Source of the DNA: a virus | Taxonomy: Duplodnaviria; Heunggongvirae; Uroviricota; Caudoviricetes | Length of the DNA: 13,543 nt | Virus record (IMG/VR): IMGVR_UViG_2698536485_000014 | Reading direction: 5' to 3' (one strand) | Part shown: positions 1 to 13,543 of the stretch, piece by piece | How the letters are laid out: each line of letters starts with the position of its first letter | Numbering within the stretch: the stretch's first letter is position 1 | Program-made: the position numbers and the translations under genes | The notes under the pieces: model-generated | Told to the model about the DNA's origin: nothing | Seen by the model: the letters and a program-made list of their open reading frames with translations, nothing else | Database searches by the model: none

Positions 1-252
1 CACGAAAGGCACTCCCCCGAATCAGTTCAGGCTGCGGTCACATCAGCGGGGAAATACCTTTCGGGATAGCTACCCACACAGAAAACCCGCAAAAGAAAAC
101 TGTGTGGATAACTAGCCCAATAGGAGAATTAATCGACCACTCAACGATGATCAGGGTAGTGTTATTTATAAGGCGGCACCGCTACCTGGTCGCCTTTACT
201 TTGGAGGAAAATACGGCAAATCACTTTCACCATTGATTTACGGTATATGTAT

Positions 253-281
253 ATTATATCAGTATTCTCTCAAATTGTCAA
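253..281 (-). promoter_or_regulatory. Consensus sigma70-type promoter firing leftward
   Basis: Reverse complement of 253-281 reads TTGACA, a 17-nt spacer, then TATAAT: both hexamers perfect with optimal spacing. Downstream on the minus strand (1-245) there is no ORF in the window, so the target is an sRNA or a gene beyond the left edge. Confidence 0.4.
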
Positions 282-590
282 CACCCTTATTATATAAATT
301 CTAATAATTAGCGTGGTAACGGTATTTTCAGACCTCTATCAATCCCATCAATACGTCACCCCCACCCTTTAGATGCATACATCCGACCTACTTTGTAGGC
401 TTGGCGTACTGCCAAGGTCGCAGCTATGCGACTCATATCTATCACCACTTTATAAAGCTTGATAGATATCTTTTGATCAATATCAATGTTTTCCGGGGAT
501 TTACCCGGCTATAGTTCGAATCAAGGAAGGGGAGCATTGATAGCACCCCAACCGAACAAACAAATCAACTTCTCGCAAAAGGTGATAGTT

Positions 591-713
591 ATGGGTATCA
601 AGAACAGTGCCAGCGCATGGCAAAAGGCCAGGTTTCATCACCCACACATTATTAAGGCAATTGAGGTGGTTGGAGTGTTAGCCCTGATGTTAGCTCTGTG
701 TGTGGAGGTGTGA
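591..713 (+). CDS. Small hydrophobic peptide (40 aa), possible membrane peptide
   Basis: ATG at 591 lies in frame inside the 486..713 track ORF and is preceded by an AAGGTGA Shine-Dalgarno. The C-terminal half is hydrophobic (AIEVVGVLALMLALCVEV). A 15-nt box TCAACTTCTCGCAAA sits 11 nt upstream of the ATG, as at the 1133 gene. Short ORF, may be non-coding. Confidence 0.3.
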   Translation: MGIKNSASAWQKARFHHPHIIKAIEVVGVLALMLALCVEV

Positions 714-814
714 GATGGGCAAAGGAGGCAAAGCATTTTTAATAAGTCTGGCTATCCTGGATGTTCTACTAATCATGATTGAGCGGAGTTTATGAACAGC
801 ATTGAGAGGAGTTT

Positions 815-1075
815 ATGACGGGGGCTAAAGATATCAGGAGACTGAGGGAAGAGCTGATAGCTGAAATTAAAGCTAAGGCAAAGCAAATGGAGATAGCCGC
901 ACAAATGGATGTAGCGGAGCAGATGTACAAGATGGTTGAGGAGGGAACACCACGACAGGTTATCGCTAAAACCTTCGGTGTGGGGATCGCCACCGTGCAT
1001 AGAAGGCTGAAAGCCTATGCCGACTACCACAATATCGAGAGAAAGGAGGATGGGAGATTCAGGAAAGCTAAATGA
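815..1075 (+). CDS. Small DNA-binding protein with C-terminal helix-turn-helix (86 aa)
   Basis: AGGAG Shine-Dalgarno before ATG 815. Charged coiled-coil-like N-terminus followed by a motif (TPRQVIAKTFGVGIATVHRRLKAY) typical of resolvase/TerS/sigma-type HTH. An 8-codon uORF (792..818) overlaps the start codon via ATGA. Confidence 0.6.
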   Translation: MTGAKDIRRLREELIAEIKAKAKQMEIAAQMDVAEQMYKMVEEGTPRQVIAKTFGVGIATVHRRLKAYADYHNIERKEDGRFRKAK

Positions 1076-1132
1076 TGTAAACGGTCCAACAGGTTATTAA
1101 CTAAACTCAACTTCTCGCAAAGGGGTACCACT

Positions 1133-1720
1133 ATGAACATTAAAACTATCATTGCAGTCATCACTATTGCCTTTAGTGCCAACACCGCAGCTATTGATGT
1201 AGGGGCCGTAAAAGATGCATCTTGTGCTGATAAACTGGCGGCACTTAATGCGGGATTCGATGCACCCCAGGGCTATCAAATGGGGCTATCTCTTAAAAAT
1301 ATTATTCTCCCTATGGAATCTGGCGCTTATGTATACGGAGCGATAGGAAAACTGGAGAAGCCGGAAATTGACCTGCAGGGTGTGAGAGCGAAGATCACAA
1401 AAAGAAATGAAAGCCTTTGTGATGTAGCTGAAATAGCTTTCATATCAGACGATGAAAAATCTATTTTAGCCTTTTGCAAAGATAGCGATGATAATGATCG
1501 CTTCTTTAAGATCACCCACAACAGGCCAATCTCTTTCTACTCTAATGCCACTATGGGCGCGGGTATGCAGTGGCTGAAGAGAGCTAAAGTAACTGAGATC
1601 GACATTGAAAAAGAGGCCAATGCAGGCAGTTATGGATTCTGGAAAGGCTGGACTAAATACACGTTCCAACAATGCGGCATCGATAGTCAGGCCTACGACA
1701 ACGGATTTTGGTTTTTCTAA
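1133..1720 (+). CDS. Secreted/periplasmic protein of unknown function (195 aa), moron-like
   Basis: N-terminus MNIKTIIAVITIAFSANTAA has a classic Sec signal peptide shape (basic residue, hydrophobic core, small-residue cleavage region). Four cysteines in the mature part; aromatic C-terminus (FWFF). GGGG Shine-Dalgarno at 1122-1125; terminator 22 nt downstream. Confidence 0.7.
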   Translation: MNIKTIIAVITIAFSANTAAIDVGAVKDASCADKLAALNAGFDAPQGYQMGLSLKNIILPMESGAYVYGAIGKLEKPEIDLQGVRAKITKRNESLCDVAEIAFISDDEKSILAFCKDSDDNDRFFKITHNRPISFYSNATMGAGMQWLKRAKVTEIDIEKEANAGSYGFWKGWTKYTFQQCGIDSQAYDNGFWFF

Positions 1721-1741
1721 CCTGCTAAGTTAATCCCACCA

Positions 1742-1768
1742 GGGGGCCATCACGGCCCCTTTTTATTT
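1742..1768 (+). terminator. Rho-independent terminator after the 1133..1720 gene
   Basis: Stem GGGGCC (1743-1748), loop ATCAC, stem GGCCCC (1754-1759), followed by TTTTTATTT. Confidence 0.6.
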
Positions 1769-1842
1769 GCCTCTTTGAATTACCCCCTATTTACACTCCT
1801 TTCAGTCCTGATCATCACTCCCTACGGTCATGAGCAATTAAC

Positions 1843-1889
1843 CCCTATTTAAGGGGTATTTAATGGGTATTTAATGCCTATTTATTGAT
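1843..1889. repeat. Four tandem 11-bp AT-rich repeats
   Basis: TATTTAA/TATTTAAT/TATTTAAT/TATTTATT begin at 1846, 1857, 1868 and 1879, an exact 11-bp period. The first unit is embedded in the hairpin CCCCTATTTAAGGGG. Confidence 0.5.
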
Positions 1890-1965
1890 TTAATCCGTTT
1901 TATGCCACAACCGCCCGGTTGACAGAGTAAGAGAGAGGGTGTAACCCTTTTTCGTAACACCAATA

Positions 1966-1981
1966 AAATCAATAAGTTAGC
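1966..1981. repeat. 16-bp exact direct repeat, left copy (AAATCAATAAGTTAGC)
   Basis: Identical 16-mer at 1966-1981 and 9620-9635, with 17 of 18 identity when extended. Rough chance expectation for a 16-mer pair in 13.5 kb is about 0.02. Confidence 0.45.
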
Positions 1982-2356
1982 TTAATAAGCCTTTTCTCTA
2001 TTTTTGTCAAATTTAACATACCCTCAAAAACTGCAAAATCTGGCTGCAAGATTATCTGCAGCTGGATTTCTTACACCTCATTTTGTGGTATCACCCTGAC
2101 TAGTTTGTGCATAAAATGAACAGTTTTTAACATTTCCTCTTCACCTGGTAACCACACAAAAAGCTAAAAACGAGGCACAGATAATCTTAGAGGCCTGTTT
2201 TCTTGTTATCACTCTGGAAACGTCGTAGAAGTGATTTTGATGAAAGATGACCTACCCTATTACACCCCCATTTTTTGTTATCACAATTGCATCCTGTGCG
2301 GTATATGGCTGTGTGCTGAAAGCGGTCTTGGGTGTGGGTGTCAGAAATATCCATTA

Positions 2357-2372
2357 GCGGTATTAATACCCG
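2357..2372. promoter_or_regulatory. Isolated palindrome GGTATTAATACC, related to the CGGTA...TACCG family
   Basis: Perfect 12-bp palindrome at 2359-2370 inside GCGGTATTAATACCCG, with the same half-sites as the array at 3300-3490 but a 1-nt shorter centre. Confidence 0.3.
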
Positions 2373-3157
2373 TCAGATGTTCGTCTGAGGTGCCAGGCAG
2401 GCGCTCCCCCACCTCCCTTTTTTCTTCTAACAATTCTCAAATATCACACCACTGCCCACCACGTTGCTATTATGTTAATTCTTAAGCTTTGCTGTATGTT
2501 GTGCACATTATTTATTCAGGTGCATGTACGTAAATTCTGGGCCTCCTTATCATGATTTTTAAATCAGATTTTGTAGTTCGGTTTCTTAGTGTAGATAAGA
2601 TCTATTATGTTAAATGCAATTTTCCCAACCCTTCAAATCAATGACTTACATGTAAGCATGCACTAACACCCCACACAGCACATTAGACGTGTAGATGTCT
2701 ATATCCCACATTTTTGATTGTTTTGTAGTCATTCCCCTGATCATTTAACCAGTATAGTTTGCTCTCTGCAGACCACAAAATCGGAATTTACATCTGATTA
2801 ACATAATCTGTTAGCATGATCACCATTACCCACACAACAATAACCCCATGCAAGCCTCTTTAGGCAATTTATCGGCGTGTTGGTGTGAACAGTCTTTCAT
2901 GTTCTTTATGTATTCATGACTGCAAGGAATGTATTCATTGTCCTGTGTGAGGGAAGGCTGGACTGCTCCAGGGGCCATAGTTATGATGCCCGGTCAACAT
3001 AGCTGTTGATAAAATCAACGGGTGTTGGCCTGCATATTTCCCACACATGAGAGGAAATCAAAGCAAAGAGAGAGGAGAGAGGTTTGCTAGACGATCAGGA
3101 CTATACAGAGTCAAAATCAAGTCACATTAGAGTCAAATCAGATGCAATCAATCCCCC

Positions 3158-3218
3158 ACCTGTTGGGATTTCCCACATGTTCAACCATACACAGGAGCTA
3201 ACCTGTTGGGATTTCCTA
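3158..3218. repeat. Two 18-bp direct repeats (ACCTGTTGGGATTTCCCA / ...CCTA)
   Basis: 3158-3175 and 3201-3218 match at 17 of 18 positions, 43 bp apart. Confidence 0.5.
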
Positions 3219-3235
3219 CACCTCTTGCACATACC

Positions 3236-3490
3236 CCGGAAGATTTTTCCGGTGTCTCCAACCTGTGAAGAATTTTCACACCTGTAAATCCATACAGCAC
3301 GGTAAAAACTACCGCACAACCTGTCAAAATATTTTACTACTCCCTTTAGTCATACCCCTTTCAGTCATACTCAGGCACCACACCCCGGTAAATATTACCG
3401 TACTCAGGCAGATATAAAGGGGCTAACCACGGCAAATATTTCCCTACTACCTCGGTAAATATTTCCGGTGTACCCCGGTAAAAATTACCG
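3236..3490. promoter_or_regulatory. Phased array of 15-bp palindromic sites (iteron/operator-like)
   Basis: CGGTAAAAACTACCG (3300-3314), CGGTAAATATTACCG (3386-3400), degenerate CGGCAAATATTTCCC (3430-3444), CGGTAAATATTTCCGG (3453-3468), CGGTAAAAATTACCG (3476-3490). Related palindromes CCGGAAGATTTTTCCGG (3236-3252) and GTGAAGAATTTTCAC (3265-3279). Centre-to-centre spacings are 86, 44, 23.5 and 22.5 bp, roughly multiples of two helical turns. Confidence 0.55.
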
Positions 3491-3519
3491 CCTAATAGAT
3501 AAAGTAATAGACCACACAA

Positions 3520-4060
3520 TAGATCCCCCCCTAACCCCCAAGGGGAATGGGGAGGGATCAGAGAGTGGGGAAGGTTTTCTAAGGGAAAAGCTTAACCCAC
3601 AAATGAAAGCCTAAAGAGCATGAGCGACTCTTTAGGCAATCTGTGTGTGGGGGGGGTGACAATGTATTCCATACATGACACGTCACCCAATTGTGTGTGG
3701 GAGTGCCTACGGCACCTTAGCCCATGGCTAAGCCCTTCGGGTCTGTGTGGGTCCGGCGAATGCGTCAGCATGAGGCCCACAATGTGGACCGCTGCCGAAA
3801 GCTTGCCAGCGCCGGAAGGAGGCAGCAAAGAGTCTCCCGCGCTCATGTGTGGGCGTATACGTAAGATATACACTCATAAATCGAAAATAAGCCCCCTAAA
3901 TGGCCTTCTGGCTGCATTAACCTGTGTGAGTAGTGAATTGCATTACCTGATGCTTAAATCGCGTTAGAATCGATTTTAGAGCGCTTAAGGCAAAAAGTGC
4001 CCTCCCTTGTGGGCTTGCTTGTGTCTGCTGTGCAGGCTATGGCACCTATAGCACACCTAA
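3520..4060. other. GC-rich, hairpin-dense non-coding segment; candidate structured RNA or protein-binding array
   Basis: No credible ORF. Perfect 10-bp stem GCCTAAAGAG/CTCTTTAGGC (3609-3637); nested hairpin 3654-3688; GTGCC-TAC-GGCAC (3703-3715); CTTAGCC-CAT-GGCTAAG; a C(TTCG)G tetraloop; GAAA loops. Boxes TGTGTGGG at 3643, 3692, 3744 and 3846, with degenerate copies at 3923 and 4007. Confidence 0.3.
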
Positions 4061-4076
4061 ATGATAATAATTCTCA

Positions 4077-4105
4077 TTGACAATTGGTTGACAATATGAT
4101 AAGAT
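4077..4105 (+). promoter_or_regulatory. Possible sigma70 promoter for the small membrane ORF
   Basis: TTGACA (4077-4082), 17-nt spacer, TAAGAT (4100-4105). A second TTGACA at 4088-4093 lacks a good -10. Confidence 0.3.
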
Positions 4106-4140
4106 TATAAATAGGGGGAGAAACAGATCCGGAGGTCAAT

Positions 4141-4290
4141 GTGGAAATTACAGATGCAATAGCGATCATCAACCTGGCTGTACTGTGGTGCGGTGTTGCC
4201 TACATAGCCGGAGTAACTGCAATCGACAATCTTGAAGAAAAAATGATAGATAAATACAAAAAGATTGTTGACAATTTGACGAATGTCTGA
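4141..4290 (+). CDS. Small membrane protein (49 aa, GTG start), hypothetical
   Basis: GGAGG Shine-Dalgarno at 4131-4135, 5 nt before GTG 4141. The product VEITDAIAIINLAVLWCGVAYIAGVTAIDNLEEKMIDKYKKIVDNLTNV contains one predicted transmembrane helix. Not in the ORF track because it is under 60 aa. Confidence 0.3.
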   Translation: MEITDAIAIINLAVLWCGVAYIAGVTAIDNLEEKMIDKYKKIVDNLTNV

Positions 4291-4296
4291 TAAAAT
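4268..4296 (+). promoter_or_regulatory. sigma70-type promoter upstream of the plus-strand gene module
   Basis: TTGACA (4268-4273), 17-nt spacer, TAAAAT (4291-4296). Predicted start near 4303, about 120 nt before ATG 4423. Confidence 0.5.
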
Positions 4297-4422
4297 ATAA
4301 AGCATAGGGTAATTCTCATCATAGTGAATTTCCTTTAGTAGACTGGCGGGGGCTTGTCTTAAGTTCCCGTTTCTTTTTAACCATATATCGCACAGGTTAG
4401 TGAGCTGACAGGAGATTGAATC

Positions 4423-4638
4423 ATGGCTAAAACCGGACCGATAAGCCAGCTAGTAAACTGGACTACTGACGAAATCGTCGAGAACGTGCTTAAAGGTAAC
4501 TTTCGAAAAACTTCCGTTTATGCATTTATTCGTAAACACAAAGGAGAATATCCACACATTGAAGCGGCAATTTTAGAACTGAACCGTCTCCGCATCGAGC
4601 GTGAGCTGGCTAAATACACCAACAACATTAATAAATAA
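4423..4638 (+). CDS. Small basic protein (71 aa), possible regulator
   Basis: AGGAG Shine-Dalgarno 8 nt before ATG 4423. First gene of a compact co-directional cluster. No recognisable family by eye. Confidence 0.55.
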   Translation: MAKTGPISQLVNWTTDEIVENVLKGNFRKTSVYAFIRKHKGEYPHIEAAILELNRLRIERELAKYTNNINK

Positions 4639-4651
4639 TTATGGGGGAACT

Positions 4652-5518
4652 ATGGCAAACAACTATGGGGAAAATTTTACTCCCCTTTTTAAACGTTTCA
4701 TCAAATACATTTTTAAAAATCCGATTGCAAAAACTACAACCAATAAAGAAAGATTTCACTTAAATTTGTTGGAAATGGCAATTTACGGTGAAATGGCAAG
4801 TTTCCATTTAAACGGTAAAGAAATATTTATCTCTGAGCAAACCTTAGCAGATGATTATGATGCCACAGAAAAAACAGTAAGGTCGGCTATCAAAACATTA
4901 GAGGCTGCAGGACTAATATTTGTAAAACGGAGCAGAGGTAAGTCTAATCATTACAAACTACTTATTACTCCTGATCAGCTTGGCAAGATGTGTGATGAGC
5001 AGGGTATTAAAACCTCCGCAAGTGTGGGATACAGCAAAGAGGCCTCCGATAATCAACAGGAAGCCCCAAAACAAGCCACACAGCAGCCTGAAAAGCCCGA
5101 GGCAATGCAATCCCCTTCCCAACCTAAAAAAGAACGCAGAGAACGCCGTAGAGACGCTGGCAAACGTGAAATAGATGAGCACGGTTATCCGATTCTGACA
5201 AGCGATGAAATGAATGCTAGATATAAAGTAATTCAGGCCGCATTTAAAGATCAGAAGAGAATTAAATTATCTGAATTGCGTGATACATTTTACGGGCCGG
5301 AGGTGATGGATAAAATTAAAGGCACTATTCCCGATAAAATCTGGAAAGAGAAAGATTATTGGCACCTGACAGAGCAGGCCCTTAAGGTGGCTCAACATGT
5401 GGTTAAAAGAGGCAAAACAATTACCCTTGATTCTATTAGTCATGGCTATGATGCACCGAAAGAAAGATTGTGGAACAACTGCAAGCTTGTAAATGGTGAA
5501 TTGACAATTACAAAATAA
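4652..5518 (+). CDS. Winged-helix DNA-binding protein (289 aa), possible replication initiator or organiser
   Basis: GGGGGA Shine-Dalgarno before ATG 4652; the track ORF 4601..5518 begins at an upstream GTG with no Shine-Dalgarno. N-terminal wHTH-like segment (ISEQTLADDYDATEKTVRSAIKTLEAAGLIFVKRSRGK), a low-complexity Q/P/E/K-rich linker, then a C-terminal domain. Architecture resembles iteron-binding initiators such as lambda O; this is an inference. Confidence 0.6.
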   Translation: MANNYGENFTPLFKRFIKYIFKNPIAKTTTNKERFHLNLLEMAIYGEMASFHLNGKEIFISEQTLADDYDATEKTVRSAIKTLEAAGLIFVKRSRGKSNHYKLLITPDQLGKMCDEQGIKTSASVGYSKEASDNQQEAPKQATQQPEKPEAMQSPSQPKKERRERRRDAGKREIDEHGYPILTSDEMNARYKVIQAAFKDQKRIKLSELRDTFYGPEVMDKIKGTIPDKIWKEKDYWHLTEQALKVAQHVVKRGKTITLDSISHGYDAPKERLWNNCKLVNGELTITK

Positions 5519-5557
5519 ATATTCTTATTTTTTACAGTATTCTAAAGGAAATTTAAA

Positions 5558-5704
5558 ATGTATGGCGATTTTGATTATTACCTGGAAAAGGAAAAATATT
5601 TTGAAGATGAACTATCACAACATTTTTCATATTGGGAAGAATATTGTGGTTGGTTAGCTGAAGATCCAGCAGATGAAGAAAATGATTCTGACATCCCTTA
5701 TTAA
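5558..5704 (+). CDS. Small acidic protein (48 aa), hypothetical
   Basis: AAGGAA Shine-Dalgarno before ATG 5558. Product MYGDFDYYLEKEKYFEDELSQHFSYWEEYCGWLAEDPADEENDSDIPY is strongly acidic and aromatic. Below the ORF-track size cut-off. Confidence 0.35.
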   Translation: MYGDFDYYLEKEKYFEDELSQHFSYWEEYCGWLAEDPADEENDSDIPY

Positions 5705-5808
5705 TTAATATCCCCTGTTATCCCCAAATAAACTAAATAAACTAATTACATATAGAACTAGAACTAGATTGATTTCTCTTTAATGTTAAATTGACTGGAG
5801 AATTAATC

Positions 5809-6294
5809 ATGTTCAAATCTGATCTTTCTGATTCCCAATTTGAAAAACTGGTAGCACTGCAGAAATATCTCCCCAGTGATGATCAACCAACACGACAGGC
5901 TAAGCACTTATTAGTCGAGGGCTTTACCCCTGAATTCGTGGCGGAATACACAGGCGTTAAACTTGAGAAAGTCCAAAAACTATATAATGAGTCCTGGAAT
6001 CCACGGTGTAGAGTTCCCCTCAGTGTCTACAACGAAATAGATAGAGATAGAAATGTCTTCGAAGATCGCCGCCGCAAATCTCTTTTAATGTGGAATTGCG
6101 GGATGAATATTGAAGAGATAGCAAAAGAATTAAAAGTAACCTGCTTTCATATCTGGGGCTTGTTGAGTGAAATCCTGCCACGTAAGGAGCTTAATCAACG
6201 TTTGCCTAAGCCCGGTAGTCGTGCTTATCGCGAATTTATATTCATCTACCGCCGCCATAGCAATAAAGTCCGGAAAGCAATGCAGCGCAAATAG
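5809..6294 (+). CDS. Hypothetical protein (161 aa) with two HTH-like segments
   Basis: GGAG Shine-Dalgarno before ATG 5809; the track start 5791 is a TTG. Segments FTPEFVAEYTGVKLEKVQKLY and GMNIEEIAKELKVTCFHIWGLL look like helix-turn-helix motifs. Basic C-terminus. Confidence 0.55.
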   Translation: MFKSDLSDSQFEKLVALQKYLPSDDQPTRQAKHLLVEGFTPEFVAEYTGVKLEKVQKLYNESWNPRCRVPLSVYNEIDRDRNVFEDRRRKSLLMWNCGMNIEEIAKELKVTCFHIWGLLSEILPRKELNQRLPKPGSRAYREFIFIYRRHSNKVRKAMQRK

Positions 6295-6336
6295 CTTATA
6301 GCCTTCACATATGCCGCAAGTTATTGATTCTGCCGT

Positions 6337-6352
6337 CCGGTAAATATGCCGG
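6337..6352. promoter_or_regulatory. Extra copy of the palindromic operator (CCGGTAAATATGCCGG)
   Basis: Same CGGTAAATAT core as the array at 3300-3490, placed 31 nt upstream of ATG 6383 in the gap between two genes. Confidence 0.4.
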
Positions 6353-6382
6353 ATGGCTCATATAAATTTTAAGGAATTCCAA

Positions 6383-6826
6383 ATGTCTCAAATCGCTAAA
6401 TTACTATCCCAGGTTATCAAAGCTTTCGACGCTGAAGATTCAAAAGTTCGCCAGGATCTTTTAGATGGCAAGTTTACCAACACCCTGGCATTTACCCGTG
6501 ACAAAGAGCACTTCTTAAAACACAGACACCACGCTTTTGCTGAATGCAAGTCCGCTAATGGTGATGTTTTCTATGTCGATTTGGTGGTTATGGCATGTAG
6601 GCTGTGGATGATTCAGGACCTTATGCGCCAACACGGTGATGATCCTCTTATCAGCATGTGGAACAGCGCCCAGGATGGCTTTGTGATTGCTGCCTTATCC
6701 AAATCAATGATTGAGGCAGAAGGGGCAAGCCTTCAGAACATGGCAGATCTCTTTGAAATAAGCGTAGGAATGATGCAGACCATGCTCCAAGCTGTCAAAC
6801 CTCTCAAACTGGTTAATCTTGATTAA
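6383..6826 (+). CDS. Hypothetical protein (147 aa), predicted mainly helical
   Basis: AAGGA Shine-Dalgarno 7 nt before ATG 6383; the track start 6353 lacks a Shine-Dalgarno and overlaps the operator. Composition is rich in A, L, M, Q, K and E, unlike a beta-rich tail tube protein. Confidence 0.55.
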   Translation: MSQIAKLLSQVIKAFDAEDSKVRQDLLDGKFTNTLAFTRDKEHFLKHRHHAFAECKSANGDVFYVDLVVMACRLWMIQDLMRQHGDDPLISMWNSAQDGFVIAALSKSMIEAEGASLQNMADLFEISVGMMQTMLQAVKPLKLVNLD

Positions 6827-6885
6827 GCTATTGATAAATAAGCACTCCCCATTTTTGGGGGGTGCATCAATGAGAGGATATGCCT

Positions 6886-7269
6886 ATGAATATTGAAGAA
6901 ATGATAGTTGAATTCGAAGAGGGTGATTTCCTGGAAGATGGGGAGTTTAGTTACTCCCATTTTAAACAGGCGTTATTTAGCAGCGATGATAAACCACACG
7001 TTAGTGATCTTAACGACGATGATTTATGTCGTTGGGTGTGCACCCGCTTATATGAGGATGGAAAATATACAGGCCAAAACTTTCCAAATCTCTATTTCAA
7101 AGCACAAACATTTGAGGAAGGGCAAAGAGTGAAAAACCTGGTCGATCAAATGCTGTCAGCCGGATATTTGCATAAAGAATTATTAAATCCTAAAGCTGAA
7201 AGCAAGCGCCATTATATTTTTGTGTGGACTATTGGCGATAAGTGTCCACTAAGACGCAAAGGCAAATGA
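6886..7269 (+). CDS. Hypothetical acidic protein (127 aa)
   Basis: GAGAGGA Shine-Dalgarno 7 nt before ATG 6886. Acidic N-terminus. Second gene upstream of the tape-measure gene. Confidence 0.5.
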   Translation: MNIEEMIVEFEEGDFLEDGEFSYSHFKQALFSSDDKPHVSDLNDDDLCRWVCTRLYEDGKYTGQNFPNLYFKAQTFEEGQRVKNLVDQMLSAGYLHKELLNPKAESKRHYIFVWTIGDKCPLRRKGK

Positions 7270-7270
7270 T

Positions 7271-7507
7271 ATGAACACCTACGAAAAGATTTATCAAAAA
7301 CTGGTTAAGGACTCCGAAGAGACGCCCGAAGGGGTGACAATAGGTCACCTACCAGAGGCAGCGAAAGAGGGGTCCACCATTATTAAAAGTGGCACCCACA
7401 CAGAAGGCCTCTCAATCGAAGAGCTGGCGGAGAAATATAATATTGATAAAGAGGCCCTGAAAAGGGCTATTTCATTATCAAAATCTTTAAGACAGGGTGA
7501 GGTATAA
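7271..7507 (+). CDS. Hypothetical protein (78 aa)
   Basis: ATG 7271 lies 1 nt after the upstream TGA. The gene ends 1 nt before the tape-measure start, so the three genes are tightly packed. Confidence 0.5.
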   Translation: MNTYEKIYQKLVKDSEETPEGVTIGHLPEAAKEGSTIIKSGTHTEGLSIEELAEKYNIDKEALKRAISLSKSLRQGEV

Positions 7508-7508
7508 A

Positions 7509-9608
7509 ATGGCAATGAAGGAAGTAGCCAAACTAACAAACGTTATTTACTGGGATTCTGATAAATCCTCCTGGCGAAAAGAAGTTAAACGGCTTGAGGA
7601 TTATAAAAAATCCTGGAAGAAAGCTACCGACGATATAGCTAAAGCGGATTTTAAATCGAATCAGGCTGTGCTCAGAACACAAAGAACACGCGCTAAGGTG
7701 GAAGAGCAGATCGCCAGAGCACAGAAGAAACAACGTGCTCAGGCTGTCAGCCGTCTGACCGGGGGCAATAATCCGGAGCTCTCCTCTATGCGCAAGTTCT
7801 ATCAGCAGCAAGCCAGAGAGGCCGCCAGACAACAAAAACTGTTAGATCGTAGTGTTGGAGATGTTCAGCACAGAAAAGCACGTGTAGGGGCCAACAGTGC
7901 ACGAATCAGCAGCATGTTTGATGGCTCCCTGGTTGCTCAGTTCCAAAGCAGGATCCAGAGAGTTAATGCTGATTATGCTAAAGGGGCTATCAACCTGCAG
8001 GCCTATAATCAGAAAATGGCTCGGCTCAGGGCTGAAATGAAGATGGCAACAGCAGAGGCCGGAAAATTTCAGAGCAGACTGGATAAACTGGCATCAGGTG
8101 CCAGCAAGGTGCATGACAACCTGGGCAAAATCAACTCCACACTAGGCAAGATAGCCATTGGCCTTACTGCCGCTGGCTGGGGTGTTCAGCGTGCTGTTAG
8201 TGGTGCTATGGGTAGCCTTGCAGATCGCAACAGTGCCTACTTCGGTTTGATGGCACAGAACAAGGATGATAAAGCCAAGACTGATCAGCAGATGGCTTTT
8301 ATCAAGAACACAGCCTACACCTATGGGATGGATGAGCGGGAGATGCAAGGGGGCTACATGCGCTTTGCTGCAGCTACTCCCACCATGAAGGAATCTGATA
8401 AGCAGGCTCTTTTTGAGGCTATGGCTATTAAAGGTCGCTCAGTGGGTGCTACTGGCGAGCAACAGAACAGGGCGCTTGTTGCGGTCCAACAAATGGCTTC
8501 AAAGGGAAAAGTTATGGCGGAAGAGCTGCGGGGCCAACTGTCAGAAGCCTTTGCAGGCTCACAACAGGATTTTCAACAGGCCGCTATTGATGCCGGAATC
8601 ATCAAGAATACCCAGGAATTCGATAAAGCCCTTAAAGATGGCAAAATCACCCTGGATAAGCTACTCCCTTCTTTGGTGAAAATCTGGTCTGCAGCCAAGA
8701 ATACGAAAGCCTTTGCTGAATCCATGAAACAGCCAGAAGTAGCAATGCAGCGCATGAAAAACAGCTTTAACGAGCTGGCGATTCAGTTTATGGGTGTTGT
8801 GGATCCTGCGGATGGCGTTATTAGCTTATCTGAATCTCTGATCTCCATCTTTGAAGACCTCACCACTGATATGGACGGCAGCGGGAGCGCGGCAAAACAG
8901 TTCGGTGAGGCAGTCGGGGCTGCCATGCGTGAGATCATGTATTGGGTAGGCTTCGCTAAGGGATATATTGAGGTCAAGGCTAAAGAGTTCGGCATGACCG
9001 GATCAGAGGTTGGCGAGCTTATCGGAAAATTGGTAGTCGGCTTAGCTGGTCTGAAAGTTATTACTACACTGCTTTCCCCTCTAACCGGATTTGTTTCACT
9101 TGTCACCCAACTGATAGCTTTGTTAGGTAAAATCCCTGGTATGAGCAAGCTTCTGGCTTCTGCCTCAGGTGGAACGGCAACAGGAGCAGCGGTCATCAGT
9201 GCAGGCTCTAACGCTGAAAGAAGTTTCATTGATGGCAAGACGCAGGAAATGAGTAAGGAGAACTCAAAACAGGGTGCTTTGTTTGAGCTGGGAAGATTTG
9301 TTAGCAATGCTGGCGCACTGTTCACACCTGGCGGTGATACTGGTCCTTTGTTCGATCAGGTCAGAGGCTGGTTTAATAAAGGGCCAACATTGACAGTAGA
9401 CACTGGCATCAGACCTACACCAACAGGCGGCATAGCTATCCAGAATGGTGGATATCAACCAGTCCAAGTAAATGTAGCCCCACAAGGTGAGATTTCCGGC
9501 AAATGGGAGATAACCATTGATGAGGGTGGAATTGCCAGGGTGATCCAGAAGGAAGTCAGCGATCAGTTGGATTGGAAAGCCACACAGGAATCTAACCAGC
9601 TTTTCTAA
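7509..9608 (+). CDS. Tail tape-measure-domain protein (699 aa)
   Basis: GGTGAGG Shine-Dalgarno 6 nt before ATG 7509; the track start 7497 is a GTG. Coiled-coil, Q/R/K-rich N-terminus. Central segment ...QQMASKGKVMAEELRGQLSEAFAGS...KALKDGKITLDKLLPSL... matches my recollection of the conserved tape-measure domain motif. Hydrophobic segments (LIGKLVVGLAGLKVITTLLSPLTGFVSLVTQLIALLG) and a Gly-rich C-terminus are also typical. Confidence 0.6.
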   Translation: MAMKEVAKLTNVIYWDSDKSSWRKEVKRLEDYKKSWKKATDDIAKADFKSNQAVLRTQRTRAKVEEQIARAQKKQRAQAVSRLTGGNNPELSSMRKFYQQQAREAARQQKLLDRSVGDVQHRKARVGANSARISSMFDGSLVAQFQSRIQRVNADYAKGAINLQAYNQKMARLRAEMKMATAEAGKFQSRLDKLASGASKVHDNLGKINSTLGKIAIGLTAAGWGVQRAVSGAMGSLADRNSAYFGLMAQNKDDKAKTDQQMAFIKNTAYTYGMDEREMQGGYMRFAAATPTMKESDKQALFEAMAIKGRSVGATGEQQNRALVAVQQMASKGKVMAEELRGQLSEAFAGSQQDFQQAAIDAGIIKNTQEFDKALKDGKITLDKLLPSLVKIWSAAKNTKAFAESMKQPEVAMQRMKNSFNELAIQFMGVVDPADGVISLSESLISIFEDLTTDMDGSGSAAKQFGEAVGAAMREIMYWVGFAKGYIEVKAKEFGMTGSEVGELIGKLVVGLAGLKVITTLLSPLTGFVSLVTQLIALLGKIPGMSKLLASASGGTATGAAVISAGSNAERSFIDGKTQEMSKENSKQGALFELGRFVSNAGALFTPGGDTGPLFDQVRGWFNKGPTLTVDTGIRPTPTGGIAIQNGGYQPVQVNVAPQGEISGKWEITIDEGGIARVIQKEVSDQLDWKATQESNQLF

Positions 9609-9619
9609 TATTGTGATCT

Positions 9620-9635
9620 AAATCAATAAGTTAGC
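9620..9635. repeat. 16-bp exact direct repeat, right copy (AAATCAATAAGTTAGC)
   Basis: Identical to 1966-1981; lies 12 nt after the tape-measure stop codon. Confidence 0.45.
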
Positions 9636-9655
9636 CTGACCGGATAAACTCCAGG

Positions 9656-9690
9656 CAAGAAAAAAGCCCCTAAGTGTTAACAAAGGGGCT
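9656..9690 (-). terminator. Rho-independent terminator on the minus strand
   Basis: Stem AGCCCCT (9665-9671) pairs with AGGGGCT (9684-9690) around a 12-nt loop. On the minus strand the stem is followed by TTTTTCTTG. On the plus strand no T-run follows. Confidence 0.45.
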
Positions 9691-9719
9691 CTTCTCCGGT
9701 ATCCTTTTGATGCGGGGCG

Positions 9720-9767
9720 AACCTGCTAACAAAAATCAACCTCTCGCGAGACTAATGTTAGCAGGTT
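9720..9767. repeat. 12-bp perfect inverted repeat with 24-nt loop
   Basis: AACCTGCTAACA (9720-9731) pairs with TGTTAGCAGGTT (9756-9767). The loop contains the palindrome TCTCGCGAGA and a degenerate copy of the leader box (TCAACCTCTCGCGAG). Confidence 0.5.
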
Positions 9768-10108
9768 GCCGGAAGGTAAGTCAACTCCGGCCTATAAACC
9801 TTAAAGCGACTATAAAATCGCCCCGCCAATTGTGATGATCCGACCTTTGAGGCGGGTCCGGTGCCCAGGGGGTGCAGTGATGCACAAACCAGGCAACGAT
9901 AAACAGGCTAACAGTGATAGCGGCGCTCAATCAGCGCACTAAATCCTAACCAGTCCGGGAAAGAGGCTGGCTCTATCGACCGCTCATGCACGGGACAATG
10001 CATACCTGATAAAGGATTCTCACAAGGGACCAATCGCGAGAAAAGAAGTGGAAAGGGGCTGATTTGTGGTGTATCACTACGGCCTCAAAAGAACACTATT
10101 ACCTTTTT

Positions 10109-10567
10109 TCAGCCTCTCCCAACATTTGACCAGTATTTGATTGCACCGATCAAATCATCATAGTGGCGCATTGCATCATTGAAGCCTTTATAGCTTGCCC
10201 ATTGTGGGGAGACTTTGTTATTGCTGAATTGCCCACTAATCAGGATAGTCTCCAAAATGTCGGCGTATCGCTTGCCAATTCGCTTTCTGACGGCCTCAGA
10301 GCTTCCACCCTTTACGATTGCATTAATCAGGGCTTTTGTGTGTCTCAGGCTCTCATAGAGCATTGCAGCGTGGGCAGATTCCATAAAGGAGCGCTTAGGC
10401 AGATCACCCCACCCCTCAGAGTGGATAGCTGCCAGTGTGGCGTAATTCAGGCCGCTATAGTGCTTTCCGTCATCCCAGCCAACCGCTACACCTTCCATCT
10501 GTGAGAGCTCTTTATGCAGCTTATCCATCATGCGCTTGTCTATGGTGCAACGGACTTTCGGACTCAT
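10109..10567 (-). CDS. Hypothetical protein (152 aa), possibly virion morphogenesis-associated
   Basis: GGAG Shine-Dalgarno 8 nt before the minus-strand ATG at 10567. The start overlaps the upstream gene stop as ATGA (10564-10567). Function assigned by position only. Confidence 0.55.
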   Translation of the reverse strand: MSPKVRCTIDKRMMDKLHKELSQMEGVAVGWDDGKHYSGLNYATLAAIHSEGWGDLPKRSFMESAHAAMLYESLRHTKALINAIVKGGSSEAVRKRIGKRYADILETILISGQFSNNKVSPQWASYKGFNDAMRHYDDLIGAIKYWSNVGRG

Positions 10568-11367
10568 TTGTTGATCTCCGTGATGTCATCGAGCAACATG
10601 TTGGCCTTATCAATCATCGTTTCGTGGAACTCATTCGACACAACAGACTTATCACCTGCGGCAATCTTTCCCGCTGCCTCTCCCTGTGCATATTCCCCGC
10701 GATGCTTAGCCCTGGTTGATTTCGTAGCAGCATTGCCAGCGTTACTACCCTCTTTAGCACTGTTAACAGCACCCTTTTGCTGTGTTTTATTCACCTTCTT
10801 ACTGTTAGTGAAAACTCCGGCATTTTCGACCATCTTCACCTTGAAGGTGCGGAATTCTTCAAAAGTGCAATCAATAGTGATGCAGTCACCGGAGGAAGAG
10901 CTACGCTTAACTTCACATTTCGTCATGATGAAGTTCTCAAGAAGTCCGGCATCTTCACTCACCAGGCTAACCAGCTGGCGCTTGTCTCTCATTTCCATAA
11001 GAGCACGCACAGCGGCGGCGGGGCGCATGGATTCAAGGGGATTATCTGGATCAGTGTTCCGGTCGATGTAGTTCTCTTTCCGGATAATGTGAGGGGAAGA
11101 GGTAATAATGCCCGTAAAGCTGACAGATTTATCTTTAATGACGGCATGGTCTGACATGGTGGTGCCATCCTCGACCGCATAGCTCGATTTCTCAACAGGG
11201 AACGAATAGCTGACATCAGAGATAGAGTCAAAGAAGATAGCCACATTATCGGTATAGTTGAAGCCATCCATCATATTTTTGTTTTGTGAATATCCCCCAC
11301 ACATAACAGTGAATGCAGGAGATCTCGACTCAGCTTGTTTTGCAGCTGTCAGAGCATCACTAGCCAT
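10564..11367 (-). CDS. Hypothetical protein (about 268 aa), Ser/Thr/Val-rich with low-complexity C-terminus
   Basis: Preferred start is ATG at 11367, with GGAGG 10 nt upstream. The alternatives are ATG 11376 (too close to the Shine-Dalgarno) and the track TTG at 11421. The composition suggests a beta-rich structural protein; this is an inference. Confidence 0.55.
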   Translation of the reverse strand: MASDALTAAKQAESRSPAFTVMCGGYSQNKNMMDGFNYTDNVAIFFDSISDVSYSFPVEKSSYAVEDGTTMSDHAVIKDKSVSFTGIITSSPHIIRKENYIDRNTDPDNPLESMRPAAAVRALMEMRDKRQLVSLVSEDAGLLENFIMTKCEVKRSSSSGDCITIDCTFEEFRTFKVKMVENAGVFTNSKKVNKTQQKGAVNSAKEGSNAGNAATKSTRAKHRGEYAQGEAAGKIAAGDKSVVSNEFHETMIDKANMLLDDITEINK

Positions 11368-11561
11368 AGTAAACATGCCTCCAAATTGGTCCACTTCATG
11401 GATTTGGCTAAACTCGTGCAAATAGCCCTCGTCTTGAGGGTGTTAAAGCCAAACCTGCAAAAGATGCAGGCAAAATAGAACTTATCGTTGCCCTGCTTAA
11501 AATCTGCAGAAAATACAGGGCAGTTATTCGTTAGAATCGCTTATAGCTCTTCCCGAGAGCG

Positions 11562-11813
11562 TTATTTTGCAAAACGATTATGGGCATTCAGGGCTTTTTT
11601 GCGGTCCTGGGCTTGTTTGCGTGCAATAAAATGTTCGAAAGTCTCGGCCCAGGTGCATTTATTATATTCACGGTATTTATGCATAGCCTGGCGGCTAACG
11701 TCATAGCAGGCGGCAAATGTGGAGATACGCAGGAATTCCGGCAGATCCTCGTCATCGATATGGATAATATCAAAAGGCACGTCGTCACGGTCGCCGTATA
11801 AAACAATTTTCAT
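11562..11813 (-). CDS. Small acidic protein (83 aa) with possible HTH
   Basis: GAGGTG Shine-Dalgarno 8 nt before ATG 11813; the track start 11822 is a GTG. Contains the segment CYDVSRQAMHKYREY. Sits just downstream of the capsid terminator. Confidence 0.45.
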   Translation of the reverse strand: MKIVLYGDRDDVPFDIIHIDDEDLPEFLRISTFAACYDVSRQAMHKYREYNKCTWAETFEHFIARKQAQDRKKALNAHNRFAK

Positions 11814-11845
11814 AAAAGACACCTCAAAAAACTTAAGACGGGGAT

Positions 11846-11910
11846 AATAAAAAAGGGAAGAGGGAAAGACCTATCCCCGATCTCTCACCTCTTCCCTTTG
11901 CTTTTATTTG
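11846..11910 (-). terminator. Terminator/attenuator after the major capsid gene, possibly bidirectional
   Basis: Stem AAAGGGAAGAGG (11852-11863) pairs with CCTCTTCCCTTT (11888-11899) around a 24-nt loop. The minus-strand transcript is followed by TTTATTAT; the plus strand is followed by GCTTTTATTT. Confidence 0.5.
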
Positions 11911-11927
11911 GCCTTCGAAGAAGGACC

Positions 11928-12971
11928 TTATTTAGCCTTGGCTTTTGCCAGAGCGGCGGCGGAGTTACTAACACTCACTTTAATCACAACTTCAGGCATC
12001 ATGTTCATGAAAGCATAAGAGGATTCAATGAAGATTTCTCGTTTACCTCTGGACTCTTCCATATACATGAAAGCTTCACGTGCAGCGCCGTTTGCAAGCT
12101 TCAGGTTGCGAGCGCAAGGGCCGAAAAATTGAGTATAAACGCCCACCATATCGCCTAACGCATGCGGCTGGAACTGTGGGACCAGATAAGCAGTATTCTC
12201 TGGCAGACTATCCATTTGCACCACACGCAGAGCTAAGCCCGGAATGCGGAAGGTCGGGAAGCCCGGCAGAATATCCTCAGGGAACATCAGACCTTTGTCG
12301 GTAATATTCTGATTGCCGAACAACAGCACTTTTCTCAACAGTTCATCAGTCTGAATTGCAGCAAAGAGTTCAGCACGGCAGAACAGGGTGAAACCACGCA
12401 GAGCGCGAACAACACCACGCTGTTTAACCTTGCTCAGTGCAACCAGGTCCTGCAGCTGTTTAAGGATATCTTTAGCTAAATCCACTTCGGAAGTAGTTTG
12501 TTGTGCGCCCAGCAGTTCGCACACATTCAGTTCTTTACCCTTGGTGAGGATAATTTTGTTCTCAAAGAGAGCAAGCTGGCGTGCTTCTTCGTGGGTCTGG
12601 CGTAAGCCTTCGCCAAGCTGAATGACACGACGAGCGGTTACAGACTCTAAATTCTCTTCGGAATCTTTGCCCGGAACACGGATACCCTGCCAGTCAGAAG
12701 GATAAATAGCACTTGATGCGGCAGTGAATGCCATATCACCCGTGCCCGTTTCACGCTCATCTGCGGTAATGGTCGCCATCTGTTCACCGTAGCGCGGATA
12801 CTGACCGAAAGCGGTTTGTTTCACCTGGCGAACTTTGTCATATTCAAATTTAAAGGTATTGCACAGAGCAGTAGTGTTGAAGATATCCATTGCTGAAATA
12901 ATCTGGTTATCCAGCGGGATGTCTTTAATCAGACCACACAGATCGCGAACTTCGAATTCTTTCTTAGCCAT
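11928..12971 (-). CDS. Major capsid protein, lambda gpE-like family (about 347 aa)
   Basis: AAGGAGG Shine-Dalgarno 6 nt before ATG 12971; the track start 12977 is a TTG. Size matches gpE-type capsid proteins. N-terminal FKFEYD and C-terminal PEVVIKVSV segments resemble lambda E as I recall it. It follows a decoration-size gene by 11 nt and is followed by a strong terminator. Confidence 0.6.
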   Translation of the reverse strand: MAKKEFEVRDLCGLIKDIPLDNQIISAMDIFNTTALCNTFKFEYDKVRQVKQTAFGQYPRYGEQMATITADERETGTGDMAFTAASSAIYPSDWQGIRVPGKDSEENLESVTARRVIQLGEGLRQTHEEARQLALFENKIILTKGKELNVCELLGAQQTTSEVDLAKDILKQLQDLVALSKVKQRGVVRALRGFTLFCRAELFAAIQTDELLRKVLLFGNQNITDKGLMFPEDILPGFPTFRIPGLALRVVQMDSLPENTAYLVPQFQPHALGDMVGVYTQFFGPCARNLKLANGAAREAFMYMEESRGKREIFIESSYAFMNMMPEVVIKVSVSNSAAALAKAKAK

Positions 12972-12982
12972 CTTCAACCTCC

Positions 12983-13318
12983 TTATTGTGCAACACGCAA
13001 ATCGCCATTGCTGGCAGCGATAACAGCGGCTAAGCCGTCTTTATCCACGTAGGCCGGATTGATATAACAGCCTTTGTTGGCAACAACGATAAAAGCGTCA
13101 CCAACCTCAGCACGTTCTACAACCAGCAGCGGAGTTTTACCGGTGTGTGTTTCTTTAACGAAGGTCTCAACCTCGCCAGCCTCAGTCACCACAACAACAG
13201 TGCCAGCCGGAATCTCAGCTTTAACTTTGTTTTTAATTTCAACGTCGCGAATACTAAATTGCTCATCTGCGGCGTATGAAATGATGTGTCCGCGTGTGCG
13301 GATAGTCATATCTTTCAT
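12983..13318 (-). CDS. Head decoration-like protein (111 aa)
   Basis: AGGTGA Shine-Dalgarno before ATG 13318. Small Val/Ala/Glu-rich product directly upstream of the capsid gene, in the gpD-gpE arrangement. Its stop codon overlaps the capsid Shine-Dalgarno. Call is by position and size only. Confidence 0.45.
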   Translation of the reverse strand: MKDMTIRTRGHIISYAADEQFSIRDVEIKNKVKAEIPAGTVVVVTEAGEVETFVKETHTGKTPLLVVERAEVGDAFIVVANKGCYINPAYVDKDGLAAVIAASNGDLRVAQ

Positions 13319-13356
13319 TTGATCACCTGCGATTTAAATTAACTCCCCTCAAAGAG

Positions 13357-13473
13357 TTCCGGCATAACCTCTAAAACCACGACAGGATCGGGCCGAAAAG
13401 TTATGCCGGAAATCTAAAGGGAAATTGATACAAGGAGAGGGAGATAGCCCCGCACCGTCCAAGCGGGGGCTAT
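13357..13473. repeat. Two strong hairpins in the leader upstream of the decoration gene
   Basis: 12-bp perfect inverted repeat TTCCGGCATAAC (13357-13368) / GTTATGCCGGAA (13400-13411) with a 31-nt loop. Second hairpin ATAGCCCCGC (13444-13453) / GCGGGGGCTAT (13463-13473) with one bulged base. Confidence 0.4.
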
Positions 13474-13543
13474 TCCACATGGGGAAACCGACAACAGTCG
13501 GATGATAGTTCACAGTATTACGGTTACTAGAGAGCACTATCAC

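What the first reader, a model, noticed from the sequence alone, without database searches (positions are those of the whole stretch)
253..281. Perfect consensus promoter firing leftward into ORF-free DNA
TTGACA-17-TATAAT on the minus strand is as strong as sigma70 promoters get, yet nothing coding lies within 245 bp downstream. That stretch holds a consensus DnaA box (TGTGGATAA, 103-111) and inverted repeats (74-81 / 100-107). It could drive a small RNA, a gene beyond the window edge, or origin-activating transcription.
Basis: seen in the sequence. Interest (0 to 1): 0.4.

Follow-up and report, generated by a model that had tools for sequence, protein, structure and literature searches.

The report
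Capsid-operon promoter with structured RNA leader
The perfect promoter is real and conserved, but it does not fire into empty DNA: the window is one full turn of a small circular phage-like plasmid, so transcription runs across the window junction, through a 470-base structured non-coding leader, into the capsid genes at the window's far end.

Summary
TTGACA-17-TATAAT with a TG extended -10 lies on the minus strand at 281..253 and is the only 12/12 site in the window (chance about 0.003-0.009).

The window is a circular permutation of a roughly 13.5 kb E. coli plasmid-like, phage-derived element. In every relative, position 13543 abuts position 1. The "ORF-free" DNA is therefore a ~470-nt leader. 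It ends at a 111-aa gene (13318..12983), followed by major capsid, Dit-like and neck genes.

No other promoter-like site precedes this operon. Both hexamers are invariant in 16 close relatives while the spacer varies. Two divergent lineages (capsid protein 82% identical, and about 50% to that lineage) keep a near-consensus promoter at the same place.

The leader has no conserved ORF, is the most conserved stretch of the element, and is strongly structured. That hairpin is kept by compensatory changes in a lineage that lacks the box. A hairpin about 315-350 nt downstream is a canonical intrinsic terminator in both divergent lineages but lacks the U-tract here.

Verdict: this is an operon promoter plus a new, unclassified leader RNA, probably governing read-through. 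Origin activation is not supported. Regulation is inferred, not shown.

The parts
282..305 (-). AT-rich stretch just upstream of the -35, resembling an UP element (sense strand ...TATTAGAATTTATATAATAAGGGTG)
   Evidence: Read from the sequence. TATTAGAA plus an A/T-rich run is kept in all relatives and in the divergent L010. Function is inferred.
276..281 (-). -35 hexamer TTGACA
   Evidence: It is invariant in all 16 close relatives and in L010. L019 has TTGACT.
259..275 (-). 17-nt spacer ATTTGAGAGAATACTGA, with the extended -10 TG at 261-260
   Evidence: The spacer varies at about 4 positions among close relatives while the hexamers and TG stay fixed.
253..258 (-). -10 hexamer TATAAT
   Evidence: It is invariant in close relatives. 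L010 has TAAAAT and L019 has TATAAT, and GATATAATATAC is shared with L019.
245..248 (-). Predicted transcription start, around A246
   Evidence: Inferred from the usual 7 nt distance after the -10. Not measured.
211..246 (-). 5'-terminal hairpin of the leader, inside the variable, indel-rich stretch 225-247
   Evidence: Four different sequence variants of this stretch all pair with the conserved 3' arm GAUUUGCCGUAU (dG -6.7 to -11.6 kcal/mol).
170..196 (-). Hairpin H1 (AAGGCGACC...GGUGCCGCCUU)
   Evidence: It lies in the block best conserved with L010 (80% over 65 nt). The L010 version folds equivalently.
154..171 (-). Conserved, mostly unpaired block UUAUAAAUAACACUACCC
   Evidence: It is nearly identical in L010. 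It contains TATAAATA. No function is assigned.
57..124 (-). Hairpin H2: a 19-bp stem with apical loop UUUUCUUUUGCGGGUUUU.
   Evidence: (repeat I1). Between the window and L010, 17 pairs form in both: 8 unchanged, 6 changed on one side in a G-U-compatible way, and 3 compensatory. Stability is -30.4 kcal/mol sense against -19.3 antisense.
103..111 (-). Consensus DnaA-box 9-mer TTATCCACA (minus strand)
   Evidence: It is not conserved in L010: 4 mismatches in the same structural columns. No DnaA-like box occurs in the L010 or L019 leaders.
4..62 (-). Hairpin H3 (GAAAGGUAUUUCCCC...GGGGGAGUGCCUUUC)
   Evidence: (repeat I2 partner). The covariance model aligns an equivalent hairpin in L010.
13488..13543 (-). 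Hairpins H4 (13542..13503) and H5 (13501..13488, CCGACUGUUGUCGG), immediately across the window junction
   Evidence: H5 shows a compensatory G-C to A-U change (9 against 6 sequences) within the close family.
13440..13476 (-). GC-rich hairpin H6 (GGAAUAGCCCCCGC...GCGGGGCUAUCUCC), about +314 to +350. It resembles a terminator but has no U-tract.
   Evidence: dG about -21 kcal/mol. The corresponding hairpins in L010 (1402-1436 plus U9) and L019 (about 3440-3480 plus U7) are canonical intrinsic terminators oriented with the promoter.
13345..13421 (-). Long hairpin H7 just upstream of the ribosome-binding site
   Evidence: Several one-sided G-U-compatible changes and one compensatory change occur among close relatives. 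L002 and L014 carry a 71-nt insertion in its loop.
13316..13328 (-). Shine-Dalgarno AGGUGA (13328..13323) and ATG (13318..13316) of the first operon gene
   Evidence: In the window family this region can pair with leader positions 153..115 (dG -29.7 kcal/mol against -16.9 +/- 3.8 for shuffles). That pairing is not significant in L010.
12983..13318 (-). First gene of the operon, 111 aa. It sits where the decoration-protein gene sits in rV5-like phages.
   Evidence: annotated hypothetical protein. No family hit.
11928..12977 (-). Major capsid protein gene, 349 aa
   Evidence: PHROG 29 major head protein, E 2.9e-20. Annotated as major capsid protein in relatives. The homologue P0019 carries Pfam Phage_cap_E.
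10109..11421 (-). Distal genes of the same leftward operon: a Dit-like tail tube initiator (11421..10564) and a neck protein (10567..10109)
   Evidence: Pfam Dit_like, E 4.8e-25. They are 48% and 45% identical to rV5 proteins. No other minus-strand promoter-like site lies between 9837 and 13543.

Best explanation
The site at 281..253 is the working sigma-70 promoter of the element's leftward structural operon. It has consensus hexamers, a TG extended -10 and an AT-rich upstream flank.

The window is one complete turn of a circular plasmid-like, phage-derived element of about 13.5 kb. Transcription should start near 246, run leftward past position 1 and continue from 13543 downward. It reaches the first gene (111 aa, ATG 13318) after about 470 nt. 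It then reads the major capsid, Dit-like and neck genes.

The first ~350 nt form a conserved chain of hairpins with no conserved ORF (5' hairpin, then H1 to H6). The chain ends in H6. H6 is an intrinsic terminator in the two divergent lineages and a hairpin without a U-tract here.

The most likely logic is a strong, largely constitutive promoter whose output into the capsid genes is set downstream. Control would come from termination or read-through at H6, and in this lineage possibly from occlusion of the ribosome-binding site.

**Shown:** the promoter sequence and its conservation, circularity, gene order, conservation of the leader, its predicted structure with covariation, and terminators in the relatives.

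**Inferred:** the start site, actual transcription, and any regulation.
For: **Promoter.**
- 12/12 match with TG; chance 0.003-0.009.
- Both hexamers are invariant while the spacer varies in 16 close relatives.
- The promoter is kept at the same place in L010 (TTGACA-17-TAAAAT with TG) and in L019 (TTGACT-17-TATAAT), although the flanks have diverged to 73-80% identity or beyond alignment.

**Circularity.**
- Window positions 13543 and 1 are contiguous in L001, L002, L013-L016, L011 and L020.
- Relatives are circular plasmids of 13.2-13.7 kb.
- L020 has a 30-nt terminal overlap.

**Operon.**
- The 111-aa, capsid, Dit-like and neck genes all lie on the minus strand.
- No other minus-strand promoter-like site lies in 9837-13543.
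- Synteny is the same in L010 and L019.

**Leader.**
- Bins 1-200 are the most conserved fully covered part of the element, at 99.3-99.8%.
- No ORF is conserved across lineages, and L016 has a 5-nt deletion.
- Fold z-scores are -5.7 (L001) and -6.8 (L010) on the sense strand, against -2.8 and -4.7 antisense.
- Minimum free energy is -177 against -139.5 kcal/mol for the window.
- H2 shows 3 compensatory and 6 G-U-compatible changes against L010. H5 shows a compensatory change within the family.
- A covariance model of H1-H3 finds L010 at E 5e-18, at the right place and strand.
- Terminators oriented with the promoter lie at about +300 to +375 in L010 and L019.
Against: - No expression data exist. 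The start site and transcription are predictions.
- In the third lineage (L019) the antisense strand folds better than the sense strand (-128 kcal/mol, z -4.5, against -111, z -3.4). Strand asymmetry therefore supports an RNA-level structure in only 2 of 3 lineages.
- The covariance model hits L019 only weakly (E 0.09).
- H6 in the window lineage lacks a U-tract, so termination control is not established for this element.
- The pairing that would occlude the ribosome-binding site is not significant in L010.
- Conservation near 100%, including loops, exceeds what structure alone requires. It could reflect a DNA-level site.
- A consensus promoter running unrepressed into capsid genes on a resident plasmid would be costly. 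No repressor or antiterminator has been identified.
Confidence: 0.7

Rival explanations
1. The main product is a stand-alone non-coding RNA of about 340 nt that ends at H6. It acts in trans, for example on plasmid maintenance or against a helper phage. Capsid-gene expression would be only a side effect of read-through.
For: - L010 and L019 have canonical intrinsic terminators at +300 to +375, before any gene.
- The RNA core is the most conserved part of the element and is strongly structured.
- A 5' hairpin is retained in every sequence variant.
- In L001-type relatives the 5' ~38 nt would be antisense to an rV5-type phage gene (15/15 plus 17/19 matches, E 0.01-0.1).
Against: - The window lineage has no U-tract after H6.
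- The capsid operon has no other promoter candidate, so read-through is needed in any case.
- The window's own 5' variant has no phage match.
- No Rfam family matches.
- This rival is not exclusive of the best explanation.
Confidence: 0.2
2. The conserved stretch downstream of the promoter is mainly a DNA-level site, such as a packaging (cos/pac) site recognised by a helper phage terminase, or another protein-binding array of palindromes. The promoter merely reads through it.
For: - Identity is nearly 100% across 1-224, including predicted loops.
- Two long overlapping inverted repeats are present.
- In L019 the antisense strand folds at least as well as the sense strand.
- No terminase or portal was detected among the ORFs scanned, so the element would need a helper's packaging machinery.
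Against: - No nucleotide similarity to any of 50,697 phage records.
- G-U-compatible one-sided substitutions and a sense-strand energy advantage of 27-38 kcal/mol in two lineages point to RNA.
- Sequence in L010 and L019 diverges strongly while hairpin positions are kept.
Confidence: 0.15
3. Origin-activating transcription: the promoter transcribes towards a DnaA box that belongs to the plasmid origin.
For: - There is a perfect TTATCCACA at 103-111, conserved in the close family.
- DnaA-like 9-mers (up to 1 mismatch) are enriched in the element overall: 13 against 3.7 +/- 2.0 expected, and 0 of 200 shuffles reach 13.
Against: - The box is one arm of hairpin H2. Lineage L010 replaces it (4 mismatches) and keeps the hairpin through compensatory changes.
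- No DnaA-like box occurs in the L010 or L019 leaders.
- No second box or tandem-repeat array lies within about 500 bp.
- Iteron-like repeats lie at 3150-3520. Four DnaA-like boxes lie at 2106-3012. The O-like Rep gene lies at 4601-5518.
- The promoter fires away from all of these.
Confidence: 0.04
4. A chance match to the consensus with no promoter function.
For: The overall count of promoter-like sites in the window equals the shuffle expectation.
Against: - A perfect site is expected 0.003-0.009 times.
- The hexamers are invariant amid spacer and flank variation, and two divergent lineages keep the site.
- It sits at the head of an operon that has no other promoter candidate.
Confidence: 0.02

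Closest known systems
Phage lambda late promoter PR' with 6S RNA and terminator tR' (Q antitermination)
   Same: A strong, constitutive sigma-70 promoter is followed by a non-coding transcript and a terminator-type hairpin. Structural genes follow, and they can be expressed only by read-through. The arrangement is clearest in relatives L010 and L019.
   Different: - The leader is about 340 nt and multi-hairpin, against 194 nt in lambda.
- No Q-like protein was found among the ORFs scanned.
- No clear -10-like pause element is conserved just after the start.
- In the window lineage the terminator has lost its U-tract.
- The comparison rests on textbook knowledge of lambda, not on a test here.
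Promoters in the structural-gene region of rV5-like phages (Vequintavirinae)
   Same: The format is the same: TTGACAAT, a spacer, then TGnTAAAATA. Examples from the rV5 structural region are TTGACAATGCACCATAATCATGGTAAAATA and TTGACAATCAGTATTTGCTATGATAAAAT. The rV5 genome paper reports the motif TggTAaAAtA upstream of late genes, and 11 promoters with extended -10 regions (PMC3606486). The element's Dit-like and neck proteins are 45-48% identical to rV5 proteins.
   Different: - There is no nucleotide homology beyond the promoter motifs.
- The rV5 promoters are predictions too.
- The element is a 13.5 kb plasmid, not a 137 kb virulent phage.
Leader-embedded regulatory RNAs of P4 (CI), P1/P7 (C4) and N15 (CB)
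   Same: In each case a strong constitutive promoter on a satellite or plasmid-prophage has a long untranslated leader that controls downstream genes at the RNA level.
   Different: - No match to the Rfam C4 family or to any other family.
- No repeated target sequences of the seqA/seqC type were found.
- Processing is untested.
Sister promoter inside the same element (4268-4296, ahead of the 71-aa and Rep genes)
   Same: It shares TGTTGACAATTTGA...CTGATAnAATATA, about 81% identity over 47 nt. It too is followed by a terminator-like hairpin (4345-4371) before its first gene.
   Different: It has a short leader of about 120 nt and points the opposite way, into the replication and tail genes.

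Membership tests
Sigma-70 promoter, extended -10 class | -35 TTGACA and -10 TATAAT separated by 17 +/- 1 nt | tested here: met
   12/12 match with a 17-nt spacer. Expected by chance 0.003-0.009 times.
Sigma-70 promoter, extended -10 class | TGn immediately upstream of the -10 | tested here: met
   The sequence is TGATATAAT. TG is kept in the close relatives and in L010, but not in L019.
Sigma-70 promoter, extended -10 class | Selective conservation of the hexamers relative to the spacer and flanks | tested here: met
   The hexamers are invariant in 16 relatives while the spacer and the start-proximal region vary. The site is kept in L010 and L019.
Sigma-70 promoter, extended -10 class | A mapped transcription start | not testable with these tools
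   No expression data are available.
Intrinsic (Rho-independent) terminator, for hairpin H6 | A stable GC-rich stem-loop | tested here: met
   dG is about -21 kcal/mol in all variants.
Intrinsic (Rho-independent) terminator, for hairpin H6 | A U-tract directly 3' of the stem | tested here: not met
   The window tail is CUCCCUCUCCUU and is not reported by the scan. The feature is met in L010 (U9) and L019 (U7).
DnaA-dependent origin or DnaA-regulated site | The consensus 9-mer TTATCCACA | tested here: met
   One perfect copy at 103-111.
DnaA-dependent origin or DnaA-regulated site | A cluster of boxes or iterons nearby | tested here: not met
   The nearest other DnaA-like boxes are at 13041-13049 (inside a gene) and at 2106. 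Iteron-like repeats lie at 3150-3520.
DnaA-dependent origin or DnaA-regulated site | Conservation of the box in diverged relatives | tested here: not met
   There are 4 mismatches in the same structural columns of L010. No DnaA-like box occurs in the L010 or L019 leaders.
Lambda-type Q-antiterminated late unit | Strong promoter, then short non-coding RNA, then terminator, then structural genes | tested here: inconclusive
   The arrangement is present in L010 and L019. In the window the hairpin lacks a U-tract.
Lambda-type Q-antiterminated late unit | A Q-family antiterminator gene | tested here: not met
   No such PHROG or Pfam hit among the ORFs scanned. A helper-encoded factor cannot be excluded.
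Lambda-type Q-antiterminated late unit | A -10-like pause element in the initially transcribed region | tested here: inconclusive
   TATAGT occurs at about +1 to +6 in L001-type variants, but the window has only TATACC. The region is variable.
Any curated RNA family (Rfam 15, including C4/CI-type, put and leader families) | A covariance-model match at or near the gathering score | tested here: not met
   There are no hits at gathering score in the window. On L001, where the junction is contiguous, only chance-level hits appear at E up to 10.

The most novel reading that the evidence does not exclude
The ~340-nt RNA made from this promoter may be a new class of regulatory RNA. It would belong to an undescribed family of plasmid-borne satellites of rV5-like virulent phages. 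It would hold the satellite's capsid genes off until a helper phage infects. Alternatively, through its variable 5' segment it would act as an antisense RNA against helper genes.
Probability: 0.15. Interest if true: 0.7.

Novelty: new member of a known kind. Interest (0 to 1): 0.4.

Why it matters
The promoter itself is ordinary: a consensus promoter at the head of an operon. Three things give it some value.

1. It shows how a window-edge artefact turned an operon promoter into an apparent orphan.
2. The promoter's first 350 nt form a conserved, structured RNA with no conserved ORF and no Rfam family. It has terminator homologues in relatives and is a concrete, cheap target for RNA-seq, Northern blots and reporter fusions.
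3. The host element looks like an uncharacterised plasmid-type phage satellite. It carries capsid, tail-tube-initiator, neck and tape-measure genes related to rV5-like virulent phages.

If the leader controls those genes in response to a helper phage, it would be the regulatory switch of a new satellite-helper system in E. coli.

Tried and rejected
- **Known RNA genes.** Rfam at gathering score on the window, and at E up to 10 across the junction in L001, gave nothing meaningful. No tRNA or tmRNA was found.
- **Nucleotide similarity to phages.** Megablast of 1-1200 and of the whole window found nothing. Sensitive blastn of the leader gave only a borderline 37-nt hit to rV5-like phages, and only for the L001-type variant.
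- **More relatives.** IMG/VR scans by DNA pattern and by capsid protein found nothing. The GTDB genome scan found nothing. The metagenome scan returned only close family members.
- **T4-type late promoter.** TATAAATA at 163-170 was considered. There are only 2 copies in the window against 0.7 expected. The rV5 paper reports no gp55, gp33 or gp45 homologues (PMC3606486). L010 has AATAAATA there. I dropped the idea.
- **Guide-like variable 5' segment.** The window's own variant has no phage match.
- **A small protein in the leader.** The ORFs differ between lineages, and a 5-nt deletion in L016 breaks the only family-wide one.
- **Long-range occlusion of the ribosome-binding site as a conserved feature.** The pairing is significant in the window family but not in L010.
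- **Strand asymmetry as general proof of an RNA structure.** It fails in L019.
- **Covariance model of H1-H3.** It gives a convincing hit in L010 but only a marginal one in L019.
- **Literature.** Searches for the plasmids, their protein accessions, or an rV5-type satellite found no description.

Full report
**1.

- The consensus scan reports TTGACA (281..276), a 17-nt spacer and TATAAT (258..253) on the minus strand. It scores 12 of 12, with TG before the -10.
- It is the only perfect site in the window.
- The total count of promoter-like sites (22) matches the shuffle expectation (23.6), so such sites in general carry no weight.
- A perfect site is a different matter. A first-order Markov model of the window expects 0.003 with a 17-nt spacer, 0.009 with 16-18 nt, and 0.0002 with TG as well. 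Only 21 of 3000 simulated sequences had one.
- No minus-strand ORF of 50 aa or more lies in 1-252.

**2. The "ORF-free DNA to the left" is an artefact of where the window was cut**

- The first 1200 bases match five E. coli plasmids at 91-96.5% identity. Four are 13.2-13.7 kb and one is 39.6 kb.
- A 746-nt query spanning the window junction matches plasmids in 7 of 5426 complete E. coli genomes and never a chromosome.
- In every relative that spans the region, window position 13543 is directly followed by position 1. The window carries an extra CAC at the joint.
- Contig L020 has a 30-nt terminal overlap, as expected for a circular molecule.
- The 39.6 kb record holds three copies of the unit.
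- The window, at 13,543 bp, is therefore one full turn of a circular element. The circular topology of the window's own molecule is inferred from these relatives.

**3. What lies downstream**

Reading leftward across the joint, the first gene is a 111-aa ORF (13318..12983). After it come:

| Gene | Coordinates | Evidence |
|---|---|---|
| Major capsid protein | 12977..11928 | PHROG 29, E 2.9e-20; annotated as such in relatives |
| Possible 86-aa ORF | 11822..11562 | no family hit |
| Dit-like tail tube initiator | 11421..10564 | Pfam Dit_like, E 4.8e-25 |
| Neck protein | 10567..10109 | PHROG 222, tail completion or Neck1; 45% identity to rV5 Ne1 neck protein |

- The distance from the predicted start (about 246) to the ATG is about 470 nt.
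- The scan lists no other minus-strand promoter-like site between 9837 and 13543.
- The site at 281..253 is thus the only candidate promoter for this operon.

**4. Conservation of the promoter**

- In 16 close relatives both hexamers and the TG are invariant, while the spacer varies at about four positions.
- The 20-odd bases just downstream of the -10 are replaced or carry indels.
- Lineage L010 (capsid protein 82% identical; contig) keeps TTGACA-17-TAAAAT with TG at the same place. Its flanks are only 73-80% identical or cannot be aligned.
- Lineage L019 (capsid protein 50% identical to that of L010, same gene order) has TTGACT-17-TATAAT there and shares GATATAATATAC.

**5. The leader**

- *No conserved ORF.* ORFs differ between lineages, and one family member has a 5-nt deletion in the only family-wide ORF.
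- *Most conserved stretch.* Window bins 1-100 and 101-200 are the most conserved fully covered bins of the element, at 99.8% and 99.3%, against 90-96% for the element overall.
- *Strongly structured on the sense strand.*

| Sequence | Sense strand (kcal/mol) | Antisense strand (kcal/mol) |
|---|---|---|
| L001 | -175.8, z -5.7 | -149.6, z -2.8 |
| L010 | -165.3, z -6.8 | -138.3, z -4.7 |
| Window | -177.3 | -139.5 |

- *Fold.* It is a chain: a 5' hairpin, H1, an unpaired conserved block, then H2 to H7.

**6. The DnaA box and inverted repeat belong to hairpin H2 (57-124)**

- The inverted repeat is the top of the H2 stem, and the DnaA box is part of its 5' arm.
- A structural alignment with L010 gives 17 pairs formed in both sequences. 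Eight are unchanged, 6 are changed on one side in a G-U-compatible way, and 3 are compensatory.
- The DnaA box columns differ at 4 of 9 positions.
- H2 and H3 are about 10 kcal/mol more stable on the sense strand in the window. In L010 the advantage is about 10 kcal/mol for H2 and 5 for H3.
- Neither the L010 nor the L019 leader contains a DnaA-like box with up to 1 mismatch.
- Within the close family, H5 carries a G-C to A-U compensatory change in 9 against 6 sequences.
- All four sequence variants of the start-proximal region keep a 5'-terminal hairpin.
- A covariance model of H1-H3 built from the close family finds L010 at E 5e-18, on the right strand and at the right place. It finds L019 only at E 0.09.

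**7. Hairpin H6**

| Lineage | Position from predicted start | 3' tail |
|---|---|---|
| Window (13476..13440) | about +314 to +350 | CUCCCUCUCCUU, no U-tract |
| L010 | about +333 to +376 | U9, canonical terminator with 15-bp stem |
| L019 | about +300 to +345 | U7, canonical terminator |

- The L019 hairpin (AAUAGCUCCCCCGC...GCGGGGGUAU) is homologous in sequence to the window's H6.
- Both canonical terminators are oriented with the promoter.
- The conserved unit is thus a promoter, a structured RNA of about 340 nt, a terminator-type hairpin, and then the capsid genes.
- In the window lineage the U-tract is degenerate.
- In the window family only, the leader segment 153..115 can also pair with the region holding the ribosome-binding site. 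The energy is -29.7 kcal/mol against -16.9 +/- 3.8 for shuffles. This is not significant in L010.

**8. Caveats**

- There are no expression data.
- In L019 the antisense strand folds better than the sense strand. The G-U argument for an RNA-level structure therefore holds in two of three lineages only.
- Near-perfect conservation of loops as well as stems suggests an additional constraint, possibly at the DNA level.
- No nucleotide similarity to any phage record was found that could identify such a site.

**9. The origin reading is not supported**

- The DnaA box is not conserved outside the close family (section 6).
- Iteron-like repeats lie at 3150-3520.
- Four of the DnaA-like boxes lie at 2106-3012.
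- The lambda-O-like Rep gene is at 4601-5518.
- The promoter points away from all of these.

**10. Context**

- The Dit-like protein is 48% identical and the neck protein 45% identical to proteins of rV5-like virulent myoviruses. The tape measure protein is 26% identical.
- The order 111-aa gene then capsid gene mirrors decoration gene then capsid gene in rV5.
- Among the ORFs scanned I found no terminase, portal, protease, sheath or baseplate genes.
- rV5's own structural-region promoters have the same format, TTGACAAT...TGgTAAAATA (motif TggTAaAAtA in PMC3606486).
- A sister promoter at 4268-4296 is about 81% identical over 47 nt.
- I found no paper describing this plasmid family.
- The reading as a plasmid-borne satellite of rV5-like phages is an inference.

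**11. Verdict**

- The promoter is genuine and almost certainly heads the capsid operon of a circular element.
- Its immediate product is a conserved, structured leader RNA with no conserved ORF and no known family. This RNA probably sets how much transcription or translation reaches the capsid genes.
- The promoter is ordinary in kind. The leader is new but unproven.

Noticed in passing
window 1-13543 (whole): The window is a complete circular plasmid-like element of about 13.5 kb. It is rare: 7 of 5426 complete E. coli genomes carry it, always as a plasmid. It encodes capsid, Dit-like tube initiator, neck, putative tail-tube and chaperone proteins, a 703-aa tape measure protein and an O-like Rep. 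Among the ORFs scanned I found no terminase, portal, protease, sheath or baseplate genes. The Dit-like, neck and tape measure proteins are 48%, 45% and 26% identical to those of rV5-like virulent phages. It looks like an undescribed plasmid-type phage satellite, and no paper on it was found.
   Followed up: partly
window 4077-4105 and 4268-4296 (+), hairpin 4345-4371: Two more near-consensus promoters with TG share TTGACAATT with the promoter at 253-281. The one at 4268 is about 81% identical to it over 47 nt. It is followed by a terminator-like hairpin with a T-run before the 71-aa and Rep genes. Exact TTGACAATT occurs 4 times in the window; my own estimate of the chance expectation is about 0.15.
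   Followed up: partly
window 1720-3600, especially 3150-3520: This ~1.9 kb stretch has few ORFs and none annotated in relatives. It carries several families of iteron-like repeats built on short palindromes (for example CCGGTAAATATTTCCGG and ACCTGTTGGGATTTCCCACA). It is a candidate origin or partition site.
   Followed up: partly
window-wide; 2106, 2590, 2826, 3004 and others: DnaA-box-like 9-mers (up to 1 mismatch) are enriched: 13 against 3.7 +/- 2.0 expected, and 0 of 200 shuffles reach 13. Four of them cluster just upstream of the iteron-like repeats.
   Followed up: no
L001 6220-6257 (equivalent to the variable stretch at window ~211-247): In L001-type relatives, the start-proximal ~38 nt of the leader would be antisense to the coding strand of the rV5-type gene annotated 'inhibitor of prohead protease' (15/15 plus 17/19 matches, E 0.01-0.1 against 2.3 Gb). 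The window's own variant has no such match. This could be chance, a remnant, or an anti-helper antisense segment.
   Followed up: partly
window 361-431 and 437-486: A 71-bp segment is present in only 4 of 10 aligned relatives. Next to it lie operator-like palindromes (ATCTATCA...TGATAGAT at 437-467 and TTGATCAATATCAA at 473-486), between the divergent operons.
   Followed up: no
window 590-713 and 716-796 (+): Two small ORFs with good ribosome-binding sites encode hydrophobic peptides (41 aa ending ...VVGVLALMLALCVEV, and 26 aa). They lie ahead of the 86-aa HTH_7 gene. NCBI and PLSDB records do not annotate them, but gene calls on contig L019 include 42- and 31-aa ORFs in the same position.
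   Followed up: no
L011 13400-21041 (NTNY01000053.1): One family member sits on a 30 kb contig. There the element is joined to a DDE transposase and to aminoglycoside phosphotransferase and TetR-type resistance genes. The element can therefore carry antibiotic-resistance cargo.
   Followed up: no
window 3620-3967 (+): The 115-aa ORF has a 49-aa stretch that is 45% identical (E 2e-5) to the translation of an unannotated stretch of rV5 (L018 36444-36587).
   Followed up: no
window 13541-13543 / 1-3: The window has CAC on both sides of its junction where all relatives have a single CAC. This may be a 3-nt circularisation artefact or a real insertion.
   Followed up: no

What the first reader, a model, noticed from the sequence alone, without database searches (positions are those of the whole stretch)
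565..1132. Identical 15-nt leader box at a fixed distance upstream of two unrelated genes
TCAACTTCTCGCAAA is at 565-579 and 1107-1121, each exactly 11 nt before the start codons at 591 and 1133 and immediately 5' of the Shine-Dalgarno. A degenerate third copy lies in the loop of the 9720-9767 hairpin. This suggests a shared translational or transcriptional control element, or duplicated moron cassettes with a common leader.
Basis: seen in the sequence. Interest (0 to 1): 0.45.

Follow-up and report, generated by a model that had tools for sequence, protein, structure and literature searches.

The report
Small-RNA target box before two genes
The repeated 15-base box is real, and its conserved 12-base core is most likely the docking site for a previously undescribed small antisense RNA, encoded elsewhere on the same 13.5-kb phage-like E. 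coli plasmid, that jointly controls translation of a tiny membrane protein and a swappable envelope-protein gene.

Summary
TCAACTTCTCGCAAA occurs exactly at 565-579 and 1107-1121, each 11 nt before an ATG, and a 3-mismatch copy lies at 9736-9750 in the loop of the 9720-9767 hairpin. The window is a whole ~13.5-kb circular E. coli plasmid carrying capsid and tail genes. Across about 40 relatives the conserved unit is the 12-mer TCAACTTCTCGC. It survives although the flanks, SD spacers and the gene behind box 2 (at least 5 alleles) change. The third copy is not a leader. On the minus strand it reads GCGAGAGGUUGA, the box's complement. It lies 7 nt after a TTGACT-18-TAACAT promoter-like site and upstream of a strong minus-strand terminator, which predicts a ~90-nt sRNA with a 5' seed. 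Four relatives have replaced this region with unrelated DNA but keep TTGACT, the anti-box (now 12/12 Watson-Crick) and a minus-strand terminator. All box variants still pair with it. The best reading is a trans-acting antisense sRNA that controls translation of both genes, more likely by repression. It resembles trans-encoded type I antitoxins and phage P1 c4 RNA but belongs to no Rfam family. No expression data exist, and predicted accessibility is unremarkable. Confidence is about 0.55.

The parts
565..579 (+). Box 1 (conserved core 565-576, TCAACTTCTCGC), in the 5' leader of the 40-aa ORF, with SD AAGGTGA at 579-585
   Evidence: Exact match. Invariant in all relatives that cover it, across three sub-lineages with diverged flanks. 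The 551-600 bin is 92% invariant, the highest outside the regulator region. Pairs over 15 contiguous bp (AAAUCAACUUCUCGC, one G.U) with the predicted sRNA 5' end, -23.6 kcal/mol.
591..713 (+). orf40: a 40-aa protein with a hydrophobic C-terminal helix (MGIKNSA..HHPH..GVLALMLALCVEV), the first gene behind box 1
   Evidence: Always exactly 40 codons. The frame and hydrophobic tail are kept at about 50% amino-acid divergence. No Pfam, PHROG, NCBIfam or PADLOC match.
815..1075 (+). 86-aa HTH protein (HTH_7-like) between the two boxes, in the same operon
   Evidence: Pfam HTH_7 E=3.4e-6; phrog_664 DNA-binding protein.
1107..1121 (+). Box 2 (core 1107-1118), between the HTH stop codon and the variable gene, with SD GGGG at 1122-1125
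   Evidence: Exact match. Unchanged in lineages A and C in front of at least 4 different genes. In lineage B it is ACAACCTCTCGC, or ACAATCTCTCGC in L012. Pairs over 12 bp with the sRNA seed, -20.9 kcal/mol.
1133..1720 (+). Variable 'cargo' gene slot (here a 195-aa protein with a signal-peptide-like N-terminus)
   Evidence: Alleles of 195, 173-179, 225-236 and 165-186 aa occupy the same slot, and all are membrane or secreted proteins. No domain hits.
1741..1768 (+). Intrinsic terminator that closes the box operon and forms the conserved 3' border of the cargo slot
   Evidence: Terminator scan. GGGGCCATCACGGCCCC-TTTTT follows every cargo allele.
9779..9784 (-). -35-like hexamer TTGACT of the predicted sRNA promoter
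   Evidence: Promoter scan. GAGTTGACTT is one of only three islands shared with the non-homologous L-type region. Present in all 31 contigs that cover the region.
9755..9760 (-). -10-like hexamer TAACAT (preceded by TGc, 18-nt spacer); the predicted +1 is at about 9747-9748
   Evidence: The same geometry is seen in L-type loci (TTGACT-17-CACACT, then 6 nt, then the anti-box).
9736..9747 (-).
   Evidence: Invariant in 28 W-type loci. Replaced by GCGAGAAGUUGA (12/12 Watson-Crick) in 4 L-type loci.
9658..9747 (-). Predicted sRNA, about 90 nt: 5' seed, U-rich linker, then terminator
   Evidence: Inferred from the promoter geometry and the terminator. No known RNA family matches. No expression data.
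9660..9695 (-). Rho-independent terminator on the minus strand (GCCCC...GGGGC stem at 9689-9666, six U from 9665 to 9660)
   Evidence: Fold. The only Rfam resemblance is a ctRNA terminator, 23.6 bits. On the + strand no U-run follows the stem.
9720..9767 (.). Inverted repeat (11-bp arms) enclosing the -10, the +1 and the seed; it forms a hairpin only in read-through transcripts or in DNA
   Evidence: In L035 a base-of-stem change gives G.U on the minus-strand RNA and A.C on the plus strand. Absent from L-type loci.

Best explanation
The 12-nt core of the box (UCAACUUCUCGC) is the target site of a trans-acting antisense small RNA encoded on the minus strand at about 9747-9658, between the convergent tail operons of this plasmid. 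The sRNA is predicted to start at or next to the anti-box (5'-GCGAGAGGUUGA...) and to end at a strong intrinsic terminator. Its 5' seed pairs with the mRNA of the orf40-HTH-cargo operon at two places, each immediately 5' of a Shine-Dalgarno sequence: 15 bp at box 1 and 12 bp at box 2. This pairing controls translation initiation of orf40 (a 40-aa membrane protein) and of the exchangeable envelope-protein gene. Repression is the more likely direction, through occlusion of the ribosome landing zone and/or duplex-triggered decay. Expression of the HTH gene is possibly affected as well, through coupling to orf40. Shown directly: the sequences, their complementarity, their conservation and the surrounding signals. 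Inferred: that the RNA is made, that it pairs, and the sign of the effect.
For: (1) The 12-mer is invariant at box 1 in all relatives and is kept at box 2 while the flanks, SD spacers and downstream genes change. (2) The third copy sits in the most conserved stretch of the whole replicon, 9651-10100, which is 94-98% invariant across lineages whose capsid proteins are 82% identical. (3) Minus-strand signals flank it: TTGACT-18-TAACAT ending 7 nt before the anti-box, and a strong minus-strand terminator with six U. The minus strand folds better than the plus strand (z -5.15 for 151 nt; -5.12 against -3.31 for 471 nt). (4) Natural replacement: in L010, L031, L032 and L039 the TMP-to-tail-completion intergenic region is unrelated (blastn word 7, best E 0.03). 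It still keeps three co-linear minus-strand islands: GAGTTGACTT, CGAGA(A/G)GTTGA and AGGGGCTTTTT. In other words, it keeps a -35, an anti-box (now 12/12 Watson-Crick) 6 nt after a CACACT -10, and a terminator that directly abuts the seed. A chance 12-mer match in about 670 nt on either strand is about 8e-5 (my arithmetic). (5) All 33 contigs that cover the region carry the module, and every box-seed combination gives 11-12 contiguous pairs. The only internal box changes (C5>U, U6>C) lie opposite G in the seed. Lineage B has U6 at box 1 and C6 at box 2, both served by that G. Seeds with A at that position occur only with U6 boxes. (6) The two boxes are the best plus-strand duplex partners of the loop after its own complement and the only SD-proximal matches. 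The one other 13-nt match is G.U-rich, not conserved and 31-43 nt from its ATG. (7) Neither version of the third copy is followed by an SD and ATG.
Against: There is no transcript evidence; the promoter is only a consensus-like match, and the L-type -10 (CACACT) is weak. The seed never varies within a type, so there is no true double-sided compensatory change. The support from variation comes from a few events that are all transitions (roughly p 0.02-0.1 by my estimate). Duplex energies of the boxes (-23.5 and -22.0 in the 30-nt scan) barely exceed the background maximum of -21.9. Predicted accessibility is unremarkable: the boxes fall at the 86th and 69th percentile of 12-mers, and the purine-rich seed is predicted to be largely paired with U-rich parts of the sRNA (P unpaired <1e-3). 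Twelve nt is shorter than the >=15 continuous nt that the OrzO antitoxin needs (PMC3919570), although it is in the range of Hfq-dependent seeds (general knowledge). Retention of the 12-mer in L-type loci is equally expected for a protein-binding site. The direction of regulation is not determined.
Confidence: 0.55

Rival explanations
1. The same antisense sRNA exists, but it activates. The pyrimidine tract of the box (CUUCUC) folds back on the purine-rich SD just downstream, and sRNA pairing to the box frees the SD. This is the anti-antisense mechanism seen with DsrA-rpoS or RNAIII-hla.
For: In both leaders the MFE structure pairs the box with the SD (UCGC/GUGA plus AACU/AGUU at box 1; ACUUCU/AGGGGU at box 2). 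The same is possible for the variant SDs (GGAG, AGGAG) of lineages B and C (by inspection). The sRNA duplex stops 0-4 nt short of the SD rather than covering it.
Against: The local hairpins are weak and the leaders are less structured than shuffled controls (71-nt leaders: -8.3 kcal/mol, z +0.47, and -4.2 kcal/mol, z +1.62). There is therefore little inhibition to relieve. Any pyrimidine tract next to an SD would show such pairing.
Confidence: 0.15
2. The 12-mer is a binding site for a protein rather than an RNA. The protein could be a DNA-binding protein such as the 86-aa HTH protein encoded between the boxes, or an RNA-binding translational regulator. It would act at three places: both leaders and the site downstream of the tape-measure gene.
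For: Three same-strand copies are conserved, including in the L-type replacement. An HTH gene lies in the same operon. In the W type the copy overlaps a perfect 10-bp palindrome, TCTCGCGAGA, and the start site of a promoter-like element, which is where an operator would sit.
Against: The boxes themselves have no dyad symmetry, and the palindrome is absent from the L-type copy. Sites 11-14 nt before start codons, one of them inside an operon, are unusual for operators. This model does not explain why a minus-strand -35 at a fixed distance and a minus-strand terminator accompany the third copy in both unrelated contexts. It also does not explain why the tolerated variation is exactly what G.U pairing allows.
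Confidence: 0.15
3. The box is a purely cis-acting leader element, such as a translational enhancer, a ribosome standby site or an anti-SD attenuator, and the third copy has an unrelated or no function.
For: The position is immediately 5' of the SD in both genes. The leaders are unstructured. There is a superficial likeness to the T7 gene 10 epsilon enhancer UUAACUUUA (from memory).
Against: Complementarity to E. coli 16S rRNA is no better than for shuffled 12-mers (8 contiguous pairs, null mean 8.7, 87% of shuffles at least as good). Other genes of the replicon lack the box. This model leaves unexplained why the 12-mer is retained next to a minus-strand terminator in two non-homologous contexts.
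Confidence: 0.08
4. The box is a passive duplication or recombination scar: a leader copied along with a moron, or a site-specific recombination site for cassette exchange, with no regulatory role.
For: The gene behind box 2 is highly exchangeable.
Against: No box or other repeat lies at the 3' junction, which is a conserved terminator. The leader follows the backbone lineage, not the cargo allele. The 12-mer is perfectly kept while adjacent intergenic bases are unalignable between lineages, which argues for selection.
Confidence: 0.04

Closest known systems
Trans-encoded type I toxin-antitoxin pairs of E. coli (ZorO-OrzO, TisB-IstR-1, ShoB-OhsC)
   Same: A small hydrophobic protein of under 60 aa has its mRNA 5' region bound by the 5' end of a short, terminator-ended sRNA that is not encoded antisense to it. 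Complementarity is limited and contiguous (PMC3919570). orf40 fits the toxin profile in size and hydrophobicity.
   Different: Complementarity here is 12-15 nt, against 18-21 nt, and lies directly next to the SD rather than 70-100 nt upstream. The sRNA gene is 4.4 kb away, not divergent at the same locus. A second target in front of an unrelated, exchangeable gene has no counterpart. orf40 has no homology to known toxin families and its toxicity is untested. The Rfam ohsC model scores only 18 bits, E 4.5.
Phage P1/P7 immI c4 antisense RNA (and the related P4 CI RNA and N15 CA RNA)
   Same: A phage or plasmid-prophage small RNA pairs with short repeated boxes in the leader of an operon that starts with a small ORF (icd in P1). 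It thereby controls downstream regulatory genes (P1: PMC8201110 and Citron & Schuster 1990 as cited there; P4 and N15 from my own knowledge).
   Different: c4 and CI are processed out of the same transcript they regulate, on the same strand and upstream of the targets. Here the regulator is a separate minus-strand gene. No hit to the Rfam C4 model or to any other family at E<=10. The second target here is a cargo gene, not an antirepressor.
Hfq-type trans-acting sRNAs with a 5' seed (for example RybB and OmrA/B)
   Same: The architecture is a conserved single-stranded seed at the 5' end followed by a Rho-independent terminator with a U-tail. Several mRNAs are targeted at or near their SD through 8-15 nt (general knowledge; PMC3919570 discussion).
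   Different: This one is encoded on a 13.5-kb phage-like plasmid and is predicted to act only on two plasmid genes. Hfq dependence is unknown.

Membership tests
Rfam C4 antisense RNA family (P1 c4 / P4 CI type) | Match to the family covariance model | tested here: not met
   cmscan of the whole window at E<=1 and of 9600-10150 at E<=10 lists no C4 hit. The best hit is a ctRNA_p42d terminator resemblance, 23.6 bits against a gathering score of 50.
Rfam C4 antisense RNA family (P1 c4 / P4 CI type) | Regulator encoded on the same strand, upstream of and co-transcribed with its targets | tested here: not met
   The anti-box is on the opposite strand, 4.4 kb (around the circle) from the boxes, with its own promoter-like site and terminator.
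Rfam C4 antisense RNA family (P1 c4 / P4 CI type) | Two short target boxes in the controlled operon, one at the ribosome-binding region of a small first ORF | tested here: met
   Box 1 lies just 5' of the orf40 SD, and box 2 lies further down the same operon.
Type I toxin-antitoxin (trans-encoded class) | Small (<60 aa) hydrophobic protein | tested here: met
   orf40 is always 40 aa, with a conserved hydrophobic C-terminal segment.
Type I toxin-antitoxin (trans-encoded class) | sRNA with a contiguous stretch complementary to the toxin mRNA | tested here: met
   15 contiguous pairs (W type) or 12 (L type) with the orf40 leader. This is shorter than the 18-21 nt of characterised pairs.
Type I toxin-antitoxin (trans-encoded class) | Toxin and antitoxin genes adjacent at one locus | tested here: not met
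   The genes are 4.4 kb apart and separated by the capsid operon.
Type I toxin-antitoxin (trans-encoded class) | Toxicity of the protein on overexpression, relieved by the sRNA | not testable with these tools
   Needs an experiment.
Type I toxin-antitoxin (trans-encoded class) | Homology to a known toxin or antitoxin family | tested here: not met
   No Pfam, PHROG, NCBIfam or PADLOC hit for orf40. ohsC_RNA scores 18 bits against a gathering score of 50.
Seed-plus-terminator trans-acting sRNA | Intrinsic terminator with a U-tail on the sRNA strand | tested here: met
   Minus-strand GCCCC/GGGGC stem plus six U in the W type, and five U in the L type.
Seed-plus-terminator trans-acting sRNA | Seed conserved more strongly than the rest of the RNA | tested here: met
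   Between the W and L types only the -35, the seed and the terminator 3' arm are shared.
Seed-plus-terminator trans-acting sRNA | The transcript exists and depends on Hfq or ProQ | not testable with these tools
   No RNA-seq or binding data are available.
rRNA-pairing translational enhancer (T7 epsilon type) | Above-chance complementarity to 16S rRNA | tested here: not met
   Longest pairing is 8; shuffled 12-mers average 8.7, and 87% do at least as well.
Box-flanked gene cassette (integron-like site-specific exchange) | Repeat of the site at both cassette borders | tested here: not met
   The 3' border is a conserved terminator with no box.
Lambda-type nut site (boxA/boxB) | Conserved stem-loop RNA element in the leader | tested here: not met
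   The leaders show no significant structure (z +0.47 and +1.62 for the 71-nt leaders).

The most novel reading that the evidence does not exclude
The box and anti-box pair is the master switch of an undescribed class of tiny plasmid-borne phage satellites. A 5'-seed sRNA, encoded between the convergent tail operons, holds down a type-I-toxin-like 40-aa membrane protein, the element's HTH regulator (through coupling) and a plug-in slot for envelope proteins. Any gene recombined into the slot would automatically come under the same RNA control. Convergent read-through from the tape-measure operon, which is exactly antisense to the sRNA, would relieve that control during particle production.
Probability: 0.2. 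Interest if true: 0.65.

Novelty: new member of a known kind. Interest (0 to 1): 0.5.

Why it matters
If confirmed, this adds a new, compact sRNA regulon to the short list of RNA-based switches in phages and plasmids (P1 c4, P4 CI, N15 CA, type I antitoxins). It has an unusually clean natural experiment: two unrelated regulator loci keep the same 12-nt seed. It also shows how a mobile element can keep an exchangeable cargo gene under fixed post-transcriptional control by conserving only a 12-nt leader box. Finally, it gives an experimental handle (seed and box compensatory mutants) on an uncharacterised family of 13.5-kb E. coli plasmids that carry capsid and tail genes but no detectable packaging or lysis genes.

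Tried and rejected
(1) Looked for distant relatives to score covariation. The capsid protein has only >=82%-identical homologs among 5.8 billion proteins, and the HTH protein only >=84%. Protein-pattern scans of viral and genome contigs found nothing. The box 1 leader pattern found 0 loci in one-genome-per-species contigs and 3 family members in metagenomes. The promoter-plus-seed pattern in viral contigs gave 2 chance hits without terminators. The lineage is closed, so no seed-changing relatives exist to test.

(2) Known RNA families: none match.

(3) Duplex-energy ranking: the boxes rank first and second, but the margin over background is too small to use as evidence.

(4) Accessibility modelling gives no support.

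(5) Enhancer pairing with 16S rRNA: rejected.

(6) Box-flanked cassette: rejected.

(7) The sequence at 10033-10052 (TCGCGAGAAAAGAAGTGG), which looked like a reverse-complement box, varies in L006 and needs an insertion: rejected.

(8) A fourth 'box' at 5766 is a chance match.

(9) The promoter of the box operon could not be located with confidence; the candidates are 226-255 and a conserved TATAGT near 511-516.

(10) Literature: no paper describes these plasmids or the motif.
Full report
OBSERVATION. TCAACTTCTCGCAAA occurs exactly at 565-579 and 1107-1121 on the + strand. A 3-mismatch copy, TCAACCTCTCGCGAG, lies at 9736-9750. Each exact copy ends 11 nt before an ATG (591, 1133) and abuts the Shine-Dalgarno sequence. 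The third copy lies in the 26-nt loop of an inverted repeat with 11-bp arms, 9720-9767. Within the window alone the statistics are modest. The shuffle control expects 0.41 matches at <=3 mismatches, and 2 of 200 shuffles reach three. However, box 1 and the loop copy share AAATCAAC[T/C]TCTCGC, 14 of 15 bases. By my arithmetic that is expected about 1e-3 times in 2 x 13.5 kb.

CONTEXT. The window aligns end to end with circular E. coli plasmids of 13.2-13.7 kb, plus one 39.6-kb trimer record. It is therefore a complete replicon. It carries the following:
- an HTH_36 Rep gene and six iterons (3233-3490);
- a major capsid protein and a Dit-like protein;
- a tail-completion protein and a tape-measure protein.
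No terminase, portal, lysis or integrase gene was detected. The family is rare, with 7 of 5426 complete E. coli genomes and always as a plasmid. It is also isolated: capsid homologs are all >=82% identical among 5.8 billion proteins. I found no paper that describes it.

The + strand operon that holds the boxes reads, in order:
- box 1, then orf40 (591-713);
- a 26-codon ORF found only in lineage A;
- an 86-aa HTH_7-like protein (815-1075);
- box 2, then a 195-aa secreted-type protein (1133-1720);
- an intrinsic terminator (1741-1768).

COMPARATIVE ANATOMY OF THE BOXES. I collected 40 related loci. They fall into three sub-lineages: A (window-like), B (capsid 82% identical) and C (L031/L032).

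Box 1 is invariant in all of them although its upstream flank diverges.

Box 2 varies by lineage:
- invariant in lineage A;
- in lineage C it reads TCAACTTCTCGC followed directly by AGGAG;
- in lineage B it reads ACAACCTCTCGC, or ACAATCTCTCGC in L012.

The conserved unit is therefore the 12-mer, always just 5' of the SD, ending 13-17 nt before the ATG.

Behind box 2 at least five unrelated or very divergent genes occur (195, 173-179, 225-236 and 165-186 aa). All are membrane or secreted proteins without known domains. Homology breaks at the ATG and resumes at the same terminator, and there is no second box there. The leader belongs to the backbone, and the gene is cargo dropped into a fixed slot.

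orf40 is always 40 codons long. It keeps an MGIKNSA..HHPH N-terminus and a hydrophobic C-terminal helix at about 50% amino-acid divergence. It is a real small membrane protein and matches no known family.

THE THIRD COPY IS A REGULATOR GENE ON THE OTHER STRAND. In a whole-replicon alignment of lineages A and B, the most conserved stretch is the non-coding 9651-10100 (94-98% invariant columns). The next most conserved 50-nt bin is 551-600, with box 1 (92%). The cargo region is 0-10%.

Read on the minus strand, the loop copy is GCGAGAGGUUGA. It pairs with UCAACUUCUCGC over 12 contiguous bp (one G.U at box position 6), and over 15 bp at box 1 because AAA/UUU extends the duplex. Two minus-strand signals flank it:
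- Upstream lies TTGACT-18-(TGc)TAACAT, ending 7 nt before the first G of the anti-box.
- Downstream lies a strong intrinsic terminator, with a GCCCC/GGGGC stem and six U. In the plus orientation no U-run follows the stem.

The minus strand folds better than the plus strand (z -5.12 against -3.31 over 471 nt; z -5.15 for the 151-nt 3' part). The prediction is an sRNA of about 90 nt (9747 to about 9658) with a 5'-terminal seed.

A NATURAL SWAP EXPERIMENT. Four loci (L010, L031, L032, L039) have a different sequence between the tape-measure stop codon and the tail-completion gene. It contains a 49-aa ORF, has no match in the phage collection, and has only a 64-nt match inside that ORF in the plasmid and E. 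coli collections. Against the window region, blastn with word size 7 finds nothing better than E = 0.03.

Three short co-linear islands are shared on the minus strand: GAGTTGACTT, CGAGA(A/G)GTTGA and AGGGGCTTTTT. In these loci the minus strand reads TTGACT-17-CACACT-TGCCAG-GCGAGAAGUUGA-[terminator hairpin]-UUUUU. That is a -35, a weak -10, a now perfectly Watson-Crick 12-nt anti-box starting at the predicted +1, and a terminator directly abutting the seed, for 50-60 nt in all. A chance 12-mer match in about 670 nt is about 8e-5 (my arithmetic). An sRNA gene would need exactly these three elements, and nothing else is conserved.

All 33 contigs that cover the region carry one of the two forms (29 W type, 4 L type). 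Every box-seed combination gives 11-12 contiguous pairs:
- The two internal box variants (C5>U, U6>C) lie opposite G.
- Lineage B needs that G to serve U6 at box 1 and C6 at box 2.
- Seeds with A at that position occur only with U6 boxes.
- A stem-base change in L035 is G.U on the minus-strand RNA but A.C on the plus strand.

These are few events and all are transitions, so they count as consistent rather than as proof.

SPECIFICITY. Among the 19 translation-initiation regions of the replicon, only the two boxes show long SD-proximal complementarity to the seed (15 and 12 nt; -23.6 and -20.9 kcal/mol). A 13-nt G.U-rich match at 5766 is a chance match: it lies 31-43 nt before its ATG, it is not conserved, and it gives only -12 kcal/mol.

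WHAT DOES NOT HELP. Four lines of analysis add nothing:
- In a sliding duplex scan the boxes rank first and second after the loop's own complement, but background reaches -21.9 against -22.0 and -23.5.
- Predicted accessibility is unremarkable for the boxes (86th and 69th percentile) and poor for the purine-rich seed, which models as paired with U-rich segments.
- No Rfam family matches. There is no C4 hit, the best hit is a ctRNA-like terminator at 23.6 bits, and ohsC scores 18 bits.
- There are no expression data.

MECHANISM. The best-supported reading is a trans-acting antisense sRNA whose 5' seed docks just upstream of the SD of orf40 and of the cargo gene.

I favour repression. The leaders are unstructured (z +0.47 and +1.62), so there is little to activate. 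The duplex lies within or next to the ribosome landing zone, and the first target looks like a type I toxin.

Activation is the main variant. It would work by freeing the SD from the box's CUUCUC tract, a pairing that appears in the MFE folds.

Three rival models explain less:
- A protein site, for example for the HTH protein, would explain retention of the 12-mer. It would not explain the accompanying minus-strand -35 and terminator in two unrelated contexts, nor the wobble-compatible variation.
- An rRNA-pairing enhancer is rejected.
- A cassette recombination site is rejected.

COMPARISON WITH KNOWN SYSTEMS. Functionally the module resembles trans-encoded type I TA pairs. In ZorO-OrzO the sRNA 5' end provides 18 nt of complementarity and at least 15 continuous nt are needed (PMC3919570). 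It also resembles the P1 immI c4 RNA, which controls icd-ant (PMC8201110 and references there).

It is not a member of either group:
- no model hit;
- the regulator is on the other strand, 4.4 kb away;
- complementarity is shorter and lies next to the SD;
- there is a second target in front of an exchangeable cargo gene.

I class it as a new member of a known kind, trans-acting base-pairing sRNAs of mobile elements.

VERDICT. Confidence in the antisense-sRNA mechanism is about 0.55. Interest is 0.5.

Noticed in passing
window 1-13543 (whole): The window is a complete circular E. coli plasmid of about 13.5 kb. It has a Rep gene and iterons plus capsid, Dit-like, tail-completion and tape-measure genes, but no detectable terminase, portal, protease, lysis or integrase gene. 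This suggests a plasmid-borne phage satellite or a defective mini phage-plasmid. The capsid protein has only >=82%-identical homologs among 5.8 billion proteins, and the family is present in 7 of 5426 complete E. coli genomes. One record (CP043822, 39.6 kb) is a trimer. No literature was found.
   Followed up: partly
window 9785-10108: About 320 nt of non-coding DNA upstream (in the minus sense) of the predicted sRNA is 94-98% invariant across lineages, more conserved than any gene. The minus strand folds with z -5.1. In L-type relatives (L010, L031, L032, L039) it is replaced wholesale by unrelated DNA that carries a 49-aa ORF. Its function is unknown; it could be a second ncRNA or a cis site.
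   Followed up: partly
window 253-281 (-), 4077-4105 and 4254-4299 (+): There is a perfect consensus promoter, TTGACA-17-TATAAT with an upstream TG, on the minus strand facing the capsid operon. Similar TTGACAATTTG-type promoter sequences lie in front of the rep operon (46-nt inverted repeat, 76% complementary). This looks like a shared operator-promoter design for a common repressor.
   Followed up: no
window 1783-1900: Just after the cargo terminator there is an array of 10-11-nt repeats (CCCCTATTTA, GGGTATTTAAT, GCCTATTTAT). Copy number varies between relatives. They may be centromere-like or protein-binding repeats.
   Followed up: no
window 3233-3490: Six 19-nt iterons (ACCCCGGTAAATATTACCG, 79-100% identical), spaced 23-86 nt apart, lie upstream of the rep region. 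This is the likely origin of vegetative replication.
   Followed up: no
window 9742-9751: The W-type anti-box overlaps a perfect 10-bp palindrome, TCTCGCGAGA. It could let the RNA self-dimerise or serve as a protein site. It is absent from the L-type version.
   Followed up: partly
window 715-795: A 26-codon hydrophobic ORF (MGKGGKAFLISLAILDVLLIMIERSL) lies between orf40 and the HTH gene in lineage A only. Lineage B goes straight from the orf40 stop codon to the HTH start.
   Followed up: partly
window 496-511 (and the same place in lineage B, L006): A small stem CCGGG...CCCGG about 55 nt upstream of box 1 is kept in both lineages with different loop sequences (GATTTA against TATATCC). It may be a structured element in the operon leader or a protein site.
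   Followed up: no
L011 (lineage B), cargo slot: In L011 the cargo ORF behind box 2 has a premature stop after 27 codons, while L012-L019 have a 186-aa ORF. The cargo gene can decay while the box is kept.
   Followed up: no

What the first reader, a model, noticed from the sequence alone, without database searches (positions are those of the whole stretch)
1770..4420. About 2.65 kb without genes in phage-like DNA
Track ORFs in this interval are short, overlap on both strands, give implausible Cys/His/Trp-rich translations and lack Shine-Dalgarno sequences. Phage and satellite genomes are normally gene-dense, so a noncoding block this size suggests an origin, partition, packaging or regulatory hub, or a long noncoding RNA locus.
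Basis: partly seen in the sequence, partly recalled or inferred. Interest (0 to 1): 0.6.

Follow-up and report, generated by a model that had tools for sequence, protein, structure and literature searches.

The report
Gene-free replication hub of phage satellite
The 2.4 kb stretch really has no genes apart from one tiny one at its right edge; it most likely holds the replication origin and control sites of a small, apparently undescribed E. coli plasmid that looks like a parasite of rV5-type phages, and it shares short DNA signals with a similar gene-free stretch in those phages.

Summary
Positions 1721-4140 show no coding signal, here or in about 25 related ~13.5 kb circular E. coli elements.

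The interval is a composite of cis-acting DNA:
- **Left edge (1786-1884):** an 11-bp-periodic SSTATTTA array.
- **Conserved block (1994-3074, ~1.1 kb):** its most invariant islands are a dif/cer-like Xer core (2588-2615), oriented CCCACACA boxes, and short words also present in the 2.6 kb ORF-free region of phage rV5.
- **Origin (3150-3560):** dyad-symmetric iterons, three cognate copies at 3430-3490, then an AT-rich stretch and GC-rich hairpins. Iteron type tracks the N-terminal domain type of the downstream O-like Rep in 18 of 22 elements, and the other four are accounted for.
- **Right arm (3640-3870):** shuffled hairpin cassettes bounded by TGTGTGGG.
- **Right edge:** two near-consensus sigma-70 promoters.

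A long structured RNA is not supported for the conserved block. An rV5-like phage contig has captured truncated Rep DNA-binding domains from this family, which recalls ICP1 Odn against PLE. The origin is well supported. The Xer site, the role of the CCCACACA boxes and the helper identity are inferences.

The parts
1741..1761 (+). Intrinsic terminator of the upstream 195-aa gene; marks the left limit of the gene-free stretch
   Evidence: 8-bp GC-rich stem followed by a T run; present in all relatives
1786..1884 (+). SSTATTTA boxes: one at 1786 and four at an 11-bp period (1844, 1855, 1866, 1877). One inverted copy lies at 4108, just after the -10 of promoter P1. Candidate binding array for a regulator or a centromere-like protein.
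   Evidence: Tandem Repeats Finder gives period 11, 3.5 copies. Every relative keeps 3-5 copies although the flanks vary. Positions. The function is inferred.
1882..1975 (.). Long imperfect hairpin containing a small hairpin plus T run (about 1936-1956)
   Evidence: Folding z = -3.7. Relatives carry two sequence variants that both keep a hairpin followed by a T run.
1994..3074 (.). Conserved ~1.1 kb non-coding block, built of islands of invariant sequence
   Evidence: 92-98% identical in most of 19-22 elements, with only three 1-nt indels and one 21-nt slip indel. No ORF, no codon periodicity, no RNA-fold signal. Unique to this family. Longest invariant runs listed.
2588..2615 (+). dif/cer-like Xer core: AGTGTAGATAA-GATCTA-TTATGTTAAAT
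   Evidence: XerD arm matches E. coli dif 11/11 and XerC arm 7/11. It is the best site in the window, and 0 of 60 shuffles reach 18/22. It lies inside a 33-nt run that is invariant in 19 elements. The dif sequence was confirmed in the literature (e.g. PMC3025954).
2796..2825 (-). Weaker, inverted dif-like site: GGTGATCATGC-TAACAGA-TTATGTTAATC
   Evidence: 16/22 to dif with a 7-bp centre; overlaps an invariant 26-nt run at 2797-2822
2670..3177 (+). Left set of CCCACACA boxes: 2670, 2829, 3040, plus CCCACAT at 2705 and 3172. All point towards the origin.
   Evidence: The 8-mer occurs 11 times in the window against 0.39 expected, and 9 of the 11 are in non-coding DNA. Positions are kept in relatives. 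The 11-12-nt contexts are identical to sites in the rV5 ORF-free region.
3158..3400 (.). Single or double copies of dyad-symmetric iteron-like sites of other specificities (3158, 3201, 3237, 3259, 3300, 3317, 3386)
   Evidence: Three of these types are the clustered, origin-proximal iterons of elements with other Rep types.
3430..3490 (.). Cognate iteron cluster: three CGGYAAAWATTWCCS dyads at 23-nt spacing (3430, 3453, 3476)
   Evidence: Pattern found 11 times (counting both strands of six sites) against 0.34 expected, all within 3237-3490. Tandem repeat of period 23. The type co-varies with the Rep N-terminal cluster.
3492..3525 (-). AT-rich stretch (71% A+T) with three (A/G)TCTATT repeats 12-13 nt apart; candidate DNA-unwinding element
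   Evidence: Composition. Kept next to the iterons in all elements whatever the iteron type. The resemblance to the oriC 13-mer GATCTnTTnTTTT (9/11, 9/11, 6/11) is my own reading.
3512..3649 (.). GC-rich three-hairpin domain closed by CCACACA/TGTGTGG. The third hairpin (3609-3637) reads as an intrinsic terminator on the minus strand.
   Evidence: z = -5.3 on the plus strand and -5.4 on the minus strand. Terminator call. In L009 the loop of the third hairpin differs while the stem is kept.
3640..3870 (+). Right arm: hairpin cassettes bounded by TGTGTGGG (boxes at 3644, 3694, 3744, 3846, read as CCCACACA on the minus strand)
   Evidence: Cassette order and number differ between elements. In the three-hairpin cassette 12/12 pairs hold in 5 variants, 6 of them with changes on both sides. 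Tandem hairpins are enriched in satellites.
4077..4105 (+). Promoter P1 (TTGACA-17-TAAGAT, with TG before the -10) and repeated TTGACAAT words
   Evidence: 10/12 match; region 97% conserved
4141..4290 (+). Real 49-codon gene for a hydrophobic peptide: VEITDAIAIINLAVLWCGVAYIAGVTAIDNLEEKMIDKYKKIVDNLTNV
   Evidence: Shine-Dalgarno present, intact 19/19, codon-position substitutions 6/7/38. The identical protein is indexed in 1657 blocks of public assemblies. No family match.
4268..4296 (+). Promoter P2 (TTGACA-17-TAAAAT, with TG before the -10), heading the 71-aa gene and the rep operon
   Evidence: 11/12 match
4345..4371 (+). Leader hairpin plus T run between P2 and the 71-aa gene; possible attenuator
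   Evidence: 12-pair stem and T run. This segment is part of the DNA captured by an rV5-like phage contig.
4652..5518 (+). Rep, a lambda O-like initiator with a winged-helix N-terminal domain. It lies outside the interval but is the partner of the iterons.
   Evidence: Pfam HTH_36; PHROG replication-initiation and O-like families; its N-terminal type matches the iteron type

Best explanation
Positions 1721-4140 are non-coding DNA that serves as the cis-acting replication and control hub of a ~13.5 kb circular, plasmid-borne element that looks like a satellite of rV5-type phages.

**Shown by comparison**
- The hub contains an iteron-type origin: three cognate dyad-symmetric iterons at 3430-3490, beside an AT-rich stretch at 3492-3525 and GC-rich hairpins.
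- The iterons change in step with the N-terminal DNA-binding domain of the O-like Rep encoded 1.1 kb downstream.
- Two strong promoters (P1, P2) and a 49-codon hydrophobic-peptide gene sit at the right edge.

**Inferred**
- Rep dimers bind the iterons and melt the AT-rich stretch to start theta replication, as lambda O and PLE RepA do.
- The conserved ~1.1 kb block to the left is a set of protein-binding DNA sites rather than a gene or a folded RNA.
- Its most constrained island is a dif/cer-like XerC/XerD core, which would resolve plasmid multimers.
- The CCCACACA boxes, which point at the origin from both sides, would bind an unidentified factor of host, helper or element origin.
- These signals recur in the 2.6 kb ORF-free region of rV5-like phages, so the satellite and its presumed helper seem to use the same factors.
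- The right arm has collected small palindromic hairpin cassettes that recombine at their TGTGTGGG borders.
For: **Non-coding.** ORF lengths are at chance level, there is no codon periodicity, no conserved small ORF other than 4141-4290, and no gene called in about 21 relatives.

**Origin.**
- The iteron pattern is found only at 3237-3490, 11 matches against 0.34 expected, with a tandem period of 23.
- In 22 elements the origin-proximal iteron cluster tracks the cluster of the first 130 Rep residues, independently of the Rep C-terminal type.
- Four elements depart from a one-to-one match. L014 and L018 form a second, related Rep N-terminal cluster that shares the iterons of another cluster. 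L008 has variant iterons within its cluster.
- L006 and L016 carry an unrelated Rep and a ~560-nt insert with repeats of its own.
- The AT-rich stretch is kept next to every iteron type.
- Rep matches O-like initiator families.

**Conserved block.**
- 92-98% identical with almost no indels.
- Its divergence is about half that of four-fold degenerate sites in the backbone genes.
- The dif-like site scores 18/22, with 0 of 60 shuffles reaching that, and lies in a 33-nt invariant run.

**CCCACACA.** 11 occurrences against 0.39 expected, kept in relatives even inside variable sequence.

**Link to rV5.**
- rV5 has its own 2.6 kb ORF-free region (PMC3606486).
- That region holds a dif site with both arms perfect (arms also perfect in phage pangalan), four CCCACACA boxes and iteron-like repeats.
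- 11-mers shared with the window's gap occupy 32 positions against 4.6 +/- 2.7 in shuffles.
- An rV5-like contig carries 1.4 kb of satellite DNA, including two truncated Rep N-terminal domains.
- The tape measure and capsid proteins are distantly similar to those of Vequintavirinae and a related Serratia phage.
Against: - No experiment or transcript data were available, so Rep binding, origin firing and Xer recombination are all inferred.
- No DnaA box lies near the iterons. That is compatible with a lambda-type origin but not informative.
- The XerC arm of the dif-like site matches only 7/11. I looked for the site only after noticing the repeated ATTATGTTAA word, so its statistics are post hoc.
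- XerD-arm-like words occur four times in the block, which could point to a different binding protein.
- High conservation of the block partly reflects a young, recombining family. In L023, positions 2240-3254 are ~98% identical while genes are ~82%, which looks like a recent recombination tract.
- A profile of the block finds no alignable homology in the rV5 region; only short words are shared.
- One coding segment of phage APECc02 also shares many words with the gap.
- CCCACACA is not enriched in about 29 kb of rV5-like coding DNA, and its binding factor is unknown.
- The hairpin cassettes also occur in other intergenic spots, so they may be selfish passengers rather than parts of the hub.
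Confidence: 0.7

Rival explanations
1. The interval, or its conserved ~1.1 kb block, encodes a long structured non-coding RNA or several small regulatory RNAs that control the satellite or its helper, as the SviR small RNA does from the non-coding region of PLE.
For: - Base skews in 1800-3600 resemble those of a sense strand running leftwards.
- A clean minus-strand terminator sits at 3609-3637, and its stem is kept while its loop changes in L009.
- The hairpin cassettes show compensatory changes, and the UUCG-type loops are typical of RNA.
- The region 3512-3649 folds far better than shuffles.
- P2 is followed by a hairpin and T run about 70 nt downstream.
Against: - No Rfam family matches, even at a lax threshold.
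- Folding z-scores across 2000-3000 average about 0 on both strands.
- On the 20-sequence alignment the predicted structure shows 5 compensated pairs against 36 broken.
- No promoter better than 9/12 lies in or beside the block.
- The folding signal at 3512-3649 is equal on both strands, as expected of DNA palindromes.
- All changes in the cassette stems are Watson-Crick on both sides, with no G-U intermediates.
Confidence: 0.15
2. The conserved block is the packaging signal (pac or cos) through which the helper's terminase recognises the satellite.
For: - The element has no terminase of its own.
- The block shares short words with an ORF-free region of rV5-like phages.
- Dimer, trimer and longer records exist, which could be packaging substrates.
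- Two Vequintavirus records begin or end inside their ORF-free region.
Against: - No terminase-binding site of rV5-like phages is known to compare with.
- The two record ends fall at different places, so they are probably arbitrary.
- The shared words include a dif-like site and origin-oriented boxes, which point to replication and resolution rather than packaging.
- Other strongly conserved non-coding stretches (9609-10108, 98% invariant; 13320-815) are equally good candidates.
Confidence: 0.15
3. Apart from the origin, the interval is mostly non-functional: decayed gene remnants and selfish palindromic mini-elements that are tolerated because the element is not under size pressure.
For: - The hairpin cassettes vary in number and order and also occur in other intergenic places.
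- The left edge and right arm are full of indels.
- A third of the whole element is non-coding.
- The family is young, so conservation alone is weak evidence.
Against: - The block is present at the same length in all ~25 elements, with hardly any indels, while neighbouring segments turn over.
- It diverges at about half the four-fold-site rate.
- Its invariant islands coincide with recognisable motifs, which is unlikely for decaying sequence.
- No trace of protein homology was found in the ORF fragments tested.
Confidence: 0.1
4. The interval hides a protein-coding gene read with recoding (frameshifts or stop read-through).
For: None beyond the unusual size of the gap.
Against: - Each frame of 2000-3080 holds 14-24 stops.
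- Substitutions show no codon periodicity.
- Single-nucleotide indels are tolerated in relatives.
- The hosts are ordinary E. coli.
Confidence: 0.01

Closest known systems
Origin of the Vibrio cholerae satellite PLE and its RepA, with the ICP1 counter-weapon Odn (PMC8263062)
   Same: - In a satellite of a lytic myovirus, the origin lies in a non-coding region and is made of a few semi-palindromic iterons.
- Iterons and the initiator's N-terminal domain change together between variants.
- The helper lineage has acquired the satellite initiator's DNA-binding domain: here the L024 contig, 99% identical over Rep residues 1-197 of L026.
   Different: - The initiator here is an O-like/HTH_36 winged-helix protein, not RepA_N.
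- The element is a free plasmid rather than an integrated island (no chromosomal copy in 5426 E. coli genomes).
- The captured domains in the phage carry no nuclease domain.
- The non-coding region is much larger and has extra modules.
- Nothing here has been tested by experiment.
Phage lambda ori and O protein
   Same: Dyad-symmetric iterons of about 18 bp in tandem, next to an AT-rich stretch, with an initiator whose N-terminal domain binds them. Rep matches PHROG 'replication initiation O-like' families.
   Different: - Lambda ori lies inside the O gene; here the iterons lie about 1.1 kb upstream of rep.
- No P-like helicase loader was recognised.
- Extra single iterons of foreign specificity sit beside the cognate cluster.
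Xer sites of plasmids and chromosomes (dif, cer, psi)
   Same: An 11-6-11 layout with a XerD arm identical to dif, carried on a small plasmid where multimer resolution would be useful.
   Different: - The XerC arm matches only 7/11.
- Accessory sequences and ArgR, ArcA or PepA sites were not identified.
- Two further weaker sites lie nearby, one of them inverted.
- A site with both arms identical to dif also occurs in the lytic phage rV5. I could not find this reported in the papers searched.
The 2.6 kb ORF-free region of phage rV5 and other Vequintavirus genomes (PMC3606486)
   Same: - Similar size.
- Same order of a dif-like site, then CCCACACA boxes, then iteron-like repeats, then a three-hairpin cassette.
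- Many shared 11-14-nt words.
   Different: - No alignable homology.
- The rV5 repeats are CTGTT(T/C)AC, not the satellite's dyads.
- The dif-like site has the opposite orientation relative to the repeats.
- The function of the rV5 region is itself unknown.
REP/BIME-type and other small palindromic repeat elements of enterobacteria
   Same: Short stable hairpins, repeated, found in intergenic DNA, variable in number and order, with stems kept by compensatory change.
   Different: - The sequences differ from E. coli REP.
- They come as fixed triplets bounded by TGTG(T)GGG.
- No RAYT or IS200/IS605-type transposase is encoded by the element.

Membership tests
Iteron-type theta replication origin (lambda ori / iteron plasmids / PLE ori) | Several direct copies of a 17-22 bp initiator-binding repeat at regular spacing | tested here: met
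   Three copies at 3430, 3453 and 3476 (23-nt spacing), plus further copies upstream
Iteron-type theta replication origin (lambda ori / iteron plasmids / PLE ori) | A cognate initiator encoded nearby whose DNA-binding domain matches the iteron specificity | tested here: met
   Rep N-terminal cluster and iteron cluster agree one-to-one in 18 of 22 elements. L014/L018 (a second, related Rep cluster) share another cluster's iterons, L008 has variant iterons, and L006/L016 carry an unrelated Rep with their own inserted repeats.
Iteron-type theta replication origin (lambda ori / iteron plasmids / PLE ori) | An adjacent A+T-rich unwinding region | tested here: met
   3492-3525 is 71% A+T, has three TCTATT repeats, and is conserved beside every iteron type
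Iteron-type theta replication origin (lambda ori / iteron plasmids / PLE ori) | Initiator binding and origin activity shown | not testable with these tools
   Needs EMSA or ChIP and a minimal-replicon assay
XerC/XerD recombination site (dif/cer/psi) | 11-bp XerC arm, 6-8 bp centre, 11-bp XerD arm close to consensus | tested here: inconclusive
   XerD arm 11/11, XerC arm 7/11, 6-bp centre; best site in the window; 0 of 60 shuffles reach 18/22. By my own recollection of their sequences, cer and psi score about 19/22 against dif; this was not checked here.
XerC/XerD recombination site (dif/cer/psi) | About 180 bp of accessory sequence with ArgR or ArcA and PepA sites on the XerC side (plasmid sites) | not tested
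   Only eye inspection; no convincing ARG or ArcA box was identified
XerC/XerD recombination site (dif/cer/psi) | Xer-dependent recombination or multimer resolution | not testable with these tools
   Needs xerC/xerD hosts or an in vitro assay
Large structured non-coding RNA (GOLLD, ROOL, HEARO, OLE and the like) | Match to a curated RNA family | tested here: not met
   No Rfam match at gathering score. Only one chance-level hit at E = 0.67.
Large structured non-coding RNA (GOLLD, ROOL, HEARO, OLE and the like) | Folding beyond chance and covariation over the conserved block | tested here: not met
   Mean z -0.30 (plus strand) and -0.04 (minus strand); 5 compensated against 36 broken pairs
Protein-coding gene | Open frame kept in relatives with third-position bias of substitutions | tested here: not met
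   Not met anywhere in 1721-4140. Met only by 4141-4290.
Type I toxin-antitoxin (for the 49-codon gene) | Hydrophobic peptide under 60 aa | tested here: met
   49 aa with a 23-residue hydrophobic stretch
Type I toxin-antitoxin (for the 49-codon gene) | Overlapping antisense RNA antitoxin | tested here: inconclusive
   Only a weak 9/12 minus-strand promoter at 4271-4243; no transcript data
Phage satellite | Lacks essential virion or packaging genes and depends on a helper phage for transfer | tested here: inconclusive
   No terminase or portal found, and DNA has been exchanged with an rV5-like phage. Mobilisation is untested.
REP/PATE-like palindromic mini-elements (for the cassettes) | Repeated hairpin units with stems kept by compensatory change | tested here: met
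   12/12 pairs hold in 5 variants, 6 with double changes; enrichment over shuffles
REP/PATE-like palindromic mini-elements (for the cassettes) | A cognate Y1 transposase (RAYT or TnpA) | tested here: not met
   None among the element's proteins. A host-encoded enzyme is not excluded.

The most novel reading that the evidence does not exclude
The gene-free hub may be a functional copy of the helper phage's own gene-free origin region. On this reading the satellite carries the same short signals as rV5-type phages (a dif-like site, CCCACACA boxes pointing at the origin, hairpin triplets), so that it plugs into the same host or helper factors. Its iterons and Rep N-terminal domain would then diversify in an arms race in which the phage captures Rep DNA-binding domains to block the satellite origin. 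The stray iterons of foreign specificity would act as decoys or cross-talk sites between rival satellites. This would be a second, independent PLE/ICP1-style conflict, in E. coli, involving a plasmid-borne satellite that also brings its own capsid and tail genes.
Probability: 0.3. Interest if true: 0.85.

Novelty: new variant of a known kind. Interest (0 to 1): 0.68.

Why it matters
If this reading is right, the interval is the control centre of an apparently undescribed family of phage satellites. These live as plasmids in E. coli, are common in public assemblies, can carry resistance transposons, and seem tied to rV5-type lytic phages, which are used for biocontrol and therapy.

The origin shows the same signs as the PLE/ICP1 system of Vibrio cholerae: modular exchange of initiator and iterons, and capture of the initiator's DNA-binding domain by the phage. 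That would make the arms-race idea testable in a much easier host.

The shared dif-like site and CCCACACA boxes also give a first handle on the unexplained 2.6 kb gene-free region that about 120 Vequintavirus genomes carry.

Tried and rejected
- **DNA similarity.** The interval and the block find nothing outside this family in phages, plasmids or E. coli genomes, in near or distant mode.
- **RNA families and tRNA.** Rfam at gathering and at lax thresholds, and a tRNA scan, gave nothing. Rfam on the rV5 region also gave nothing.
- **Structured RNA for the block.** Rejected on folding and covariation.
- **Hidden small genes.** Rejected except for 4141-4290.
- **Capsid protein as a route to distant relatives.** No relatives in viral or species-representative genome collections, and only proteins at least 82% identical in the protein index.
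- **DnaA boxes at the origin.** None nearby. One perfect box lies at 103-111 in the other non-coding region.
- **CCCACACA as an rV5-wide motif.** It is not enriched in about 29 kb of rV5-like coding DNA.
- **rV5 late-promoter-like motif TGGTAAAATA as an explanation of the iterons.** Not enriched.
- **'FtsK' annotation of the small ORF beside the ORF-free region of phage pangalan.** No Pfam support, so the idea that the boxes are KOPS-like sites for a phage FtsK domain has nothing behind it.
- **Profile search of the block against the rV5 region.** No hit, so the resemblance is at the level of short words only.
- **Defence-system models** on the element's unknown proteins gave nothing significant.
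- **Solved-structure search with Rep** returned only weak winged-helix regulators.
- **22-nt inverted repeat bracketing the gap (1783/4097).** It is at the level of the many chance pairs, and the left copy is not conserved.
- **Literature searches** for a description of this plasmid family found none.

Full report
**1. What the window is**

The 13,543-bp window is one complete unit of a circular element; its two ends are adjacent in relative L026. Near-identical units occur as 13.2-13.7 kb plasmids in 7 of 5426 complete E. coli genomes and never on a chromosome. One record is a 39.6 kb trimer. The 49-aa protein encoded at 4141-4290 is indexed in 1657 blocks of public assemblies, mostly on 10-20 kb contigs.

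The genes are:
- an 86-aa helix-turn-helix protein and a variable 195-aa protein;
- after the gap, a 49-aa peptide, a 71-aa protein and an O-like Rep;
- several small unknown proteins and a tape measure protein;
- on the other strand, a tail-completion protein, a Dit-like protein, a major capsid protein and a 111-aa protein.

There is no terminase, portal or integrase. Only 66% of the element is coding. I found no paper describing this family.

**2. The observation**

The stretch 1721-4140 has no coding signal.
- Its longest ORF (115 aa) is what shuffled sequence gives: 96 +/- 20 aa, with 16% of shuffles at least as long.
- All six frames of the 2000-3080 segment are full of stops, and substitutions among relatives are spread evenly over the three phases, 47/51/42.
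- Of 43 small ORFs tested, only 4141-4290 is intact in all relatives, has a Shine-Dalgarno sequence and shows a third-position excess of substitutions, 6/7/38.
- Independent annotations of about 21 relatives leave the same gap.

**3. Anatomy from comparison**

An alignment of the gap from 20 elements, later extended to about 25, splits it into modules that evolve differently.
- The left edge (1770-1990) is full of indels but always keeps 3-5 SSTATTTA boxes at an 11-bp period, followed by a hairpin.
- Positions 1994-3074 are 92-98% identical in most of these elements, with almost no indels.
- Positions 3100-3500 are highly variable (56-99% identity to the window).
- Positions 3500-3640 are conserved and fold strongly.
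- Positions 3640-4070 are variable.
- Positions 4071-4420 are conserved and hold the promoters and the small gene.

**4. The origin**

Positions 3150-3490 are a series of short dyad-symmetric sites. The three nearest the conserved sequence CTAATAGATAAAGTAATAGACCACACAATAGATC are tandem copies of one type, 23 nt apart.

Across 22 elements this proximal cluster comes in about seven types, and the type follows the cluster of the first 130 residues of Rep.
- Agreement is one-to-one in 18 of 22 elements. For the elements with the ACCTGTTGGAATTTCCCACA type it holds across three different Rep C-terminal types.
- L014 and L018 form a second, related Rep N-terminal cluster that shares another cluster's iterons.
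- L008 has variant iterons within its Rep cluster.
- L006 and L016 carry an unrelated Rep together with a ~560-nt insert that has its own repeats.

The adjacent stretch is 71% A+T with three TCTATT repeats, and is followed by a 66% G+C hairpin region. Rep has a winged-helix domain and matches O-like initiator families.

This is the layout of an iteron origin. The co-variation is comparative evidence that Rep reads these sites. Binding and firing remain inferred.

Upstream of the cognate cluster each element keeps one or two copies of iterons that are the cognate type of other elements. That may be history, cross-talk or decoys; I cannot tell which.

**5. The conserved ~1.1 kb block**

It is not a gene (section 2). 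It does not look like a folded RNA: mean z is about 0 on both strands, the consensus fold has 5 compensated pairs against 36 broken, and Rfam finds nothing.

Its divergence from the window (2-5%) is about half that of four-fold degenerate sites in the backbone genes and above that of first and second codon positions. Single-base indels are tolerated but rare.

With 19 sequences, the longest invariant runs are:
- 2481-2519;
- 2586-2618;
- 2148-2175;
- 2550-2577;
- 2419-2445;
- 2797-2822;
- 2332-2357;
- 3031-3053;
- 2036-2058.

The run 2586-2618 contains AGTGTAGATAA-GATCTA-TTATGTTAAAT. Its right arm equals the XerD arm of E. coli dif and its left arm matches 7 of 11. It is the best dif-like site in the window, and no shuffle of 60 reaches its score (dif sequence checked). 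I searched for it only after seeing ATTATGTTAA repeated, so the statistic is post hoc. Two weaker sites lie at 2451 and at 2796 (inverted).

The same 22-mer occurs once in 185,579 species-representative genomes, in an unrelated Phycisphaerales MAG. I estimate a chance expectation of about 0.07 for that match. By my reading, the left arm there fits my recollection of the general dif consensus. This is weak support.

**6. CCCACACA boxes**

The 8-mer occurs 11 times against 0.39 expected, and nine of the eleven are in non-coding DNA.
- In the gap it is on the plus strand at 2670, 2829 and 3040, with CCCACAT at 2705 and 3172.
- It is on the minus strand at 3644, 3694, 3744 and 3846.
- So it points at the origin from both sides, and on the right at 50-bp steps.

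Relatives keep the left boxes in place, and keep one to four right boxes although the sequence around them turns over. The factor that reads them is unknown.

**7. The right arm**

Between the TGTGTGGG boxes lie cassettes of small hairpins. Their order and number differ between elements, for example a-b-d, c-a-b-d, b-a-d and a-e.
- Five sequence variants of a three-hairpin cassette keep all 12 tested pairs, six of them through changes on both sides.
- Such tandem hairpins are far more frequent in satellites than in shuffles: 6 against 0.1 in L009, and 5 against 0.03 in L014.
- They also sit in other intergenic places, flanked by TGTGG.

I read them as small palindromic repeat elements that recombine at their borders. 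Whether they serve the hub, for example as terminators or RNA ends, is open.

**8. The link to rV5-type phages**

Four independent observations point to Vequintavirus phages.
- The tape measure is about 27% identical to theirs. The capsid protein's best phage match (23%) is the ~145 kb Serratia phage Kashira.
- A metagenomic contig that is 96-98% identical to phages APECc02 and V18 carries a 1.4 kb insert from this family. The insert holds the 3' end of the 49-aa gene, P2, the leader, the 69-aa gene, a 121-aa stand-alone Rep N-terminal domain of a new type, and the first 197 residues (99% identical) of an L026-type Rep. No deposited phage has this insert.
- rV5 itself has a 2.6 kb ORF-free region (PMC3606486), conserved and mostly unannotated in 122 records.
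- That region holds a dif-like site with both arms perfect (also in pangalan), four CCCACACA boxes, about ten CTGTT(T/C)AC repeats, a three-hairpin cassette, and many words shared with the window's gap. Shared 11-mers occupy 32 positions against 4.6 +/- 2.7; shared 12-mers occupy 17 against 1.3.

A profile search finds no alignable homology, so this is a shared vocabulary, not common descent of the whole region.

**9. How it most likely works**

Shown: the region is non-coding, it holds iterons matched to Rep, and it carries strong promoters and one small gene.

Inferred:
- Rep dimers bind the tandem iterons and open the AT-rich stretch.
- The dif-like site lets XerCD resolve multimers of a plasmid that has no partition genes.
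- The boxes and the SSTATTTA array bind regulators.
- P1 and P2 drive the peptide gene and the rep operon.
- The similarity in layout and words to the rV5 region suggests that satellite and helper draw on the same factors.
- The captured Rep domains in a phage suggest a conflict centred on this origin, as with ICP1 Odn and the PLE origin (PMC8263062).

**10. Comparison and novelty**

The origin is a new variant of a known kind: it follows lambda O and PLE RepA logic. The size of the hub, the conserved block with its dif-like site, the origin-oriented boxes, the foreign iterons and the sharing with the helper's own gene-free region are not, as far as I could find, described.

I rate the finding as a new variant of a known kind, of fairly high interest. 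Much of that interest lies in the element as a whole and in parts that remain unexplained.

Noticed in passing
window 1-13543 (whole element): The window is a complete ~13.5 kb circular plasmid-like element. It has capsid, tape measure, Dit-like and tail-completion genes but no terminase, portal or integrase, and is only 66% coding. It looks like an undescribed plasmid-borne phage satellite family of E. coli and is common in public assemblies.
   Followed up: partly
L024 8181-9575 (also L025): An rV5-like phage contig carries a 1.4 kb insert of satellite origin with two truncated Rep N-terminal DNA-binding domains. One is 99% identical to residues 1-197 of a satellite Rep. It could be an anti-satellite device like ICP1 Odn, or a recombination accident.
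   Followed up: partly
L028 2643-2670 (rV5 record 105142-105169); L029 about 2649-2676: The lytic phage rV5 and its relative pangalan carry a dif-like site with both arms identical to E. coli dif (centre TAGGTA or TGGGTA), inside their 2.6 kb ORF-free region. Next to it are CCCACACA boxes and about ten CTGTT(T/C)AC repeats that look like a phage origin.
   Followed up: partly
L011 13452-21041: One family member (30 kb contig, GCA_002463705.1) has a resistance transposon inserted between the tail-completion gene and the tape measure gene. The insert includes aminoglycoside phosphotransferase genes, a DDE transposase and TetR. So the element can carry antibiotic resistance.
   Followed up: no
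window 9609-10108: The 500-bp stretch between the convergent tape measure and tail-completion genes is the most conserved part of the element (about 98% invariant) and folds strongly at 9681-9840 (z down to -5). It is a candidate cis site, for example for packaging. The transposon in L011 lies in or near this region.
   Followed up: no
window 13320-13543 and 1-815: A second non-coding region of about 1 kb holds a perfect DnaA box (103-111, minus strand), two CCCACACA/TGTGTGG inverted pairs (73/103 and 641/693) and strongly folding segments (z down to -7).
   Followed up: no
L006 and L016, insert after window position ~3585: Two elements have an unrelated Rep (annotated MarR-family in L006) and a ~560-nt insert with its own direct repeats, while still keeping the old iterons. 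This is a replicon-module swap.
   Followed up: partly
L023 6514-6900: A divergent satellite lineage encodes an extra stand-alone 128-aa Rep N-terminal-like protein in front of its full Rep. It might interfere with origins of rival elements.
   Followed up: no
L003 (p3RM10740, 39.6 kb); L015 (26.7 kb contig); L013 (79 kb contig): Trimer, dimer and longer records of the element exist. The trimer's copies are not identical; some genes are truncated in one copy. These may be real concatemers or assembly artefacts.
   Followed up: no
window 4058-4082: The sequence AATGATAATAATTCTCATT overlapping the -35 of promoter P1 resembles a Fur box by eye. A related word, ATAATAATTCTCA, occurs in the rV5 ORF-free region. 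Neither point was tested.
   Followed up: no
window 1133-1720 and homologous positions in relatives: The gene just left of the gap is a hot spot. Alleles of 173, 195, 225 and 236 aa with little similarity replace one another between elements, and none has a family match.
   Followed up: no
L030 7888-7909: The 22-mer GATAAGATCTATTATGTTAAAT of the satellite's dif-like site occurs exactly in an unrelated Phycisphaerales MAG, next to what looks by eye like the 3' end of a tRNA gene. By my reading, the left arm there fits the general dif consensus.
   Followed up: partly

What the first reader, a model, noticed from the sequence alone, without database searches (positions are those of the whole stretch)
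1843..1889. Four 11-bp tandem AT-rich repeats, one per helical turn
Exact 11-bp periodicity of TATTTAAT-type units just after the secreted-protein gene terminator. Such phasing is typical of DNA-unwinding elements or of binding sites for architectural or initiator proteins. Together with the palindrome array it supports a replication or partition role for the noncoding block.
Basis: seen in the sequence. Interest (0 to 1): 0.35.

Follow-up and report, generated by a model that had tools for sequence, protein, structure and literature searches.

The report
Phased 11-bp protein-docking repeat array
A short run of AT-rich 11-base repeats, one per turn of the DNA helix, is real and conserved in a family of small E. 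coli plasmids that look like parasites of rV5-type phages, and it is most likely a docking strip for a small DNA-binding protein, not the replication origin.

Summary
TATTTA cores start at 1846, 1857, 1868 and 1879, exactly 11 bp apart, which is beyond all dinucleotide shuffles. Read in register, the array has six phased AT cores (1831-1896), each preceded by a G/C-rich tetramer.

In 29 relatives with 13 array haplotypes, the six phased positions are always filled. The core is invariant in 50 of 52 units, the tetramers swap, and spacing is only ever 11 or 22 bp. The array stays 80-96% identical where the flanks fall to 24-59%.

It sits in a fixed-geometry module. It lies 22 or 32 bp upstream of an invariant GTTGACA. 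An inverted TGTCAAA follows 87 bp later, and an IHF consensus lies at +49 in all 29 relatives.

The DNA-unwinding or origin reading is not supported:
- The array is not the least stable DNA in the element.
- Origin-like features lie about 1.4 kb away: six palindromic iterons, the GC-skew minimum, and a 62-bp match to the helper phage's origin region.

My best reading (confidence about 0.4) is a one-face binding array for a small element-encoded HTH protein acting with IHF, analogous to ParR/parC or StbA/stbS. Its purpose (inheritance, regulation or packaging) is inferred, and no binder was identified. The array itself is of ordinary interest. The surrounding element is the more striking result.

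The parts
1741..1769 (+). Intrinsic terminator of the HTH86 and secreted-protein operon. In compact relatives its T-tail is the first repeat unit.
   Evidence: 8-bp stem, 6 GC pairs, T-run
1783..1794 (+). Orphan distal unit CCCCCTATTTAC, 58 bp upstream of the main array and out of phase with it. Present only in 'insert-type' relatives.
1795..1830 (+). Optional insert made of two roughly 22-bp repeats (CACTCC...TGATCA...). It is absent from compact relatives, so it is dispensable.
   Evidence: (D3)
1831..1896 (+). The array: six 11-bp units in register, each a 4-nt mostly G/C spacer plus a 7-nt AT core (YAWTTAW). The four central units carry TATTTA(A/T).
1882..1894 (-). IHF-like box (AATCAATAAATAG, one mismatch to WATCAANNNNTTR) overlapping the last units. 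It is the inverted partner of the box at 1967.
   Evidence: I5; read from the sequence
1918..1924 (+). Invariant GTTGACA, 22 or 32 bp from the end of the array. No usable -10 hexamer follows, so it is probably a protein site and not a promoter.
1967..1979 (+). Perfect IHF consensus AATCAATAAGTTA. It lies at +49 from GTTGACA in all 29 relatives, and its NNNN positions vary between them.
2005..2011 (+). TGTCAAA, the inverted partner of GTTGACA. It is always 87 bp away although the sequence between diverges to 41-46% identity.
4108..4118 (-). Single inverted copy of the unit (CCCCCTATTTA) overlapping the start region of the sigma-70-like promoter at 4077-4105. In the window, and in 8 of the 10 complete elements, it is the only other [CG]4TATTTA (L001 has one further copy).
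   Evidence: (I4)

Best explanation
The repeats are a phased array of protein-contact sites on one face of the helix. Each unit is a conserved 7-bp AT core after a variable G/C tetramer, and there are six units over 66 bp.

The array forms a roughly 180-bp cis-acting nucleoprotein assembly site together with an adjacent IHF box and an inverted GTTGACA/TGTCAAA pair. That pair is held 87 bp apart around a second, perfect IHF site. The whole module lies at the left edge of the element's conserved non-coding control block.

The most likely mechanism is that a small element-encoded (winged) HTH protein binds head-to-tail, one copy per turn, and IHF bends the neighbouring DNA so that the flanking sites come together. 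The five small candidates are HTH86, p71, p78, p83 and p161; Rep is a sixth possibility. This is the mode of ParR on parC of plasmid R1 and of StbA on stbS of R388.

The conservation and geometry are shown here. The identity of the binder and the purpose are inferred. Possible purposes are stable inheritance of the plasmid form, repression of the promoter at 4077 that carries one inverted unit, or help in starting packaging about 0.5 kb upstream of the helper-type DNA end.
For: - Periodicity exceeds chance.
- In 29 relatives with 13 haplotypes, all six phased positions are always filled. The TATTTA core is intact in 50 of 52 units while the spacer tetramers vary among CCCC, GGGG, TGGG, TGCC and TACC. 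Core spacing within the array is only 11 or 22 bp.
- Phylogenetic footprint: units -4 to 0 are 80-96% identical to diverged relatives, whereas the adjacent segments are 24% (1897-1917), 41-59% (1925-1961) and 42-46% (1980-2003, L154 and L157).
- Fixed geometry. The distance from the array to GTTGACA is 32 bp in 15 relatives and 22 bp in 14, an exact 10-bp step. GTTGACA to TGTCAAA is 87 bp, and the IHF consensus is at +49, in all 29.
- A single inverted unit overlaps the start region of the promoter at 4077-4105. It is present in 18 of the 22 relatives in which the site was located. About 0.03 extra copies of the 10-mer would be expected by chance in 13.5 kb.
- The element encodes several small HTH proteins and no partition NTPase.
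- 11-bp cycles are the documented mode of StbA/stbDR (bioRxiv 10.1101/2022.04.29.490116), ParR of R1 (PMC9426499) and RepB of pMV158 (PMC1851628).
Against: - No binder was identified. HTH86 gave only generic wHTH structure matches with E above 0.08.
- The protein family is too narrow for protein-DNA covariation: MCP is at least 82% identical and HTH86 at least 84%.
- Known centromere or operator arrays usually overlap the promoter of the gene for their binding protein. This array follows a terminator and overlaps no recognisable promoter.
- Changes by whole units are what replication slippage produces anyway, so conserved phase alone is not proof of selection.
- All relatives are fairly close, so conservation has limited power.
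Confidence: 0.4

Rival explanations
1. The array is a neutral by-product. A micro-satellite arose by slippage from the terminator's tail (GGCCCC-TTTTTATTTAT gives CCCC-TATTTAA) at a recombination junction where cargo genes are swapped. It persists only because the relatives are recent.
For: - In compact relatives the terminator tail is the first unit.
- Unit identities are shuffled and extra distal units come and go.
- The upstream cargo gene is exchanged among relatives (173, 179, 195, 225 or 236 aa), and the array types are reassorted against both flanks.
Against: - The number of phased positions is constant at six across 13 haplotypes.
- The cores are intact in 50 of 52 units while the flanking DNA has diverged to 24-59% identity.
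- The only length polymorphism between the array and GTTGACA is exactly 10 bp.
Confidence: 0.22
2. The array is a packaging accessory. Like the short-repeat arrays that flank the terminal repeats of T7-type phages, it helps the terminase, or a satellite small-terminase-like HTH protein, to assemble near the packaging start.
For: - Window 2391-2445 copies the left boundary of the helper's 459-bp terminal repeat. TGCCA|GGC plus a 24-mer (22 of 24 to phage Gotham, 23 of 24 to rV5_ev168) occur with the same 31-bp spacing (PMC7471380).
- The array lies about 500 bp upstream of that point, at the edge of the same conserved block.
- The helper has its own array of six 16-bp units, 37-116 bp beyond its terminal repeat.
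- IHF-bent inverted sites are the architecture of lambda cosB (from my own knowledge).
Against: - The array is 500 bp from the predicted cut and on the opposite side to the helper's array.
- It differs from the helper's array in period and sequence.
- No TATTTAA array exists in rV5_ev168 or at the Gotham genome junction.
- No satellite protein resembles a small terminase.
Confidence: 0.15
3. The array is a passive DNA-shape element. The anisotropically flexible DNA (AT core, GC spacer, 11-bp cycle) would act as an H-NS nucleation site, a gyrase-wrapping site or an insulator, or as an upstream element for a weak promoter at GTTGACA.
For: - The composition pattern is regular.
- The 10-bp step keeps the array in helical register with GTTGACA.
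- The array sits between an operon's end and a conserved block.
Against: - There are no A-tracts of 4 or more. Each T3 run is bounded by TpA steps, so strong intrinsic curvature is not expected (from my own knowledge).
- GTTGACA has no acceptable -10 hexamer, and the -10 position is not conserved.
- The exact core sequence is conserved, not merely the AT content.
Confidence: 0.12
4. One reading: the array is the DNA-unwinding element, or an iteron set, of the replication origin.
For: - The units are AT-rich and tandem, next to an IHF site, as in pSC101 or R6K-type origins (from my own knowledge).
- The element's Rep protein is an O-like or DnaD-like winged-helix initiator.
- The palindromic iterons share a TAAATA/TATTT core with the units (read from the sequence).
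Against: - The array is not the least stable DNA in the element: rank about 7-10 for 40-60-bp windows and rank 2232 of 13443 start positions for 100-bp windows.
- The cumulative GC-skew minimum is at about 3300-3900.
- Six palindromic iterons lie at 3234-3492.
- The 62-bp match to the helper's iteron-bearing region, which sits beside a gene that RefSeq names a replication initiation protein, is at 3781-3842.
- The only consensus DnaA box is at 103-111.
- The half-site resemblance to the iterons needs a 2-bp shift.
Confidence: 0.08

Closest known systems
parC / ParR of plasmid R1 (type II partition centromere)
   Same: Direct 11-bp repeats, one per helical turn, are bound cooperatively by a small protein so that the DNA wraps into a higher-order complex. 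A minimum of two 11-bp repeats is needed (PMC9426499).
   Different: R1 has ten repeats in two sets flanking the par promoter, next to parM and parR. Here there is one set of six, placed after a terminator. There is no actin-like ATPase and no recognisable ribbon-helix-helix protein. The sequence is unrelated and is found in no other PLSDB plasmid.
stbS / StbA of plasmid R388 (partition without a plasmid-encoded NTPase, plus repression)
   Same: A 9-bp repeat plus a 2-bp spacer gives an 11-bp cycle. A small HTH protein binds on one face. The same repeats also occur in small numbers at promoters that StbA represses. No dedicated NTPase is required (bioRxiv 10.1101/2022.04.29.490116).
   Different: stbS is two sets of five repeats in the promoter of stbA itself. 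Here there is a single set, not at a promoter, and only one extra unit at another promoter. No StbA homologue was identified.
bind locus of the pMV158 double-strand origin (RepB)
   Same: Three tandem 11-bp direct repeats serve as the high-affinity initiator binding site, at a distance from the site of action (PMC1851628).
   Different: pMV158 replicates by rolling circle, with a nicking initiator and a nick-site hairpin. The initiator here is a lambda O-like or DnaD-like winged-helix protein.
Short-repeat arrays beside terminal repeats of T7-type phages, and the helper's own array of six 16-bp units
   Same: Tandem short repeats lie close to the DNA end that the terminase makes. The element copies the helper's end sequence about 500 bp away.
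   Different: The period (11 against 16 bp), the sequence, the side and the distance all differ. The function of such arrays is itself unclear (T7 details are from my own knowledge).
Iteron origins with an IHF site and an AT-rich unwinding element (pSC101, R6K gamma)
   Same: Tandem repeats lie next to a conserved IHF site.
   Different: The period here is half the usual 19-22 bp. The array is not the easiest DNA to melt, and the element's origin-like features lie elsewhere.

Membership tests
Origin DNA-unwinding element / origin iterons | Among the least stable duplex DNA of the replicon | tested here: not met
   Nearest-neighbour stability puts it about 7th to 10th among non-overlapping 40-60-bp windows. 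For 100-bp windows it ranks 2232 of 13443 start positions.
Origin DNA-unwinding element / origin iterons | Coincides with the strand-composition switch and lies next to initiator sites or the rep gene | tested here: not met
   The cumulative GC-skew minimum is at about 3300-3900. The palindromic iterons are at 3234-3492. The rep gene is at 4652-5518, 2.7 kb away.
Origin DNA-unwinding element / origin iterons | Supports initiator-dependent replication when cloned | not testable with these tools
   This needs a mini-replicon assay.
Type II partition centromere (parC/ParR/ParM) | Tandem direct repeats of about one helical turn | tested here: met
   Six units at exactly 11 bp.
Type II partition centromere (parC/ParR/ParM) | Adjacent genes for an actin-like ATPase and a ribbon-helix-helix adaptor, with the repeats at their promoter | tested here: not met
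   No ParM, ParA or TubZ family hit among the 17 proteins in Pfam or PHROGs; NCBIfam was run on 10 of them and also gave none. No promoter overlaps the array.
StbA/stbS-type single-protein segregation | 11-bp cycle of direct repeats bound by a small HTH protein | tested here: inconclusive
   The 11-bp cycle is met. Small HTH proteins are present. Binding was not tested.
StbA/stbS-type single-protein segregation | Two sets of five repeats in the promoter of the binding protein's own operon | tested here: not met
   There is one set, downstream of a terminator.
Rolling-circle origin bind locus (pMV158 family) | Rolling-circle initiator and a nick-site hairpin nearby | tested here: not met
   Rep matches lambda O-like or DnaD-like initiator families (PHROG 270, 391, 186; Pfam HTH_36) and not rolling-circle initiators.
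Phage packaging-site accessory repeats | Lie at or next to the terminase cut or terminal-repeat boundary, and are shared with the helper if the helper's terminase is used | tested here: inconclusive
   The predicted cut mimic at 2395/2396 is about 500 bp away. No such array occurs in rV5_ev168 or at the Gotham junction.
Intrinsically curved DNA / UP-type promoter element | Phased A-tracts of at least 4 bp upstream of a functional -35/-10 pair | tested here: not met
   The runs are T3 or A2 only (read from the sequence). GTTGACA has no acceptable -10 and is not listed by the promoter scan.
IHF-assisted nucleoprotein complex | Match to WATCAANNNNTTR, conserved in position | tested here: met
   AATCAATAAGTTA at 1967. 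It is at +49 from GTTGACA in 29 of 29 relatives, and the NNNN positions vary (TAAG, TAGC, TAAC).

The most novel reading that the evidence does not exclude
The array would be the centromere-like or packaging-initiation docking site of a previously undescribed class of element. That element is a 13.5-kb autonomous plasmid that parasitises virulent rV5-like myoviruses. It builds its own capsid and tail parts, and it carries mimics of both the helper's terminal-repeat boundary and the helper's origin. In this reading the array, with IHF, is where an element-specific HTH protein marks the satellite DNA for inheritance or for encapsidation.
Probability: 0.25. Interest if true: 0.6.

Novelty: new member of a known kind. 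Interest (0 to 1): 0.3.

Why it matters
The array by itself is one more example of a common design: short direct repeats, one per helical turn, that let a small protein coat one face of the DNA. It matters mainly as a handle. It is the best-defined cis site private to the element, in a plasmid family seen in more than a thousand E. coli assemblies. That family appears to be an unstudied satellite of rV5-type phages, which are lytic phages. Finding what binds the array would show how the element is inherited, regulated or packaged.

Tried and rejected
- **Helper motif.** I looked for the unit in helper phage DNA. There is no TATTTAA array and no enrichment of the unit in rV5_ev168 or at the Gotham genome junction.
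- **T4-type late promoters.** TATAAATA is not enriched in rV5: 8 copies against about 10 expected (my estimate).
- **Array pattern in IMG/VR.** The scan returned only unrelated AT-rich contigs.
- **Array as a BLAST query against plasmids.** Only the family itself matched.
- **Distant relatives.** MCP-based searches of species-representative genomes and of IMG/VR found nothing. The protein database holds only close family members for MCP and HTH86, so protein-DNA covariation could not be tested.
- **Rfam.** No family matched.
- **HTH86 structure.** The AlphaFold2 model (pLDDT 83) searched with Foldseek against the PDB gave only generic winged-HTH matches.
- **Fis.** Checking the Fis consensus by eye found no G(-7)/C(+7) pair in register.
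- **ArcA.** The ArcA direct-repeat consensus (TGTTA at 11 bp; PMC3798270) does not fit.
- **GTTGACA and its inverted copy as convergent promoters.** Neither has a conserved -10 hexamer.
- **Long-range RNA stem UUGACA/UGUCAA.** The pairs never vary, so the alignment says nothing for or against it.
- **Curvature modelling.** I did not run it because I could not verify the wedge parameters.

Full report
**What is there**

TRF finds a period-11 array at 1846-1884. TATTTA cores start at 1846, 1857, 1868 and 1879. Self-match at lag 11 is 27 of 33. Dinucleotide shuffles reach at most 24 for the whole window, 21 for the non-coding block and 22 for any period from 6 to 20.

Read in 11-bp register, the array is six units long (1831-1896): TGAGCAATTAA, CCCCTATTTAA, GGGGTATTTAA, TGGGTATTTAA, TGCCTATTTAT and TGATTTAATCC. 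Each unit is a mostly G/C tetramer followed by a 7-bp AT core. An orphan unit (1783-1794) and an optional insert separate the array from the terminator at 1741-1761.

**What the window is**

The 13,543 bases are one complete unit of a family of 13.2-13.9 kb circular E. coli plasmids. One database record is an assembled trimer.

The genes are:
- An 86-aa HTH protein (HTH86).
- A swappable secreted cargo protein.
- A lambda O-like or DnaD-like initiator.
- Several small proteins.
- A tape measure protein.
- A Dit-like tail protein.
- A neck or tail-completion protein.
- A major capsid protein.

There is no terminase, portal or partition NTPase.

Two structural proteins are 45-50% identical to rV5 proteins, and the tape measure protein is 26% identical. 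The family is narrow (capsid protein at least 82% identical, all E. coli) but common: its 49-aa marker protein is indexed in 1,657 blocks of the assembly collection. I found no paper describing it. A 2025 review says only one plasmid has so far been shown to be a phage satellite (PMC12282955).

**Comparison with relatives**

I compared 29 copies: complete plasmids, metagenome contigs and assembly contigs. They give 13 array haplotypes.

- The five unit positions upstream of TGATTTAAT always hold a YAWTTAW core.
- In units -1 to -4, TATTTA is intact in 50 of 52 cases.
- The tetramers vary among CCCC, GGGG, TGGG, TGCC and TACC.
- Core spacing inside the array is only 11 or 22 bp.

In compact relatives the terminator's T-tail is the first unit. 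In others, 25-130 nt of insert and one to three out-of-phase units are added upstream.

Against diverged relatives the array is 80-96% identical, while the neighbouring segments fall to 24%, 41-59% and 42-46% (L154, L157).

Downstream, the geometry is fixed:
- GTTGACA lies 32 bp (15 copies) or 22 bp (14 copies) from the end of the array.
- TGTCAAA lies 87 bp after GTTGACA in all 29.
- A perfect IHF consensus lies at +49 in all 29, with varying N positions.

One inverted unit overlaps the start region of the promoter at 4077-4105. It is present in 18 of the 22 relatives in which the site was located.

**Why it is not the origin**

- The array is only about the 7th to 10th least stable short window in the element.
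- The cumulative GC skew turns at about 3300-3900.
- Six palindromes of the form CGGTAAATATTTCCG lie at 3234-3492.
- Window 3781-3842 is 85-87% identical to an intergenic region of 119 rV5-like phages.
- In the phages that region carries four 21-bp palindromic repeats and an AT-rich stretch. It sits beside a gene that some RefSeq records call a replication initiation protein, and it is internal to the genome of phage Gotham.

**What else is in the block**

- Phage Gotham has 459-bp terminal repeats (PMC7471380). Its left boundary, TGCCA|GGCGG, followed at a 31-bp start-to-start offset by TTCTTATAATAATTCTCAAATATC, is matched in the window. TGCCAGGC is at 2391 (unique in the window) and TTCTTCTAACAATTCTCAAATATC is at 2422, with the same offset. 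This match is present in 24 of the 26 relatives examined.
- A further island (2101-2160) scores 41 against a shuffle maximum of 33.
- A dif-like Xer site lies at 2588-2615. It matches dif at 21 of 28 positions, including the whole XerD arm, and is found in 26 of 27 relatives; the exception, L020, is a 3.4-kb contig.

The block is therefore a mosaic of cis sites. The array with its IHF module is the left-most, and it has no counterpart in the helper or in other plasmids.

**Mechanism**

The conserved core, the free spacer, the strict one-turn register, the constant number of units, the 10-bp step to the next site and the IHF-centred inverted pair all point the same way. They suggest a protein that coats one face of the DNA as part of a bent, higher-order complex.

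This is how ParR/parC of R1 (PMC9426499), StbA/stbS of R388 (bioRxiv 10.1101/2022.04.29.490116) and RepB of pMV158 (PMC1851628) work. I could not identify the binder. HTH86 models as a long helix plus an HTH with a small wing, but it has only generic structural neighbours. The purpose is inferred.

Slippage from the terminator tail at a cargo-swap junction remains a serious rival. A packaging role is possible, given the end mimic 500 bp away and the helper's own 16-bp array beside its terminal repeat.

**Verdict**

The origin or unwinding interpretation is not supported. The protein-docking reading is the best supported, at about 0.4. The array is a new member of a known kind and of modest interest. 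The element around it deserves separate follow-up.

Noticed in passing
window 1-13543 (whole element): The window is a complete, roughly 13.5-kb circular plasmid that looks like a satellite of virulent rV5-like (Vequintavirus) myoviruses. It has its own major capsid protein, tape measure protein, Dit-like tail protein and neck protein (two are 45-50% identical to rV5 proteins). It has no terminase or portal. It is common in E. coli assemblies, and I found no paper describing it.
   Followed up: partly
window 2391-2445: TGCCAGGC plus TTCTTCTAACAATTCTCAAATATC copy the left boundary of the 459-bp terminal repeat of phage Gotham and the same site in rV5_ev168, with an identical 31-bp offset. This is probably a mimic of the helper terminase's cut site, which predicts a DNA end at about 2395/2396. 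It was found in 24 of the 26 relatives examined.
   Followed up: partly
window 3781-3842: A 62-bp stretch is 85-87% identical to an intergenic region of 119 rV5-like phages. In the phages that region lies beside four 21-bp palindromic repeats and a gene that some RefSeq records annotate as a replication initiation protein. It is probably a mimic of the helper's origin.
   Followed up: partly
This is the likely origin of the element, served by its O-like initiator.
   Followed up: partly
window 2588-2615: A dif-like Xer recombination site, AGTGTAGATAA-GATCTA-TTATGTTAAAT, matches dif at 21 of 28 positions with a perfect XerD arm. It is present in 26 of 27 relatives; the exception, L020, is a 3.4-kb contig. 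It is probably the plasmid's multimer resolution site.
   Followed up: partly
window 2004-2520: This non-coding block is more conserved than the genes, at 99% identity to two closer relatives over 2025-2200 (L001, L009). It contains a hairpin at 2031-2061 with three compensatory base-pair changes in the divergent lineage. It could be a structured RNA or a DNA recognition region.
   Followed up: partly
window 566-579, 1108-1121, 9737-9750: The motif TCAAC(T/C)TCTCGC(A/G)A occurs three times. Two copies lie about 13-16 nt upstream of start codons (the small ORF ending at 713 and the secreted protein). It is absent from rV5.
   Followed up: no
window 1964-1979 and 9618-9633: An identical 16-mer, AAATCAATAAGTTAGC, containing the IHF consensus, occurs twice. 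The second copy lies just after the tape measure gene.
   Followed up: no
window 2150-3600 versus 3640-3930: CCCACA(C)A motifs lie on the + strand up to about 3600, and their complement TGTGTGGG lies on the + strand after about 3640. The same motif is concentrated in the helper's gene-poor terminal region (rV5_ev168 103.3-106.4 kb).
   Followed up: no
window 1133-1720: The secreted 195-aa cargo gene is replaced by unrelated-length genes (173, 179, 225 or 236 aa) in relatives. The exchange happens between a conserved leader and a conserved terminator, so this is a cargo-swap hot spot.
   Followed up: no
window 253-281 (- strand): A perfect consensus sigma-70 promoter (TTGACA, 17 nt, TATAAT, with an extended TG) points towards the capsid operon across the record junction.
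   Followed up: no
L159/L160 (phage Gotham MT682716), 37-116 bp right of the terminal repeat: The helper phage has six TTYACA motifs at 15-16-bp spacing just beyond its terminal repeat. This resembles the short-repeat arrays beside the terminal repeats of T7.
   Followed up: no

What the first reader, a model, noticed from the sequence alone, without database searches (positions are those of the whole stretch)
3236..3490. Phased array of CGGTAAAWATTACCG palindromes, likely binding sites for a dimeric DNA-binding protein
There are four exact matches to the 10-mer CGGTAAA[A/T]AT in the array and a fifth at 6338, against a chance expectation well under 0.1. Sites are spaced at about 22-bp multiples, so they sit on one face of the helix, as in plasmid or phage origins, partition centromeres or operator arrays. 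The 6337-6352 copy upstream of the 147-aa gene suggests the same protein also regulates inside the module. Candidate binders are the HTH proteins at 4652, 5809 or 815.
Basis: seen in the sequence. Interest (0 to 1): 0.6.

Follow-up and report, generated by a model that had tools for sequence, protein, structure and literature searches.

The report
Replication-origin iterons matched to plasmid initiator
The palindrome array is most likely the replication origin of a common but undescribed 13.5-kb phage-like E. coli plasmid, made of four fixed-position sites for the plasmid's own initiator protein, an ordinary kind of feature that comes here in about eight naturally swapped protein/site versions.

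Summary
CGGTAAAWAT occurs exactly three times in the array and once at 6338. The full 15-mer CGGTAAAWATTWCCG, with up to 2 mismatches, has five sites, all within 3300-3490 (chance expectation 0.07).

The window is a whole ~13.5-kb circular E. coli plasmid carrying phage-like genes. I compared 35 related plasmids and contigs. The four sites nearest a conserved AT-rich flank always lie 8.5, 31.5, 54.5 and 98 bp from it. Their sequence switches among seven or eight classes.

Each class matches one version of the recognition helix in the winged-helix protein at 4652-5518. That protein resembles phage replication initiators. The match held in eight blind predictions, whatever the protein's C-terminal allele and despite 98-100% conserved DNA between array and gene. 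The proteins at 815 and 5809 barely vary, so they do not set the specificity. The 6338 copy is a half-site that does not follow the initiator class.

Best reading: a lambda-ori-like iteron origin, analogous to oriλ but not homologous to it. Binding and origin activity are inferred, not shown. This is a new member of a known kind. Interest is moderate, mainly for the natural allelic series and the uncharacterised plasmid family.

The parts
3386..3400 (+). Proximal iteron 4, CGGTAAATATTACCG (perfect dyad CGGTAA-ATA-TTACCG). Its centre is 98.5 bp from the conserved flank.
   Evidence: The position is conserved in all relatives while the sequence switches by class.
3430..3444 (+). Proximal iteron 3, CGGCAAATATTTCCC (2 mismatches). 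Its centre is 54.5 bp from the flank.
   Evidence: A site occupies the same position in the other classes.
3453..3467 (+). Proximal iteron 2, CGGTAAATATTTCCG. Its centre is 31.5 bp from the flank.
3476..3490 (+). Proximal iteron 1, CGGTAAAAATTACCG. Its centre is 8.5 bp from the flank.
3492..3528 (.). Conserved AT-rich flank made of three tandem 12-mers: TAATAGATAAAG, TAATAGACCACA and CAATAGATCCCC. It is the candidate DNA-unwinding element.
   Evidence: It is conserved in every class. Its duplex stability is in the least-stable 5% of the plasmid but is not the extreme. The unwinding role is inferred.
3525..3548 (.). GC-rich palindrome (CCCCCCCTAACCCCCAAGGGGAAT) just beyond the AT-rich flank.
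   Evidence: One search reports it as a hairpin. It is conserved in relatives. Its position matches, from my own recollection, that of the palindrome to the right of oriλ.
3158..3337 (.). Distal part of the cassette, with single palindromes of other specificity classes: 3161-3177 and 3204-3220 TGTTGGGATTTCCYACA, 3236-3252 CCGGAAGATTTTTCCGG, 3265-3279 GTGAAGAATTTTCAC, 3300-3314 CGGTAAAAACTACCG, and 3320-3337 CCTGTCAAAATATTTTAC.
   Evidence: These sites are shared among plasmids regardless of initiator class, and partly look like leftovers of recombination inside the arrays.
4652..5518 (+). Initiator (Rep) gene, 288 aa. It has an N-terminal winged helix-turn-helix (recognition helix residues 73-85), a disordered linker (121-171) and a C-terminal domain.
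   Evidence: Pfam HTH_36 is above its cut-off. PHROG replication-initiation families score down to E = 3e-12. The recognition helix co-varies with the iterons.

Best explanation
The array is the iteron block of the plasmid's vegetative replication origin.

The working core is four sites at 3386-3490. Each is a 15-17 bp near-perfect dyad set inside a roughly 23-bp directional repeat. Dimers of the plasmid's own initiator (288 aa, 4652-5518) would bind each site through the recognition helix of its N-terminal winged helix-turn-helix domain.

Four bound dimers at fixed spacing would form a nucleoprotein complex. That complex would strain and open the adjacent conserved AT-rich triple 12-mer (3492-3528). 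The C-terminal domain, joined by a flexible linker, would then recruit host replication proteins. This is how lambda O works at oriλ.

The upstream palindromes (3158-3337) are related sites of other specificity classes. They are mostly leftovers of recombination between arrays.

What is shown: the sites exist, their geometry is conserved, and their sequence co-varies with the initiator's recognition helix. What is inferred: physical binding, dimer stoichiometry, unwinding at the AT-rich flank, and origin activity.
For: 1. The sites are highly non-random and confined to one block.

2. The window is a whole ~13.5-kb circular, non-mobilizable E. coli plasmid. Only one encoded protein resembles a replication initiator. 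The 4652 protein hits PHROG replication-initiation, O-like and DnaD-like families (E = 3e-12 to 1e-9) and Pfam HTH_36 (28.5 bits, cut-off 25).

3. In all 10 complete plasmids the array is a hypervariable cassette between conserved flanks. The four proximal sites sit at 8.5, 31.5, 54.5 and 97.5-98.5 bp from CTAATAGATAAA whatever their sequence.

4. Site sequence falls into 7-8 classes, each tied to one recognition-helix motif:
- TEKTVRS goes with CGGTAAATATTACCG.
- TPKTVRT goes with CGGTAAAATTTACCG.
- SDRKIRD goes with CGGAAGATTTCTCCG.
- SDRKIIE goes with CTGAAGATTTCTCAC.
- DRGKIVS goes with TGTTGGAATTTCCCACA.
- DRGKIAS goes with TGCTGGAATTTCCCGCA.
- SRPT(V/I)I goes with CTGTAAAATATTTTAC.

5. 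Array identity correlates with identity of the N-terminal domain (Mantel r = 0.58, p = 0.0002). It barely correlates with the C-terminal domain (r = 0.15, p = 0.035).

6. The array and the gene are separate islands of divergence. DNA between them (4100-4500) is 98-100% conserved, and another variable island (3600-4000) assorts independently.

7. Eight further initiator variants were chosen only by helix motif, and all had the predicted array. They included a helix/wing chimera and all three C-terminal alleles. In total 34 loci agree.

8. The other HTH proteins are nearly invariant.

9. The AlphaFold model places the variable residues at the start of helix 3 of a winged helix. Residues 121-171 are disordered and a folded C-terminal domain follows. 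Lambda O has the same domain plan (PMC6022878).

10. OriLambda has four 18-bp dyad iterons spaced 20, 24 and 23 bp, next to an AT-rich stretch. That is the same geometry.

11. The cumulative GC skew minimum falls in the 3201-3600 window.

12. In CP020521 the initiator is replaced by an unrelated one. There, a second set of three repeats (ATCAAYATATCAAnnTGATATA) plus an AT-rich stretch is inserted about 90 bp downstream of the old array.
Against: - No binding or replication experiment exists. All the evidence is comparative.
- CP020521 keeps a class-A array with a foreign initiator. An array can therefore persist without its cognate protein, perhaps because the swap is recent.
- The AT-rich flank is only at the 95th percentile of duplex instability, not the weakest point of the plasmid.
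- There are no DnaA boxes near the array. That fits lambda but not most iteron plasmids.
- The GC skew minimum is confounded by gene orientation.
- The initiator shows no detectable sequence homology to lambda O (hhalign probability 0.1%). It has no significant PDB relative by sequence.
- Structural matches are generic winged-helix proteins. Plasmid RepA_N-type initiators and DnaD appear among them at weak E-values.
- Many of the 34 concordant loci are close relatives, so the number of independent events is nearer the number of helix-class by C-terminal-allele combinations, about 15.
Confidence: 0.75

Rival explanations
1. The sites are an operator array. The winged-helix protein at 4652 would be a transcriptional repressor or activator, GntR/MarR-like, and the sites would control transcription across the 2.7-kb non-coding region rather than start replication.
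For: The N-terminal domain looks like GntR/MarR-type regulators by sequence and by fold. NCBI names relatives as HTH, GntR or MarR regulators. Co-variation shows binding specificity, not what the binding does.
Against: No sigma-70-like promoter overlaps the array. The strong promoter-like sites lie at 4077-4105 and 4268-4296, more than 580 bp away, and carry no cognate site. Four fixed-geometry sites abutting a conserved AT-rich repeat is origin-like. PHROG hits are almost all replication-initiation families. No other encoded protein resembles an initiator, so this reading leaves the plasmid's replication unexplained. Diversification into about eight specificities on a near-identical backbone fits pressure from incompatibility.
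Confidence: 0.1
2. The sites are a centromere-like or packaging-recognition site. The array would be a partition site, or a cosB/pac-like site, bound by the winged-helix protein acting as a centromere-binding or small-terminase-like adaptor. That could matter if this phage-like plasmid is packaged by a helper phage.
For: The plasmid carries capsid-like and tail-like genes and may be a phage satellite. From my own knowledge, lambda Nu1 is a winged-helix protein that binds repeated sites in cosB. TubR, a winged-helix centromere binder, appears among the fold matches. There is a weak sequence hit to the PICI packaging protein RppC (E = 0.21).
Against: No ParA, ParM or TubZ-type NTPase and no terminase was found among the encoded proteins. 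No terminase or partition PHROG appears among the 16 hits of the protein. The RppC and TubR matches are not significant and are confined to the generic HTH.
Confidence: 0.07
3. The sites are bound by one of the other HTH proteins named by the reader: the 86-aa HTH_7 protein at 815, or the 161-aa protein at 5809.
For: Both have weak HTH matches and are encoded on the same plasmid.
Against: They are 92-99% and 96-99% identical across plasmids whose proximal sites share only 30-60% of positions, and their few differences do not follow array class. A protein that does not change cannot account for seven or eight mutually different site sequences.
Confidence: 0.03

Closest known systems
Bacteriophage lambda origin (oriλ) with the O initiator
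   Same: Both have four dyad-symmetric sites of 15-18 bp, with GC-rich arms and an A/T-rich centre, as direct repeats about 20-24 bp apart. Both sit directly next to an AT-rich stretch. Both initiators are about 290-300 aa, with an N-terminal DNA-binding domain, a flexible linker and a C-terminal recruiting domain, and O binds each site as a dimer (PMC6022878; model). Neither origin has DnaA boxes. From my own knowledge, among lambdoid phages iteron sequence and the O N-terminal domain change together.
   Different: There is no detectable sequence homology to lambda O (hhalign probability 0.1%) and no hit to a Pfam O-protein family. The array lies 1.1-1.8 kb upstream of the gene rather than inside it, with conserved DNA in between. 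No P-like helicase loader is encoded. There is a one-site gap (43-44 bp) between sites 3 and 4.
Iteron origins of theta-replicating plasmids (F, P1, R6K, pPS10, RK2)
   Same: A plasmid-encoded winged-helix initiator binds an array of repeats of about 22-bp period next to an AT-rich region. Specificity differences define incompatibility. This comparison rests on my own knowledge of these systems.
   Different: Those initiators have two winged-helix domains and bind asymmetric iterons as monomers, and their origins usually carry DnaA boxes. Here each site is a dyad, the protein has a single winged-helix domain, and there is no DnaA box.
RepA_N-family initiators of staphylococcal plasmids and the DnaD N-terminal domain (PDB 4pql, 4pt7, 5kbj, 2v79)
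   Same: These are among the best structural matches of the N-terminal domain and are dimeric winged-helix initiator domains. PHROG 'DnaD-like helicase loader' families also hit the protein.
   Different: The matches are weak (Foldseek E = 3e-3 to 4e-2, 13-16% identity) and are interleaved with MarR and ArsR regulators. The C-terminal domain has no structural match.
SaPI/PICI satellite replicons (Rep plus an iteron origin with island-specific matching)
   Same: These are small phage-related elements whose initiator and iterons are specifically matched and differ between otherwise related elements. This comparison rests on my own knowledge.
   Different: SaPI Rep is a helicase-initiator that binds short hexamer repeats flanking an AT-rich region. 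The protein here has no helicase domain and the sites are 15-17 bp dyads.

Membership tests
Iteron-type replication origin (general) | Several initiator-binding repeats of about 15-22 bp at roughly two-turn spacing | tested here: met
   There are five class-A sites. The four proximal ones are spaced 44, 23 and 23 bp. Expected by chance: 0.07.
Iteron-type replication origin (general) | The element's own initiator recognises the repeats | tested here: met
   Tested indirectly. The recognition-helix motif and the site class agree in 34 of 34 loci, in 8 of 8 predictions, and across three C-terminal alleles. Physical binding cannot be tested with these tools.
Iteron-type replication origin (general) | An adjacent AT-rich DNA-unwinding element | tested here: inconclusive
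   A conserved triple 12-mer at 3492-3528 has about 27% G+C and is at the 95th percentile of duplex instability, but it is not the least stable site.
Iteron-type replication origin (general) | It supports autonomous replication and exerts incompatibility when cloned | not testable with these tools
   This needs a mini-replicon and incompatibility assays.
Iteron-type replication origin (general) | DnaA boxes in or beside the origin (typical of plasmid iteron origins) | tested here: not met
   TTWTNCACA occurs only at 103 and 2106, matching chance expectation, and not near the array.
Lambda O / oriλ family | Four dyad-symmetric iterons at about 20-24 bp spacing next to an AT-rich region | tested here: met
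   Lambda iterons lie at 39034, 39054, 39078 and 39101. Here the spacings are 23, 23 and 44 bp.
Lambda O / oriλ family | The initiator is homologous to lambda O | tested here: not met
   A profile of 26 family members compared with lambda O gave probability 0.1% and E = 0.6. No Pfam O-protein family matched at E <= 0.01. Only the looser PHROG 'O-like' families hit.
Lambda O / oriλ family | The origin lies inside the initiator gene | tested here: not met
   The array ends 1.0-1.8 kb upstream of the open frame that holds the gene (1,162 bp upstream of its ATG in the window) in all relatives.
Lambda O / oriλ family | A partner P-like helicase loader is encoded next to the initiator | tested here: not met
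   The downstream genes are a 48-aa acidic protein and proteins with no replication-family hit.
Winged helix-turn-helix, Pfam HTH_36 / GntR-like | Score above the curated Pfam threshold | tested here: met
   HTH_36 scores 28.5 bits against a cut-off of 25. GntR scores 24.5 against 27, below its cut-off. The model shows the order helix-strand-helix-helix-strand-strand.
Plasmid partition centromere (parS/parC/tubC type) | A partner segregation NTPase (ParA, ParM or TubZ) on the same replicon | tested here: not met
   No such family appears among the Pfam, PHROG or NCBIfam hits of the plasmid's proteins.

The most novel reading that the evidence does not exclude
The array may be more than one origin. 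The distal sites would be kept on purpose as single binding sites for the initiators of rival specificity classes. Examples are a perfect class-A site in class-K and class-P plasmids, and class-T and class-J sites in class-A plasmids. Each plasmid could then titrate or 'handcuff' the initiators of competing relatives. The eight-fold diversification of helix and site would record an incompatibility arms race within a widespread, undescribed family of plasmid-borne phage satellites. The neighbouring array of three-hairpin modules ending in CTGTGTGGG would be a new kind of priming or RNA signal belonging to the same origin.
Probability: 0.12. Interest if true: 0.75.

Novelty: new member of a known kind. 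Interest (0 to 1): 0.45.

Why it matters
It assigns an origin and an initiator to a plasmid family found in well over a thousand E. coli, Shigella and E. albertii assemblies. Annotation pipelines currently leave that family as 'hypothetical' or 'HTH domain' proteins, with no replicon type.

The family also offers a ready-made natural experiment in protein-DNA recognition. About eight recognition-helix variants are paired with eight site variants at identical geometry on a near-identical backbone. Some pairs differ by one or two residues and one or two bases: RD to IE goes with CGG..CCG to CTG..CAC, and V to A goes with TGTTGG to TGCTGG. These pairs give directly testable rules for winged-helix specificity and for plasmid incompatibility typing.

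It does not reveal a new principle of replication.

Tried and rejected
- Phage database, DNA search of the whole window: no match.
- tblastn of the initiator against phages: no match.
- Viral-contig scan with the initiator: nothing confirmed.
- Genome-contig scan with the 161-aa protein: only spurious Alkalihalobacterium hits.
- Rfam at gathering and at E-value thresholds, and a tRNA scan: nothing relevant.
- PDB sequence search of the initiator: nothing significant.
- Literature searches for the plasmid family, its protein accessions, satellite plasmids and G4-type priming signals: nothing on this family.
- DnaA boxes at the origin: none.
- The 6338 copy as a regulatory site of the same protein: rejected, because it does not follow initiator class.
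- The 71-aa protein upstream of the initiator as the specificity determinant: rejected. It is 98.6% identical in classes A, J and P.
- The wing of the winged helix as the determinant of the outer bases: rejected. P0070 has the class-J helix with the class-P wing and carries class-J sites. L027 has the class-T helix with a different wing and carries class-T sites.
- Simple physical linkage as the cause of the co-variation: judged unlikely, because conserved and independently assorting segments lie between array and gene.

Full report
**The observation.** The region 3158-3490 is packed with short AT-centred palindromes. That is four matches against 0.07 expected, and none of 200 shuffles reached four. 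The array therefore holds three exact copies, not four. The full 15-mer CGGTAAAWATTWCCG with up to two mismatches finds five sites (3300, 3386, 3430, 3453, 3476), all within the array, again against 0.07 expected. Centre spacings are 86, 44, 23 and 23 bp. The copy at 6338 matches only the left half (CGGTAAATATGCCGG). To the left of the class-A sites lie related but different palindromes: TGTTGGGATTTCCYACA twice, CCGGAAGATTTTTCCGG, GTGAAGAATTTTCAC and CCTGTCAAAATATTTTAC.

**What the window is.** Megablast against plasmids shows that the window is an entire ~13.5-kb circular, non-mobilizable E. coli plasmid. Five PLSDB records cover 81-97% of it at 91-96% identity, and one 39.6-kb record is a trimer. 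More copies occur in RefSeq E. coli genomes, always on plasmids.

The plasmid encodes these proteins on the plus strand:
- an 86-aa HTH_7 protein;
- a variable 195-aa protein;
- after about 2.4 kb with no conserved ORF, a 49-aa, a 71-aa, a 288-aa winged-helix and a 48-aa acidic protein;
- 161-, 147-, 129- and 78-aa proteins;
- a 703-aa tape-measure-like protein.

On the other strand it encodes a tail-completion-like protein, a 285-aa protein 48% identical to the 'tail tube initiator' of rV5-like phages, a major-capsid-like protein and small proteins.

The 288-aa protein is the only one resembling a replication initiator. It matches Pfam HTH_36 above its cut-off and 16 PHROG families, 12 of them labelled replication initiation, O-like, DnaD-like or primosomal; the other four have no known function (best E = 3e-12). 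The 48-aa marker protein is indexed in 1,762 blocks of the assembly collection, 1,421 of which have their longest contig at 10-20 kb, so the family is common. I found no paper describing it.

**Comparative anatomy of the array.** I aligned the non-coding region of ten complete plasmids. The array is a hypervariable cassette between conserved flanks...GAGAGGTTTG on the left and CTAATAGATAAAG... on the right. In every plasmid, palindromic sites are centred 8.5, 31.5, 54.5 and 97.5-98.5 bp upstream of the right flank, but their sequence differs between plasmids:
- CGGTAAAWATTWCCG in the window, AP045055, CP043822 and CP020521;
- CGGAAGATTTCTCCG in JBUCKS;
- CTGARGATTTCTCAC in CP148565;
- CTGTMAAAATATTTTAC in CP178698;
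- TGTTGGAATTTCCCACA in CP035869 and CP074841;
- CGGTAAAAWTTACCG-like in CP134895.

Parts of the spacers between sites, such as ACTACTAC, are shared across classes. It is therefore the sites themselves that have been exchanged. Sites further left (more than 110 bp from the flank) are a mixture of classes, shared among plasmids irrespective of their proximal class.

**Which protein goes with the sites.** Among all plasmid proteins, the 288-aa protein is by far the most variable, at 40-99% identity, and it is replaced altogether in CP020521.

The 288-aa protein is modular. It has a variable N-terminal domain, a conserved QEAPKQATQQ linker and at least three C-terminal alleles. The ten residues at the start of the predicted recognition helix fall into eight motifs, and each goes with one site class. 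Similar motifs go with similar sites: TEKTVRS and TPKTVRT, SDRKIRD and SDRKIIE, DRGKIVS and DRGKIAS.

CP035869 and CP074841 share the helix and the sites but carry different C-terminal alleles. L032 is only 70% identical to CP178698 in the N-terminal domain, yet it shares SRPT at the helix start and has the same sites.

Over 21 elements, identity of the proximal 112 bp correlates with N-terminal identity (Mantel r = 0.58, p = 0.0002). It barely correlates with C-terminal identity (r = 0.15, p = 0.035). A sliding-identity profile shows that the array and the gene are separate islands of divergence. DNA between them is 98-100% conserved at 4100-4500, and a third island at 3600-4000 assorts independently. 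Between the window and CP178698, the gene differs essentially only at 4800-4999, the helix-turn-helix segment. Simple linkage therefore does not explain the association.

**A predictive test.** A homology search returned 103 clusters (at 90% identity) of this protein. Almost all have their longest contig at 13.3-14.4 kb, and every source name given is E. coli, Shigella or E. albertii. They carry only about eight recognition-helix motifs, shuffled with the C-terminal alleles. I picked eight variants by helix motif alone and fetched their contigs. All had the predicted array:
- P0070 has the class-J helix with the class-P wing, and has class-J sites.
- P0026 and P0063 have class-K sites.
- P0073 has class-P sites.
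- P0075 and P0098 have the CGGTAAAATTTACCG class.
- P0078 has the TGCTGG class.
- P0055 has class-J sites.

In all, 34 loci agree. The one exception is CP020521. It keeps a class-A array, but its initiator is unrelated on both sides of the shared linker. It also has an extra insertion about 90 bp beyond the old array, holding three ATCAAYATATCAAnnTGATATA repeats and an AT-rich stretch. That insertion is a plausible cognate origin for the foreign protein.

**Structure.** An AlphaFold model built on 26 family members gave mean pLDDT 68, with 76-88 in the HTH region. It shows a winged helix in the order helix-strand-helix-helix-strand-strand. [quoted passage not shown] Residues 121-171 are disordered and a folded C-terminal domain follows. 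Foldseek against the PDB returns only generic winged-helix proteins. Staphylococcal plasmid RepA N-domains (4pql, 4pt7, 5kbj) and the DnaD N-domain (2v79) are among them at weak E-values. Nothing matches the C-terminal domain.

**Why an origin.** The four fixed sites abut a conserved AT-rich stretch made of three tandem 12-mers (3493-3528), followed by a GC-rich palindrome. This matches oriλ, which has four 18-bp dyad iterons at 39034, 39054, 39078 and 39101 joined to a 38-bp AT-rich sequence. Lambda O binds each iteron as a dimer and stresses the AT-rich DNA. O has an N-terminal DNA-binding domain, a flexible linker and a C-terminal domain that recruits P (PMC3349717; PMC6022878).

The cumulative GC skew reaches its minimum in the 3201-3600 window, although gene orientation confounds this. 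Two cautions apply. The AT-rich flank is only in the least-stable 5% of the plasmid. There are no DnaA boxes nearby.

The resemblance to lambda is functional and architectural, not evolutionary. A profile of the family against lambda O gives probability 0.1%. The array lies 1.0-1.8 kb upstream of the gene rather than inside it. No P-like loader is encoded.

**The 6338 copy.** Its presence follows the allele of the intergenic region between the 161-aa and 147-aa genes, not the initiator class. It is unchanged in class-T plasmids and in CP020521. It is split by a 37-bp insertion in three plasmids. It is absent from JBUCKS, CP148565 and CP134895. I do not count it as part of the system.

**Rivals.** An operator array is possible, because co-variation proves specificity and not function. 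However, no promoter overlaps the sites, and the promoter-like sites at 4077-4105 and 4268-4296 carry no cognate site. A partition or packaging site lacks any partner NTPase or terminase. Binding by the invariant HTH proteins cannot explain eight different site sequences.

**Verdict.** The finding is real. It is best read as the iteron block of the plasmid's replication origin, recognised by the initiator at 4652-5518. It is a new member of a known kind and works like oriλ/O without being homologous to it. Its main value is the natural allelic series of matched helix and site variants, and the assignment of a replicon to a common, undescribed phage-like plasmid family.

Noticed in passing
window 3596-3856 (and the same region in L001-L048): There is an array of structured modules, each ending in (C)TGTGTGGG. 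A fixed first module is followed by one to three small modules whose type, number and order differ between plasmids (window K-Q-P-E, L019 K-M-O-P-E, and so on; 44 distinct module strings in 20 loci). Four module types share a three-hairpin design. Over six variants all 17 pairs form, 13 show compensatory double changes, and there are no G-U pairs. RNA folding z-scores are -4.2 and -4.3 on the two strands. There is no Rfam match. From memory this recalls G4-type single-strand priming signals (three hairpins plus a CTG), but that was not tested.
   Followed up: partly
window 5558-5704: A 48-aa acidic protein just downstream of the initiator ends in ...ENDSDIPY, which resembles the C-terminal tip of E. 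coli SSB (from memory...DDDIPF). It carries the same protein accession in most of the complete plasmids. In CP020521, which has no recognisable copy of this gene, the foreign initiator itself ends in ...DSAIPY.
   Followed up: no
whole window; 7497-9608, 10109-13318: The plasmid carries tape-measure-like, tail-completion-like, 'tail tube initiator'-like (48% identical to rV5-like phages such as FV3 and JohannBauhin) and major-capsid-like genes, but no terminase, portal or tail tube. It may be a plasmid-borne satellite of, or interferer with, Vequintavirinae phages. I found no description of it in the literature.
   Followed up: partly
window 2000-2900: About 900 bp is 89-100% identical per 100-bp window (mostly 95% or more) in all ten complete plasmids. 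No ORF is annotated there in any record and there is no RNA-family hit. The function is unknown.
   Followed up: no
window 6338-6352 and relatives: The palindromic TCCGGTAAATATGCCGGA between the 161-aa and 147-aa genes is interrupted in CP178698, CP074841 and CP043822 by a 37-bp insertion flanked by a direct repeat of GTAAATAT. Three other plasmids carry a different allele of this intergenic region.
   Followed up: partly
L008 / CP020521, rotated coordinates 3125-3300: A plasmid of this family has an unrelated initiator, annotated as MarR family, joined at the shared QEAPKQ linker. It also has an inserted second repeat set (ATCAAYATATCAAnnTGATATA, three copies) with an AT-rich stretch, while keeping the old class-A array. 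This looks like a natural replicon swap.
   Followed up: partly
L011 (NZ_CP043822), L026, L030: One record is a 39.6-kb trimer of the unit, with deletions in one copy. Two other copies sit on larger contigs (79 kb and 353 kb) beside a beta-lactamase gene, and one of them also beside a DDE transposase gene. L030 has lost the array.
   Followed up: no
window 1133-1720: The 195-aa protein, which has a hydrophobic N-terminus, exists in at least two unrelated alleles among otherwise near-identical plasmids. This is another independently assorting variable island.
   Followed up: no

What the first reader, a model, noticed from the sequence alone, without database searches (positions are those of the whole stretch)
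3520..4060. GC-rich, hairpin-dense segment with recurring TGTGTGGG boxes: candidate structured noncoding RNA
Within an AT-rich neighbourhood this stretch carries many perfect stems (10-bp at 3609-3637, nested 6-bp at 3654-3688, GTGCC-TAC-GGCAC, CTTAGCC-CAT-GGCTAAG), UUCG- and GNRA-type loops, and TGTGTGGG boxes starting at 3643, 3692, 3744 and 3846 at intervals of 49, 52 and 102 bp, with degenerate copies at 3923 and 4007. This density is not expected of a simple promoter region. It may be a large structured RNA of the kind sometimes found in phages, or a multi-site protein-binding scaffold.
Basis: seen in the sequence. Interest (0 to 1): 0.65.

Follow-up and report, generated by a model that had tools for sequence, protein, structure and literature searches.

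The report
Hairpin-cassette array beside a satellite origin
This non-coding stretch is a real array of interchangeable small stem-loops separated by the 8-letter box TGTGTGGG; it lies next to the likely replication origin of a 13.5-kb plasmid-like phage satellite of E. coli, shares its core with rV5-like phages, and is not yet shown to act as RNA rather than folded DNA.

Summary
TGTGTGGG occurs 11 times in the window against 0.3 expected, four of them on the + strand at 3644, 3694, 3744 and 3846. The listed stems exist, and the region folds better than shuffles (z = -4.0). No Rfam family matches and no reading frame is conserved.

The window is a complete circular E. coli "plasmid" carrying divergent homologues of rV5 tail genes, so it is probably an undescribed phage satellite. 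In 12 relatives the region is a mosaic. Hairpin cassettes of about 50 nt, bounded by the box, are present, absent or swapped. Their stems keep pairing through double changes (7 of 12 pairs).

The cassettes end in a roughly 100-nt core. Positions 3781-3842 of that core are 84-87% identical to an intergenic element in 119 rV5-like phages. There too it sits beside palindromic repeats, an AT-rich tract and a small replication-initiator-like gene. One 6-bp stem differs between satellite and phage by compensatory changes at three pairs.

RNA versus DNA is open. Stems are almost purely Watson-Crick, 3-nt loops dominate, both strands fold equally well, and GC skew switches at about 3500.

My best reading (0.4) is an origin-flanking single-strand signal carrying a helper-recognition core. 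A structured RNA comes next (0.3).

The parts
3157..3491 (.). Context: arrays of iteron-like repeats just left of the finding. They comprise ACCTGTTGGGATTTCCCACA-type repeats x3 and CCGGTAAATATTACCG-type palindromes x6. This is the presumed binding region for the Rep-like initiator.
   Evidence: families D1, D2, D6, D15. The repeat type differs between satellite relatives. GC skew is negative here and turns positive at about 3525.
3494..3590 (+). AT-rich TAATAGATAAAGTAATAGA..CACAATAGAT motif, followed by a C-run then G-run leader (CCCCCCCTAACCCCCAAGGGGAATGGGGAGGGATCAGAGAGTGGGG).
   Evidence: Nearly invariant in the 10 satellites that carry it and in s190. MB4926 lacks it.
3597..3651 (+). Domain H0: CCCACA (3597-3602), a 10-bp hairpin (3609-3637), then box 1 TGTGTGGG (3644-3651). 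CCCACA can pair with the TGTGGG of the box. On the - strand the hairpin followed by TTTCATTTGT looks like a terminator.
   Evidence: The hairpin is kept with a different loop in MB4926.
3652..3701 (+). Cassette 1: nested hairpin GGGTGAC[ATGTAT-TCC-ATACAT]GTCACCC, then box 2 (3694-3701).
   Evidence: Present in 8 of 12 relatives and absent as a unit in pE275a, RM10740, s190 and Z1322.
3702..3751 (+). Cassette 2: three adjacent hairpins (GTGCC-TAC-GGCAC, CTTAGCC-CAT-GGCTAAG, CCC-TTC(G)-GGG), then box 3 (3744-3751).
   Evidence: Six sequence variants of this three-hairpin architecture exist in relatives. 91.7% of cells are paired and 7 of 12 pairs changed on both sides; slid controls give 19-50%.
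3752..3853 (+). Core, type A. It contains the AT-GCGTCAGC-AT mini-hairpin, AATGTGGA, a 6-bp stem GCTGCC/GGCAGC that encloses GAAAGCTTGCCAGCGCC-GGAA-GG, then GAGTCTCCCGCGC and box 4 (3846-3853). Positions 3781-3842 are homologous to rV5-like phages.
   Evidence: 84-87% identity to 119 Vequintavirus records. The compensatory stem is ACCGAC/GTCGGT in phage. There is one copy per element or phage. An alternative type B core occupies the same place in 4 satellites.
3854..3889 (+). Variable AT-rich linker after the core. It comes in alternative versions that begin GTGTGGGCGTATAC, GGGTGCACGCAC or GTGCATGCAC, and all end ..ACACTCATAAATC.
3890..3960 (+). Nearly invariant block GCCCCCTAAATGGCCTTCTGGCTGCATTAAC..GTGAATTGCATTACCTGAT. 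The GCCCCTAAAT part is also kept in the phages.
4077..4105 (+). Right boundary: an invariant sigma-70-like promoter (TTGACA-17-TAAGAT with TG) that drives the 49-aa ORF (4141-4290) and the Rep-like operon (Rep at 4601-5518).

Best explanation
The segment is the structured right flank of the satellite's replication and control region. It is not a protein gene and matches no described RNA family.

Anatomy. Interchangeable cassettes of about 50 nt, each holding one to three short hairpins, are each closed by the single-stranded G/T-rich box (N)TGTGTGGG. The series ends in a roughly 100-nt core that the satellite shares with the origin-like intergenic region of rV5-like phages.

Proposed mechanism (inferred). 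When the initiator opens the adjacent iteron and AT-rich region, the G-rich + strand to the right becomes the exposed lagging-strand template. Its hairpins fold and keep single-strand-binding protein off. They present the boxes and the core as entry or priming signals for a replisome component, in the manner of plasmid and phage single-strand initiation (ssi) signals. Because the core copies the phage's own element, the satellite could be recognised by the helper's machinery during infection.

Shown here: the boxes, the stems and their covariation, the cassette mosaicism, the homology to phage, the shared neighbourhood (initiator-like gene, repeats, AT-rich tract), the GC-skew switch, and the absence of an ORF or an Rfam match.

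Inferred: origin function, action as single-stranded DNA, priming, and helper recognition.
For: 1. Position. The segment lies between iteron-like arrays (3157-3491) and the promoter of the operon that encodes a Rep-like protein (phrog_270 and O-like initiators, E = 3e-12).
2. Skew. Cumulative GC skew of the whole circle has its minimum at about 3450-3525, and skew turns from -0.2/-0.4 to positive there.
3. Box orientation. Box orientation flips around the same point. All four + strand copies lie at 3644-3853, and the nearest copies to the left (3040, 2829, 2670, 641, 73) are all on the - strand. Each cluster therefore sits on the presumptive lagging-strand template.
4. Same layout in phages. 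The homologous element follows a 116-aa HTH_36 protein that several records annotate as a replication initiation protein (25% identical to the N-terminus of the satellite Rep, E = 1e-6). It also follows four palindromic repeats and about 130 nt of AT-rich DNA.
5. Satellite s190 carries a second iteron set, and it is again followed by a phage-like GTGTCGGCCC hairpin and cassettes.
6. The stems are real, as shown by covariation.
7. DNA-like character of the stems:
   - They are almost entirely Watson-Crick, and both strands fold equally well.
   - No G.U wobble appears among single mismatches in near-perfect + strand stems.
   - 3-nt loops dominate.
   - All three core types carry a GCG(N)NAGC motif at the same place: GCGTCAGC, GCGATAGC, or GCGAAGC in MB4926.
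8. Precedent. Such mini-hairpin motifs are described at the G4 complementary-strand origin, at RSF1010 ssiA and in N4 promoters (PMC13037366).
9. The core is the only non-coding DNA shared with the 92 kb of rV5 held here.
Against: - No experiment or coverage data locates an origin here, in the satellite or in rV5.
- Gene orientation also contributes to GC skew.
- The boxes are not consistently preceded by the CTG that E. coli primase uses. The preceding triplet is CTG, TTG, ATG or GTG.
- Two boxes lie inside genes (7395, 11296), and 7395 is on the wrong strand for the model.
- Similar hairpin cassettes occur about 3 kb from the iterons (371-436, and an insertion near 553 in relatives). The cassettes are therefore not confined to the origin.
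- The core has + strand G.U pairs (U.G in the outer stem, G.U in Aya and IMGVR), and the + strand is more stable in 12 of 12 satellites. Both fit an RNA as well.
- Perfect palindromes could arise from template-switch correction rather than from selection.
Confidence: 0.4

Rival explanations
1. A structured non-coding RNA: about 330-430 nt in satellites and about 260 nt in the phages. It would be transcribed rightward (+ strand) from a promoter in the AT-rich stretch next to the repeats. Possible roles are an origin or primer transcript, a regulator of the downstream rep operon, or a sponge whose single-stranded UGUGUGGG boxes bind a protein or pair with the CCCACACA sites found elsewhere in + strand transcripts.
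For: - Stems are kept by compensatory changes.
- The orientation matches the flanking genes in both satellites and phages.
- Conservation in phages starts sharply at GTGTCGGCCC, as at a transcript start, even in the divergent IMGVR relative whose upstream region is unrelated.
- The core has + strand G.U and U.G pairs that would be A.C on the other strand.
- GGAA/GTAA loops fit GNRA.
- The + strand is more stable in 12 of 12 satellites.
- Seven CCCACACA sites on the + strand complement the four boxes, including a 12-nt perfect match between 3040-3051 and 3842-3853.
Against: - There is no Rfam match even at E <= 10.
- No promoter-like or + strand terminator-like site brackets the region.
- G.U pairs are almost absent in the cassettes, and single mismatches are C.A.
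- 3-nt loops dominate, and GUCA and GAUA are not GNRA.
- Both strands fold equally well.
- The site at 3040 does not covary with box 4 in relatives that replace that box by GGGTGCACGCAC.
- A - strand transcript is equally conceivable: a promoter-like site at 4094-4067 and the H0 hairpin acting as a terminator.
Confidence: 0.3
2. A double-stranded DNA scaffold. The TGTGTGGG boxes would be repeated binding sites for a protein shared by, or common to, helper and satellite. Candidates are a primase-helicase or initiator, as with the P4 alpha octamer repeats, or a small terminase subunit, which would make the shared core plus boxes a packaging (pac) signal that lets the satellite be packaged by rV5. 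The hairpins would be spacers.
For: - The box is strongly enriched: 11 against 0.3 expected, with 9 of 11 in non-coding DNA.
- It is conserved in all satellites and present 2-3 times in the phage element.
- Boxes recur at about 50-bp spacing.
- The satellite has no terminase or portal gene and so must borrow packaging.
- The core is the only non-coding DNA shared with rV5.
- One rV5-like phage is inferred by PhageTerm to use headful (pac) packaging (PMC13211470).
Against: - It does not explain why cassette stems keep pairing while their sequences change.
- Cassette lengths of 46-55 bp, and one of 97 bp, give no strict helical phasing.
- The box is only mildly enriched in 92 kb of rV5: 8 against about 2.8 expected.
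- The phage element lies about 4 kb from the large terminase gene, with the tRNA cluster and other genes between them.
Confidence: 0.15
3. Mosaic intergenic hairpin repeats with no dedicated sequence-specific function. These would be small palindromic cassettes that spread and are lost by recombination at short repeats, comparable to REP/BIME elements or the stem-loop cassettes of T4-type phages. They would be kept perfect by template-switch (quasipalindrome) correction and would act at most as generic transcript ends or insulators.
For: - Cassettes are gained and lost as units between elements that are otherwise 91-96% identical.
- Similar cassettes sit at unrelated non-coding places: 371-436, and a 48-nt insertion near 553 in relatives.
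- Stems are perfectly Watson-Crick with no wobble intermediates, as a mutational correction process would produce.
Against: - The core is conserved between satellites and 119 phages and is single-copy.
- The box, the leader and the block at 3890-3960 are nearly invariant while the flanks vary.
- There is no match on E. coli chromosomes.
Confidence: 0.1
4. A small protein is encoded across the core: either the annotated rV5 gp074 (56 aa, + strand, GTG start inside the box) or a roughly 33-50-aa ORF on the - strand.
For: - The gp074 frame is open in all 8 E. coli phages examined, and a 46-aa ORF in the same frame exists in the window (3724-3864).
- Indels among the phages are mostly multiples of 3 (3, 3 and 18 nt).
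- All six variable core sites among the phages fall in one codon phase.
Against: - In the gp074 frame, and in its mirror frame on the - strand, those six sites are second codon positions, so every change is non-synonymous.
- That frame has a stop in the IMGVR relative and in every type B core.
- A 1-nt indel just before the core separates two groups of type A satellites.
- The - strand ORF carries an in-frame TAA in FV3, JEP1 and Aya and has no start codon in IMGVR.
- The + frame in which the variable sites are third positions has a stop just upstream and no start codon.
- The annotation pipeline calls no CDS here in any of the 10 plasmid records.
Confidence: 0.03

Closest known systems
Single-strand initiation (ssi) signals: G4-type complementary-strand origins and RSF1010 ssiA/ssiB
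   Same: - Clusters of short hairpins (three in G4 oric) next to or inside an origin.
- The functional unit is folded single-stranded DNA.
- They contain GCG(N)NAGC or CCGAAGG-type mini-hairpins (PMC13037366).
- In RSF1010 two signals face outward on opposite strands beside iterons, a GC-rich tract and an AT-rich tract (my own recollection). That matches the strand flip of the boxes seen here.
   Different: - There is no sequence similarity.
- The CTG start triplet of E. coli primase is not conserved before the boxes.
- Here the units are repeated 2-5 times, are swapped between relatives, and are punctuated by a conserved 8-mer.
- No priming activity has been tested.
P4 satellite ori/crr octamer repeats, and P4/P2 sharing of cis sites
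   Same: - A satellite whose replication region carries many copies of an 8-bp box in both orientations.
- A satellite that shares a cis-acting DNA site with its helper (cos in P4/P2). Both points rest on my own recollection of the P4 literature.
   Different: - The P4 boxes (TGTTCACC) bind P4's own alpha protein, and no hairpin cassettes are involved.
- Here the shared site lies beside the origin-like region, and the helper would be a virulent 137-kb myovirus.
ColE1 RNA II and other origin or leader RNAs (including the P4 CI RNA leader)
   Same: A long, highly folded untranslated region upstream of replication functions. It has a G-rich tract facing a C-rich tract, and short complementary boxes that could pair.
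   Different: - ColE1 replicons need no Rep protein or iterons, whereas this element has both.
- No promoter or terminator pair was found.
- There is no antisense partner.
- The one testable box pairing did not covary.
REP/BIME and other mosaic intergenic palindromic elements
   Same: Mosaic combinations of small palindromic units with short conserved linkers. Copy number varies between close relatives, and they sit in intergenic DNA.
   Different: - No similarity to E. coli REP sequences and no chromosomal copies.
- The units are shorter (13-17 nt hairpins).
- The array ends in a single-copy core conserved in a phage genus.
Large ornate phage-associated RNAs (GOLLD, ROOL, HEARO) and other Rfam families
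   Same: Large size, many hairpins, GNRA-like loops, association with phages and, in rV5, proximity to a tRNA cluster.
   Different: - No covariance-model match at gathering thresholds or at E <= 10.
- There are no long-range helices or pseudoknots supported by covariation.
- Wobble pairs are almost absent.

Membership tests
Any Rfam 15 RNA family (including GOLLD, ROOL, HEARO, SRP, tmRNA, 6S, riboswitches) | Covariance-model score at or above the family gathering threshold | tested here: not met
   There are 0 matches in the whole window at gathering thresholds. At E <= 10 across 1700-4450, the only hits are two terminator-driven ones at 4294-4384, outside the finding.
G4-type / plasmid ssi priming signal | Cluster of stable hairpins in single-stranded DNA at or beside an origin | tested here: inconclusive
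   The hairpins are real and covary. They are adjacent to iterons, an initiator-like gene and a GC-skew switch. The origin itself is inferred, not mapped.
G4-type / plasmid ssi priming signal | Conserved 5'-CTG-3' primase start just 3' of the hairpins | tested here: not met
   Across cassettes and relatives the triplet before TGTGGG is CTG, TTG, ATG or GTG.
G4-type / plasmid ssi priming signal | Primase-dependent primer synthesis on the cloned single strand, dependent on orientation | not testable with these tools
   This needs an M13-delta-ori complementation assay or an in-vitro primase assay.
Iteron-type protein-binding repeat array (for example P4 ori/crr) | A short motif repeated far above chance in the replication region, in direct and inverted orientation | tested here: met
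   11 copies against 0.3 expected, and 9 of the 11 lie in non-coding DNA. Orientation flips around about 3100-3600. The motif is conserved in relatives.
Iteron-type protein-binding repeat array (for example P4 ori/crr) | A cognate protein binds the repeat | not testable with these tools
   No candidate can be assigned. The motif is shared by all satellites and the phages, while the Rep proteins and the larger iterons vary.
ColE1-type RNA II primer | Replication independent of a plasmid initiator protein; promoter about 550 nt upstream; antisense RNA I | tested here: not met
   The element encodes a Rep-like initiator and carries iterons. No promoter-like site brackets the region.
P4-type RNA immunity (CI RNA with seqA/seqB/seqC) | Short complementary sequences in one transcript whose pairing is maintained | tested here: inconclusive
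   Complementary 8-12-mers exist. However, the 3040 site stays CCCACACA in relatives whose box 4 is replaced.
REP/BIME elements | Similarity to the REP consensus and many chromosomal copies | tested here: not met
   A distant blastn against 5,426 E. coli genomes gives 0 places on chromosomes; all 9 places are on plasmids.
Protein-coding gene | A reading frame with start and stop conserved across relatives, and variation biased to synonymous sites | tested here: not met
   Frames are broken by 46-55-nt cassette indels, by a 1-nt indel and by stops in the type B, IMGVR, FV3, JEP1 and Aya sequences. In the one frame that stays open in the E. coli phages, the variable sites are second codon positions.

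The most novel reading that the evidence does not exclude
The core plus box array may be a previously undescribed cis element through which a plasmid-borne satellite plugs into a virulent rV5-like myovirus. It could act as a modular non-coding RNA, or as a folded-DNA signal that the helper's replication or packaging machinery recognises. The alternative core types A and B would then set helper specificity, and the number of cassettes would tune competition with the helper. This would be the first defined helper-recognition element for a satellite of a large lytic E. coli phage, and a new family of structured nucleic-acid element.
Probability: 0.25. Interest if true: 0.8.

Novelty: new variant of a known kind. 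Interest (0 to 1): 0.6.

Why it matters
If the reading is right, this is the piece of DNA or RNA through which a small plasmid-like parasite of E. coli couples itself to rV5-like phages, a group widely used in phage therapy and biocontrol. It would give a concrete, testable handle on three questions: how satellites of virulent phages sense or exploit their helper, where rV5-type phages start replication, and how short hairpin cassettes can be exchanged as modules while keeping their fold. Even on the conservative reading it adds a conserved structured element, found in 119 phage genomes and about 12 satellites, that no RNA or repeat database describes.

Tried and rejected
- **Rfam.** Gathering thresholds and E <= 10 gave nothing in the region. 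There are no tRNA or tmRNA genes.
- **More homologues.**
  - IMG/VR pattern scans found one divergent phage and then none.
  - The metagenome scan found only 2 more satellites.
  - The capsid protein has no relatives in the species-representative genomes.
  - A core pattern there gave 17 hits in unrelated phyla. They score like chance with the core model.
  - Diversity is therefore limited to 12 satellites and 9 phage variants.
- **Type B core.** It has no phage counterpart. The type A core model does not recognise it beyond chance, at 16-17 bits.
- **Cassette model.** It found no convincing extra copies in the window. The best extra hits have E of about 0.1 at 387-416 and 376-436.
- **SRP RNA resemblance.** CCGGAAGGAGGCAGC resembles 4.5S RNA, but the similar bases covary away in the phage and Rfam's SRP model does not match. 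Rejected.
- **CRISPR-repeat mimicry.** GAGTCTCCCGCGC resembles the start of the I-E repeat as I recall it, but the rest of that repeat is absent. Rejected.
- **DnaA boxes.** The boxes have 1-4 mismatches to TTWTNCACA (my reading of the sequence). The only perfect DnaA box is at 103-111.
- **General rV5 promoter element.** There are only 8 copies in 92 kb of rV5. Rejected.
- **Choosing the strand.** Folding energy does not decide it. Counting G.U against A.C mismatches gave contradictory signals.
- **Coding frames.** Examined and rejected.
- **Literature.** Searches for the satellite family, rV5 satellites and rV5 non-coding RNA or origin found nothing relevant.
Full report

Yes. Exact TGTGTGGG lies on the + strand at 3644, 3694, 3744 and 3846, giving intervals of 50, 50 and 102. 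The whole window has 11 exact copies against 0.30 expected, and 0 of 200 shuffles reach that number. With one mismatch there are 34 against 9 expected.

The listed stems are all present:
- the 10-bp hairpin at 3609-3637
- the nested pair at 3654-3688
- GTGCC-TAC-GGCAC at 3703-3715
- CTTAGCC-CAT-GGCTAAG at 3716-3732

GC rises to 0.50-0.61 here, against 0.33-0.45 nearby.

A plain count of short perfect hairpins is not significant on its own (3 against 1.4). The folding energy of 3590-3910 is significant: z = -4.0, with 0 of 100 shuffles as good.

**2. What the window is**

The 13,543-base window is colinear over its whole length with complete circular E. coli "plasmids" of 13.2-13.9 kb. One 39.6-kb record is a near-trimer. 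Two metagenome contigs also match.

The element encodes:
- a Rep-like initiator (4601-5518; phrog_270 and O-like)
- a tape-measure protein and a Dit-like tail protein
- a neck/tail-completion protein
- a capsid protein, as named in the record annotations

It has no terminase, portal or integrase gene. Three of its proteins are divergent homologues of rV5 proteins: gp056 (45% identity), gp048 (48%) and the tape measure gp049 (26%).

I therefore read it as a plasmid-borne satellite of rV5-like (Vequintavirus) phages. I found no description of it in the literature.

About a quarter of the element is non-coding. One gap is 1720-4140, which holds the finding. The other runs from 13319 across the start of the window to 814.

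**3. Comparative anatomy in the satellites**

Across 12 relatives the finding region is far more variable than the rest of the element: 78-94% identity with partial coverage, against 91-96% elsewhere. The variation is modular.

The order is the same everywhere:
1. iteron-like repeats, whose type differs between satellites
2. an AT-rich TAATAGATAAAG..CACAATAGAT motif
3. a C-run then G-run leader
4. hairpin H0, then a box
5. zero to three cassettes, each ending in (N)TGTGTGGG
6. a core
7. a variable AT-rich linker
8. a nearly invariant block (3890-3960)
9. an invariant sigma-70-like promoter (4077-4105) for a 49-aa ORF and the rep operon

Cassettes are present, absent or exchanged precisely at the boxes. 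The three-hairpin cassette (window 3702-3751) exists in six sequence versions that keep the same architecture. On their alignment 91.7% of cells pair and 7 of 12 pairs changed on both sides. Partners slid by 1-3 columns pair in only 19-50% of cells.

The core comes in two versions. Type A is found in the window and seven others. Type B is found in four. The two share only the flanks AATGTGGA and GAGTCTCCCGCGC.

**4. The link to phages**

Window 3781-3842 matches an intergenic element in 119 Vequintavirus records at 84-87% identity, and nothing else in the phage collection. It is the only non-coding similarity to the 92 kb of rV5 that I held.

In the phages the element lies in a roughly 640-nt gap. 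The gap follows a 116-aa HTH_36 protein that several records annotate as a replication initiation protein. That protein is 25% identical to the N-terminus of the satellite Rep (E = 1e-6). After it come four palindromic repeats (CTGTCCGTnnTACGGACAC), about 130 nt of AT-rich DNA, and then the GC-rich structured part with two or three boxes.

A divergent relative from IMG/VR has unrelated upstream DNA but keeps the structured part from GTCGGCCC onward.

Between satellite and phage, the 6-bp stem GCUGCC/GGCAGC becomes ACCGAC/GUCGGU. RNAalifold counts three pairs changed on both sides. It also predicts a small junction: GUGG/CCGC outside, CC-GNAA-GG and GCU/AGC inside, and GAG-NNN-CUC.

A covariance model of the core finds exactly one copy per satellite or phage. 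It scores type B no better than chance controls. Type B has no phage counterpart in the collection.

Satellite s190 carries a 490-nt insertion with a second iteron set. That set is again followed by a phage-like GTGTCGGCCC hairpin and cassettes. The association "repeats plus AT-rich DNA, then structured array" therefore recurs three times.

**5. RNA or DNA?**

For RNA:
- The orientation matches the flanking genes.
- Conservation has a sharp 5' boundary in the phages.
- GNAA loops are present.
- The core has a few + strand G.U pairs: U.G in the outer stem, which is C-G in IMGVR, and G.U in Aya and IMGVR.
- The + strand is more stable in 12 of 12 satellites.

Against RNA, or for DNA-level hairpins:
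- There is no Rfam match.
- No promoter or + strand terminator brackets the region.
- Both strands give z between -2.9 and -4.0.
- Cassette stems are essentially all Watson-Crick.
- Among near-perfect stems, single mismatches on the + strand are C.A (8) and never G.T, although five of the eight lie in the ambiguous C/G-run leader.
- 3-nt loops dominate.
- All three core types carry a GCG(N)NAGC motif at the same spot. MB4926 switches GCGATAGC to GCGAAGC. Both forms are extra-stable DNA mini-hairpin motifs of the kind reported at the G4 complementary-strand origin, RSF1010 ssiA and N4 promoters (PMC13037366).

A - strand transcript is also conceivable. H0 followed by TTTCATTTGT looks like a terminator on the - strand, and there is a weak - strand promoter at 4094-4067.

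I could not settle the strand or the molecule.

**6. Origin context**

Cumulative GC skew of the circle is lowest at about 3450-3525, and the local skew flips sign there. Box orientation flips around the same point. The + strand copies lie at 3644-3853. The - strand copies lie at 3040, 2829, 2670, 641 and 73, plus 7395 and 11296 inside genes. All are conserved in four complete relatives.

This symmetry, the iterons, and the initiator-like genes in both satellite and phage are what make me favour an origin-flanking signal acting on the exposed single strand.

Caveats:
- Gene orientation also shapes skew.
- CTG is not conserved before the boxes.
- Similar cassettes occur far from the iterons. 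A four-hairpin cassette at 371-436 is present in three elements and absent in two, and a 48-nt three-hairpin insertion lies near 553 in two relatives.
- Perfect palindromes can be produced by template-switch correction without any selection.

**7. Coding potential**

Rejected.
- Cassette indels of 46-55 nt and a 1-nt indel break every long frame in the satellites.
- The annotated rV5 gp074 frame is open in eight E. coli phages. However, all six variable core sites are second codon positions in it, it has a stop in IMGVR, and it is closed in every type B core.
- The small - strand ORF has in-frame stops in FV3, JEP1 and Aya and no start codon in IMGVR.
- The + frame in which the variable sites are third positions has no start codon.

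That all six variable sites share one codon phase remains unexplained.

**8. Verdict**

| Reading | Confidence |
|---|---|
| Structured flank of a replication/control region, acting as folded single strand, with a helper-shared core | 0.40 |
| Structured RNA | 0.30 |
| Double-stranded protein-binding or pac array | 0.15 |
| Functionless mosaic palindromes | 0.10 |
| Small protein | 0.03 |

The element is in no database I could search. I rate it a new variant of known kinds, with interest 0.6.

Noticed in passing
window 1-13543 (whole): The window is a complete 13.5-kb circular E. coli 'plasmid'. It has capsid, decoration-like, neck, Dit-like and tape-measure genes but no terminase, portal or integrase. 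Three of its proteins are 26-48% identical to rV5 gp049, gp056 and gp048. It is probably an undescribed plasmid-borne satellite of rV5-like phages. Its size is close to one tenth of the 130-143 kb helper genomes.
   Followed up: partly
window 13319-13543 and 1-814: A second non-coding gap of about 1 kb lies between divergent genes. It holds a perfect DnaA box (103-111, - strand), two - strand TGTGTGGG boxes (73, 641) and a four-hairpin cassette at 371-436. The cassette is present in the window, pE275a and RM10740 and absent in both metagenome relatives. In pE275a and RM10740 one of its stems has a C.A mismatch on the + strand, which would be G.U on the - strand.
   Followed up: partly
L001 (pE275a) and L021 (ERZ506993), at the position of window ~553: A 48-nt three-hairpin cassette (AGACACCCAAAGGGGTGACTGAAAGTCACCTGGCATAGCCAGTGAAAG) is inserted between GATAG and CACCC. 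CACCC is repeated at both ends, as in an insertion with a short duplication or a recombination at a repeat.
   Followed up: no
window 4268-4384: A second strong promoter-like site (TTGACA-17-TAAAAT with TG, 4268-4296) is a partial duplicate of the one at 4077-4105. It is followed by a terminator-like hairpin with a T run (4345-4371) just upstream of the 71-aa ORF and rep. This could be a roughly 75-nt small RNA or an attenuator for the rep operon. The only (weak) Rfam hits fall here.
   Followed up: no
window 1846-1887: There are three tandem 11-bp repeats (TATTTAAGGGG / TATTTAATGGG / TATTTAATGCC) in the left part of the large non-coding gap. This may be another protein-binding array, for example for partition.
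   Followed up: no
window 3157-3491 and the same place in L001, L005-L011, L021, L022: The iteron-like repeat arrays differ in sequence type between satellites: CCGGTAAATATTACCG, ACCTGTCAAAATATTTTACTAC, or ATATGCTGGNATTTCCNACATAT. The Rep-like protein sequences also differ between records, which suggests matched initiator and iteron specificities.
   Followed up: no
L006 (strain 190 plasmid) 560-1050: A roughly 490-nt insertion after the G-run leader brings a second set of three iteron-like repeats (TATCAACATATCAATNTGATATA). It also brings a 5' hairpin (GTGTCGGCCC..) that otherwise occurs only in the rV5-like phages.
   Followed up: partly
L002 (NZ_CP043822, 39.6 kb): This record is about three tandem copies of the element, and the copies are not identical (some genes are truncated or altered). 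It may be a real multimer or an assembly artefact.
   Followed up: no
A5 columns 7, 10, 13, 37, 55, 58 (window 3785-3836): All six core positions that vary among the nine phage sequences fall in the same codon phase. Changes are mostly synonymous in a + strand frame that has no start codon. I have no explanation for this.
   Followed up: partly
L017 580-750 (rV5 gp074 / ORF 78): The annotated 56-aa rV5 gene gp074 overlaps the conserved core. It starts with the GTG of the box and is probably a spurious ORF call.
   Followed up: partly
phage collection records MG0656xx: Eighteen records labelled 'Campylobacter phage' (host C. jejuni) carry the rV5-type element and flanking genes at 95-100% identity to E. 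coli rV5-like phages. The labels are probably contamination or misassignment.
   Followed up: no
L003 3130-3223 and A3 columns 640-728: The roughly 90 nt between the structured element and the next phage gene (gp073) are almost invariant in all nine phages, including the divergent IMGVR relative. This stretch is more conserved than the structured part itself and may be a leader or promoter element.
   Followed up: no

Follow-up and report, generated by a model that had tools for sequence, protein, structure and literature searches.

Evidence for a 49-codon membrane protein gene in the replication control region of an E. coli/Shigella plasmid family with phage-particle genes

Between the iteron-bearing origin and the replication genes of the DNA analysed here (the window, that is, the whole stretch of 13,543 bases) lies a short plus-strand frame that raises two questions, namely whether it encodes a protein and what such a protein might do for the element that carries it. 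The window was found to be a member of a family of circular, 'non-mobilizable' E. coli/Shigella plasmids of about 13-14 kb (13.2-13.7 kb) present on hundreds of assemblies; matches to it of 88-97% identity comprised seven RefSeq and six PLSDB plasmids, and no chromosomes. Its gene content includes an HTH protein (815-1075) and, listed with it, a 195-aa protein; a 2.3-kb stretch without credible ORFs (about 1720-4077) inside which six 19-nt iterons are found (3233-3490); a replication module harboring the gene of a 71-aa protein and that of an O-like/HTH_36 replication initiator (4652-5518); a tape measure protein (7497-9608; phrog_5255, 2e-168); several unknown genes; and minus-strand genes for a neck/tail-completion protein, a Dit-like tail protein and a capsid-like protein of HK97 type. 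This context, that of an uncharacterised plasmid family endowed with particle genes and a long ORF-free region, adds to the value of the locus. The homologues of the capsid-like protein were all at least 82% identical, leaving no distant relatives in which positional conservation might be tested.

The reading frame and its conservation among relatives

The frame runs on the plus strand from a GTG start at 4141 to a TGA stop at 4288-4290 (4141..4290) and encodes, in 49 codons, MEITDAIAIINLAVLWCGVAYIAGVTAIDNLEEKMIDKYKKIVDNLTNV. It was compared across 15 loci consisting of the window and 14 others, ten of them from annotated plasmids or assemblies and four from metagenomes, the latter retrieved by means of an exact DNA pattern. 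The frame was intact and exactly 49 codons long in 15/15 loci, and all 21 distinct alleles from the protein collection (21/21) likewise had 49 residues. The start was kept throughout, as ATG in L009 and L014 and as GTG in the other loci. Variable sites in the ORF (n = 37) were distributed over the third, first and second codon positions as 22/8/7, the excess at third positions being significant in a binomial test computed on an earlier count of 22/36 (p=6e-4). Nei-Gojobori dN/dS values were between 0.10 and 0.19 in all pairs that differed at six sites or more (pS up to 0.47), pointing to purifying selection on the protein. The exact protein was found on 784 contigs versus 942 for a neighbouring core gene. 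We consider it very probable, on the strength of these alignments, that the 49-codon frame is a real and selectively maintained gene. It is not, as the first-pass annotation had it, an unannotated one, since all RefSeq/GenBank relatives examined carry it as a 'hypothetical protein', including L001, where the ORF DNA is identical to that of the window and the PGAP call is WP_157794903.1. The small gene is real, then, but ordinary in kind.

That there would be no gene at all, the open frame being a by-product of regulatory conservation at the DNA level or the minus-strand ORF being the real gene, appears highly improbable. The block is admittedly well conserved as DNA, with a 42-nt segment (4234-4275) frozen even at synonymous sites, and an unrelated ORF in L010 enters the same frame and the same stop codon. 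Third positions, however, are variable at 1/14 sites in this segment versus 19/30 upstream of it (Fisher p=8e-4), amino-acid changes outside the frozen segment are few, and the start codon has been swapped for another start codon. The alternative frames, finally, are either full of stops, as are the other two plus-strand frames, or broken in relatives. The latter is the case of the 66-aa minus-strand ORF (4105..4305) whose being the real gene had been put forward as what would overturn the proposal: it is interrupted by an internal stop in L006, has lost its start in L009 and L012, and has first codon positions that fall on the sites varying as third positions in the plus frame.

Promoters, leader and terminator

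Upstream of the gene, a predicted promoter on the plus strand (P1, 4077..4105) is made of TTGACA (4077-4082), a 17-nt spacer and TAAGAT (4100-4105), with the TG of an extended -10. It is preceded on the same strand by a conserved AT-rich, UP-element-like block (4046..4076) in which CTATAG..CCTAAATGATAATAATTCTCA is conserved in alignments, and with which the conserved control block starts on its left side; upstream of about 4045, the relatives are unalignable and divergence is complete. A GGAGG Shine-Dalgarno sequence (4131..4135, plus strand) lies 5 nt before the start codon. The promoter hexamers and their spacing, the Shine-Dalgarno, the GTG start and the 49-aa frame were all recovered as first described. 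The upstream 100 nt were compared by gapped alignment owing to 1-nt indels among relatives. The P1 -35 (ATTGACA), the extended -10 (ATGATAAGAT) and GGAGGTCAA proved invariant in 15/15 loci while six positions of the spacer and the 5'-UTR varied, 1-nt indels included, and the distance from the Shine-Dalgarno to the start was kept. With hexamers set at 17 +/- 1 bp and more conserved than the spacer between them, predicted P1 conforms to a sigma-70 promoter, and the earlier proposal of a gene equipped with its own promoter and Shine-Dalgarno is borne out by signals that held as the spacer drifted.

In a consensus scan of the 13.5-kb window, the promoter of the downstream module (P2, described below; 11/12) and P1 (10/12), both with TG, ranked second and third behind a perfect 12/12 site on the minus strand (281-253) heading the capsid-side operon. 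The total number of promoter-like sites in the window did not exceed that in shuffles, so that the scan alone is weak evidence. P1, P2 and the minus-strand promoter at 281-253 share GTTGACAAT and TGATA-AAT, and TTGACAAT boxes are common to P1, P2 and the capsid-operon promoter, a second copy being located inside the P1 spacer (4088-4095). These boxes could be the sites of a common repressor, and the protein would then be made early, upon induction. Another sequence, TAAATAGGGG, was considered as an operator at the +1 of P1 and treated as coincidental given that the P1 copy is lost in L007, L009 and L012; it also occurs twice near 1784-1851, and all relatives retain these two upstream copies. 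The leader of the P1 transcript, 28-30 nt in length, did not differ from shuffles in mRNA structure (z = -1.45). Because P1 is strong and without an operator found, and because the Shine-Dalgarno is of consensus type, the protein is probably made continuously during plasmid residence, constitutive expression being here deduced from sequence only.

The promoter of the downstream 71-aa/Rep module, P2 (4268..4296, plus strand), consists of TTGACA (4268-4273), 17 nt and TAAAAT (4291-4296), again with TG, and closely resembles the 12/12 minus-strand promoter. It begins inside the last eight codons of the small gene, in agreement with the earlier placement of a downstream-module promoter within its 3' end. 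The -35 of P2 is invariant, and the 12 nt past it (spacer, codons 46-49) are again highly variable, with eight variable positions within 4274-4287. It is their overlap with the upstream region and -35 of P2 that accounts for codons 32-45 being frozen at synonymous sites. This part of the gene also contains an inverted repeat, TCGACAATCTT / AAGATTGTTGA, whose arms (4223-4233 and 4261-4271) flank a 27-nt A-rich tract; the repeat as a whole (4223..4271) is a candidate operator or UP region of P2 lying inside coding sequence. In L010, a 38-kb contig, homology to the window begins abruptly at ~4214, just left of the inverted repeat, and spans P2, the leader and the replication genes, an unrelated 82-aa ORF running into the shared sequence. 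As L010 keeps P2 and the replication genes in the absence of P1 and of the membrane segment, P2 and the replication module can exist alone. The final third of the gene doubles as the upstream control region of P2, a DNA-level role that L010 supports, and the gene provides a clean case of DNA coding at once for a protein tail and for the upstream region of a promoter.

An intrinsic terminator or attenuator (4345..4378, plus strand) consisting of a 12-bp stem and TTTCTTTTT lies between the small gene and the 71-aa gene. The hairpin and its T-run are present in every relative, with a wholly different stem in L009 (GCUGGG/CCCAGC) and altered stem bases in L012. Owing to its position after the small gene, P1 transcripts can end as a monocistronic message of ~270 nt, and the predicted arrangement is such that expression of the replication genes from either P1 or P2 requires read-through of the terminator. 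From 4081 to 4320, identity amounted to 78-100% per 60-nt window, even where the iterons and Rep genes of the relatives were unalignable; in L009, it drops to 53% in 4321-4380. On the whole, nowhere in the otherwise mosaic ori-rep region is conservation higher than at positions 4046-4420. As judged from these comparisons, the P1-ORF-P2 block stays constant as a core while the origin and initiator cassettes on its two sides are exchanged, and the small gene is among the few never-varying parts of the replication control region.

The predicted protein and the search for homologues

The 49 residues contain one hydrophobic segment, with a Kyte-Doolittle maximum over 19 residues of 2.18 (residues 7-25), from which a transmembrane helix was predicted at codons 6-28 (4156..4224, plus strand; AIAIINLAVLWCGVAYIAGVTAI). 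Residues N11, C17, G18, Y21 and G24 are invariant among the 21 alleles, and substitutions in the transmembrane segment are conservative (V/I, L/M, A/V, T/A) with the exception of W16C in one allele. Codons 29-49 (4225..4287, plus strand) are predicted to form an amphipathic, charged C-terminal helix with a hydrophobic moment of 1.7, compared to 0.68 +/- 0.34 in shuffles (p about 0.0075). The five N-terminal residues carry a charge of -2 and neither Lys nor Arg, all four Lys residues of the protein being located in its C-terminal 21 residues, and by the positive-inside rule we infer an N-out/C-in topology with a cytoplasmic C-terminal helix. An AlphaFold (AF2) model returned a single continuous helix spanning residues 2-48 (mean pLDDT 81.6). 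The description of the product as a 49-aa single-transmembrane protein is consistent with both the hydropathy profile and this one-helix model; by the same token, a model reduced to a single helix makes fold comparison uninformative.

Homologues were found nowhere outside the narrow E. coli/Shigella plasmid family. Among the 1.84 billion representatives covered by an exhaustive profile search there were four hits, one to the family, one to the L010 chimera and two to giant, repetitive proteins, and a word-indexed search returned family members and one chimera only. Neither Pfam, PHROG, NCBIfam, PADLOC and PDB sequences nor a BFVD fold search provided a usable match, Pfam giving only noise at E<=10; protein patterns run against viral and representative-genome collections, and an exact-DNA scan of viral contigs, gave nothing. 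The small gene is as such one more well-supported orphan among the sub-50-residue membrane proteins of mobile elements, a finding of modest weight, and its product gives genetic work on the plasmid family an inexpensive and specific starting point.

Possible roles of the protein

The first-pass annotation had noted that small membrane proteins in such positions are often superinfection-exclusion factors, holin-like proteins or toxin-like peptides. The full explanation that we favor, and hold tentatively as falling somewhat short of probable, is that of a P1-driven bitopic inner-membrane protein encoded by a moron-like unit and acting as a non-lethal, entry-blocking factor. In this scheme, P1, a strong sigma-70 promoter, would transcribe the gene with a short leader and a consensus Shine-Dalgarno, and the transcript would cross P2 and stop, at least in part, at the intrinsic terminator ahead of the replication genes. 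The product would be inserted in the inner membrane with its short acidic N-terminus outside, its helix at residues 6-28 and a 21-residue lysine-rich cytoplasmic helix. The invariant Asn11 and Cys17 and the small-residue motifs of the helix suggest a helix-helix association of the protein with itself or with a membrane protein of the host or of an incoming element. The gene would behave as a moron-like unit heading the replication control region; its final third serves both coding and P2. It is not a moron in the sense of Juhala and Hendrix (a recognisable insertion relative to related genomes, often of deviant GC): the unit is present in 15/15 loci of the family, and GC is ~0.37-0.44 in the 300-nt windows overlapping it, as read off the profile with no formal comparison of the neighbours. 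The membrane factor would finally benefit the resident element, most plausibly by barring DNA entry from related incoming particles. Taken separately, a role in exclusion or at the host envelope seems to us possible but doubtful.

The model for such a factor is the moron gp15 of HK97, and the protein would, like it, insert in the inner membrane and act against an incoming tail. Small and located in the inner membrane, gp15 is produced from a promoter-plus-terminator unit while the phage is carried, and it stops genome injection in a tail-dependent manner (PMC3594210). The small protein resembles it in its size and (here predicted) inner-membrane location, in its promoter-to-terminator unit, and in its being encoded by an element that also encodes a tape measure; both proteins are expected to be made during carriage of the element. 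Unlike gp15, it has no YebO or other Pfam hit, and its unit is the core of a replication control region rather than an insertion in a tail operon. Since no hit was obtained to the YebO family, to which gp15 belongs, the idea of exclusion rests only on an analogy of size, location and expression. Superinfection exclusion is compatible with the anatomy of the gene, and exclusion aimed at related incoming particles is a guess, made coherent by the tape measure and Dit-like proteins that the plasmid itself specifies. Other small proteins offer a further comparison: AcrZ, MgrB and SgrT, of ~30-50 aa, have one transmembrane helix and bind a larger membrane protein. The product of the small gene is similar to them in size and in its single helix; it differs from them in that they are chromosomal and condition-regulated, and no sequence similarity to them was found.

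Rather unlikely, in our opinion, is a membrane-damaging or growth-arresting peptide, that is, a new type I-like toxin involved in post-segregational killing or a 'kil'-type early product. Type I toxins are under 60-70 aa in length and have a transmembrane region and a polar C-terminus, a description that fits the small size, single transmembrane helix and charged polar tail of the protein (PMC2887945). Like Hok/Gef, Ldr/Fst, TisB and DinQ, it is a plasmid-borne protein of <60 aa with one such helix and a charged tail (PMC2887945). Family searches of the plasmid recognised no toxin-antitoxin or partition module; the invariant transmembrane Asn would favor oligomerisation; the TTGACAAT boxes shared by P1, P2 and the capsid-operon promoter permit co-repression; and a weak antisense promoter-like site, TCAACA-17-TATCAT (4271->4243, 9/12), occurs inside the synonymously frozen block. 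This site, on the other hand, overlaps the -35 of P2 and can be accounted for entirely by the P2 upstream region, and the putative antisense transcript has neither a structure signal (z = 0.08) nor a nearby terminator. No complement of at least 13/14 to the translation-initiation region was found anywhere on the plasmid. The mRNAs of known type I toxins have long, folded leaders in which translation is blocked, and the strong promoter, 28-30-nt leader and exposed Shine-Dalgarno of the small gene are the opposite of these. The gene differs from the toxins cited above in lacking homology, a convincing antisense RNA and a folded, inert leader; it matched neither Hok, Ldr, Fst, TisB and Ibs nor other toxin families (Pfam, E<=10), NCBIfam and PADLOC were without a hit, tandem duplication of the ORF was not seen, and the allele is unchanged on its 784 contigs. 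The earlier suggestion of a toxin-like peptide is thus not sustained, its defining antisense partner not having been found and the expression signals being wrong for type I. The suggestion of a holin-like role fared no better, and we judge a holin or other lysis protein to be scarcely credible. Some holins are small, with one transmembrane helix and a charged C-terminus, and the element does have particle genes (capsid-like, neck, Dit-like and tape measure). The plasmid, however, carries no endolysin or spanin, the protein matches no holin family in PHROG or Pfam, and the gene is served by a sigma-70 promoter in a replication control region rather than by a late or lysis cassette. A weak 'endolysin' PHROG hit was to the Dit-like tail protein (284 aa, 'baseplate' in PGAP).

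The main role of the locus might alternatively be exerted in cis: the replication operon would be tuned by transcription from P1, and perhaps by ribosomes translating the ORF as far as 4290, with the peptide as a secondary product, a possibility to which we give little credence. Transcription from P1 could run across or occlude P2 and feed transcripts into the attenuator at 4345-4378. The layout lends itself to such control, with tandem promoters 191 bp apart, P2 within the ORF, a conserved terminator separating the ORF from the first gene of the replication module, and the whole located in the best-conserved stretch (4046-4420) of the mosaic ori-rep region. Complements of the post-terminator leader also recur in the upstream ORF-free region, making this leader a regulatory hub. 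Nevertheless, dN/dS values of 0.1-0.2, third positions accounting for 22/37 changes, conservative transmembrane substitutions and GTG<->ATG exchange are unexpected for a pure cis element; the replication module of L010 has P2 without either P1 or the N-terminus of the ORF; and no anti-terminator pairing was evident in the folds examined, which do not amount to a systematic search. The stop codon, moreover, lies 55 nt ahead of the terminator stem, outside the footprint of a ribosome. For this reason, and because the peptide is under purifying selection, a leader peptide or attenuation uORF was rejected. In the early leader of P4, the translation of nested genes (kil/eta) controls Rho-dependent termination. 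The small gene is reminiscent of kil/eta in that a short ORF opens an early or replication operon and has termination signals after it; its terminator is, in contrast, intrinsic and set well past the stop, and the sequence of its peptide is under selection.

Returning to the entry-blocking factor that we favor, its most specific form would make the protein the entry-exclusion or immunity factor of the resident element itself, blocking particles equipped with the tape measure and Dit tail-tip proteins of the family. This form is one that we think unlikely. If it is true, the plasmid-borne, phage-satellite-like element would possess an exclusion system specific to its family and not recognised before, and one whose gene, being wired into the replication promoter, is not losable without disturbing replication control. 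Against exclusion, barring helper-assisted particles could be costly to a satellite-like element. A search of the literature on the plasmid family or on an rV5-associated satellite returned nothing relevant; rV5-like phages share a short stretch with the plasmid family.

Gene content and distribution of the plasmid family

The window as a whole (1-13543) looks like a plasmid-borne, phage-satellite-like element. It combines an iteron origin with an O-like Rep and encodes a tape measure protein (7497-9608); the minus strand carries the genes for a capsid-like protein (11928-12977), a Dit-like protein (10564-11421) and a neck/tail-completion protein (10109-10567). No gene in the window was recognised as encoding a terminase, a portal, a sheath/tube protein or a lysis function. 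The plasmid family is restricted to E. coli/Shigella, its proteins being at least 82% identical and its core proteins present on hundreds of contigs. A search of the literature for this family retrieved no paper describing it.

A 62-nt stretch of the window (3781-3842) displayed 85-87% identity to an unannotated intergenic region of ~660 nt in rV5-like (Vequintavirus) phages and was matched by 119 phage records. Inside this stretch lies a hairpin in which, as read by eye from the alignment, a G.U pair in the plasmid is swapped for U.G in the phages. These similarities hint at a structured RNA or recognition site common to plasmid and phages, as well as at a possible helper phage.

Transfer of the replication cassette and exchange within the ORF-free region

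In the related locus L010 (a 38-kb Logan contig, ERR13318355_18094), positions 6001-6249 encode a chimeric ORF of 82 amino acids whose last 25-28 residues correspond to the C-terminus of the small membrane protein, the junction falling ~54 nt upstream of the -35 element of P2, the promoter of the replication module. After this chimeric ORF come P2, then the leader, then a related replication module, an arrangement showing that the P2-rep cassette has been transferred into a different, larger element.

Upstream of the small gene, positions 1720-4077 form a region of ~2.3 kb without a credible ORF that is likewise unannotated in all relatives. Neither a tRNA nor an Rfam match at the gathering threshold was detected in this region, whose sequence includes six 19-nt iterons (ACCCCGGTAAATATTACCG) at 3233-3490 along with GC-rich, hairpin-rich stretches at 3600-4050. 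Parts of it, including the iterons, have been exchanged between relatives along with the Rep gene.

Candidate regulatory sites

Complements of the replication-operon leader that lies directly past the terminator (4380-4402, CCATATATCGCACAGGTTAGTGA) recur on the same strand of the ORF-free region, at 2292-2307, 2936-2951 and 3915-3930, that at ~2292-2307 (CCTGTGCGGTATATGG) being found in 9 of the 11 loci examined. Such complements could mediate control of the leader by a trans-acting RNA comparable to P4 CI or P1 c4; alternatively, they could be repeated protein-binding sites.

At the head of the capsid-side operon is a promoter that matches the consensus perfectly, TTGACA-17-TATAAT plus TG (253-281, minus strand), and that strongly resembles P2 (GTTGACAATTTGA...CTGATA-AATATA). 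The box TTGACAAT occurs five times in the window versus 0.8 expected, each time at a promoter-like site, and it is possible that one regulator is common to these sites.

Two copies of AATTA(A/C)CCCCTATTTA lie at 1778-1851, directly past the terminator that follows the HTH and 195-aa genes. At least two CCCCTATTTA copies were present in all nine loci examined (the window and eight relatives), spaced 11, 22 or 58 nt apart, and may represent a centromere-like or regulator-binding array. Finally, TAATTCTCAT forms an exact 10-nt direct repeat, one copy (4068-4077) adjoining the -35 element of P1, the promoter of the small gene, and the other (4310-4319) lying directly downstream of the predicted P2 start. 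Among related loci, the first copy is altered in L007, L009 and L014, and the second in L009.

What the first reader, a model, noticed from the sequence alone, without database searches (positions are those of the whole stretch)
4423..9608. Tail-less tape-measure module: seven small genes ending in a tape-measure-domain protein
Tape-measure genes normally follow tube and frameshifted G/GT chaperone genes. Here the upstream genes are small, mostly helical or HTH-like proteins, with no tube, sheath or baseplate genes, and the module converges on the capsid operon. This could be a satellite-like element supplying its own tape measure or tail-length manipulation, or a repurposed tape-measure-domain protein. 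I cannot match the gene set to any described system.
Basis: inference. Interest (0 to 1): 0.65.

Follow-up and report, generated by a model that had tools for sequence, protein, structure and literature searches.

The report
Plasmid satellite with its own tape measure
The window is a complete 13.5-kb E. coli plasmid carrying diverged copies of a few virion genes (capsid, tape measure, tail-tube initiator, tail-completion protein) of rV5-like lytic phages. It is most likely a plasmid-borne phage satellite that builds its own small head and a chimeric, slightly shorter tail from a helper phage's parts.

Summary
Seven small genes (4423-7507) precede a genuine 699-aa tape measure protein (TMP, 7509-9608), and the window has no tube or sheath gene. 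The "module" is really the plasmid's replication and regulation operon with the TMP at its end.

The window is a whole circular replicon. It occurs as a plasmid in 7 of 5,426 complete E. coli genomes, never on a chromosome. One of its proteins is indexed in 2,579 assembly blocks, mostly on 10-20 kb contigs.

Four genes are homologs of Vequintavirus (rV5-like myovirus) genes:
- TMP: 27% identity, 79 aa shorter than the phage's.
- Tail-tube initiator (Dit-like): 50%.
- Neck/tail-completion protein: 43%.
- Major capsid protein: 24%.

All genes are intact, with dN/dS of 0-0.36. A roughly 100-nt non-coding hairpin element is 85-87% identical to an intergenic site in about 120 rV5-like phages.

Two other small element families (about 12 kb; Klebsiella-type) also pair a TMP with a capsid gene.

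The closest known system is Vibrio cholerae PLE, shown in 2025-26 to encode its own TMP and build shorter chimeric tails. This element differs in being a plasmid, lacking an integrase and a recognisable chaperone, and encoding its own capsid protein. Packaging and transfer are inferred, not shown.

The parts
7509..9608 (+). Tape measure protein, 699 aa. Variants of 699-718 aa occur in sister plasmids.
   Evidence: Pfam TMP_3 at 54 bits, TIGR02675 at 34 bits and phrog_5255 at E = 2e-168. It is 27% identical and colinear with the Bas53 TMP of 778 aa. dN/dS is 0.13. Heptad-size indels lie in the N-terminal helical part.
10564..11367 (-). Dit-like tail-tube initiator, which NCBI annotates as 'phage baseplate protein'.
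   Evidence: Pfam Dit_like at E = 4.8e-25. It is 50% identical to the 'tail tube initiator' bas53_0019, the gene next to the phage TMP. dN/dS is 0.06.
10109..10567 (-). Neck or tail-completion protein, 152 aa.
   Evidence: phrog_222 'tail completion or Neck1' at E = 7.9e-29. It is 43% identical to the 152-aa bas53_0011. dN/dS is 0.01.
11928..12971 (-). Divergent lambda-gpE-type major capsid protein, 347 aa.
   Evidence: phrog_29 at E = 2.9e-20. It is 24% identical over its full length to the Bas53 MCP, which is Pfam Phage_cap_E. Only 29 relatives were found among 1.84 billion cluster representatives. dN/dS is 0.09.
12983..13318 (-). 111-aa protein immediately upstream of the capsid gene. It is a candidate decoration or scaffold protein by position only.
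   Evidence: It occupies the same position as the decoration gene in rV5-like phages. Proteins of about 110-116 aa sit there in L026 and L030 too. No family hit was found, and hhalign gives no support.
11562..11813 (-). 83-aa HTH-like protein inside the structural operon.
   Evidence: It is 100% conserved in five plasmids. The exact sequence is indexed in 2,579 blocks, 2,018 of them with a longest contig of 10-20 kb.
4652..5518 (+). Replication initiator, a winged-HTH Rep of 288 aa.
   Evidence: Pfam HTH_36; phrog_270 and phrog_391 'replication initiation' at E = 3e-12 and 1e-9. Alleles only 39-42% identical occur in L004 and L005, where the iteron region also fails to align; L006 (82% Rep) also lacks an alignable iteron region.
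3233..3490 (.). Six 19-nt palindromic iterons (ACCCCGGTAAATATTACCG), the putative plasmid origin.
   Evidence: The region is replaced in plasmids that carry other Rep alleles.
3640..3960 (+). Array of small hairpin cassettes, each preceded by TGTGTGGG. It includes a roughly 100-nt element (3744-3856) shared with rV5-like phages.
   Evidence: Window 3781-3842 is 85-87% identical to an intergenic site in about 120 Vequintavirus genomes. Cassette order and content differ between plasmids, and stems show compensatory changes. No Rfam family matched.
1721..4140 (.). ORF-free region of about 2.4 kb, conserved in size in all sister plasmids.
   Evidence: The rV5-like phage Bas53 has a comparable ORF-free stretch of 2.5 kb (91000-93521) with two short matches to the plasmid.
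4423..4638 (+). 71-aa protein of unknown function, co-varying with Rep.
5809..6294 (+). 161-aa protein with two weak HTH-like segments, a possible regulator.
   Evidence: Only weak hits to HTH_40 and Sigma70_r4. dN/dS is 0.10.
6383..6826 (+). 147-aa protein of unknown function, predicted all-helical.
   Evidence: No family or PDB hit. The AF2 model has pLDDT 39.7. dN/dS is 0.13.
6886..7269 (+). 127-aa protein of unknown function, tightly spaced with the next gene.
   Evidence: No family hit. The AF2 model has pLDDT 47.7. dN/dS is 0.21.
7271..7507 (+). 78-aa protein with a weak HTH signal, 61 aa in some plasmids. It abuts the TMP start codon.
   Evidence: The variable segment 7300-7408 contains a hairpin cassette matching phage non-coding DNA.
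253..281 (-). Consensus sigma-70 promoter (12 of 12 matches, with TG) pointing across the record junction into the capsid operon.
   Evidence: It is one arm of a 46-nt inverted repeat shared with the promoter at 4268-4296 (I1).
4077..4296 (+). Two near-consensus sigma-70 promoters (4077-4105 and 4268-4296) heading the rep-to-TMP gene string.
815..1075 (+). 86-aa HTH_7 DNA-binding protein.
   Evidence: Pfam HTH_7 at 27.5 bits.
1133..1720 (+). 195-aa protein with an N-terminal signal-like segment, in a variable cargo slot.
   Evidence: Proteins of 173, 233 or 236 aa replace it in sister plasmids.

Best explanation
The window is one complete copy of a circular plasmid of about 13.5 kb. The plasmid is non-mobilizable, replicates through iterons and its own Rep protein, and is widespread in E. 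coli and Shigella. I interpret it as a plasmid-borne satellite of virulent rV5-like myoviruses (genus Vequintavirus).

Shown:
- It replicates as a plasmid.
- It carries intact, purifying-selected, strongly diverged copies of only four to five virion genes of that phage group: TMP, tail-tube initiator, neck/tail-completion protein, major capsid protein, and possibly a decoration-like protein.
- It carries short non-coding hairpin elements shared at the DNA level with those phages.
- It lacks terminase, portal, protease, scaffold, tube, sheath, baseplate wedge, fibres, lysis genes and an integrase.

Inferred:
- When a Vequintavirus infects a carrier cell, the plasmid's capsid protein builds a head sized for 13.5 kb, using the helper's portal, maturation and packaging machinery.
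- Its TMP, tube initiator and tail-completion protein replace the three helper proteins that form or contact the tail lumen.
- Helper tube, sheath, baseplate and fibres then assemble a chimeric tail. The TMP is 79 aa shorter, which at 1.5-1.6 Å per residue predicts a tail about 12 nm shorter.
- This is what Vibrio PLE does to phage ICP1.
- The seven genes upstream of the TMP are the plasmid's Rep, small regulators and unknowns. They appear to be read from the two strong promoters at 4077-4296.
For: Replicon status:
- The window equals the whole contig, and its two ends are adjacent in the circular plasmid L002.
- Circular plasmids of 13.2-13.7 kb with the same gene order occur in 7 of 5,426 complete E. 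coli genomes. There are 0 chromosomal places, and all PLSDB entries are typed non-mobilizable.
- More than 120 TMP variants sit almost all on contigs of 13.2-14.1 kb.
- The 83-aa protein is indexed in 2,579 blocks, 2,018 of them in the 10-20 kb bin.

Helper link:
- Dit-like protein 50%, 152-aa protein 43%, TMP 27% and MCP 24% identity to Vequintavirus Bas53 proteins.
- A TMP patch around aa 85-110 is conserved enough to give a 36-nt DNA match at 89%.
- Non-coding window 3781-3842 is 85-87% identical to an intergenic site in about 120 rV5-like genomes, with structure-preserving variants.

Functionality: no stop codons and dN/dS of 0-0.36 for all genes across five plasmids.

Gene set: no terminase, portal, tube, sheath or integrase in Pfam, PHROG or NCBIfam scans.

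Recurrence: independent small elements also pair an rV5-type TMP with a protein of about 110 aa and a gpE-like MCP. These are L026/L027 (12 kb, with an integrase) and L030 (integrase plus DarT and a NADAR antitoxin).

Precedent: PLEs encode a TMP, a tail assembly chaperone and a baseplate hub 19-41% identical to ICP1's, and make tails about 10 nm shorter.
Against: - There is no direct evidence of induction, packaging or transfer.
- The MCP gave no match in IMG/VR viral contigs, where pattern-based scans find only close relatives, and the plasmid had no megablast match to phage records.
- No packaging gene (small terminase) or recognisable pac site was found.
- No tail assembly chaperone was recognised, although the helper's is readily detected as Phage_TAC_15.
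- Strong sigma-70 promoters suggest the structural genes could be expressed without a phage.
- A 30-kb variant carrying a resistance transposon, and cointegrates in larger plasmids, exist. Size is therefore not strictly constrained.
- Whether a capsid protein only 24% identical to the helper's can use the helper's portal and protease is unknown.
Confidence: 0.6

Rival explanations
1. The plasmid is a phage-interference (defence) element that is not itself transferred. Its diverged TMP, tube initiator, tail-completion and capsid proteins act as dominant-negative decoys. They co-assemble with an infecting rV5-like phage's parts and poison head or tail assembly, protecting the bacterial population.
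For: - The structural homologs are specific to one phage group and are under purifying selection.
- The strong constitutive-looking promoters fit expression before infection.
- Satellite- and prophage-encoded systems that block tail assembly are known, such as Tai (abstract) and PLE11 Rta.
- No packaging function was identified.
Against: - Four to five structural genes are far more than a decoy needs.
- The full set of TMP plus its two end-binding partners plus capsid looks like a functional substitution set, as in PLE.
- No PADLOC family matched at a meaningful level.
- A non-mobilizable plasmid found across human, pig, cattle and chicken isolates on four continents needs some transfer route.
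- Interference and satellite transfer are not mutually exclusive; PLE does both.
Confidence: 0.2
2. The plasmid is a decaying remnant of a larger phage-plasmid or prophage. It kept a replication module and a few structural genes by chance, and the phage genes have no present function.
For: - The gene set is incomplete.
- There is a 2.4-kb ORF-free stretch.
- One clearly degraded copy sits inside a 94.6-kb contig (L019).
Against: - All genes are intact in every 13-kb copy examined, with dN/dS of 0-0.36.
- Thousands of assemblies carry the same architecture.
- The same TMP plus MCP core recurs in unrelated small elements.
- No parent phage was found: the plasmid has no megablast hit, and the MCP's best phage hit is 23% identical.
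Confidence: 0.07
3. The contig is an assembly fragment of an ordinary phage or prophage, and the rest of the tail operon lies on other contigs.
For: The source is a draft assembly and the contig is short.
Against: - Closed circular records of the same size and gene order exist in complete genomes.
- The window's two ends join in those records.
- Contig size is the same in hundreds of independent assemblies.
Confidence: 0.01

Closest known systems
[quoted passage not shown]
   Same: - A small element parasitising a large virulent myovirus.
- It encodes its own TMP, weakly similar to the helper's (about 20% in PLE, 27% here) and shorter (95 aa in PLE, 79 aa here).
- It also encodes a baseplate-proximal protein adjacent to the TMP in the helper genome (BhuB at 41% in PLE; Dit-like tube initiator at 50% here).
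- It has its own Rep with an iteron-type origin and no tube, sheath or fibre genes.
- ICP1 and rV5 replication proteins are related, according to the rV5 paper.
   Different: - This element is an autonomous plasmid with no integrase and sits in E. coli, not Vibrio.
- It encodes its own major capsid protein, whereas PLE remodels the helper's coat with the TcaP scaffold.
- It also encodes a neck/tail-completion protein.
- No tail assembly chaperone is recognisable.
- Sequence homology to PLE proteins was not tested.
- Function here is inferred, whereas PLE's was shown by microscopy, western blot, mass spectrometry and genetics.
Capsid-forming PICIs (cf-PICI)
   Same: A satellite that encodes its own HK97-fold capsid protein and relies on a helper for tails.
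   Different: cf-PICIs are chromosomal and carry an integrase. They encode a full head and packaging set: portal, protease, small terminase and connectors. Here only the MCP and one small neighbouring protein are present, together with tail-lumen genes that cf-PICIs are not known for.
Satellite P4 (helper P2), and the inovirus-satellite plasmid described by Schmid et al. 2024 (cited in PMC12282955)
   Same: A satellite that can be maintained as an autonomous plasmid. P4's genome of 11.6 kb (my own knowledge) is close in size to this element.
   Different: No homologs of the P4 genes sid, psu, delta, alpha or its integrase were found. P4 encodes no capsid or tail protein. The inovirus satellite concerns filamentous phage.
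SaPIbov5 / EcCICFT073 Ccm, a satellite-encoded capsid-protein homolog that redirects capsid size (from my own knowledge, not checked here)
   Same: The satellite carries a diverged homolog of the helper's major capsid protein.
   Different: Those are chromosomal PICIs of cos phages and have no TMP.

Membership tests
Phage tail tape measure protein (Pfam TMP_3 / TIGR02675) | Match to the curated TMP models above their cutoffs | tested here: met
   TMP_3 at 54.0 bits against 41. TIGR02675 at 34 bits against 21.35. phrog_5255 at E = 2e-168.
Phage tail tape measure protein (Pfam TMP_3 / TIGR02675) | Long helical N-terminal part, hydrophobic segments, and colinearity with a bona fide phage TMP | tested here: met
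   Colinear with the Bas53 TMP from residue 4 to 494. Hydrophobic stretch at aa 501-543 and heptad indels.
Phage tail tape measure protein (Pfam TMP_3 / TIGR02675) | Incorporated in a tail and sets its length | not testable with these tools
   Needs electron microscopy and proteomics of particles.
Phage satellite (general) | Lacks a complete set of virion and packaging genes | tested here: met
   No terminase, portal, protease, tube, sheath, wedge, fibre or lysis gene in any scan. The whole replicon is in view.
Phage satellite (general) | Specific relation to a helper phage | tested here: inconclusive
   Four proteins are homologous to Vequintavirus proteins, and there are shared non-coding elements. 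This is suggestive but shows no dependence.
Phage satellite (general) | Packaged and transferred in helper-derived particles | not testable with these tools
   No match in IMG/VR for the MCP. An experiment is required.
PLE (Vibrio cholerae) | Chromosomal island with an integrase that excises on ICP1 infection | tested here: not met
   No integrase is present. The element is always on plasmids and never on chromosomes.
PLE (Vibrio cholerae) | Alternative TMP plus a baseplate-proximal partner, diverged from the helper's | tested here: met
   TMP 27% and Dit-like 50% identical to the Vequintavirus counterparts.
PLE (Vibrio cholerae) | Own tail assembly chaperone (TAC) | tested here: inconclusive
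   No Phage_TAC hit for any plasmid protein, whereas the phage's 157-aa TAC scores E = 3e-23. AF2 models of the 127-aa and 147-aa proteins were unusable.
PLE (Vibrio cholerae) | Sequence homology to PLE proteins (RepA, TcaP, TMP and others) | not tested
   PLE sequences were not retrieved.
cf-PICI | Encodes capsid, portal, protease, small terminase and head-tail connectors, plus an integrase | tested here: not met
   Only the MCP is present, plus the 111-aa neighbour and one neck/tail-completion protein.
P4-like satellite | sid, psu, delta, alpha primase-helicase and integrase | tested here: not met
   No such PHROG or Pfam hits.
Phage-plasmid (P1, N15 or SSU5 type) | Complete phage genome maintained as a plasmid | tested here: not met
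   The replicon is 13.5 kb with an incomplete virion gene set. No megablast match to phage records.
Iteron-type theta plasmid | Rep initiator plus tandem iterons, with Rep and iterons co-varying | tested here: met
   Rep hits HTH_36 and phrog_270. There are six 19-nt iterons. Iterons fail to align in L004/L005 (Rep 39-42% identical) but also in L006 (Rep 82%). Replication itself was not tested.

The most novel reading that the evidence does not exclude
E. coli and Shigella harbour a common, so far undescribed, plasmid-borne satellite of virulent rV5-like (Vequintavirus) phages, which are widely used as therapeutic and typing phages. It remodels both ends of the virion. It builds its own small capsid from a private capsid protein, and a shorter chimeric tail from a private TMP, tube initiator and tail-completion protein.

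It would belong to a wider superfamily of elements with a 'TMP + ~110-aa protein + gpE-like capsid' core. That superfamily would also include integrative islands in Klebsiella-type and Plesiomonas-type hosts, and conceptually Vibrio PLE.

It also shares with its helper a new class of shuffling hairpin cassettes marked by TGTGTGGG. These could be origin or priming signals, or small RNAs.
Probability: 0.45. Interest if true: 0.85.

Novelty: new variant of a known kind. Interest (0 to 1): 0.74.

Why it matters
- Until 2025-26, satellites were thought to steal complete tails. PLE is the only family reported to encode a TMP and build chimeric tails. A second, unrelated-looking system would show that tail remodelling is a general satellite strategy rather than a Vibrio oddity. 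This one sits in E. coli, is carried on a plasmid, and adds its own capsid protein and a tail-completion protein.
- It would be one of very few plasmids shown to be phage satellites; a 2025 review counts one.
- It would explain how a 'non-mobilizable' plasmid spreads across E. coli lineages.
- It could affect the efficacy of Vequintavirus phages used for therapy and biocontrol.
- It offers a tractable E. coli model for how a TMP is selectively incorporated into a tail.

Tried and rejected
- **AlphaFold2, 127-aa and 147-aa proteins (single sequence).** Mean pLDDT was 47.7 and 39.7. The models were too poor for a fold search, so the tube/chaperone test is unresolved.
- **PDB sequence searches, 111-, 127-, 147- and 161-aa proteins.** Nothing meaningful.
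- **BLASTP of plasmid proteins against phage genes at the equivalent positions.** The 147-aa and 78-aa proteins did not match the phage TAC-region genes, and the 111-aa protein did not match the phage decoration protein. hhalign of the ~110-aa family against the decoration protein gave a probability of 0.16%. The 'decoration protein' label therefore rests on position only.
- **PADLOC.** No credible defence family.
- **Rfam.** No family for the ORF-free region or the phage-like element. No tRNA genes.
- **Linear element with fixed ends.** I considered this because matches ran end to end in several records. I rejected it because the records are circular and permuted.
- **rV5-specific late promoter upstream of plasmid genes.** The plasmid promoters are simply near-consensus sigma-70 promoters with an extended -10, as in the phage. 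This does not discriminate.
- **IMG/VR scans.** The plasmid MCP and the 30%-identity E. coli MCP family gave nothing.
- **RNAalifold on 10 copies of the phage-like element.** The consensus was weak because the three sequence types do not align in register.

Full report
**1. The observation**

ORF listing and the public gene calls for this contig agree on the layout. Seven co-oriented genes, of 71, 288, 48, 161, 147, 127 and 78 aa, lie at 4423-7507. A 699-aa ORF follows at 7509-9608.

The 699-aa protein is a genuine tape measure protein (TMP):
- Pfam TMP_3 scores 54 bits against a cutoff of 41.
- TIGR02675 scores 34 bits against 21.35.
- phrog_5255 gives E = 2e-168.
- It has a hydrophobic double segment at aa 501-543.

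The plus-strand unit converges at 9608-10109 on a minus-strand operon. That operon holds a major capsid protein at 11928-12971 (phrog_29, E = 2.9e-20).

One is a Dit-like tail-tube initiator at 10564-11367 (Pfam Dit_like, E = 4.8e-25). The other is a neck/tail-completion protein at 10109-10567 (phrog_222, E = 7.9e-29).

The 288-aa upstream gene is a replication initiator (HTH_36; phrog_270, E = 3e-12). The 'tape-measure module' is therefore a replication and regulation gene string with the TMP at its end.

**2. The window is a whole replicon**

The window equals the full contig LOIV01000003.1 of an E. coli assembly. Evidence that it is a complete plasmid:
- Megablast finds the same element as a circular plasmid of 13.2-13.7 kb in 7 of 5,426 complete E. 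coli genomes. None of the 10 matching places is chromosomal. PLSDB types all five of its records as non-mobilizable.
- The two ends of the window are adjacent in plasmid L002.
- More than 120 TMP variants (96-100% identical) lie almost all on contigs of 13.2-14.1 kb.
- The invariant 83-aa protein is indexed in 2,579 blocks of the assembly collection, 2,018 of them in the 10-20 kb bin.

The exceptions are informative:
- A 30-kb derivative carries a strAB/tet-type transposon in the convergent gap.
- One copy is fused to a microcin-B17/ParM plasmid.
- One copy, inside a 94.6-kb contig, is degraded by insertion sequences.
- Some records are dimer or trimer assemblies.

**3. Relation to rV5-like phages**

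tblastn against phage records shows the Dit-like protein is 50% identical to the 'tail tube initiator' of Vequintavirus phages. This group includes rV5, FV3 and the BASEL phage Bas53, all lytic myoviruses of about 136 kb.

Against the annotated Bas53 structural region:

| Plasmid protein | Bas53 counterpart | Identity |
|---|---|---|
| 152-aa neck/tail-completion | bas53_0011 (152 aa) | 43% |
| Major capsid protein | Bas53 MCP (Pfam Phage_cap_E) | 24%, full length |
| TMP (699 aa) | Bas53 TMP (778 aa) | 27%, colinear from residue 4 |
| Dit-like tube initiator | bas53_0019 | 50% |

The TMP length difference lies mainly in gaps in the N-terminal helical third. A patch around aa 85-110 is conserved enough to give a 36-nt DNA match at 89% identity.

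No other plasmid protein has a detectable homolog anywhere in the available Bas53 sequence (bases 3,623-135,602).

The phage's 157-aa gene upstream of its TMP is a clear tail assembly chaperone (Phage_TAC_15, E = 3e-23). No plasmid protein hits a TAC model.

**4. The genes are functional**

Across five plasmids every gene is intact. Pooled dN/dS values:
- TMP: 0.13
- MCP: 0.09
- Dit-like protein: 0.06
- 152-aa protein: 0.01
- 83-aa protein: about 0
- Rep: at most 0.36

Rep and the neighbouring 71-aa gene occur as alleles only 38-42% identical in L004/L005, whose iteron region (3177-3492) also does not align; the iterons also fail to align in L006, whose Rep is 82% identical. This resembles diversification of plasmid incompatibility groups.

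TMP length varies from 699 to 718 aa, through 7-aa (heptad) indels in the helical part.

**5. Non-coding links to the phage**

The plasmid has an ORF-free stretch of about 2.4 kb (1721-4140), conserved in size in all sister plasmids. It contains:
- Six 19-nt palindromic iterons at 3233-3490.
- An array of short hairpin 'cassettes' at 3640-3960, each preceded by TGTGTGGG. Their order and presence differ between plasmids.

One cassette (3744-3856) is homologous to an intergenic element of about 120 rV5-like genomes, with 85-87% identity over 62 nt. In the phage it lies just downstream of four palindromic repeats and an AT-rich stretch. It sits between a small regulator gene and the tRNA cluster.

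The plasmid type, a second plasmid type and the phage type each have a perfect central stem of different sequence at the same position:
- GCTGCC / GGCAGC
- GTCCGGAT / ATCCGGAC
- ACCGAC / GTCGGT

The three-hairpin cassettes likewise show compensatory changes. The pooled RNAalifold consensus is weak, and no Rfam family matches.

A further cassette lies on the minus strand inside a variable, frame-preserving segment of the 78-aa gene (7300-7408). It matches Bas53's own 2.5-kb ORF-free region.

I cannot say whether these elements act as RNA or as single-stranded DNA. Candidates are origin or priming signals used by the helper's replisome, or small RNAs. They do show that plasmid and Vequintaviruses share, or exchange, cis elements.

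**6. A broader class**

An exhaustive HMMER search of the MCP against 1.84 billion cluster representatives found only 29 relatives. The nearest clusters again sit on small contigs:

| Identity to plasmid MCP | Host or source | Contig size |
|---|---|---|
| 42% | unnamed (Logan) | 13.3 kb |
| 30% | E. coli / Shigella sonnei | 13.8-15.9 kb |
| 28% | Klebsiella | 13.7 kb |
| 23% | Plesiomonas-type | 11-12.2 kb |

Two of these could be inspected:
- L026/L027 (12 kb) carry an integrase, a 581-aa TMP (TMP_3), a Phage_phiTE_211-like protein, a 110-aa protein and a Phage_cap_E MCP.
- L030 carries an integrase, DarT with a NADAR antitoxin (a pair I recognise as the DarTG defence system), a 713-aa protein that matches TMP families through its N-terminal part (phrog_36805, E = 3.6e-14), a 116-aa protein and the MCP.

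All these TMPs share the N-terminal motif of the rV5-type TMP. 'TMP + ~110-aa protein + gpE-like capsid' is therefore a recurrent core of small mobile elements, and this plasmid is not a one-off.

**7. Mechanism**

Shown:
- The element is an autonomous plasmid.
- It has an incomplete but selected virion gene set, homologous to one phage group.
- It shares cis elements with that group.

Inferred:
- On Vequintavirus infection, the plasmid's MCP, perhaps with the 111-aa protein, forms heads sized for 13.5 kb.
- The plasmid's TMP, tube initiator and tail-completion protein take the place of the three helper proteins that form or touch the tail lumen.
- The helper supplies chaperone, tube, sheath, baseplate, fibres, portal, protease and terminase.
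- The 79-aa shorter TMP predicts a tail about 12 nm shorter.
- The conserved TMP patch may be where a helper partner, such as its chaperone, binds. This is my speculation.

Regulation probably involves three near-consensus sigma-70 promoters: 281-253 on the minus strand, and 4077-4105 and 4268-4296 on the plus strand. Two of them lie in a 46-nt inverted repeat. Several small HTH proteins may also take part.

I found no packaging signal or small terminase.

**8. Comparison with known systems**

The closest is Vibrio cholerae PLE. A 2025 preprint and its 2026 Nature version report the following:
- All PLEs encode an alternative TMP (582 aa against 677 aa) and a TAC. PLE11, though not every PLE, also encodes an alternative baseplate hub.
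- These are 19-41% identical to ICP1's proteins.
- PLEs assemble chimeric tails about 10 nm shorter.
[quoted passage not shown]'

The present element works like that on paper, but it is not a PLE:
- It has no integrase and is never chromosomal.
- It is in E. coli.
- It has its own capsid protein, where PLE uses a scaffold acting on the helper's coat.
- It has an extra tail-completion gene.
- It has no recognisable TAC.

It also fails the definitions of cf-PICI, P4-like satellites and phage-plasmids. A 2025 review counts only one plasmid proven to be a phage satellite. Literature searches for this element, its protein accessions, or rV5 satellites found nothing.

**9. Verdict**

I rate the satellite reading at 0.6 and a non-transferred interference plasmid at 0.2. 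A remnant (0.07) and an assembly artefact (0.01) are unlikely. The remainder covers explanations I have not thought of.

Novelty is a new variant of a known kind: a satellite with chimeric-tail genes, but plasmid-borne, capsid-encoding, and aimed at Vequintaviruses.

Noticed in passing
window 3640-3960 (also L002, L004, L006, L016-L025): There is a tandem array of short hairpin cassettes, each preceded by TGTGTGGG. Cassette order, presence and type differ between sister plasmids. The three-hairpin cassettes keep their stems through compensatory changes, for example GTGCC/GGCAC versus GTGCT/AGCAC. Many end in CCCTTCGGG.
   Followed up: partly
window 3744-3856; L007:2955-3060; Bas53 132225-132330: A structured non-coding element of about 100 nt is shared between the plasmid and about 120 rV5-like phages. 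In the phage it lies next to palindromic repeats and an AT-rich stretch, upstream of the tRNA cluster. It has no Rfam family, and whether it acts as RNA or ssDNA is unknown.
   Followed up: partly
window 7300-7408 (inside the 78-aa gene): A 108-nt segment replaces a 57-nt one in sister plasmids and keeps the reading frame, giving a 78-aa or a 61-aa protein. It contains a minus-strand TGTGTGGG-plus-hairpins cassette. That cassette matches the 2.5-kb ORF-free region of phage Bas53 at 91852-91896.
   Followed up: partly
whole window: The 7-mer TGTGTGG/CCACACA occurs 20 times against about 1.4 expected from a first-order model. It is about 2-fold enriched in phage Bas53, where it is concentrated in the two phage non-coding regions. 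At 74-111 two copies form an inverted pair, one of which overlaps a perfect DnaA-box complement (TGTGGATAA, 103-111).
   Followed up: partly
window 250-295 and 4254-4299: A 46-nt inverted repeat carries two of the three best sigma-70 promoters of the plasmid, which share the sequence TTGACAATTTGA. This looks like a common operator controlling the capsid operon and the rep-TMP operon.
   Followed up: no
window 3177-3492 and 4423-5518: The iterons, the 71-aa gene and Rep vary between sister plasmids: the iterons do not align in L004, L005 or L006, while Rep is 39-42% identical in L004/L005 and 82% in L006. This resembles diversification of incompatibility groups within one plasmid family.
   Followed up: partly
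window 1133-1720: The 195-aa protein has a signal-peptide-like N-terminus and sits in a variable slot. Proteins of 173, 233 or 236 aa occupy it in other plasmids. It may be accessory cargo such as an exclusion factor.
   Followed up: no
L013/L018 (30 kb), L016 (79 kb contig), L019 (94.6 kb contig): Three kinds of derivative exist. One carries a strAB/tet-type resistance transposon in the convergent gap. One is fused to a microcin B17/ParM plasmid. One is a copy degraded by insertion sequences, with its TMP split into 429 and 222 aa.
   Followed up: partly
P0140 cluster (E. coli / Shigella sonnei, contigs 13.8-15.9 kb); P0139 cluster (13.3 kb): Further small-contig families have capsid proteins 30% and 42% identical to this one. 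They are probably sister element families in E. coli, but their gene content could not be retrieved.
   Followed up: partly
L030 (IMG/VR UViG_3300011522_000034) 11333-14035: The Klebsiella-type relative is an integrative island that carries a DarT toxin and a NADAR antitoxin next to its capsid gene. I recognise that pair as the DarTG defence system. This fits the pattern of satellites as defence hot spots.
   Followed up: partly
L026/L027: A 12-kb element with 36% GC carries an integrase, a 581-aa TMP and a capsid gene. Its TMP is almost exactly the length reported for the PLE TMP (582 aa). One of its proteins hits a Pfam family named after the rV5-like phage phiTE.
   Followed up: partly
phage records MG0656xx ('Campylobacter phage C11, C12, C14, C15, A12a, A116 ...'): GenBank records labelled as Campylobacter phages match exactly as E. 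coli rV5-like phages do, with the same identity to the Dit-like protein and the non-coding element. The labels look wrong.
   Followed up: no
window 4141-4290: A 49-aa hydrophobic protein, 98-100% conserved, lies between the two plus-strand promoters. It may be a small membrane peptide such as a toxin or a holin-like protein.
   Followed up: no

What the first reader, a model, noticed from the sequence alone, without database searches (positions are those of the whole stretch)
9609..10108. Structured 500-bp intergenic region where the tape-measure and capsid-side operons converge
Contains the right 16-bp repeat, a minus-strand terminator (9656-9690), a 12-bp perfect inverted repeat with a palindromic loop (9720-9767), and further hairpins including one with a GTGA loop (GTGCAGTGATGCAC). 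The 152-aa gene ends at 10109 but its terminator lies about 420 nt away, leaving room for a long 3' UTR, a small RNA, or an att/packaging site.
Basis: seen in the sequence. Interest (0 to 1): 0.45.

Follow-up and report, generated by a model that had tools for sequence, protein, structure and literature searches.

The report
Structured regulatory RNA gene on satellite-like plasmid
The 500-bp "empty" gap between the tail and capsid operons of this small E. coli plasmid encodes a previously uncatalogued, highly folded ~430-nt RNA, one conserved loop of which is complementary to the ribosome-binding regions of two other plasmid genes, so it probably acts as an RNA regulator.

Summary
The region is not coding and is not a loose set of hairpins. 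It is one conserved structured RNA gene on the minus strand, from about 10108 to 9657, ending at the intrinsic terminator.

Evidence for the RNA:
- It is almost invariant among about 11 related 13.5-kb E. coli plasmids, while the flanking genes differ by 3-8%.
- A second element lineage has the same gene order and a homologous RNA (~69% identity), although its neighbouring protein is only 50% identical.
- Between the lineages the stems change by compensation: 24 of 85 curated pairs changed on both sides, against 1-3 in slid controls, with 93% standard pairs.
- The minus strand folds better (z -5.6) than the plus strand (z -2.7).
- There is no match in Rfam 15, no tRNA, no conserved ORF, and no homolog in the phage collections.

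Proposed mechanism (inferred): the invariant apical-loop motif GCGAGAGGUU(GAUUU) is complementary (15 and 12 bp) to sites just 5' of the Shine-Dalgarno sequences of two genes in the divergent operon. A conserved promoter-like site would place this seed at the 5' end of a ~92-nt short form. I read it as a trans-acting antisense regulator. A third, rearranged lineage lacks the seed, so this part is unproven.

Context: the plasmid looks like an undescribed satellite of rV5/phiTE-like myophages.

The parts
9657..10108 (-). Whole structured non-coding RNA: leader, two folded domains and terminator. The conserved core is about 9657-10086.
   Evidence: nhmmer match 10105-9612; conservation; homolog in a second lineage; covariation; fold z -5.6.
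10055..10086 (-). P1 hairpin (GAGGC...GCCCC), which begins with the invariant GAGGCCGU.
   Evidence: Alignment. The inner stem compensates (GUGGU/ACCAC in L023, GUGAU/AUCAC in L057). Lineage C has GAUGC/GCAUC.
10035..10043 (-). 5' linker UUUCUCGCG, which can pair with the P14 loop CGCGAGAGG. This is either a pseudoknot or a mimic of the mRNA target.
   Evidence: Helix 12: 99% paired but essentially invariant (one one-sided U-to-C change), so there is no covariation evidence for or against it.
10014..10023 (-). P3 5' strand. Pairs with 9832-9841 and closes the 5' domain.
   Evidence: helix 1: the four innermost pairs all changed on both sides between the lineages (CC-U-A/..GG in A, GUAG/CAUC in B).
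9842..10013 (-). 5' domain.
   Evidence: Coordinates. Covariation: P7 has 3 pairs changed on both sides, including one within lineage A; P6 has 1; P8 has 1. P8 and P9 are absent or resized in L013, L025 and L027.
9832..9841 (-). P3 3' strand.
   Evidence: helix 1.
9712..9826 (-). 3' domain, closed by P11 (9819-9826 with 9712-9719). It contains two UUUAUAG motifs, the P13 hairpin 9768-9791 (loop UUGACUUA) and the P14 hairpin 9720-9767.
   Evidence: P11 has 5 pairs changed on both sides, including a GC - GU - AU series within lineage A; P13 has 4; P14 has 3. RNAalifold on a plain MAFFT alignment recovered P14 independently.
9733..9747 (-). Seed in the P14 apical loop: GCGAGAGGUUGAUUU. The first 10 nt are invariant in lineages A and B.
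   Evidence: Complementary to 562-576 (15 bp, 1 G-U) and 1107-1118 (12 bp). These are the best or near-best duplexes in the plasmid.
9755..9784 (-). Promoter-like site inside the RNA gene: -35 TTGACT (9784-9779), 18-nt spacer, TG-extended -10 TAACAT (9760-9755). The seed begins 7 nt downstream, which would give a ~92-nt short RNA.
   Evidence: Scan hit. A homologous hit, TTGACT-16-TAGTAT with TG, occurs in lineage B. The 7-nt spacing from the -10 to GCGAGAGG is the same in both (sequences). This is a consensus match only. It is weaker in sublineage B3.
9657..9690 (-). Intrinsic terminator of the RNA and of the capsid-neck operon.
   Evidence: One compensatory pair (U-A to C-G) between the lineages (helix 11).
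9620..9635 (+). Right copy of the 16-bp repeat. It matches the IHF consensus (AATCAATAAGTTA) and lies between the TMP stop codon and the terminator, outside the RNA core.
   Evidence: Conserved in lineage A. The left copy at 1966-1981 is not conserved in the other plasmids.
561..593 (+). Candidate target 1: CAAATCAACTTCTCGCAAAAGG, then 8 nt, then the ATG at 591. The gene encodes a 40-aa hydrophobic peptide (591-713).
   Evidence: No Pfam or PHROG match for the peptide.
1103..1135 (+). Candidate target 2: AAACTCAACTTCTCGCAAAGGGG, followed by the ATG at 1133. The gene encodes a 195-aa protein (1133-1720) whose hydrophobic N-terminus looks like a signal peptide by eye.
   Evidence: In L001 and L021 the same motif precedes a different cargo gene.

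Best explanation
The gap encodes a structured non-coding RNA of about 430-450 nt, read from the minus strand.

Shown:
- It follows the 152-aa neck gene with no strong terminator in between in this lineage. It ends at the intrinsic terminator at 9690-9657.
- It folds into two domains closed by long-range helices P3 and P11, with invariant junctions and loops.
- Peripheral hairpins are variable and can be gained or lost.

Inferred:
- It is made as the 3' extension of the capsid-neck operon.
- A nested ~92-nt form may start at a conserved internal sigma-70-like promoter. Its first bases would then be the seed.
- The seed GCGAGAGGUU(GAUUU) sits in the P14 apical loop of the long form and at the 5' end of the short form.
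- The seed base-pairs with the motif AAC(C/U)UCUCGC, which lies just upstream of the Shine-Dalgarno sequence of two genes in the divergently transcribed operon. One encodes a 40-aa hydrophobic peptide and the other a variable cargo protein. Pairing would control their translation.
- The direction is not known. Blocking the ribosome site is the default reading. Opening a small SD-sequestering hairpin is also possible.
- The 5' linker UUUCUCGCG resembles the target and may mask the seed in the long form.
- The role of the large 5' domain is unknown.
For: Conservation: there are 5 differences in about 500 nt against CP020521. The 152-aa and Dit genes show about 2-8 differences per 100 nt and the TMP gene about 8%.

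Homology: a homologous element sits in the same gene order in a second lineage whose neighbouring protein is only 50% identical.

Covariation: 93.1% standard pairs, and 24 of 85 pairs changed on both sides against 1-3 when partners are slid. The covariation score is 0.255 against 0.025-0.073, and no shuffle reached it for percent paired, compensated cells or covariation score (1 of 500 for compensated pairs). RNAalifold recovers P14 and the terminator without curation.

Strand: fold z is -5.6 on the minus strand and -2.7 on the plus strand. There are 81 G-U cells against 40 A-C cells. The U-tract is on the minus strand only.

Not coding: there is no long ORF. Open frames are not shared across lineages. 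Natural 1-nt indels occur within lineage A.

Not a known RNA: no Rfam match for either lineage and no tRNA or tmRNA. RefSeq annotation shows nothing under the match.

Seed and targets:
- Contiguous pairing of 15 bp and 12 bp to sites ending about 15-18 nt before the two start codons.
- These are the top-ranked duplexes in the window, L001, L024 and L027.
- The same UTR motif stands upstream of one or two genes in lineage B.
- The flanking pairing partly tracks the loop: UUGAUUU/AAAUCAA in lineage A, and GGUUAU/AUAAC(U) at L027 site 2 and in L025.

Promoter-like site: it is found at the homologous place in lineages A and B, with the same 7-nt distance to the seed.
Against: - No transcript data are available, so the 5' end, any processing and the short form are all inferred.
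- The 10-nt seed core and its targets are invariant, so the pairing cannot be tested by covariation. At two lineage-B sites (L024, L027 site 1) only the 10-bp core pairs.
- Duplex energies (z about -4 to -4.6) barely exceed the best background windows. The L025 site is not among the top six.
- Lineage C (L056, L062) keeps the UTR motif, but its rearranged RNA lacks the seed. The motif must therefore have, or have had, a role independent of this loop.
- Most covariation reflects a single A/B split. I curated the helix alignment from the same sequences used to derive the helices, which favours pairing.
- The large 5' domain has no role in this model.
Confidence: 0.5

Rival explanations
1. It is a functional structured RNA, but its main job is not antisense control of the two plasmid genes. 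It could be a protein-binding scaffold or decoy, a sensor, a ribozyme, or an RNA that acts on the helper phage or on host defence. On this reading the loop-to-UTR complementarity is secondary or coincidental.
For: A large two-domain fold has many invariant unpaired blocks (ACCCGCCUCAAAGGUC, CUCUUUCCCGGA, UUAUCAGGUAUGCA, UUUAUAG twice) that the antisense model does not use. Lineage C keeps the leader, P1, the P4 strands, the UUGACUUA motif and the terminator, but has no seed. The duplex energies are only marginally better than background.
Against: No candidate partner was found. The conserved blocks have no good complement elsewhere in the plasmid. The Vequintavirinae phage A7_1 has no homolog and no exact or complementary copy of the conserved blocks tested. 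No Rfam ribozyme or riboswitch model matches. The position of the complementary sites at two translation start regions in two lineages is hard to put down to chance.
Confidence: 0.3
2. It is a passive or cis-acting 3' UTR. On this reading the structure only stabilises the capsid-neck operon mRNA against 3' exonucleases, or insulates the two convergent operons from each other.
For: It lies directly downstream of the last gene of the operon, and in lineage A there is no strong terminator in between. It ends in a strong hairpin shared by the convergent operons (both-strand terminator-like hits in lineage B).
Against: A stabiliser needs only the terminal hairpin. Here 430 nt are held nearly invariant, with long-range covarying helices and invariant loops. 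Some lineage-B variants have terminator-like hairpins between the gene and the RNA, which suggests the RNA is a separate unit.
Confidence: 0.1
3. It is a DNA-level site: a cos/pac packaging signal, a recombination or att site, or a secondary origin. On this reading the hairpins are cruciform or protein-binding elements, and the AACCTCTCGC copies are three operators for one DNA-binding protein.
For: An IHF-consensus 16-mer lies next to the region, and the window has 6 IHF consensus matches against about 0.4 expected for equal base frequencies. The three AAC(C/T)TCTCGC copies are all on the same DNA strand. A satellite must carry a packaging signal somewhere. The plasmid encodes small HTH proteins.
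Against: Pairing is better on one strand. Compensation preserves stems that span up to 180 nt, which is typical of RNA and not of protein sites. The region has no terminase or integrase gene beside it. It has no similarity to a related phage genome or to the phage databases. The exact 16-bp repeat pair is not conserved.
Confidence: 0.07
4. It encodes one or more small proteins.
For: Gene callers placed a 75-aa ORF over part of the homologous region in L013 and a 49-aa ORF on the opposite strand in lineage C. One stop-free frame of 63 codons on the plus strand is shared with L023 and L027.
Against: That frame has no start codon for most of its length; the ORF from the first start codon is 36 aa. 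It is broken in L013. A natural 1-nt indel shifts it in CP074841 and CP043822. The substitutions are compensatory in stems and do not follow a codon pattern.
Confidence: 0.02

Closest known systems
Immunity antisense RNAs of phage P1/P7 (c4 RNA) and satellite P4 (CI RNA); Rfam C4, accession recalled as RF01695
   Same: Each is an RNA encoded by a phage or satellite. Each uses exposed loop sequences to pair with two complementary sites on mRNAs of the same element, at or near a ribosome-binding site, and so controls a neighbouring operon (established knowledge of c4/icd-ant and of P4 seqA/seqB/seqC). Here one loop is complementary to two sites next to Shine-Dalgarno sequences.
   Different: c4 and CI are RNAs of about 70-80 nt, cut from a leader transcript by RNase P, and their targets lie on the same transcript. 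This RNA is about 430 nt with two folded domains. It lies at the 3' end of an operon, and its targets lie on the divergent operon about 4 kb away. No Rfam family, C4 included, was listed at E <= 10.
3'-UTR-derived, 5'-seed sRNAs of enterobacteria (such as CpxQ, DapZ, MicL, SroC) and 5'-seed sRNAs such as RybB
   Same: The RNA lies at the 3' end of an operon and shares that operon's intrinsic terminator with a U-tail. It may have an internal promoter that puts a conserved seed at the 5' end. The seed pairs near the start of translation.
   Different: Those sRNAs are 50-150 nt and have no large covarying upstream structure. Here the 330 nt upstream are themselves under structural selection. Hfq dependence and processing could not be tested.
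Type I toxin-antitoxin RNA antitoxins that act in trans on 5' UTRs (IstR-1/tisB, OhsC/shoB, OrzO/zorO)
   Same: One candidate target encodes a 40-aa peptide with a hydrophobic C-terminal half. The RNA has 15 nt of complementarity to its 5' UTR.
   Different: The known antitoxins are short and are encoded next to the toxin. This one lies about 4 kb away inside a large RNA. It also matches the leader of an unrelated cargo gene. Toxicity of the peptide is unknown, and it has no family match.
Large ornate non-coding RNAs linked to phages and mobile elements (ROOL, GOLLD, HEARO/omega RNAs, OLE)
   Same: It is several hundred nucleotides long, multi-domain and covarying, is carried on a phage-related mobile element, and has no known biochemical function.
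   Different: It has no sequence or structure match to any of them in Rfam 15. Its host range is different (E. coli plasmids), it is smaller than GOLLD and ROOL, and no IscB or TnpB gene lies beside it.

Membership tests
Any Rfam 15 family, including C4/CI antisense RNA, plasmid ctRNAs, retron msr, group I/II introns, ROOL, GOLLD, tmRNA and RNase P | Score at or above the family's gathering threshold against its covariance model | tested here: not met
   No match at gathering level in the whole window. At E <= 10 the only matches lie 26-66 bits below gathering score, and the best-scoring ones cover the terminator hairpin (ctRNA_p42d 23.6 against 50; msr 17.7 against 52). The result is the same for the lineage-B copy. 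No tRNA or tmRNA.
Structured non-coding RNA (generic) | Conservation above the neighbouring sequence, together with compensatory base changes that keep the helices | tested here: met
   conservation; covariation: 24 of 85 pairs changed on both sides against 1-3 in slid controls. Caveats: the helix alignment was curated by hand, and there are essentially two lineages.
Structured non-coding RNA (generic) | No conserved reading frame | tested here: met
   and the 1-nt indels seen.
Trans-acting base-pairing sRNA (3'-UTR-derived or 5'-seed type) | Intrinsic terminator with a U-tail at the 3' end | tested here: met
   Stem at 9690-9665 followed by UUUUUUCUU.
Trans-acting base-pairing sRNA (3'-UTR-derived or 5'-seed type) | Conserved single-stranded seed complementary to the translation start regions of its targets | tested here: met
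   for lineages A and B. Not met in the rearranged lineage C.
Trans-acting base-pairing sRNA (3'-UTR-derived or 5'-seed type) | Covariation between seed and target | tested here: inconclusive
   The 10-nt core is invariant on both sides. The flanking pairing tracks the loop at some sites (lineage A; L027 site 2; L025) and not at others (L024; L027 site 1).
Trans-acting base-pairing sRNA (3'-UTR-derived or 5'-seed type) | Own promoter or RNase E processing site; Hfq or ProQ binding; measurable effect on the target | not testable with these tools
   Only promoter-like consensus matches at homologous positions are available. There are no expression data.
Type I toxin-antitoxin system | Small hydrophobic toxic peptide whose mRNA is bound by an RNA antitoxin | tested here: inconclusive
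   A 40-aa peptide with a hydrophobic C-terminus, with 15-nt complementarity in its leader. It has no family match. Toxicity cannot be tested here.
Phage or satellite cos/pac packaging site | Next to terminase genes, or similar in sequence to the helper phage's packaging site | tested here: not met
   The plasmid has no terminase gene. There is no similarity to the phage collection, nor to the genome of phage A7_1. The true helper phage is unknown, so this test is incomplete.
ColE1-type primer RNA (RNA II) or replication-control RNA | The RNA runs into the origin and primes replication; a countertranscript is present; there is no Rep/iteron system | tested here: not met
   The RNA ends at an intrinsic terminator. 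The plasmid has iterons (3233-3490) and an HTH Rep-like gene (4601-5518) elsewhere. Priming itself cannot be tested.

The most novel reading that the evidence does not exclude
The RNA could be a new class of large two-domain riboregulator, belonging to an undescribed plasmid-borne satellite of virulent rV5/phiTE-like myophages. On this reading the conserved 5' domain senses a helper-phage or host signal. The internal target mimic UUUCUCGCG then releases the P14 seed, which switches the satellite from quiet plasmid maintenance to its hijacking or lysis programme. That would be an RNA-based counterpart of the protein derepression switches of PICIs and of the P4 CI RNA circuit.
Probability: 0.12. 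Interest if true: 0.85.

Novelty: new variant of a known kind. Interest (0 to 1): 0.6.

Why it matters
E. coli is the most intensively annotated bacterium. Even so, this RNA of about 430 nt, with more than twenty compensated base pairs, is absent from Rfam 15. It is also unannotated on every RefSeq copy of the plasmid.

It sits on a small plasmid family that carries capsid, neck, baseplate and tape-measure genes related to large virulent myophages, but has no terminase or portal gene. That suggests a satellite type I could not find described in the literature library.

If the seed-target pairing is real, it would give a compact and directly testable RNA circuit. The circuit would link late structural transcription to the control of a small membrane peptide and of swappable cargo genes. 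It would also be a second example, after P4 and P1, of RNA-based control in a phage parasite.

If the pairing is not real, a large conserved fold of unknown function remains to be explained.

Tried and rejected
Searches that found nothing:
- Rfam at gathering level and at E <= 10, for two lineages. Only terminator-like chance matches appeared.
- tRNA and tmRNA scan.
- BLAST against the phage collection with both lineages. The only hit was a chance terminator match.
- IMG/VR scans by protein and by three DNA patterns. The seven 16-mer hits (L014-L020) were chance matches by nhmmer.
- GTDB genome scans with two patterns. The 22 hits come from unrelated taxa and equal the number expected by chance. 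I did not confirm them individually.
- The metagenome scan returned only two near-identical plasmids.
- Whole-genome scan of Vequintavirinae phage A7_1 for the RNA, the UTR motif, and exact or complementary copies of four conserved blocks.
- The 20.7-kb plasmid CP057043 has a distant neck-gene homolog and a 1.4-kb gap, but no nhmmer hit.

Helices I considered and dropped:
- The 12-bp leader/tail helix of the window's MFE fold (GUGUUCUUUUGA with UCAAAAGGAUAC). It has no counterpart in lineage B.
- The local hairpin UUCUCGCGA/UUGUGAGAA. It is not conserved.
- GACC/GGUC around CCUCAAAGG. A G-to-A change there is not compensated.

Other points:
- The exact 16-bp repeat pair is not a conserved feature, because the left copy is missing from the other plasmids.
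- Single-sequence MFE folds disagree with each other outside P5, P7, the P1 inner stem and the terminator. The model therefore rests on sequence comparison.
- A full RNAduplex scan of the whole RNA timed out. I replaced it with a contiguous-pairing scan and a loop-only scan.
- No covariance model was built. The RNA exceeds the 400-column limit, and no further sequence was held to search with it.
Full report
**1. What the window is**

The 13,543-bp window matches complete circular E. coli plasmids of 13.2-13.7 kb end to end. PLSDB types them as non-mobilizable. Examples are NZ_CP020521.1, CP134895.1 and NZ_CP035869.1. They occur in 7 of 5,426 complete E. coli genomes and always on plasmids.

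- Plus strand: an HTH Rep-like gene downstream of iterons, several small ORFs, and a 703-aa tape-measure protein (7497-9608).
- Minus strand: a 111-aa ORF, a 349-aa major capsid protein, a Dit-like protein, and the 152-aa ORF that ends at 10109.
- The 152-aa protein is 45-49% identical to a neck or "tail completion" protein of rV5-, phiTE- and CR3-like myophages. In those phages the homolog sits between the adaptor and head-closure genes.
- The TMP, Dit and capsid proteins also have weak relatives in those phages.
- The plasmid has no terminase or portal gene.

It therefore looks like a plasmid-borne satellite of such phages. My literature searches found no description of it.

**2. Check of the observation**

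These are the 16-bp repeat, the minus-strand terminator, the 12-bp inverted repeat with a palindromic loop, the GTGA-loop hairpin, and the gap of about 420 nt between the gene end and the terminator.

The structure exceeds chance. The minus-strand RNA folds at -172 kcal/mol against -139 +/- 5.8 for dinucleotide shuffles (z -5.6). The plus strand gives only z -2.7.

**3. Conservation**

Among eight, and later eleven, plasmids of this family the gap is almost invariant.

- Against CP020521 there are 5 differences in about 500 nt.
- The adjacent 152-aa and Dit genes show about 2-8 differences per 100 nt, and the TMP gene about 8%.
- Elsewhere the plasmids are mosaic, at 84-95% identity.
- RefSeq annotates nothing in the gap.

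**4. A divergent homolog**

The 152-aa protein has few close relatives. One cluster at 50% identity belongs to a second family of E. coli elements of 14-15 kb, which I call lineage B.

Lineage B has the same gene order: capsid, 78 aa, Dit, 150 aa, a gap of about 550 nt, then a convergent TMP gene. Its gap is homologous to the window's at about 69% identity over 330-360 nt.

The similarity is concentrated in blocks:
- GAGGCCGU
- UUAUCAGGUAUGCA...CCGUGCAUGAGCGG
- CUCUUUCCCGGA...GUUAGGAU
- GCCUGUUUAUC
- ACCCGCCUCAAAGGUC
- AAUUGGC
- UUUAUAGUCG
- UUGACUUA
- CGCGAGAGGUU
- GAUACC

Between these blocks the sequence differs but stays self-complementary. Whole hairpins are inserted, resized or missing at fixed points. 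This is the signature of a structured RNA.

**5. Structure and covariation**

Single-sequence MFE folds disagree outside a few hairpins, so I derived the helices by comparing sequences. In window coordinates on the minus strand:

| Element | Coordinates | Note |
|---|---|---|
| P1 hairpin | 10055-10086 | begins with invariant GAGGCCGU |
| Pyrimidine-rich linker | includes 10035-10043 | holds UUUCUCGCG |
| P3 | 10014-10023 with 9832-9841 | closes the 5' domain |
| P4, P5, P6, P7 | within 9898-10010 | P7 has an invariant loop |
| P8, P9 | 9923-9937, 9860-9897 | variable hairpins |
| Invariant block | 9842-9857 | ACCCGCCUCAAAGGUC |
| P11 | 9819-9826 with 9712-9719 | closes the 3' domain |
| P13 | 9768-9791 | loop UUGACUUA |
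| P14 | 9720-9767 | carries the seed loop |
| Terminator | 9657-9690 | |

I extracted the helix strands from 11 distinct sequences into a gap-free helix-only alignment, joined by artificial spacers. I then counted pairs on it.

- 93.1% of 925 cells form standard pairs.
- 24 of 85 pairs changed on both sides, against 1-3 when the partners are slid by 1-3 columns.
- The covariation score is 0.255, against 0.025-0.073 in the slid controls.
- No shuffle reached the observed values for percent paired, compensated cells or covariation score. One of 500 reached the count of compensated pairs.
- Pairs changed on both sides, by helix: P3 6 (the 4 innermost in every lineage-B sequence), P6 1, P7 3, P8 1, P11 5, P13 4, P14 3, terminator 1.
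- Two changes occur within lineage A. P7 goes from C-G to A-U in CP134895. P11 shows the series G-C, G-U, A-U.
- A hairpin found only in lineage B, after UUUAUAGUCGUU, has five different sequences, and all of them pair.

RNAalifold on plain MAFFT alignments recovered P14 and the terminator without curation. It gave 11 compensated pairs on a three-sequence alignment of the whole RNA and 8 on a nine-sequence alignment of the 3' domain.

Caveats: I curated the helix alignment from the same sequences used to derive the helices. Most changes also trace to a single A/B split.

**6. Strand, and the coding and DNA-site alternatives**

Several points favour the minus strand:
- the U-tract of the terminator;
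- the fold z-scores;
- 81 G-U cells against 40 A-C cells (93.1% against 88.6% paired);
- co-orientation with the upstream operon.

Coding can be excluded. There is no ORF above 53 aa. No open frame is shared across all lineages. Natural 1-nt indels occur within lineage A.

A DNA packaging or att site has no support. No terminase or integrase gene lies next to the region. Nothing similar exists in the phage collection or in a complete Vequintavirinae genome. The exact 16-bp repeat pair is found only in this plasmid.

The 16-mer does match the IHF consensus, and the right copy is conserved. A protein site just outside the RNA therefore remains possible.

**7. Mechanism (inferred)**

The repeat finder grouped a stretch of the P14 loop with two plus-strand sites at 562-582 and 1104-1124. 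On the RNA strand, the loop GCGAGAGGUUGAUUU is complementary to:
- AAAUCAACUUCUCGC at 562-576 (15 contiguous pairs, one G-U);
- UCAACUUCUCGC at 1107-1118 (12 pairs).

The first of these is the longest low-wobble match between the RNA and the rest of the plasmid.

Both sites end just before a Shine-Dalgarno sequence and a start codon:
- ...CTCGCAAAAGGtgatagttATG at 591, for a 40-aa peptide with a hydrophobic C-terminus;
- ...CTCGCAAAGGGGtaccactATG at 1133, for a 195-aa protein whose hydrophobic N-terminus looks like a signal peptide by eye.

Neither protein has a family match. These genes open the operon that diverges from the capsid-neck operon. In CP020521 and L021 the second site precedes a different cargo gene.

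Lineage B elements carry the same motif, AAC(C/U)UCUCGCA followed by an SD and an AUG. It stands upstream of a small hydrophobic peptide gene and/or a cargo gene. Loop-only duplex scans rank these sites first or near first in the window, L001, L024 and L027, but not in L025. The z-scores are about -4 to -4.6.

The 10-nt core is invariant on both sides, so covariation cannot test it. The flanking pairing follows the loop at some sites (UUGAUUU/AAAUCAA in lineage A; GGUUAU/AUAAC(U) at L027 site 2 and in L025). It does not at others.

A sigma-70-like site lies inside the RNA gene: TTGACT, 16-18 nt, then a TG-extended -10. It falls at homologous positions in lineages A and B, and in both the -10 lies 7 nt before GCGAGAGG. 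A transcript from this site would be about 92 nt. It would have the seed at its 5' end and the terminator at its 3' end, which is the layout of many enterobacterial sRNAs.

The 5' linker UUUCUCGCG resembles the mRNA motif and can pair with the same loop over 9-10 bp. It is essentially invariant (helix 12). It may form a pseudoknot or mask the seed in the long form.

My model is as follows. The long RNA is made with the late structural operon, and possibly a short form is made from its own promoter. Either form would pair with the two leaders and set their translation.

**8. What weakens the model**

A third lineage, C (L056, L062), has a rearranged RNA. It keeps the leader, P1 (with a compensatory GAUGC/GCAUC), the P4 strands, a UUGACUUA motif and the terminator. 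It lacks the CGCGAGAGGUU loop, yet it still has the UTR motif.

The motif therefore has some role that does not depend on this loop, or lineage C has lost the circuit. The 5' domain also has no assigned function. I put the existence of a functional structured RNA at about 0.85-0.9, and the antisense mechanism at about 0.4-0.45.

**9. Comparison with known systems**

In logic, the closest systems are the P1/P7 c4 and P4 CI immunity RNAs, where one RNA has two complementary sites at or near a ribosome-binding site on the same element. The closest in layout are the 3'-UTR-derived, 5'-seed sRNAs. For the hydrophobic-peptide target, the closest are trans-acting type I antitoxins.

It is not a member of any Rfam family. 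It differs from all three comparisons by its size, its two covarying domains, and its position about 4 kb from its targets. I rate it a new variant of a known kind, meaning a mobile-element riboregulator, carried by what appears to be an undescribed satellite plasmid.

**10. Verdict**

- Interest is 0.6.
- The decisive tests are transcript mapping, seed and compensatory mutations on leader fusions, structure probing, and a covariance-model search of large assemblies followed by R-scape.

Noticed in passing
window 1-13543 (whole): The window is a complete ~13.5-kb non-mobilizable E. coli plasmid. It carries capsid (Phage_cap_E), Dit-like, neck and tape-measure genes related to rV5/phiTE-like virulent myophages, but no terminase or portal gene. 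It is likely a plasmid-borne phage satellite, and I found no description of it in the literature library. It occurs in 7 of 5,426 complete E. coli genomes.
   Followed up: partly
window 3233-3490 and 4601-5518: Six copies of a 19-nt iteron (ACCCCGGTAAATATTACCG) lie about 1.1 kb upstream of a 305-aa HTH protein. This is probably the replication module. The stretch 1720-4600 has almost no long ORFs.
   Followed up: no
window 9620-9635 and 1966-1981: The exact 16-bp repeat contains a perfect IHF consensus (AATCAATAAGTTA). The window has 6 IHF-consensus matches against about 0.4 expected for equal base frequencies. The left copy is not an exact 16-mer in four other plasmids of the family.
   Followed up: partly
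between window 9608 and 9612 (alignment A2, columns 1-70): Four related plasmids (CP074841, CP178698, CP035869, CP134895) carry an insertion of about 51 nt just after the TMP stop codon. It holds three small hairpins and follows a sequence identical to the window's TMP 3' end. This spot is prone to indels.
   Followed up: no
window 561-593 and 1103-1135; L024 ~1371; L025 ~11090; L027 ~2239 and ~1090; L062 ~3511 and ~2726: A portable 5'-leader motif, AAC(C/U)UCUCGCA followed by an SD and an AUG, precedes a small hydrophobic peptide gene and swappable cargo genes in all three lineages. One lineage-C copy (L062 ~3511) has no start codon nearby. The motif could also form a small hairpin that sequesters the SD.
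   Followed up: partly
L056 1957-2653 / L062 7516-8212: Lineage C has a rearranged version of the RNA. It keeps the leader, P1, the P4 strands, a UUGACUUA module that has moved into the 5' domain, and the terminator. It lacks the seed loop, and it has a 49-aa ORF called on the opposite strand just upstream.
   Followed up: partly
L025 1535-1660; L057 1990-2050: Some lineage-B variants carry a partial duplication of the GAGGCCGU leader, with a terminator-like hairpin (AAAAGAC...GUCUUUU) directly upstream of the RNA. This suggests the RNA can be a transcription unit of its own.
   Followed up: no
L009 (CP057043.1) 6493-7878: A 20.7-kb E. coli plasmid has more distant homologs of the neck protein (33%) and the Dit protein (41%). 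Downstream of the neck gene lies a 1.4-kb stretch with no annotated gene and no nhmmer match to this RNA. It may hold an analogous element.
   Followed up: partly
NZ_CP043822.1 (39.6 kb) and CP057073.1 (137.6 kb): CP043822 holds three copies of the element, so it is a trimer or an assembly artefact. CP057073 is deposited as an E. coli plasmid, but its size and its 45%-identical neck-protein homolog suggest an rV5-like phage genome. If so, it is a possible helper phage in a carrier state.
   Followed up: no
L023 12139-13260: A lineage-B element carries a 373-aa cargo protein with DUF723, treble-clef zinc finger, T5orf172/MUG113 and CapR-homology domains. It may be a nuclease or a defence-type cargo.
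   Followed up: no
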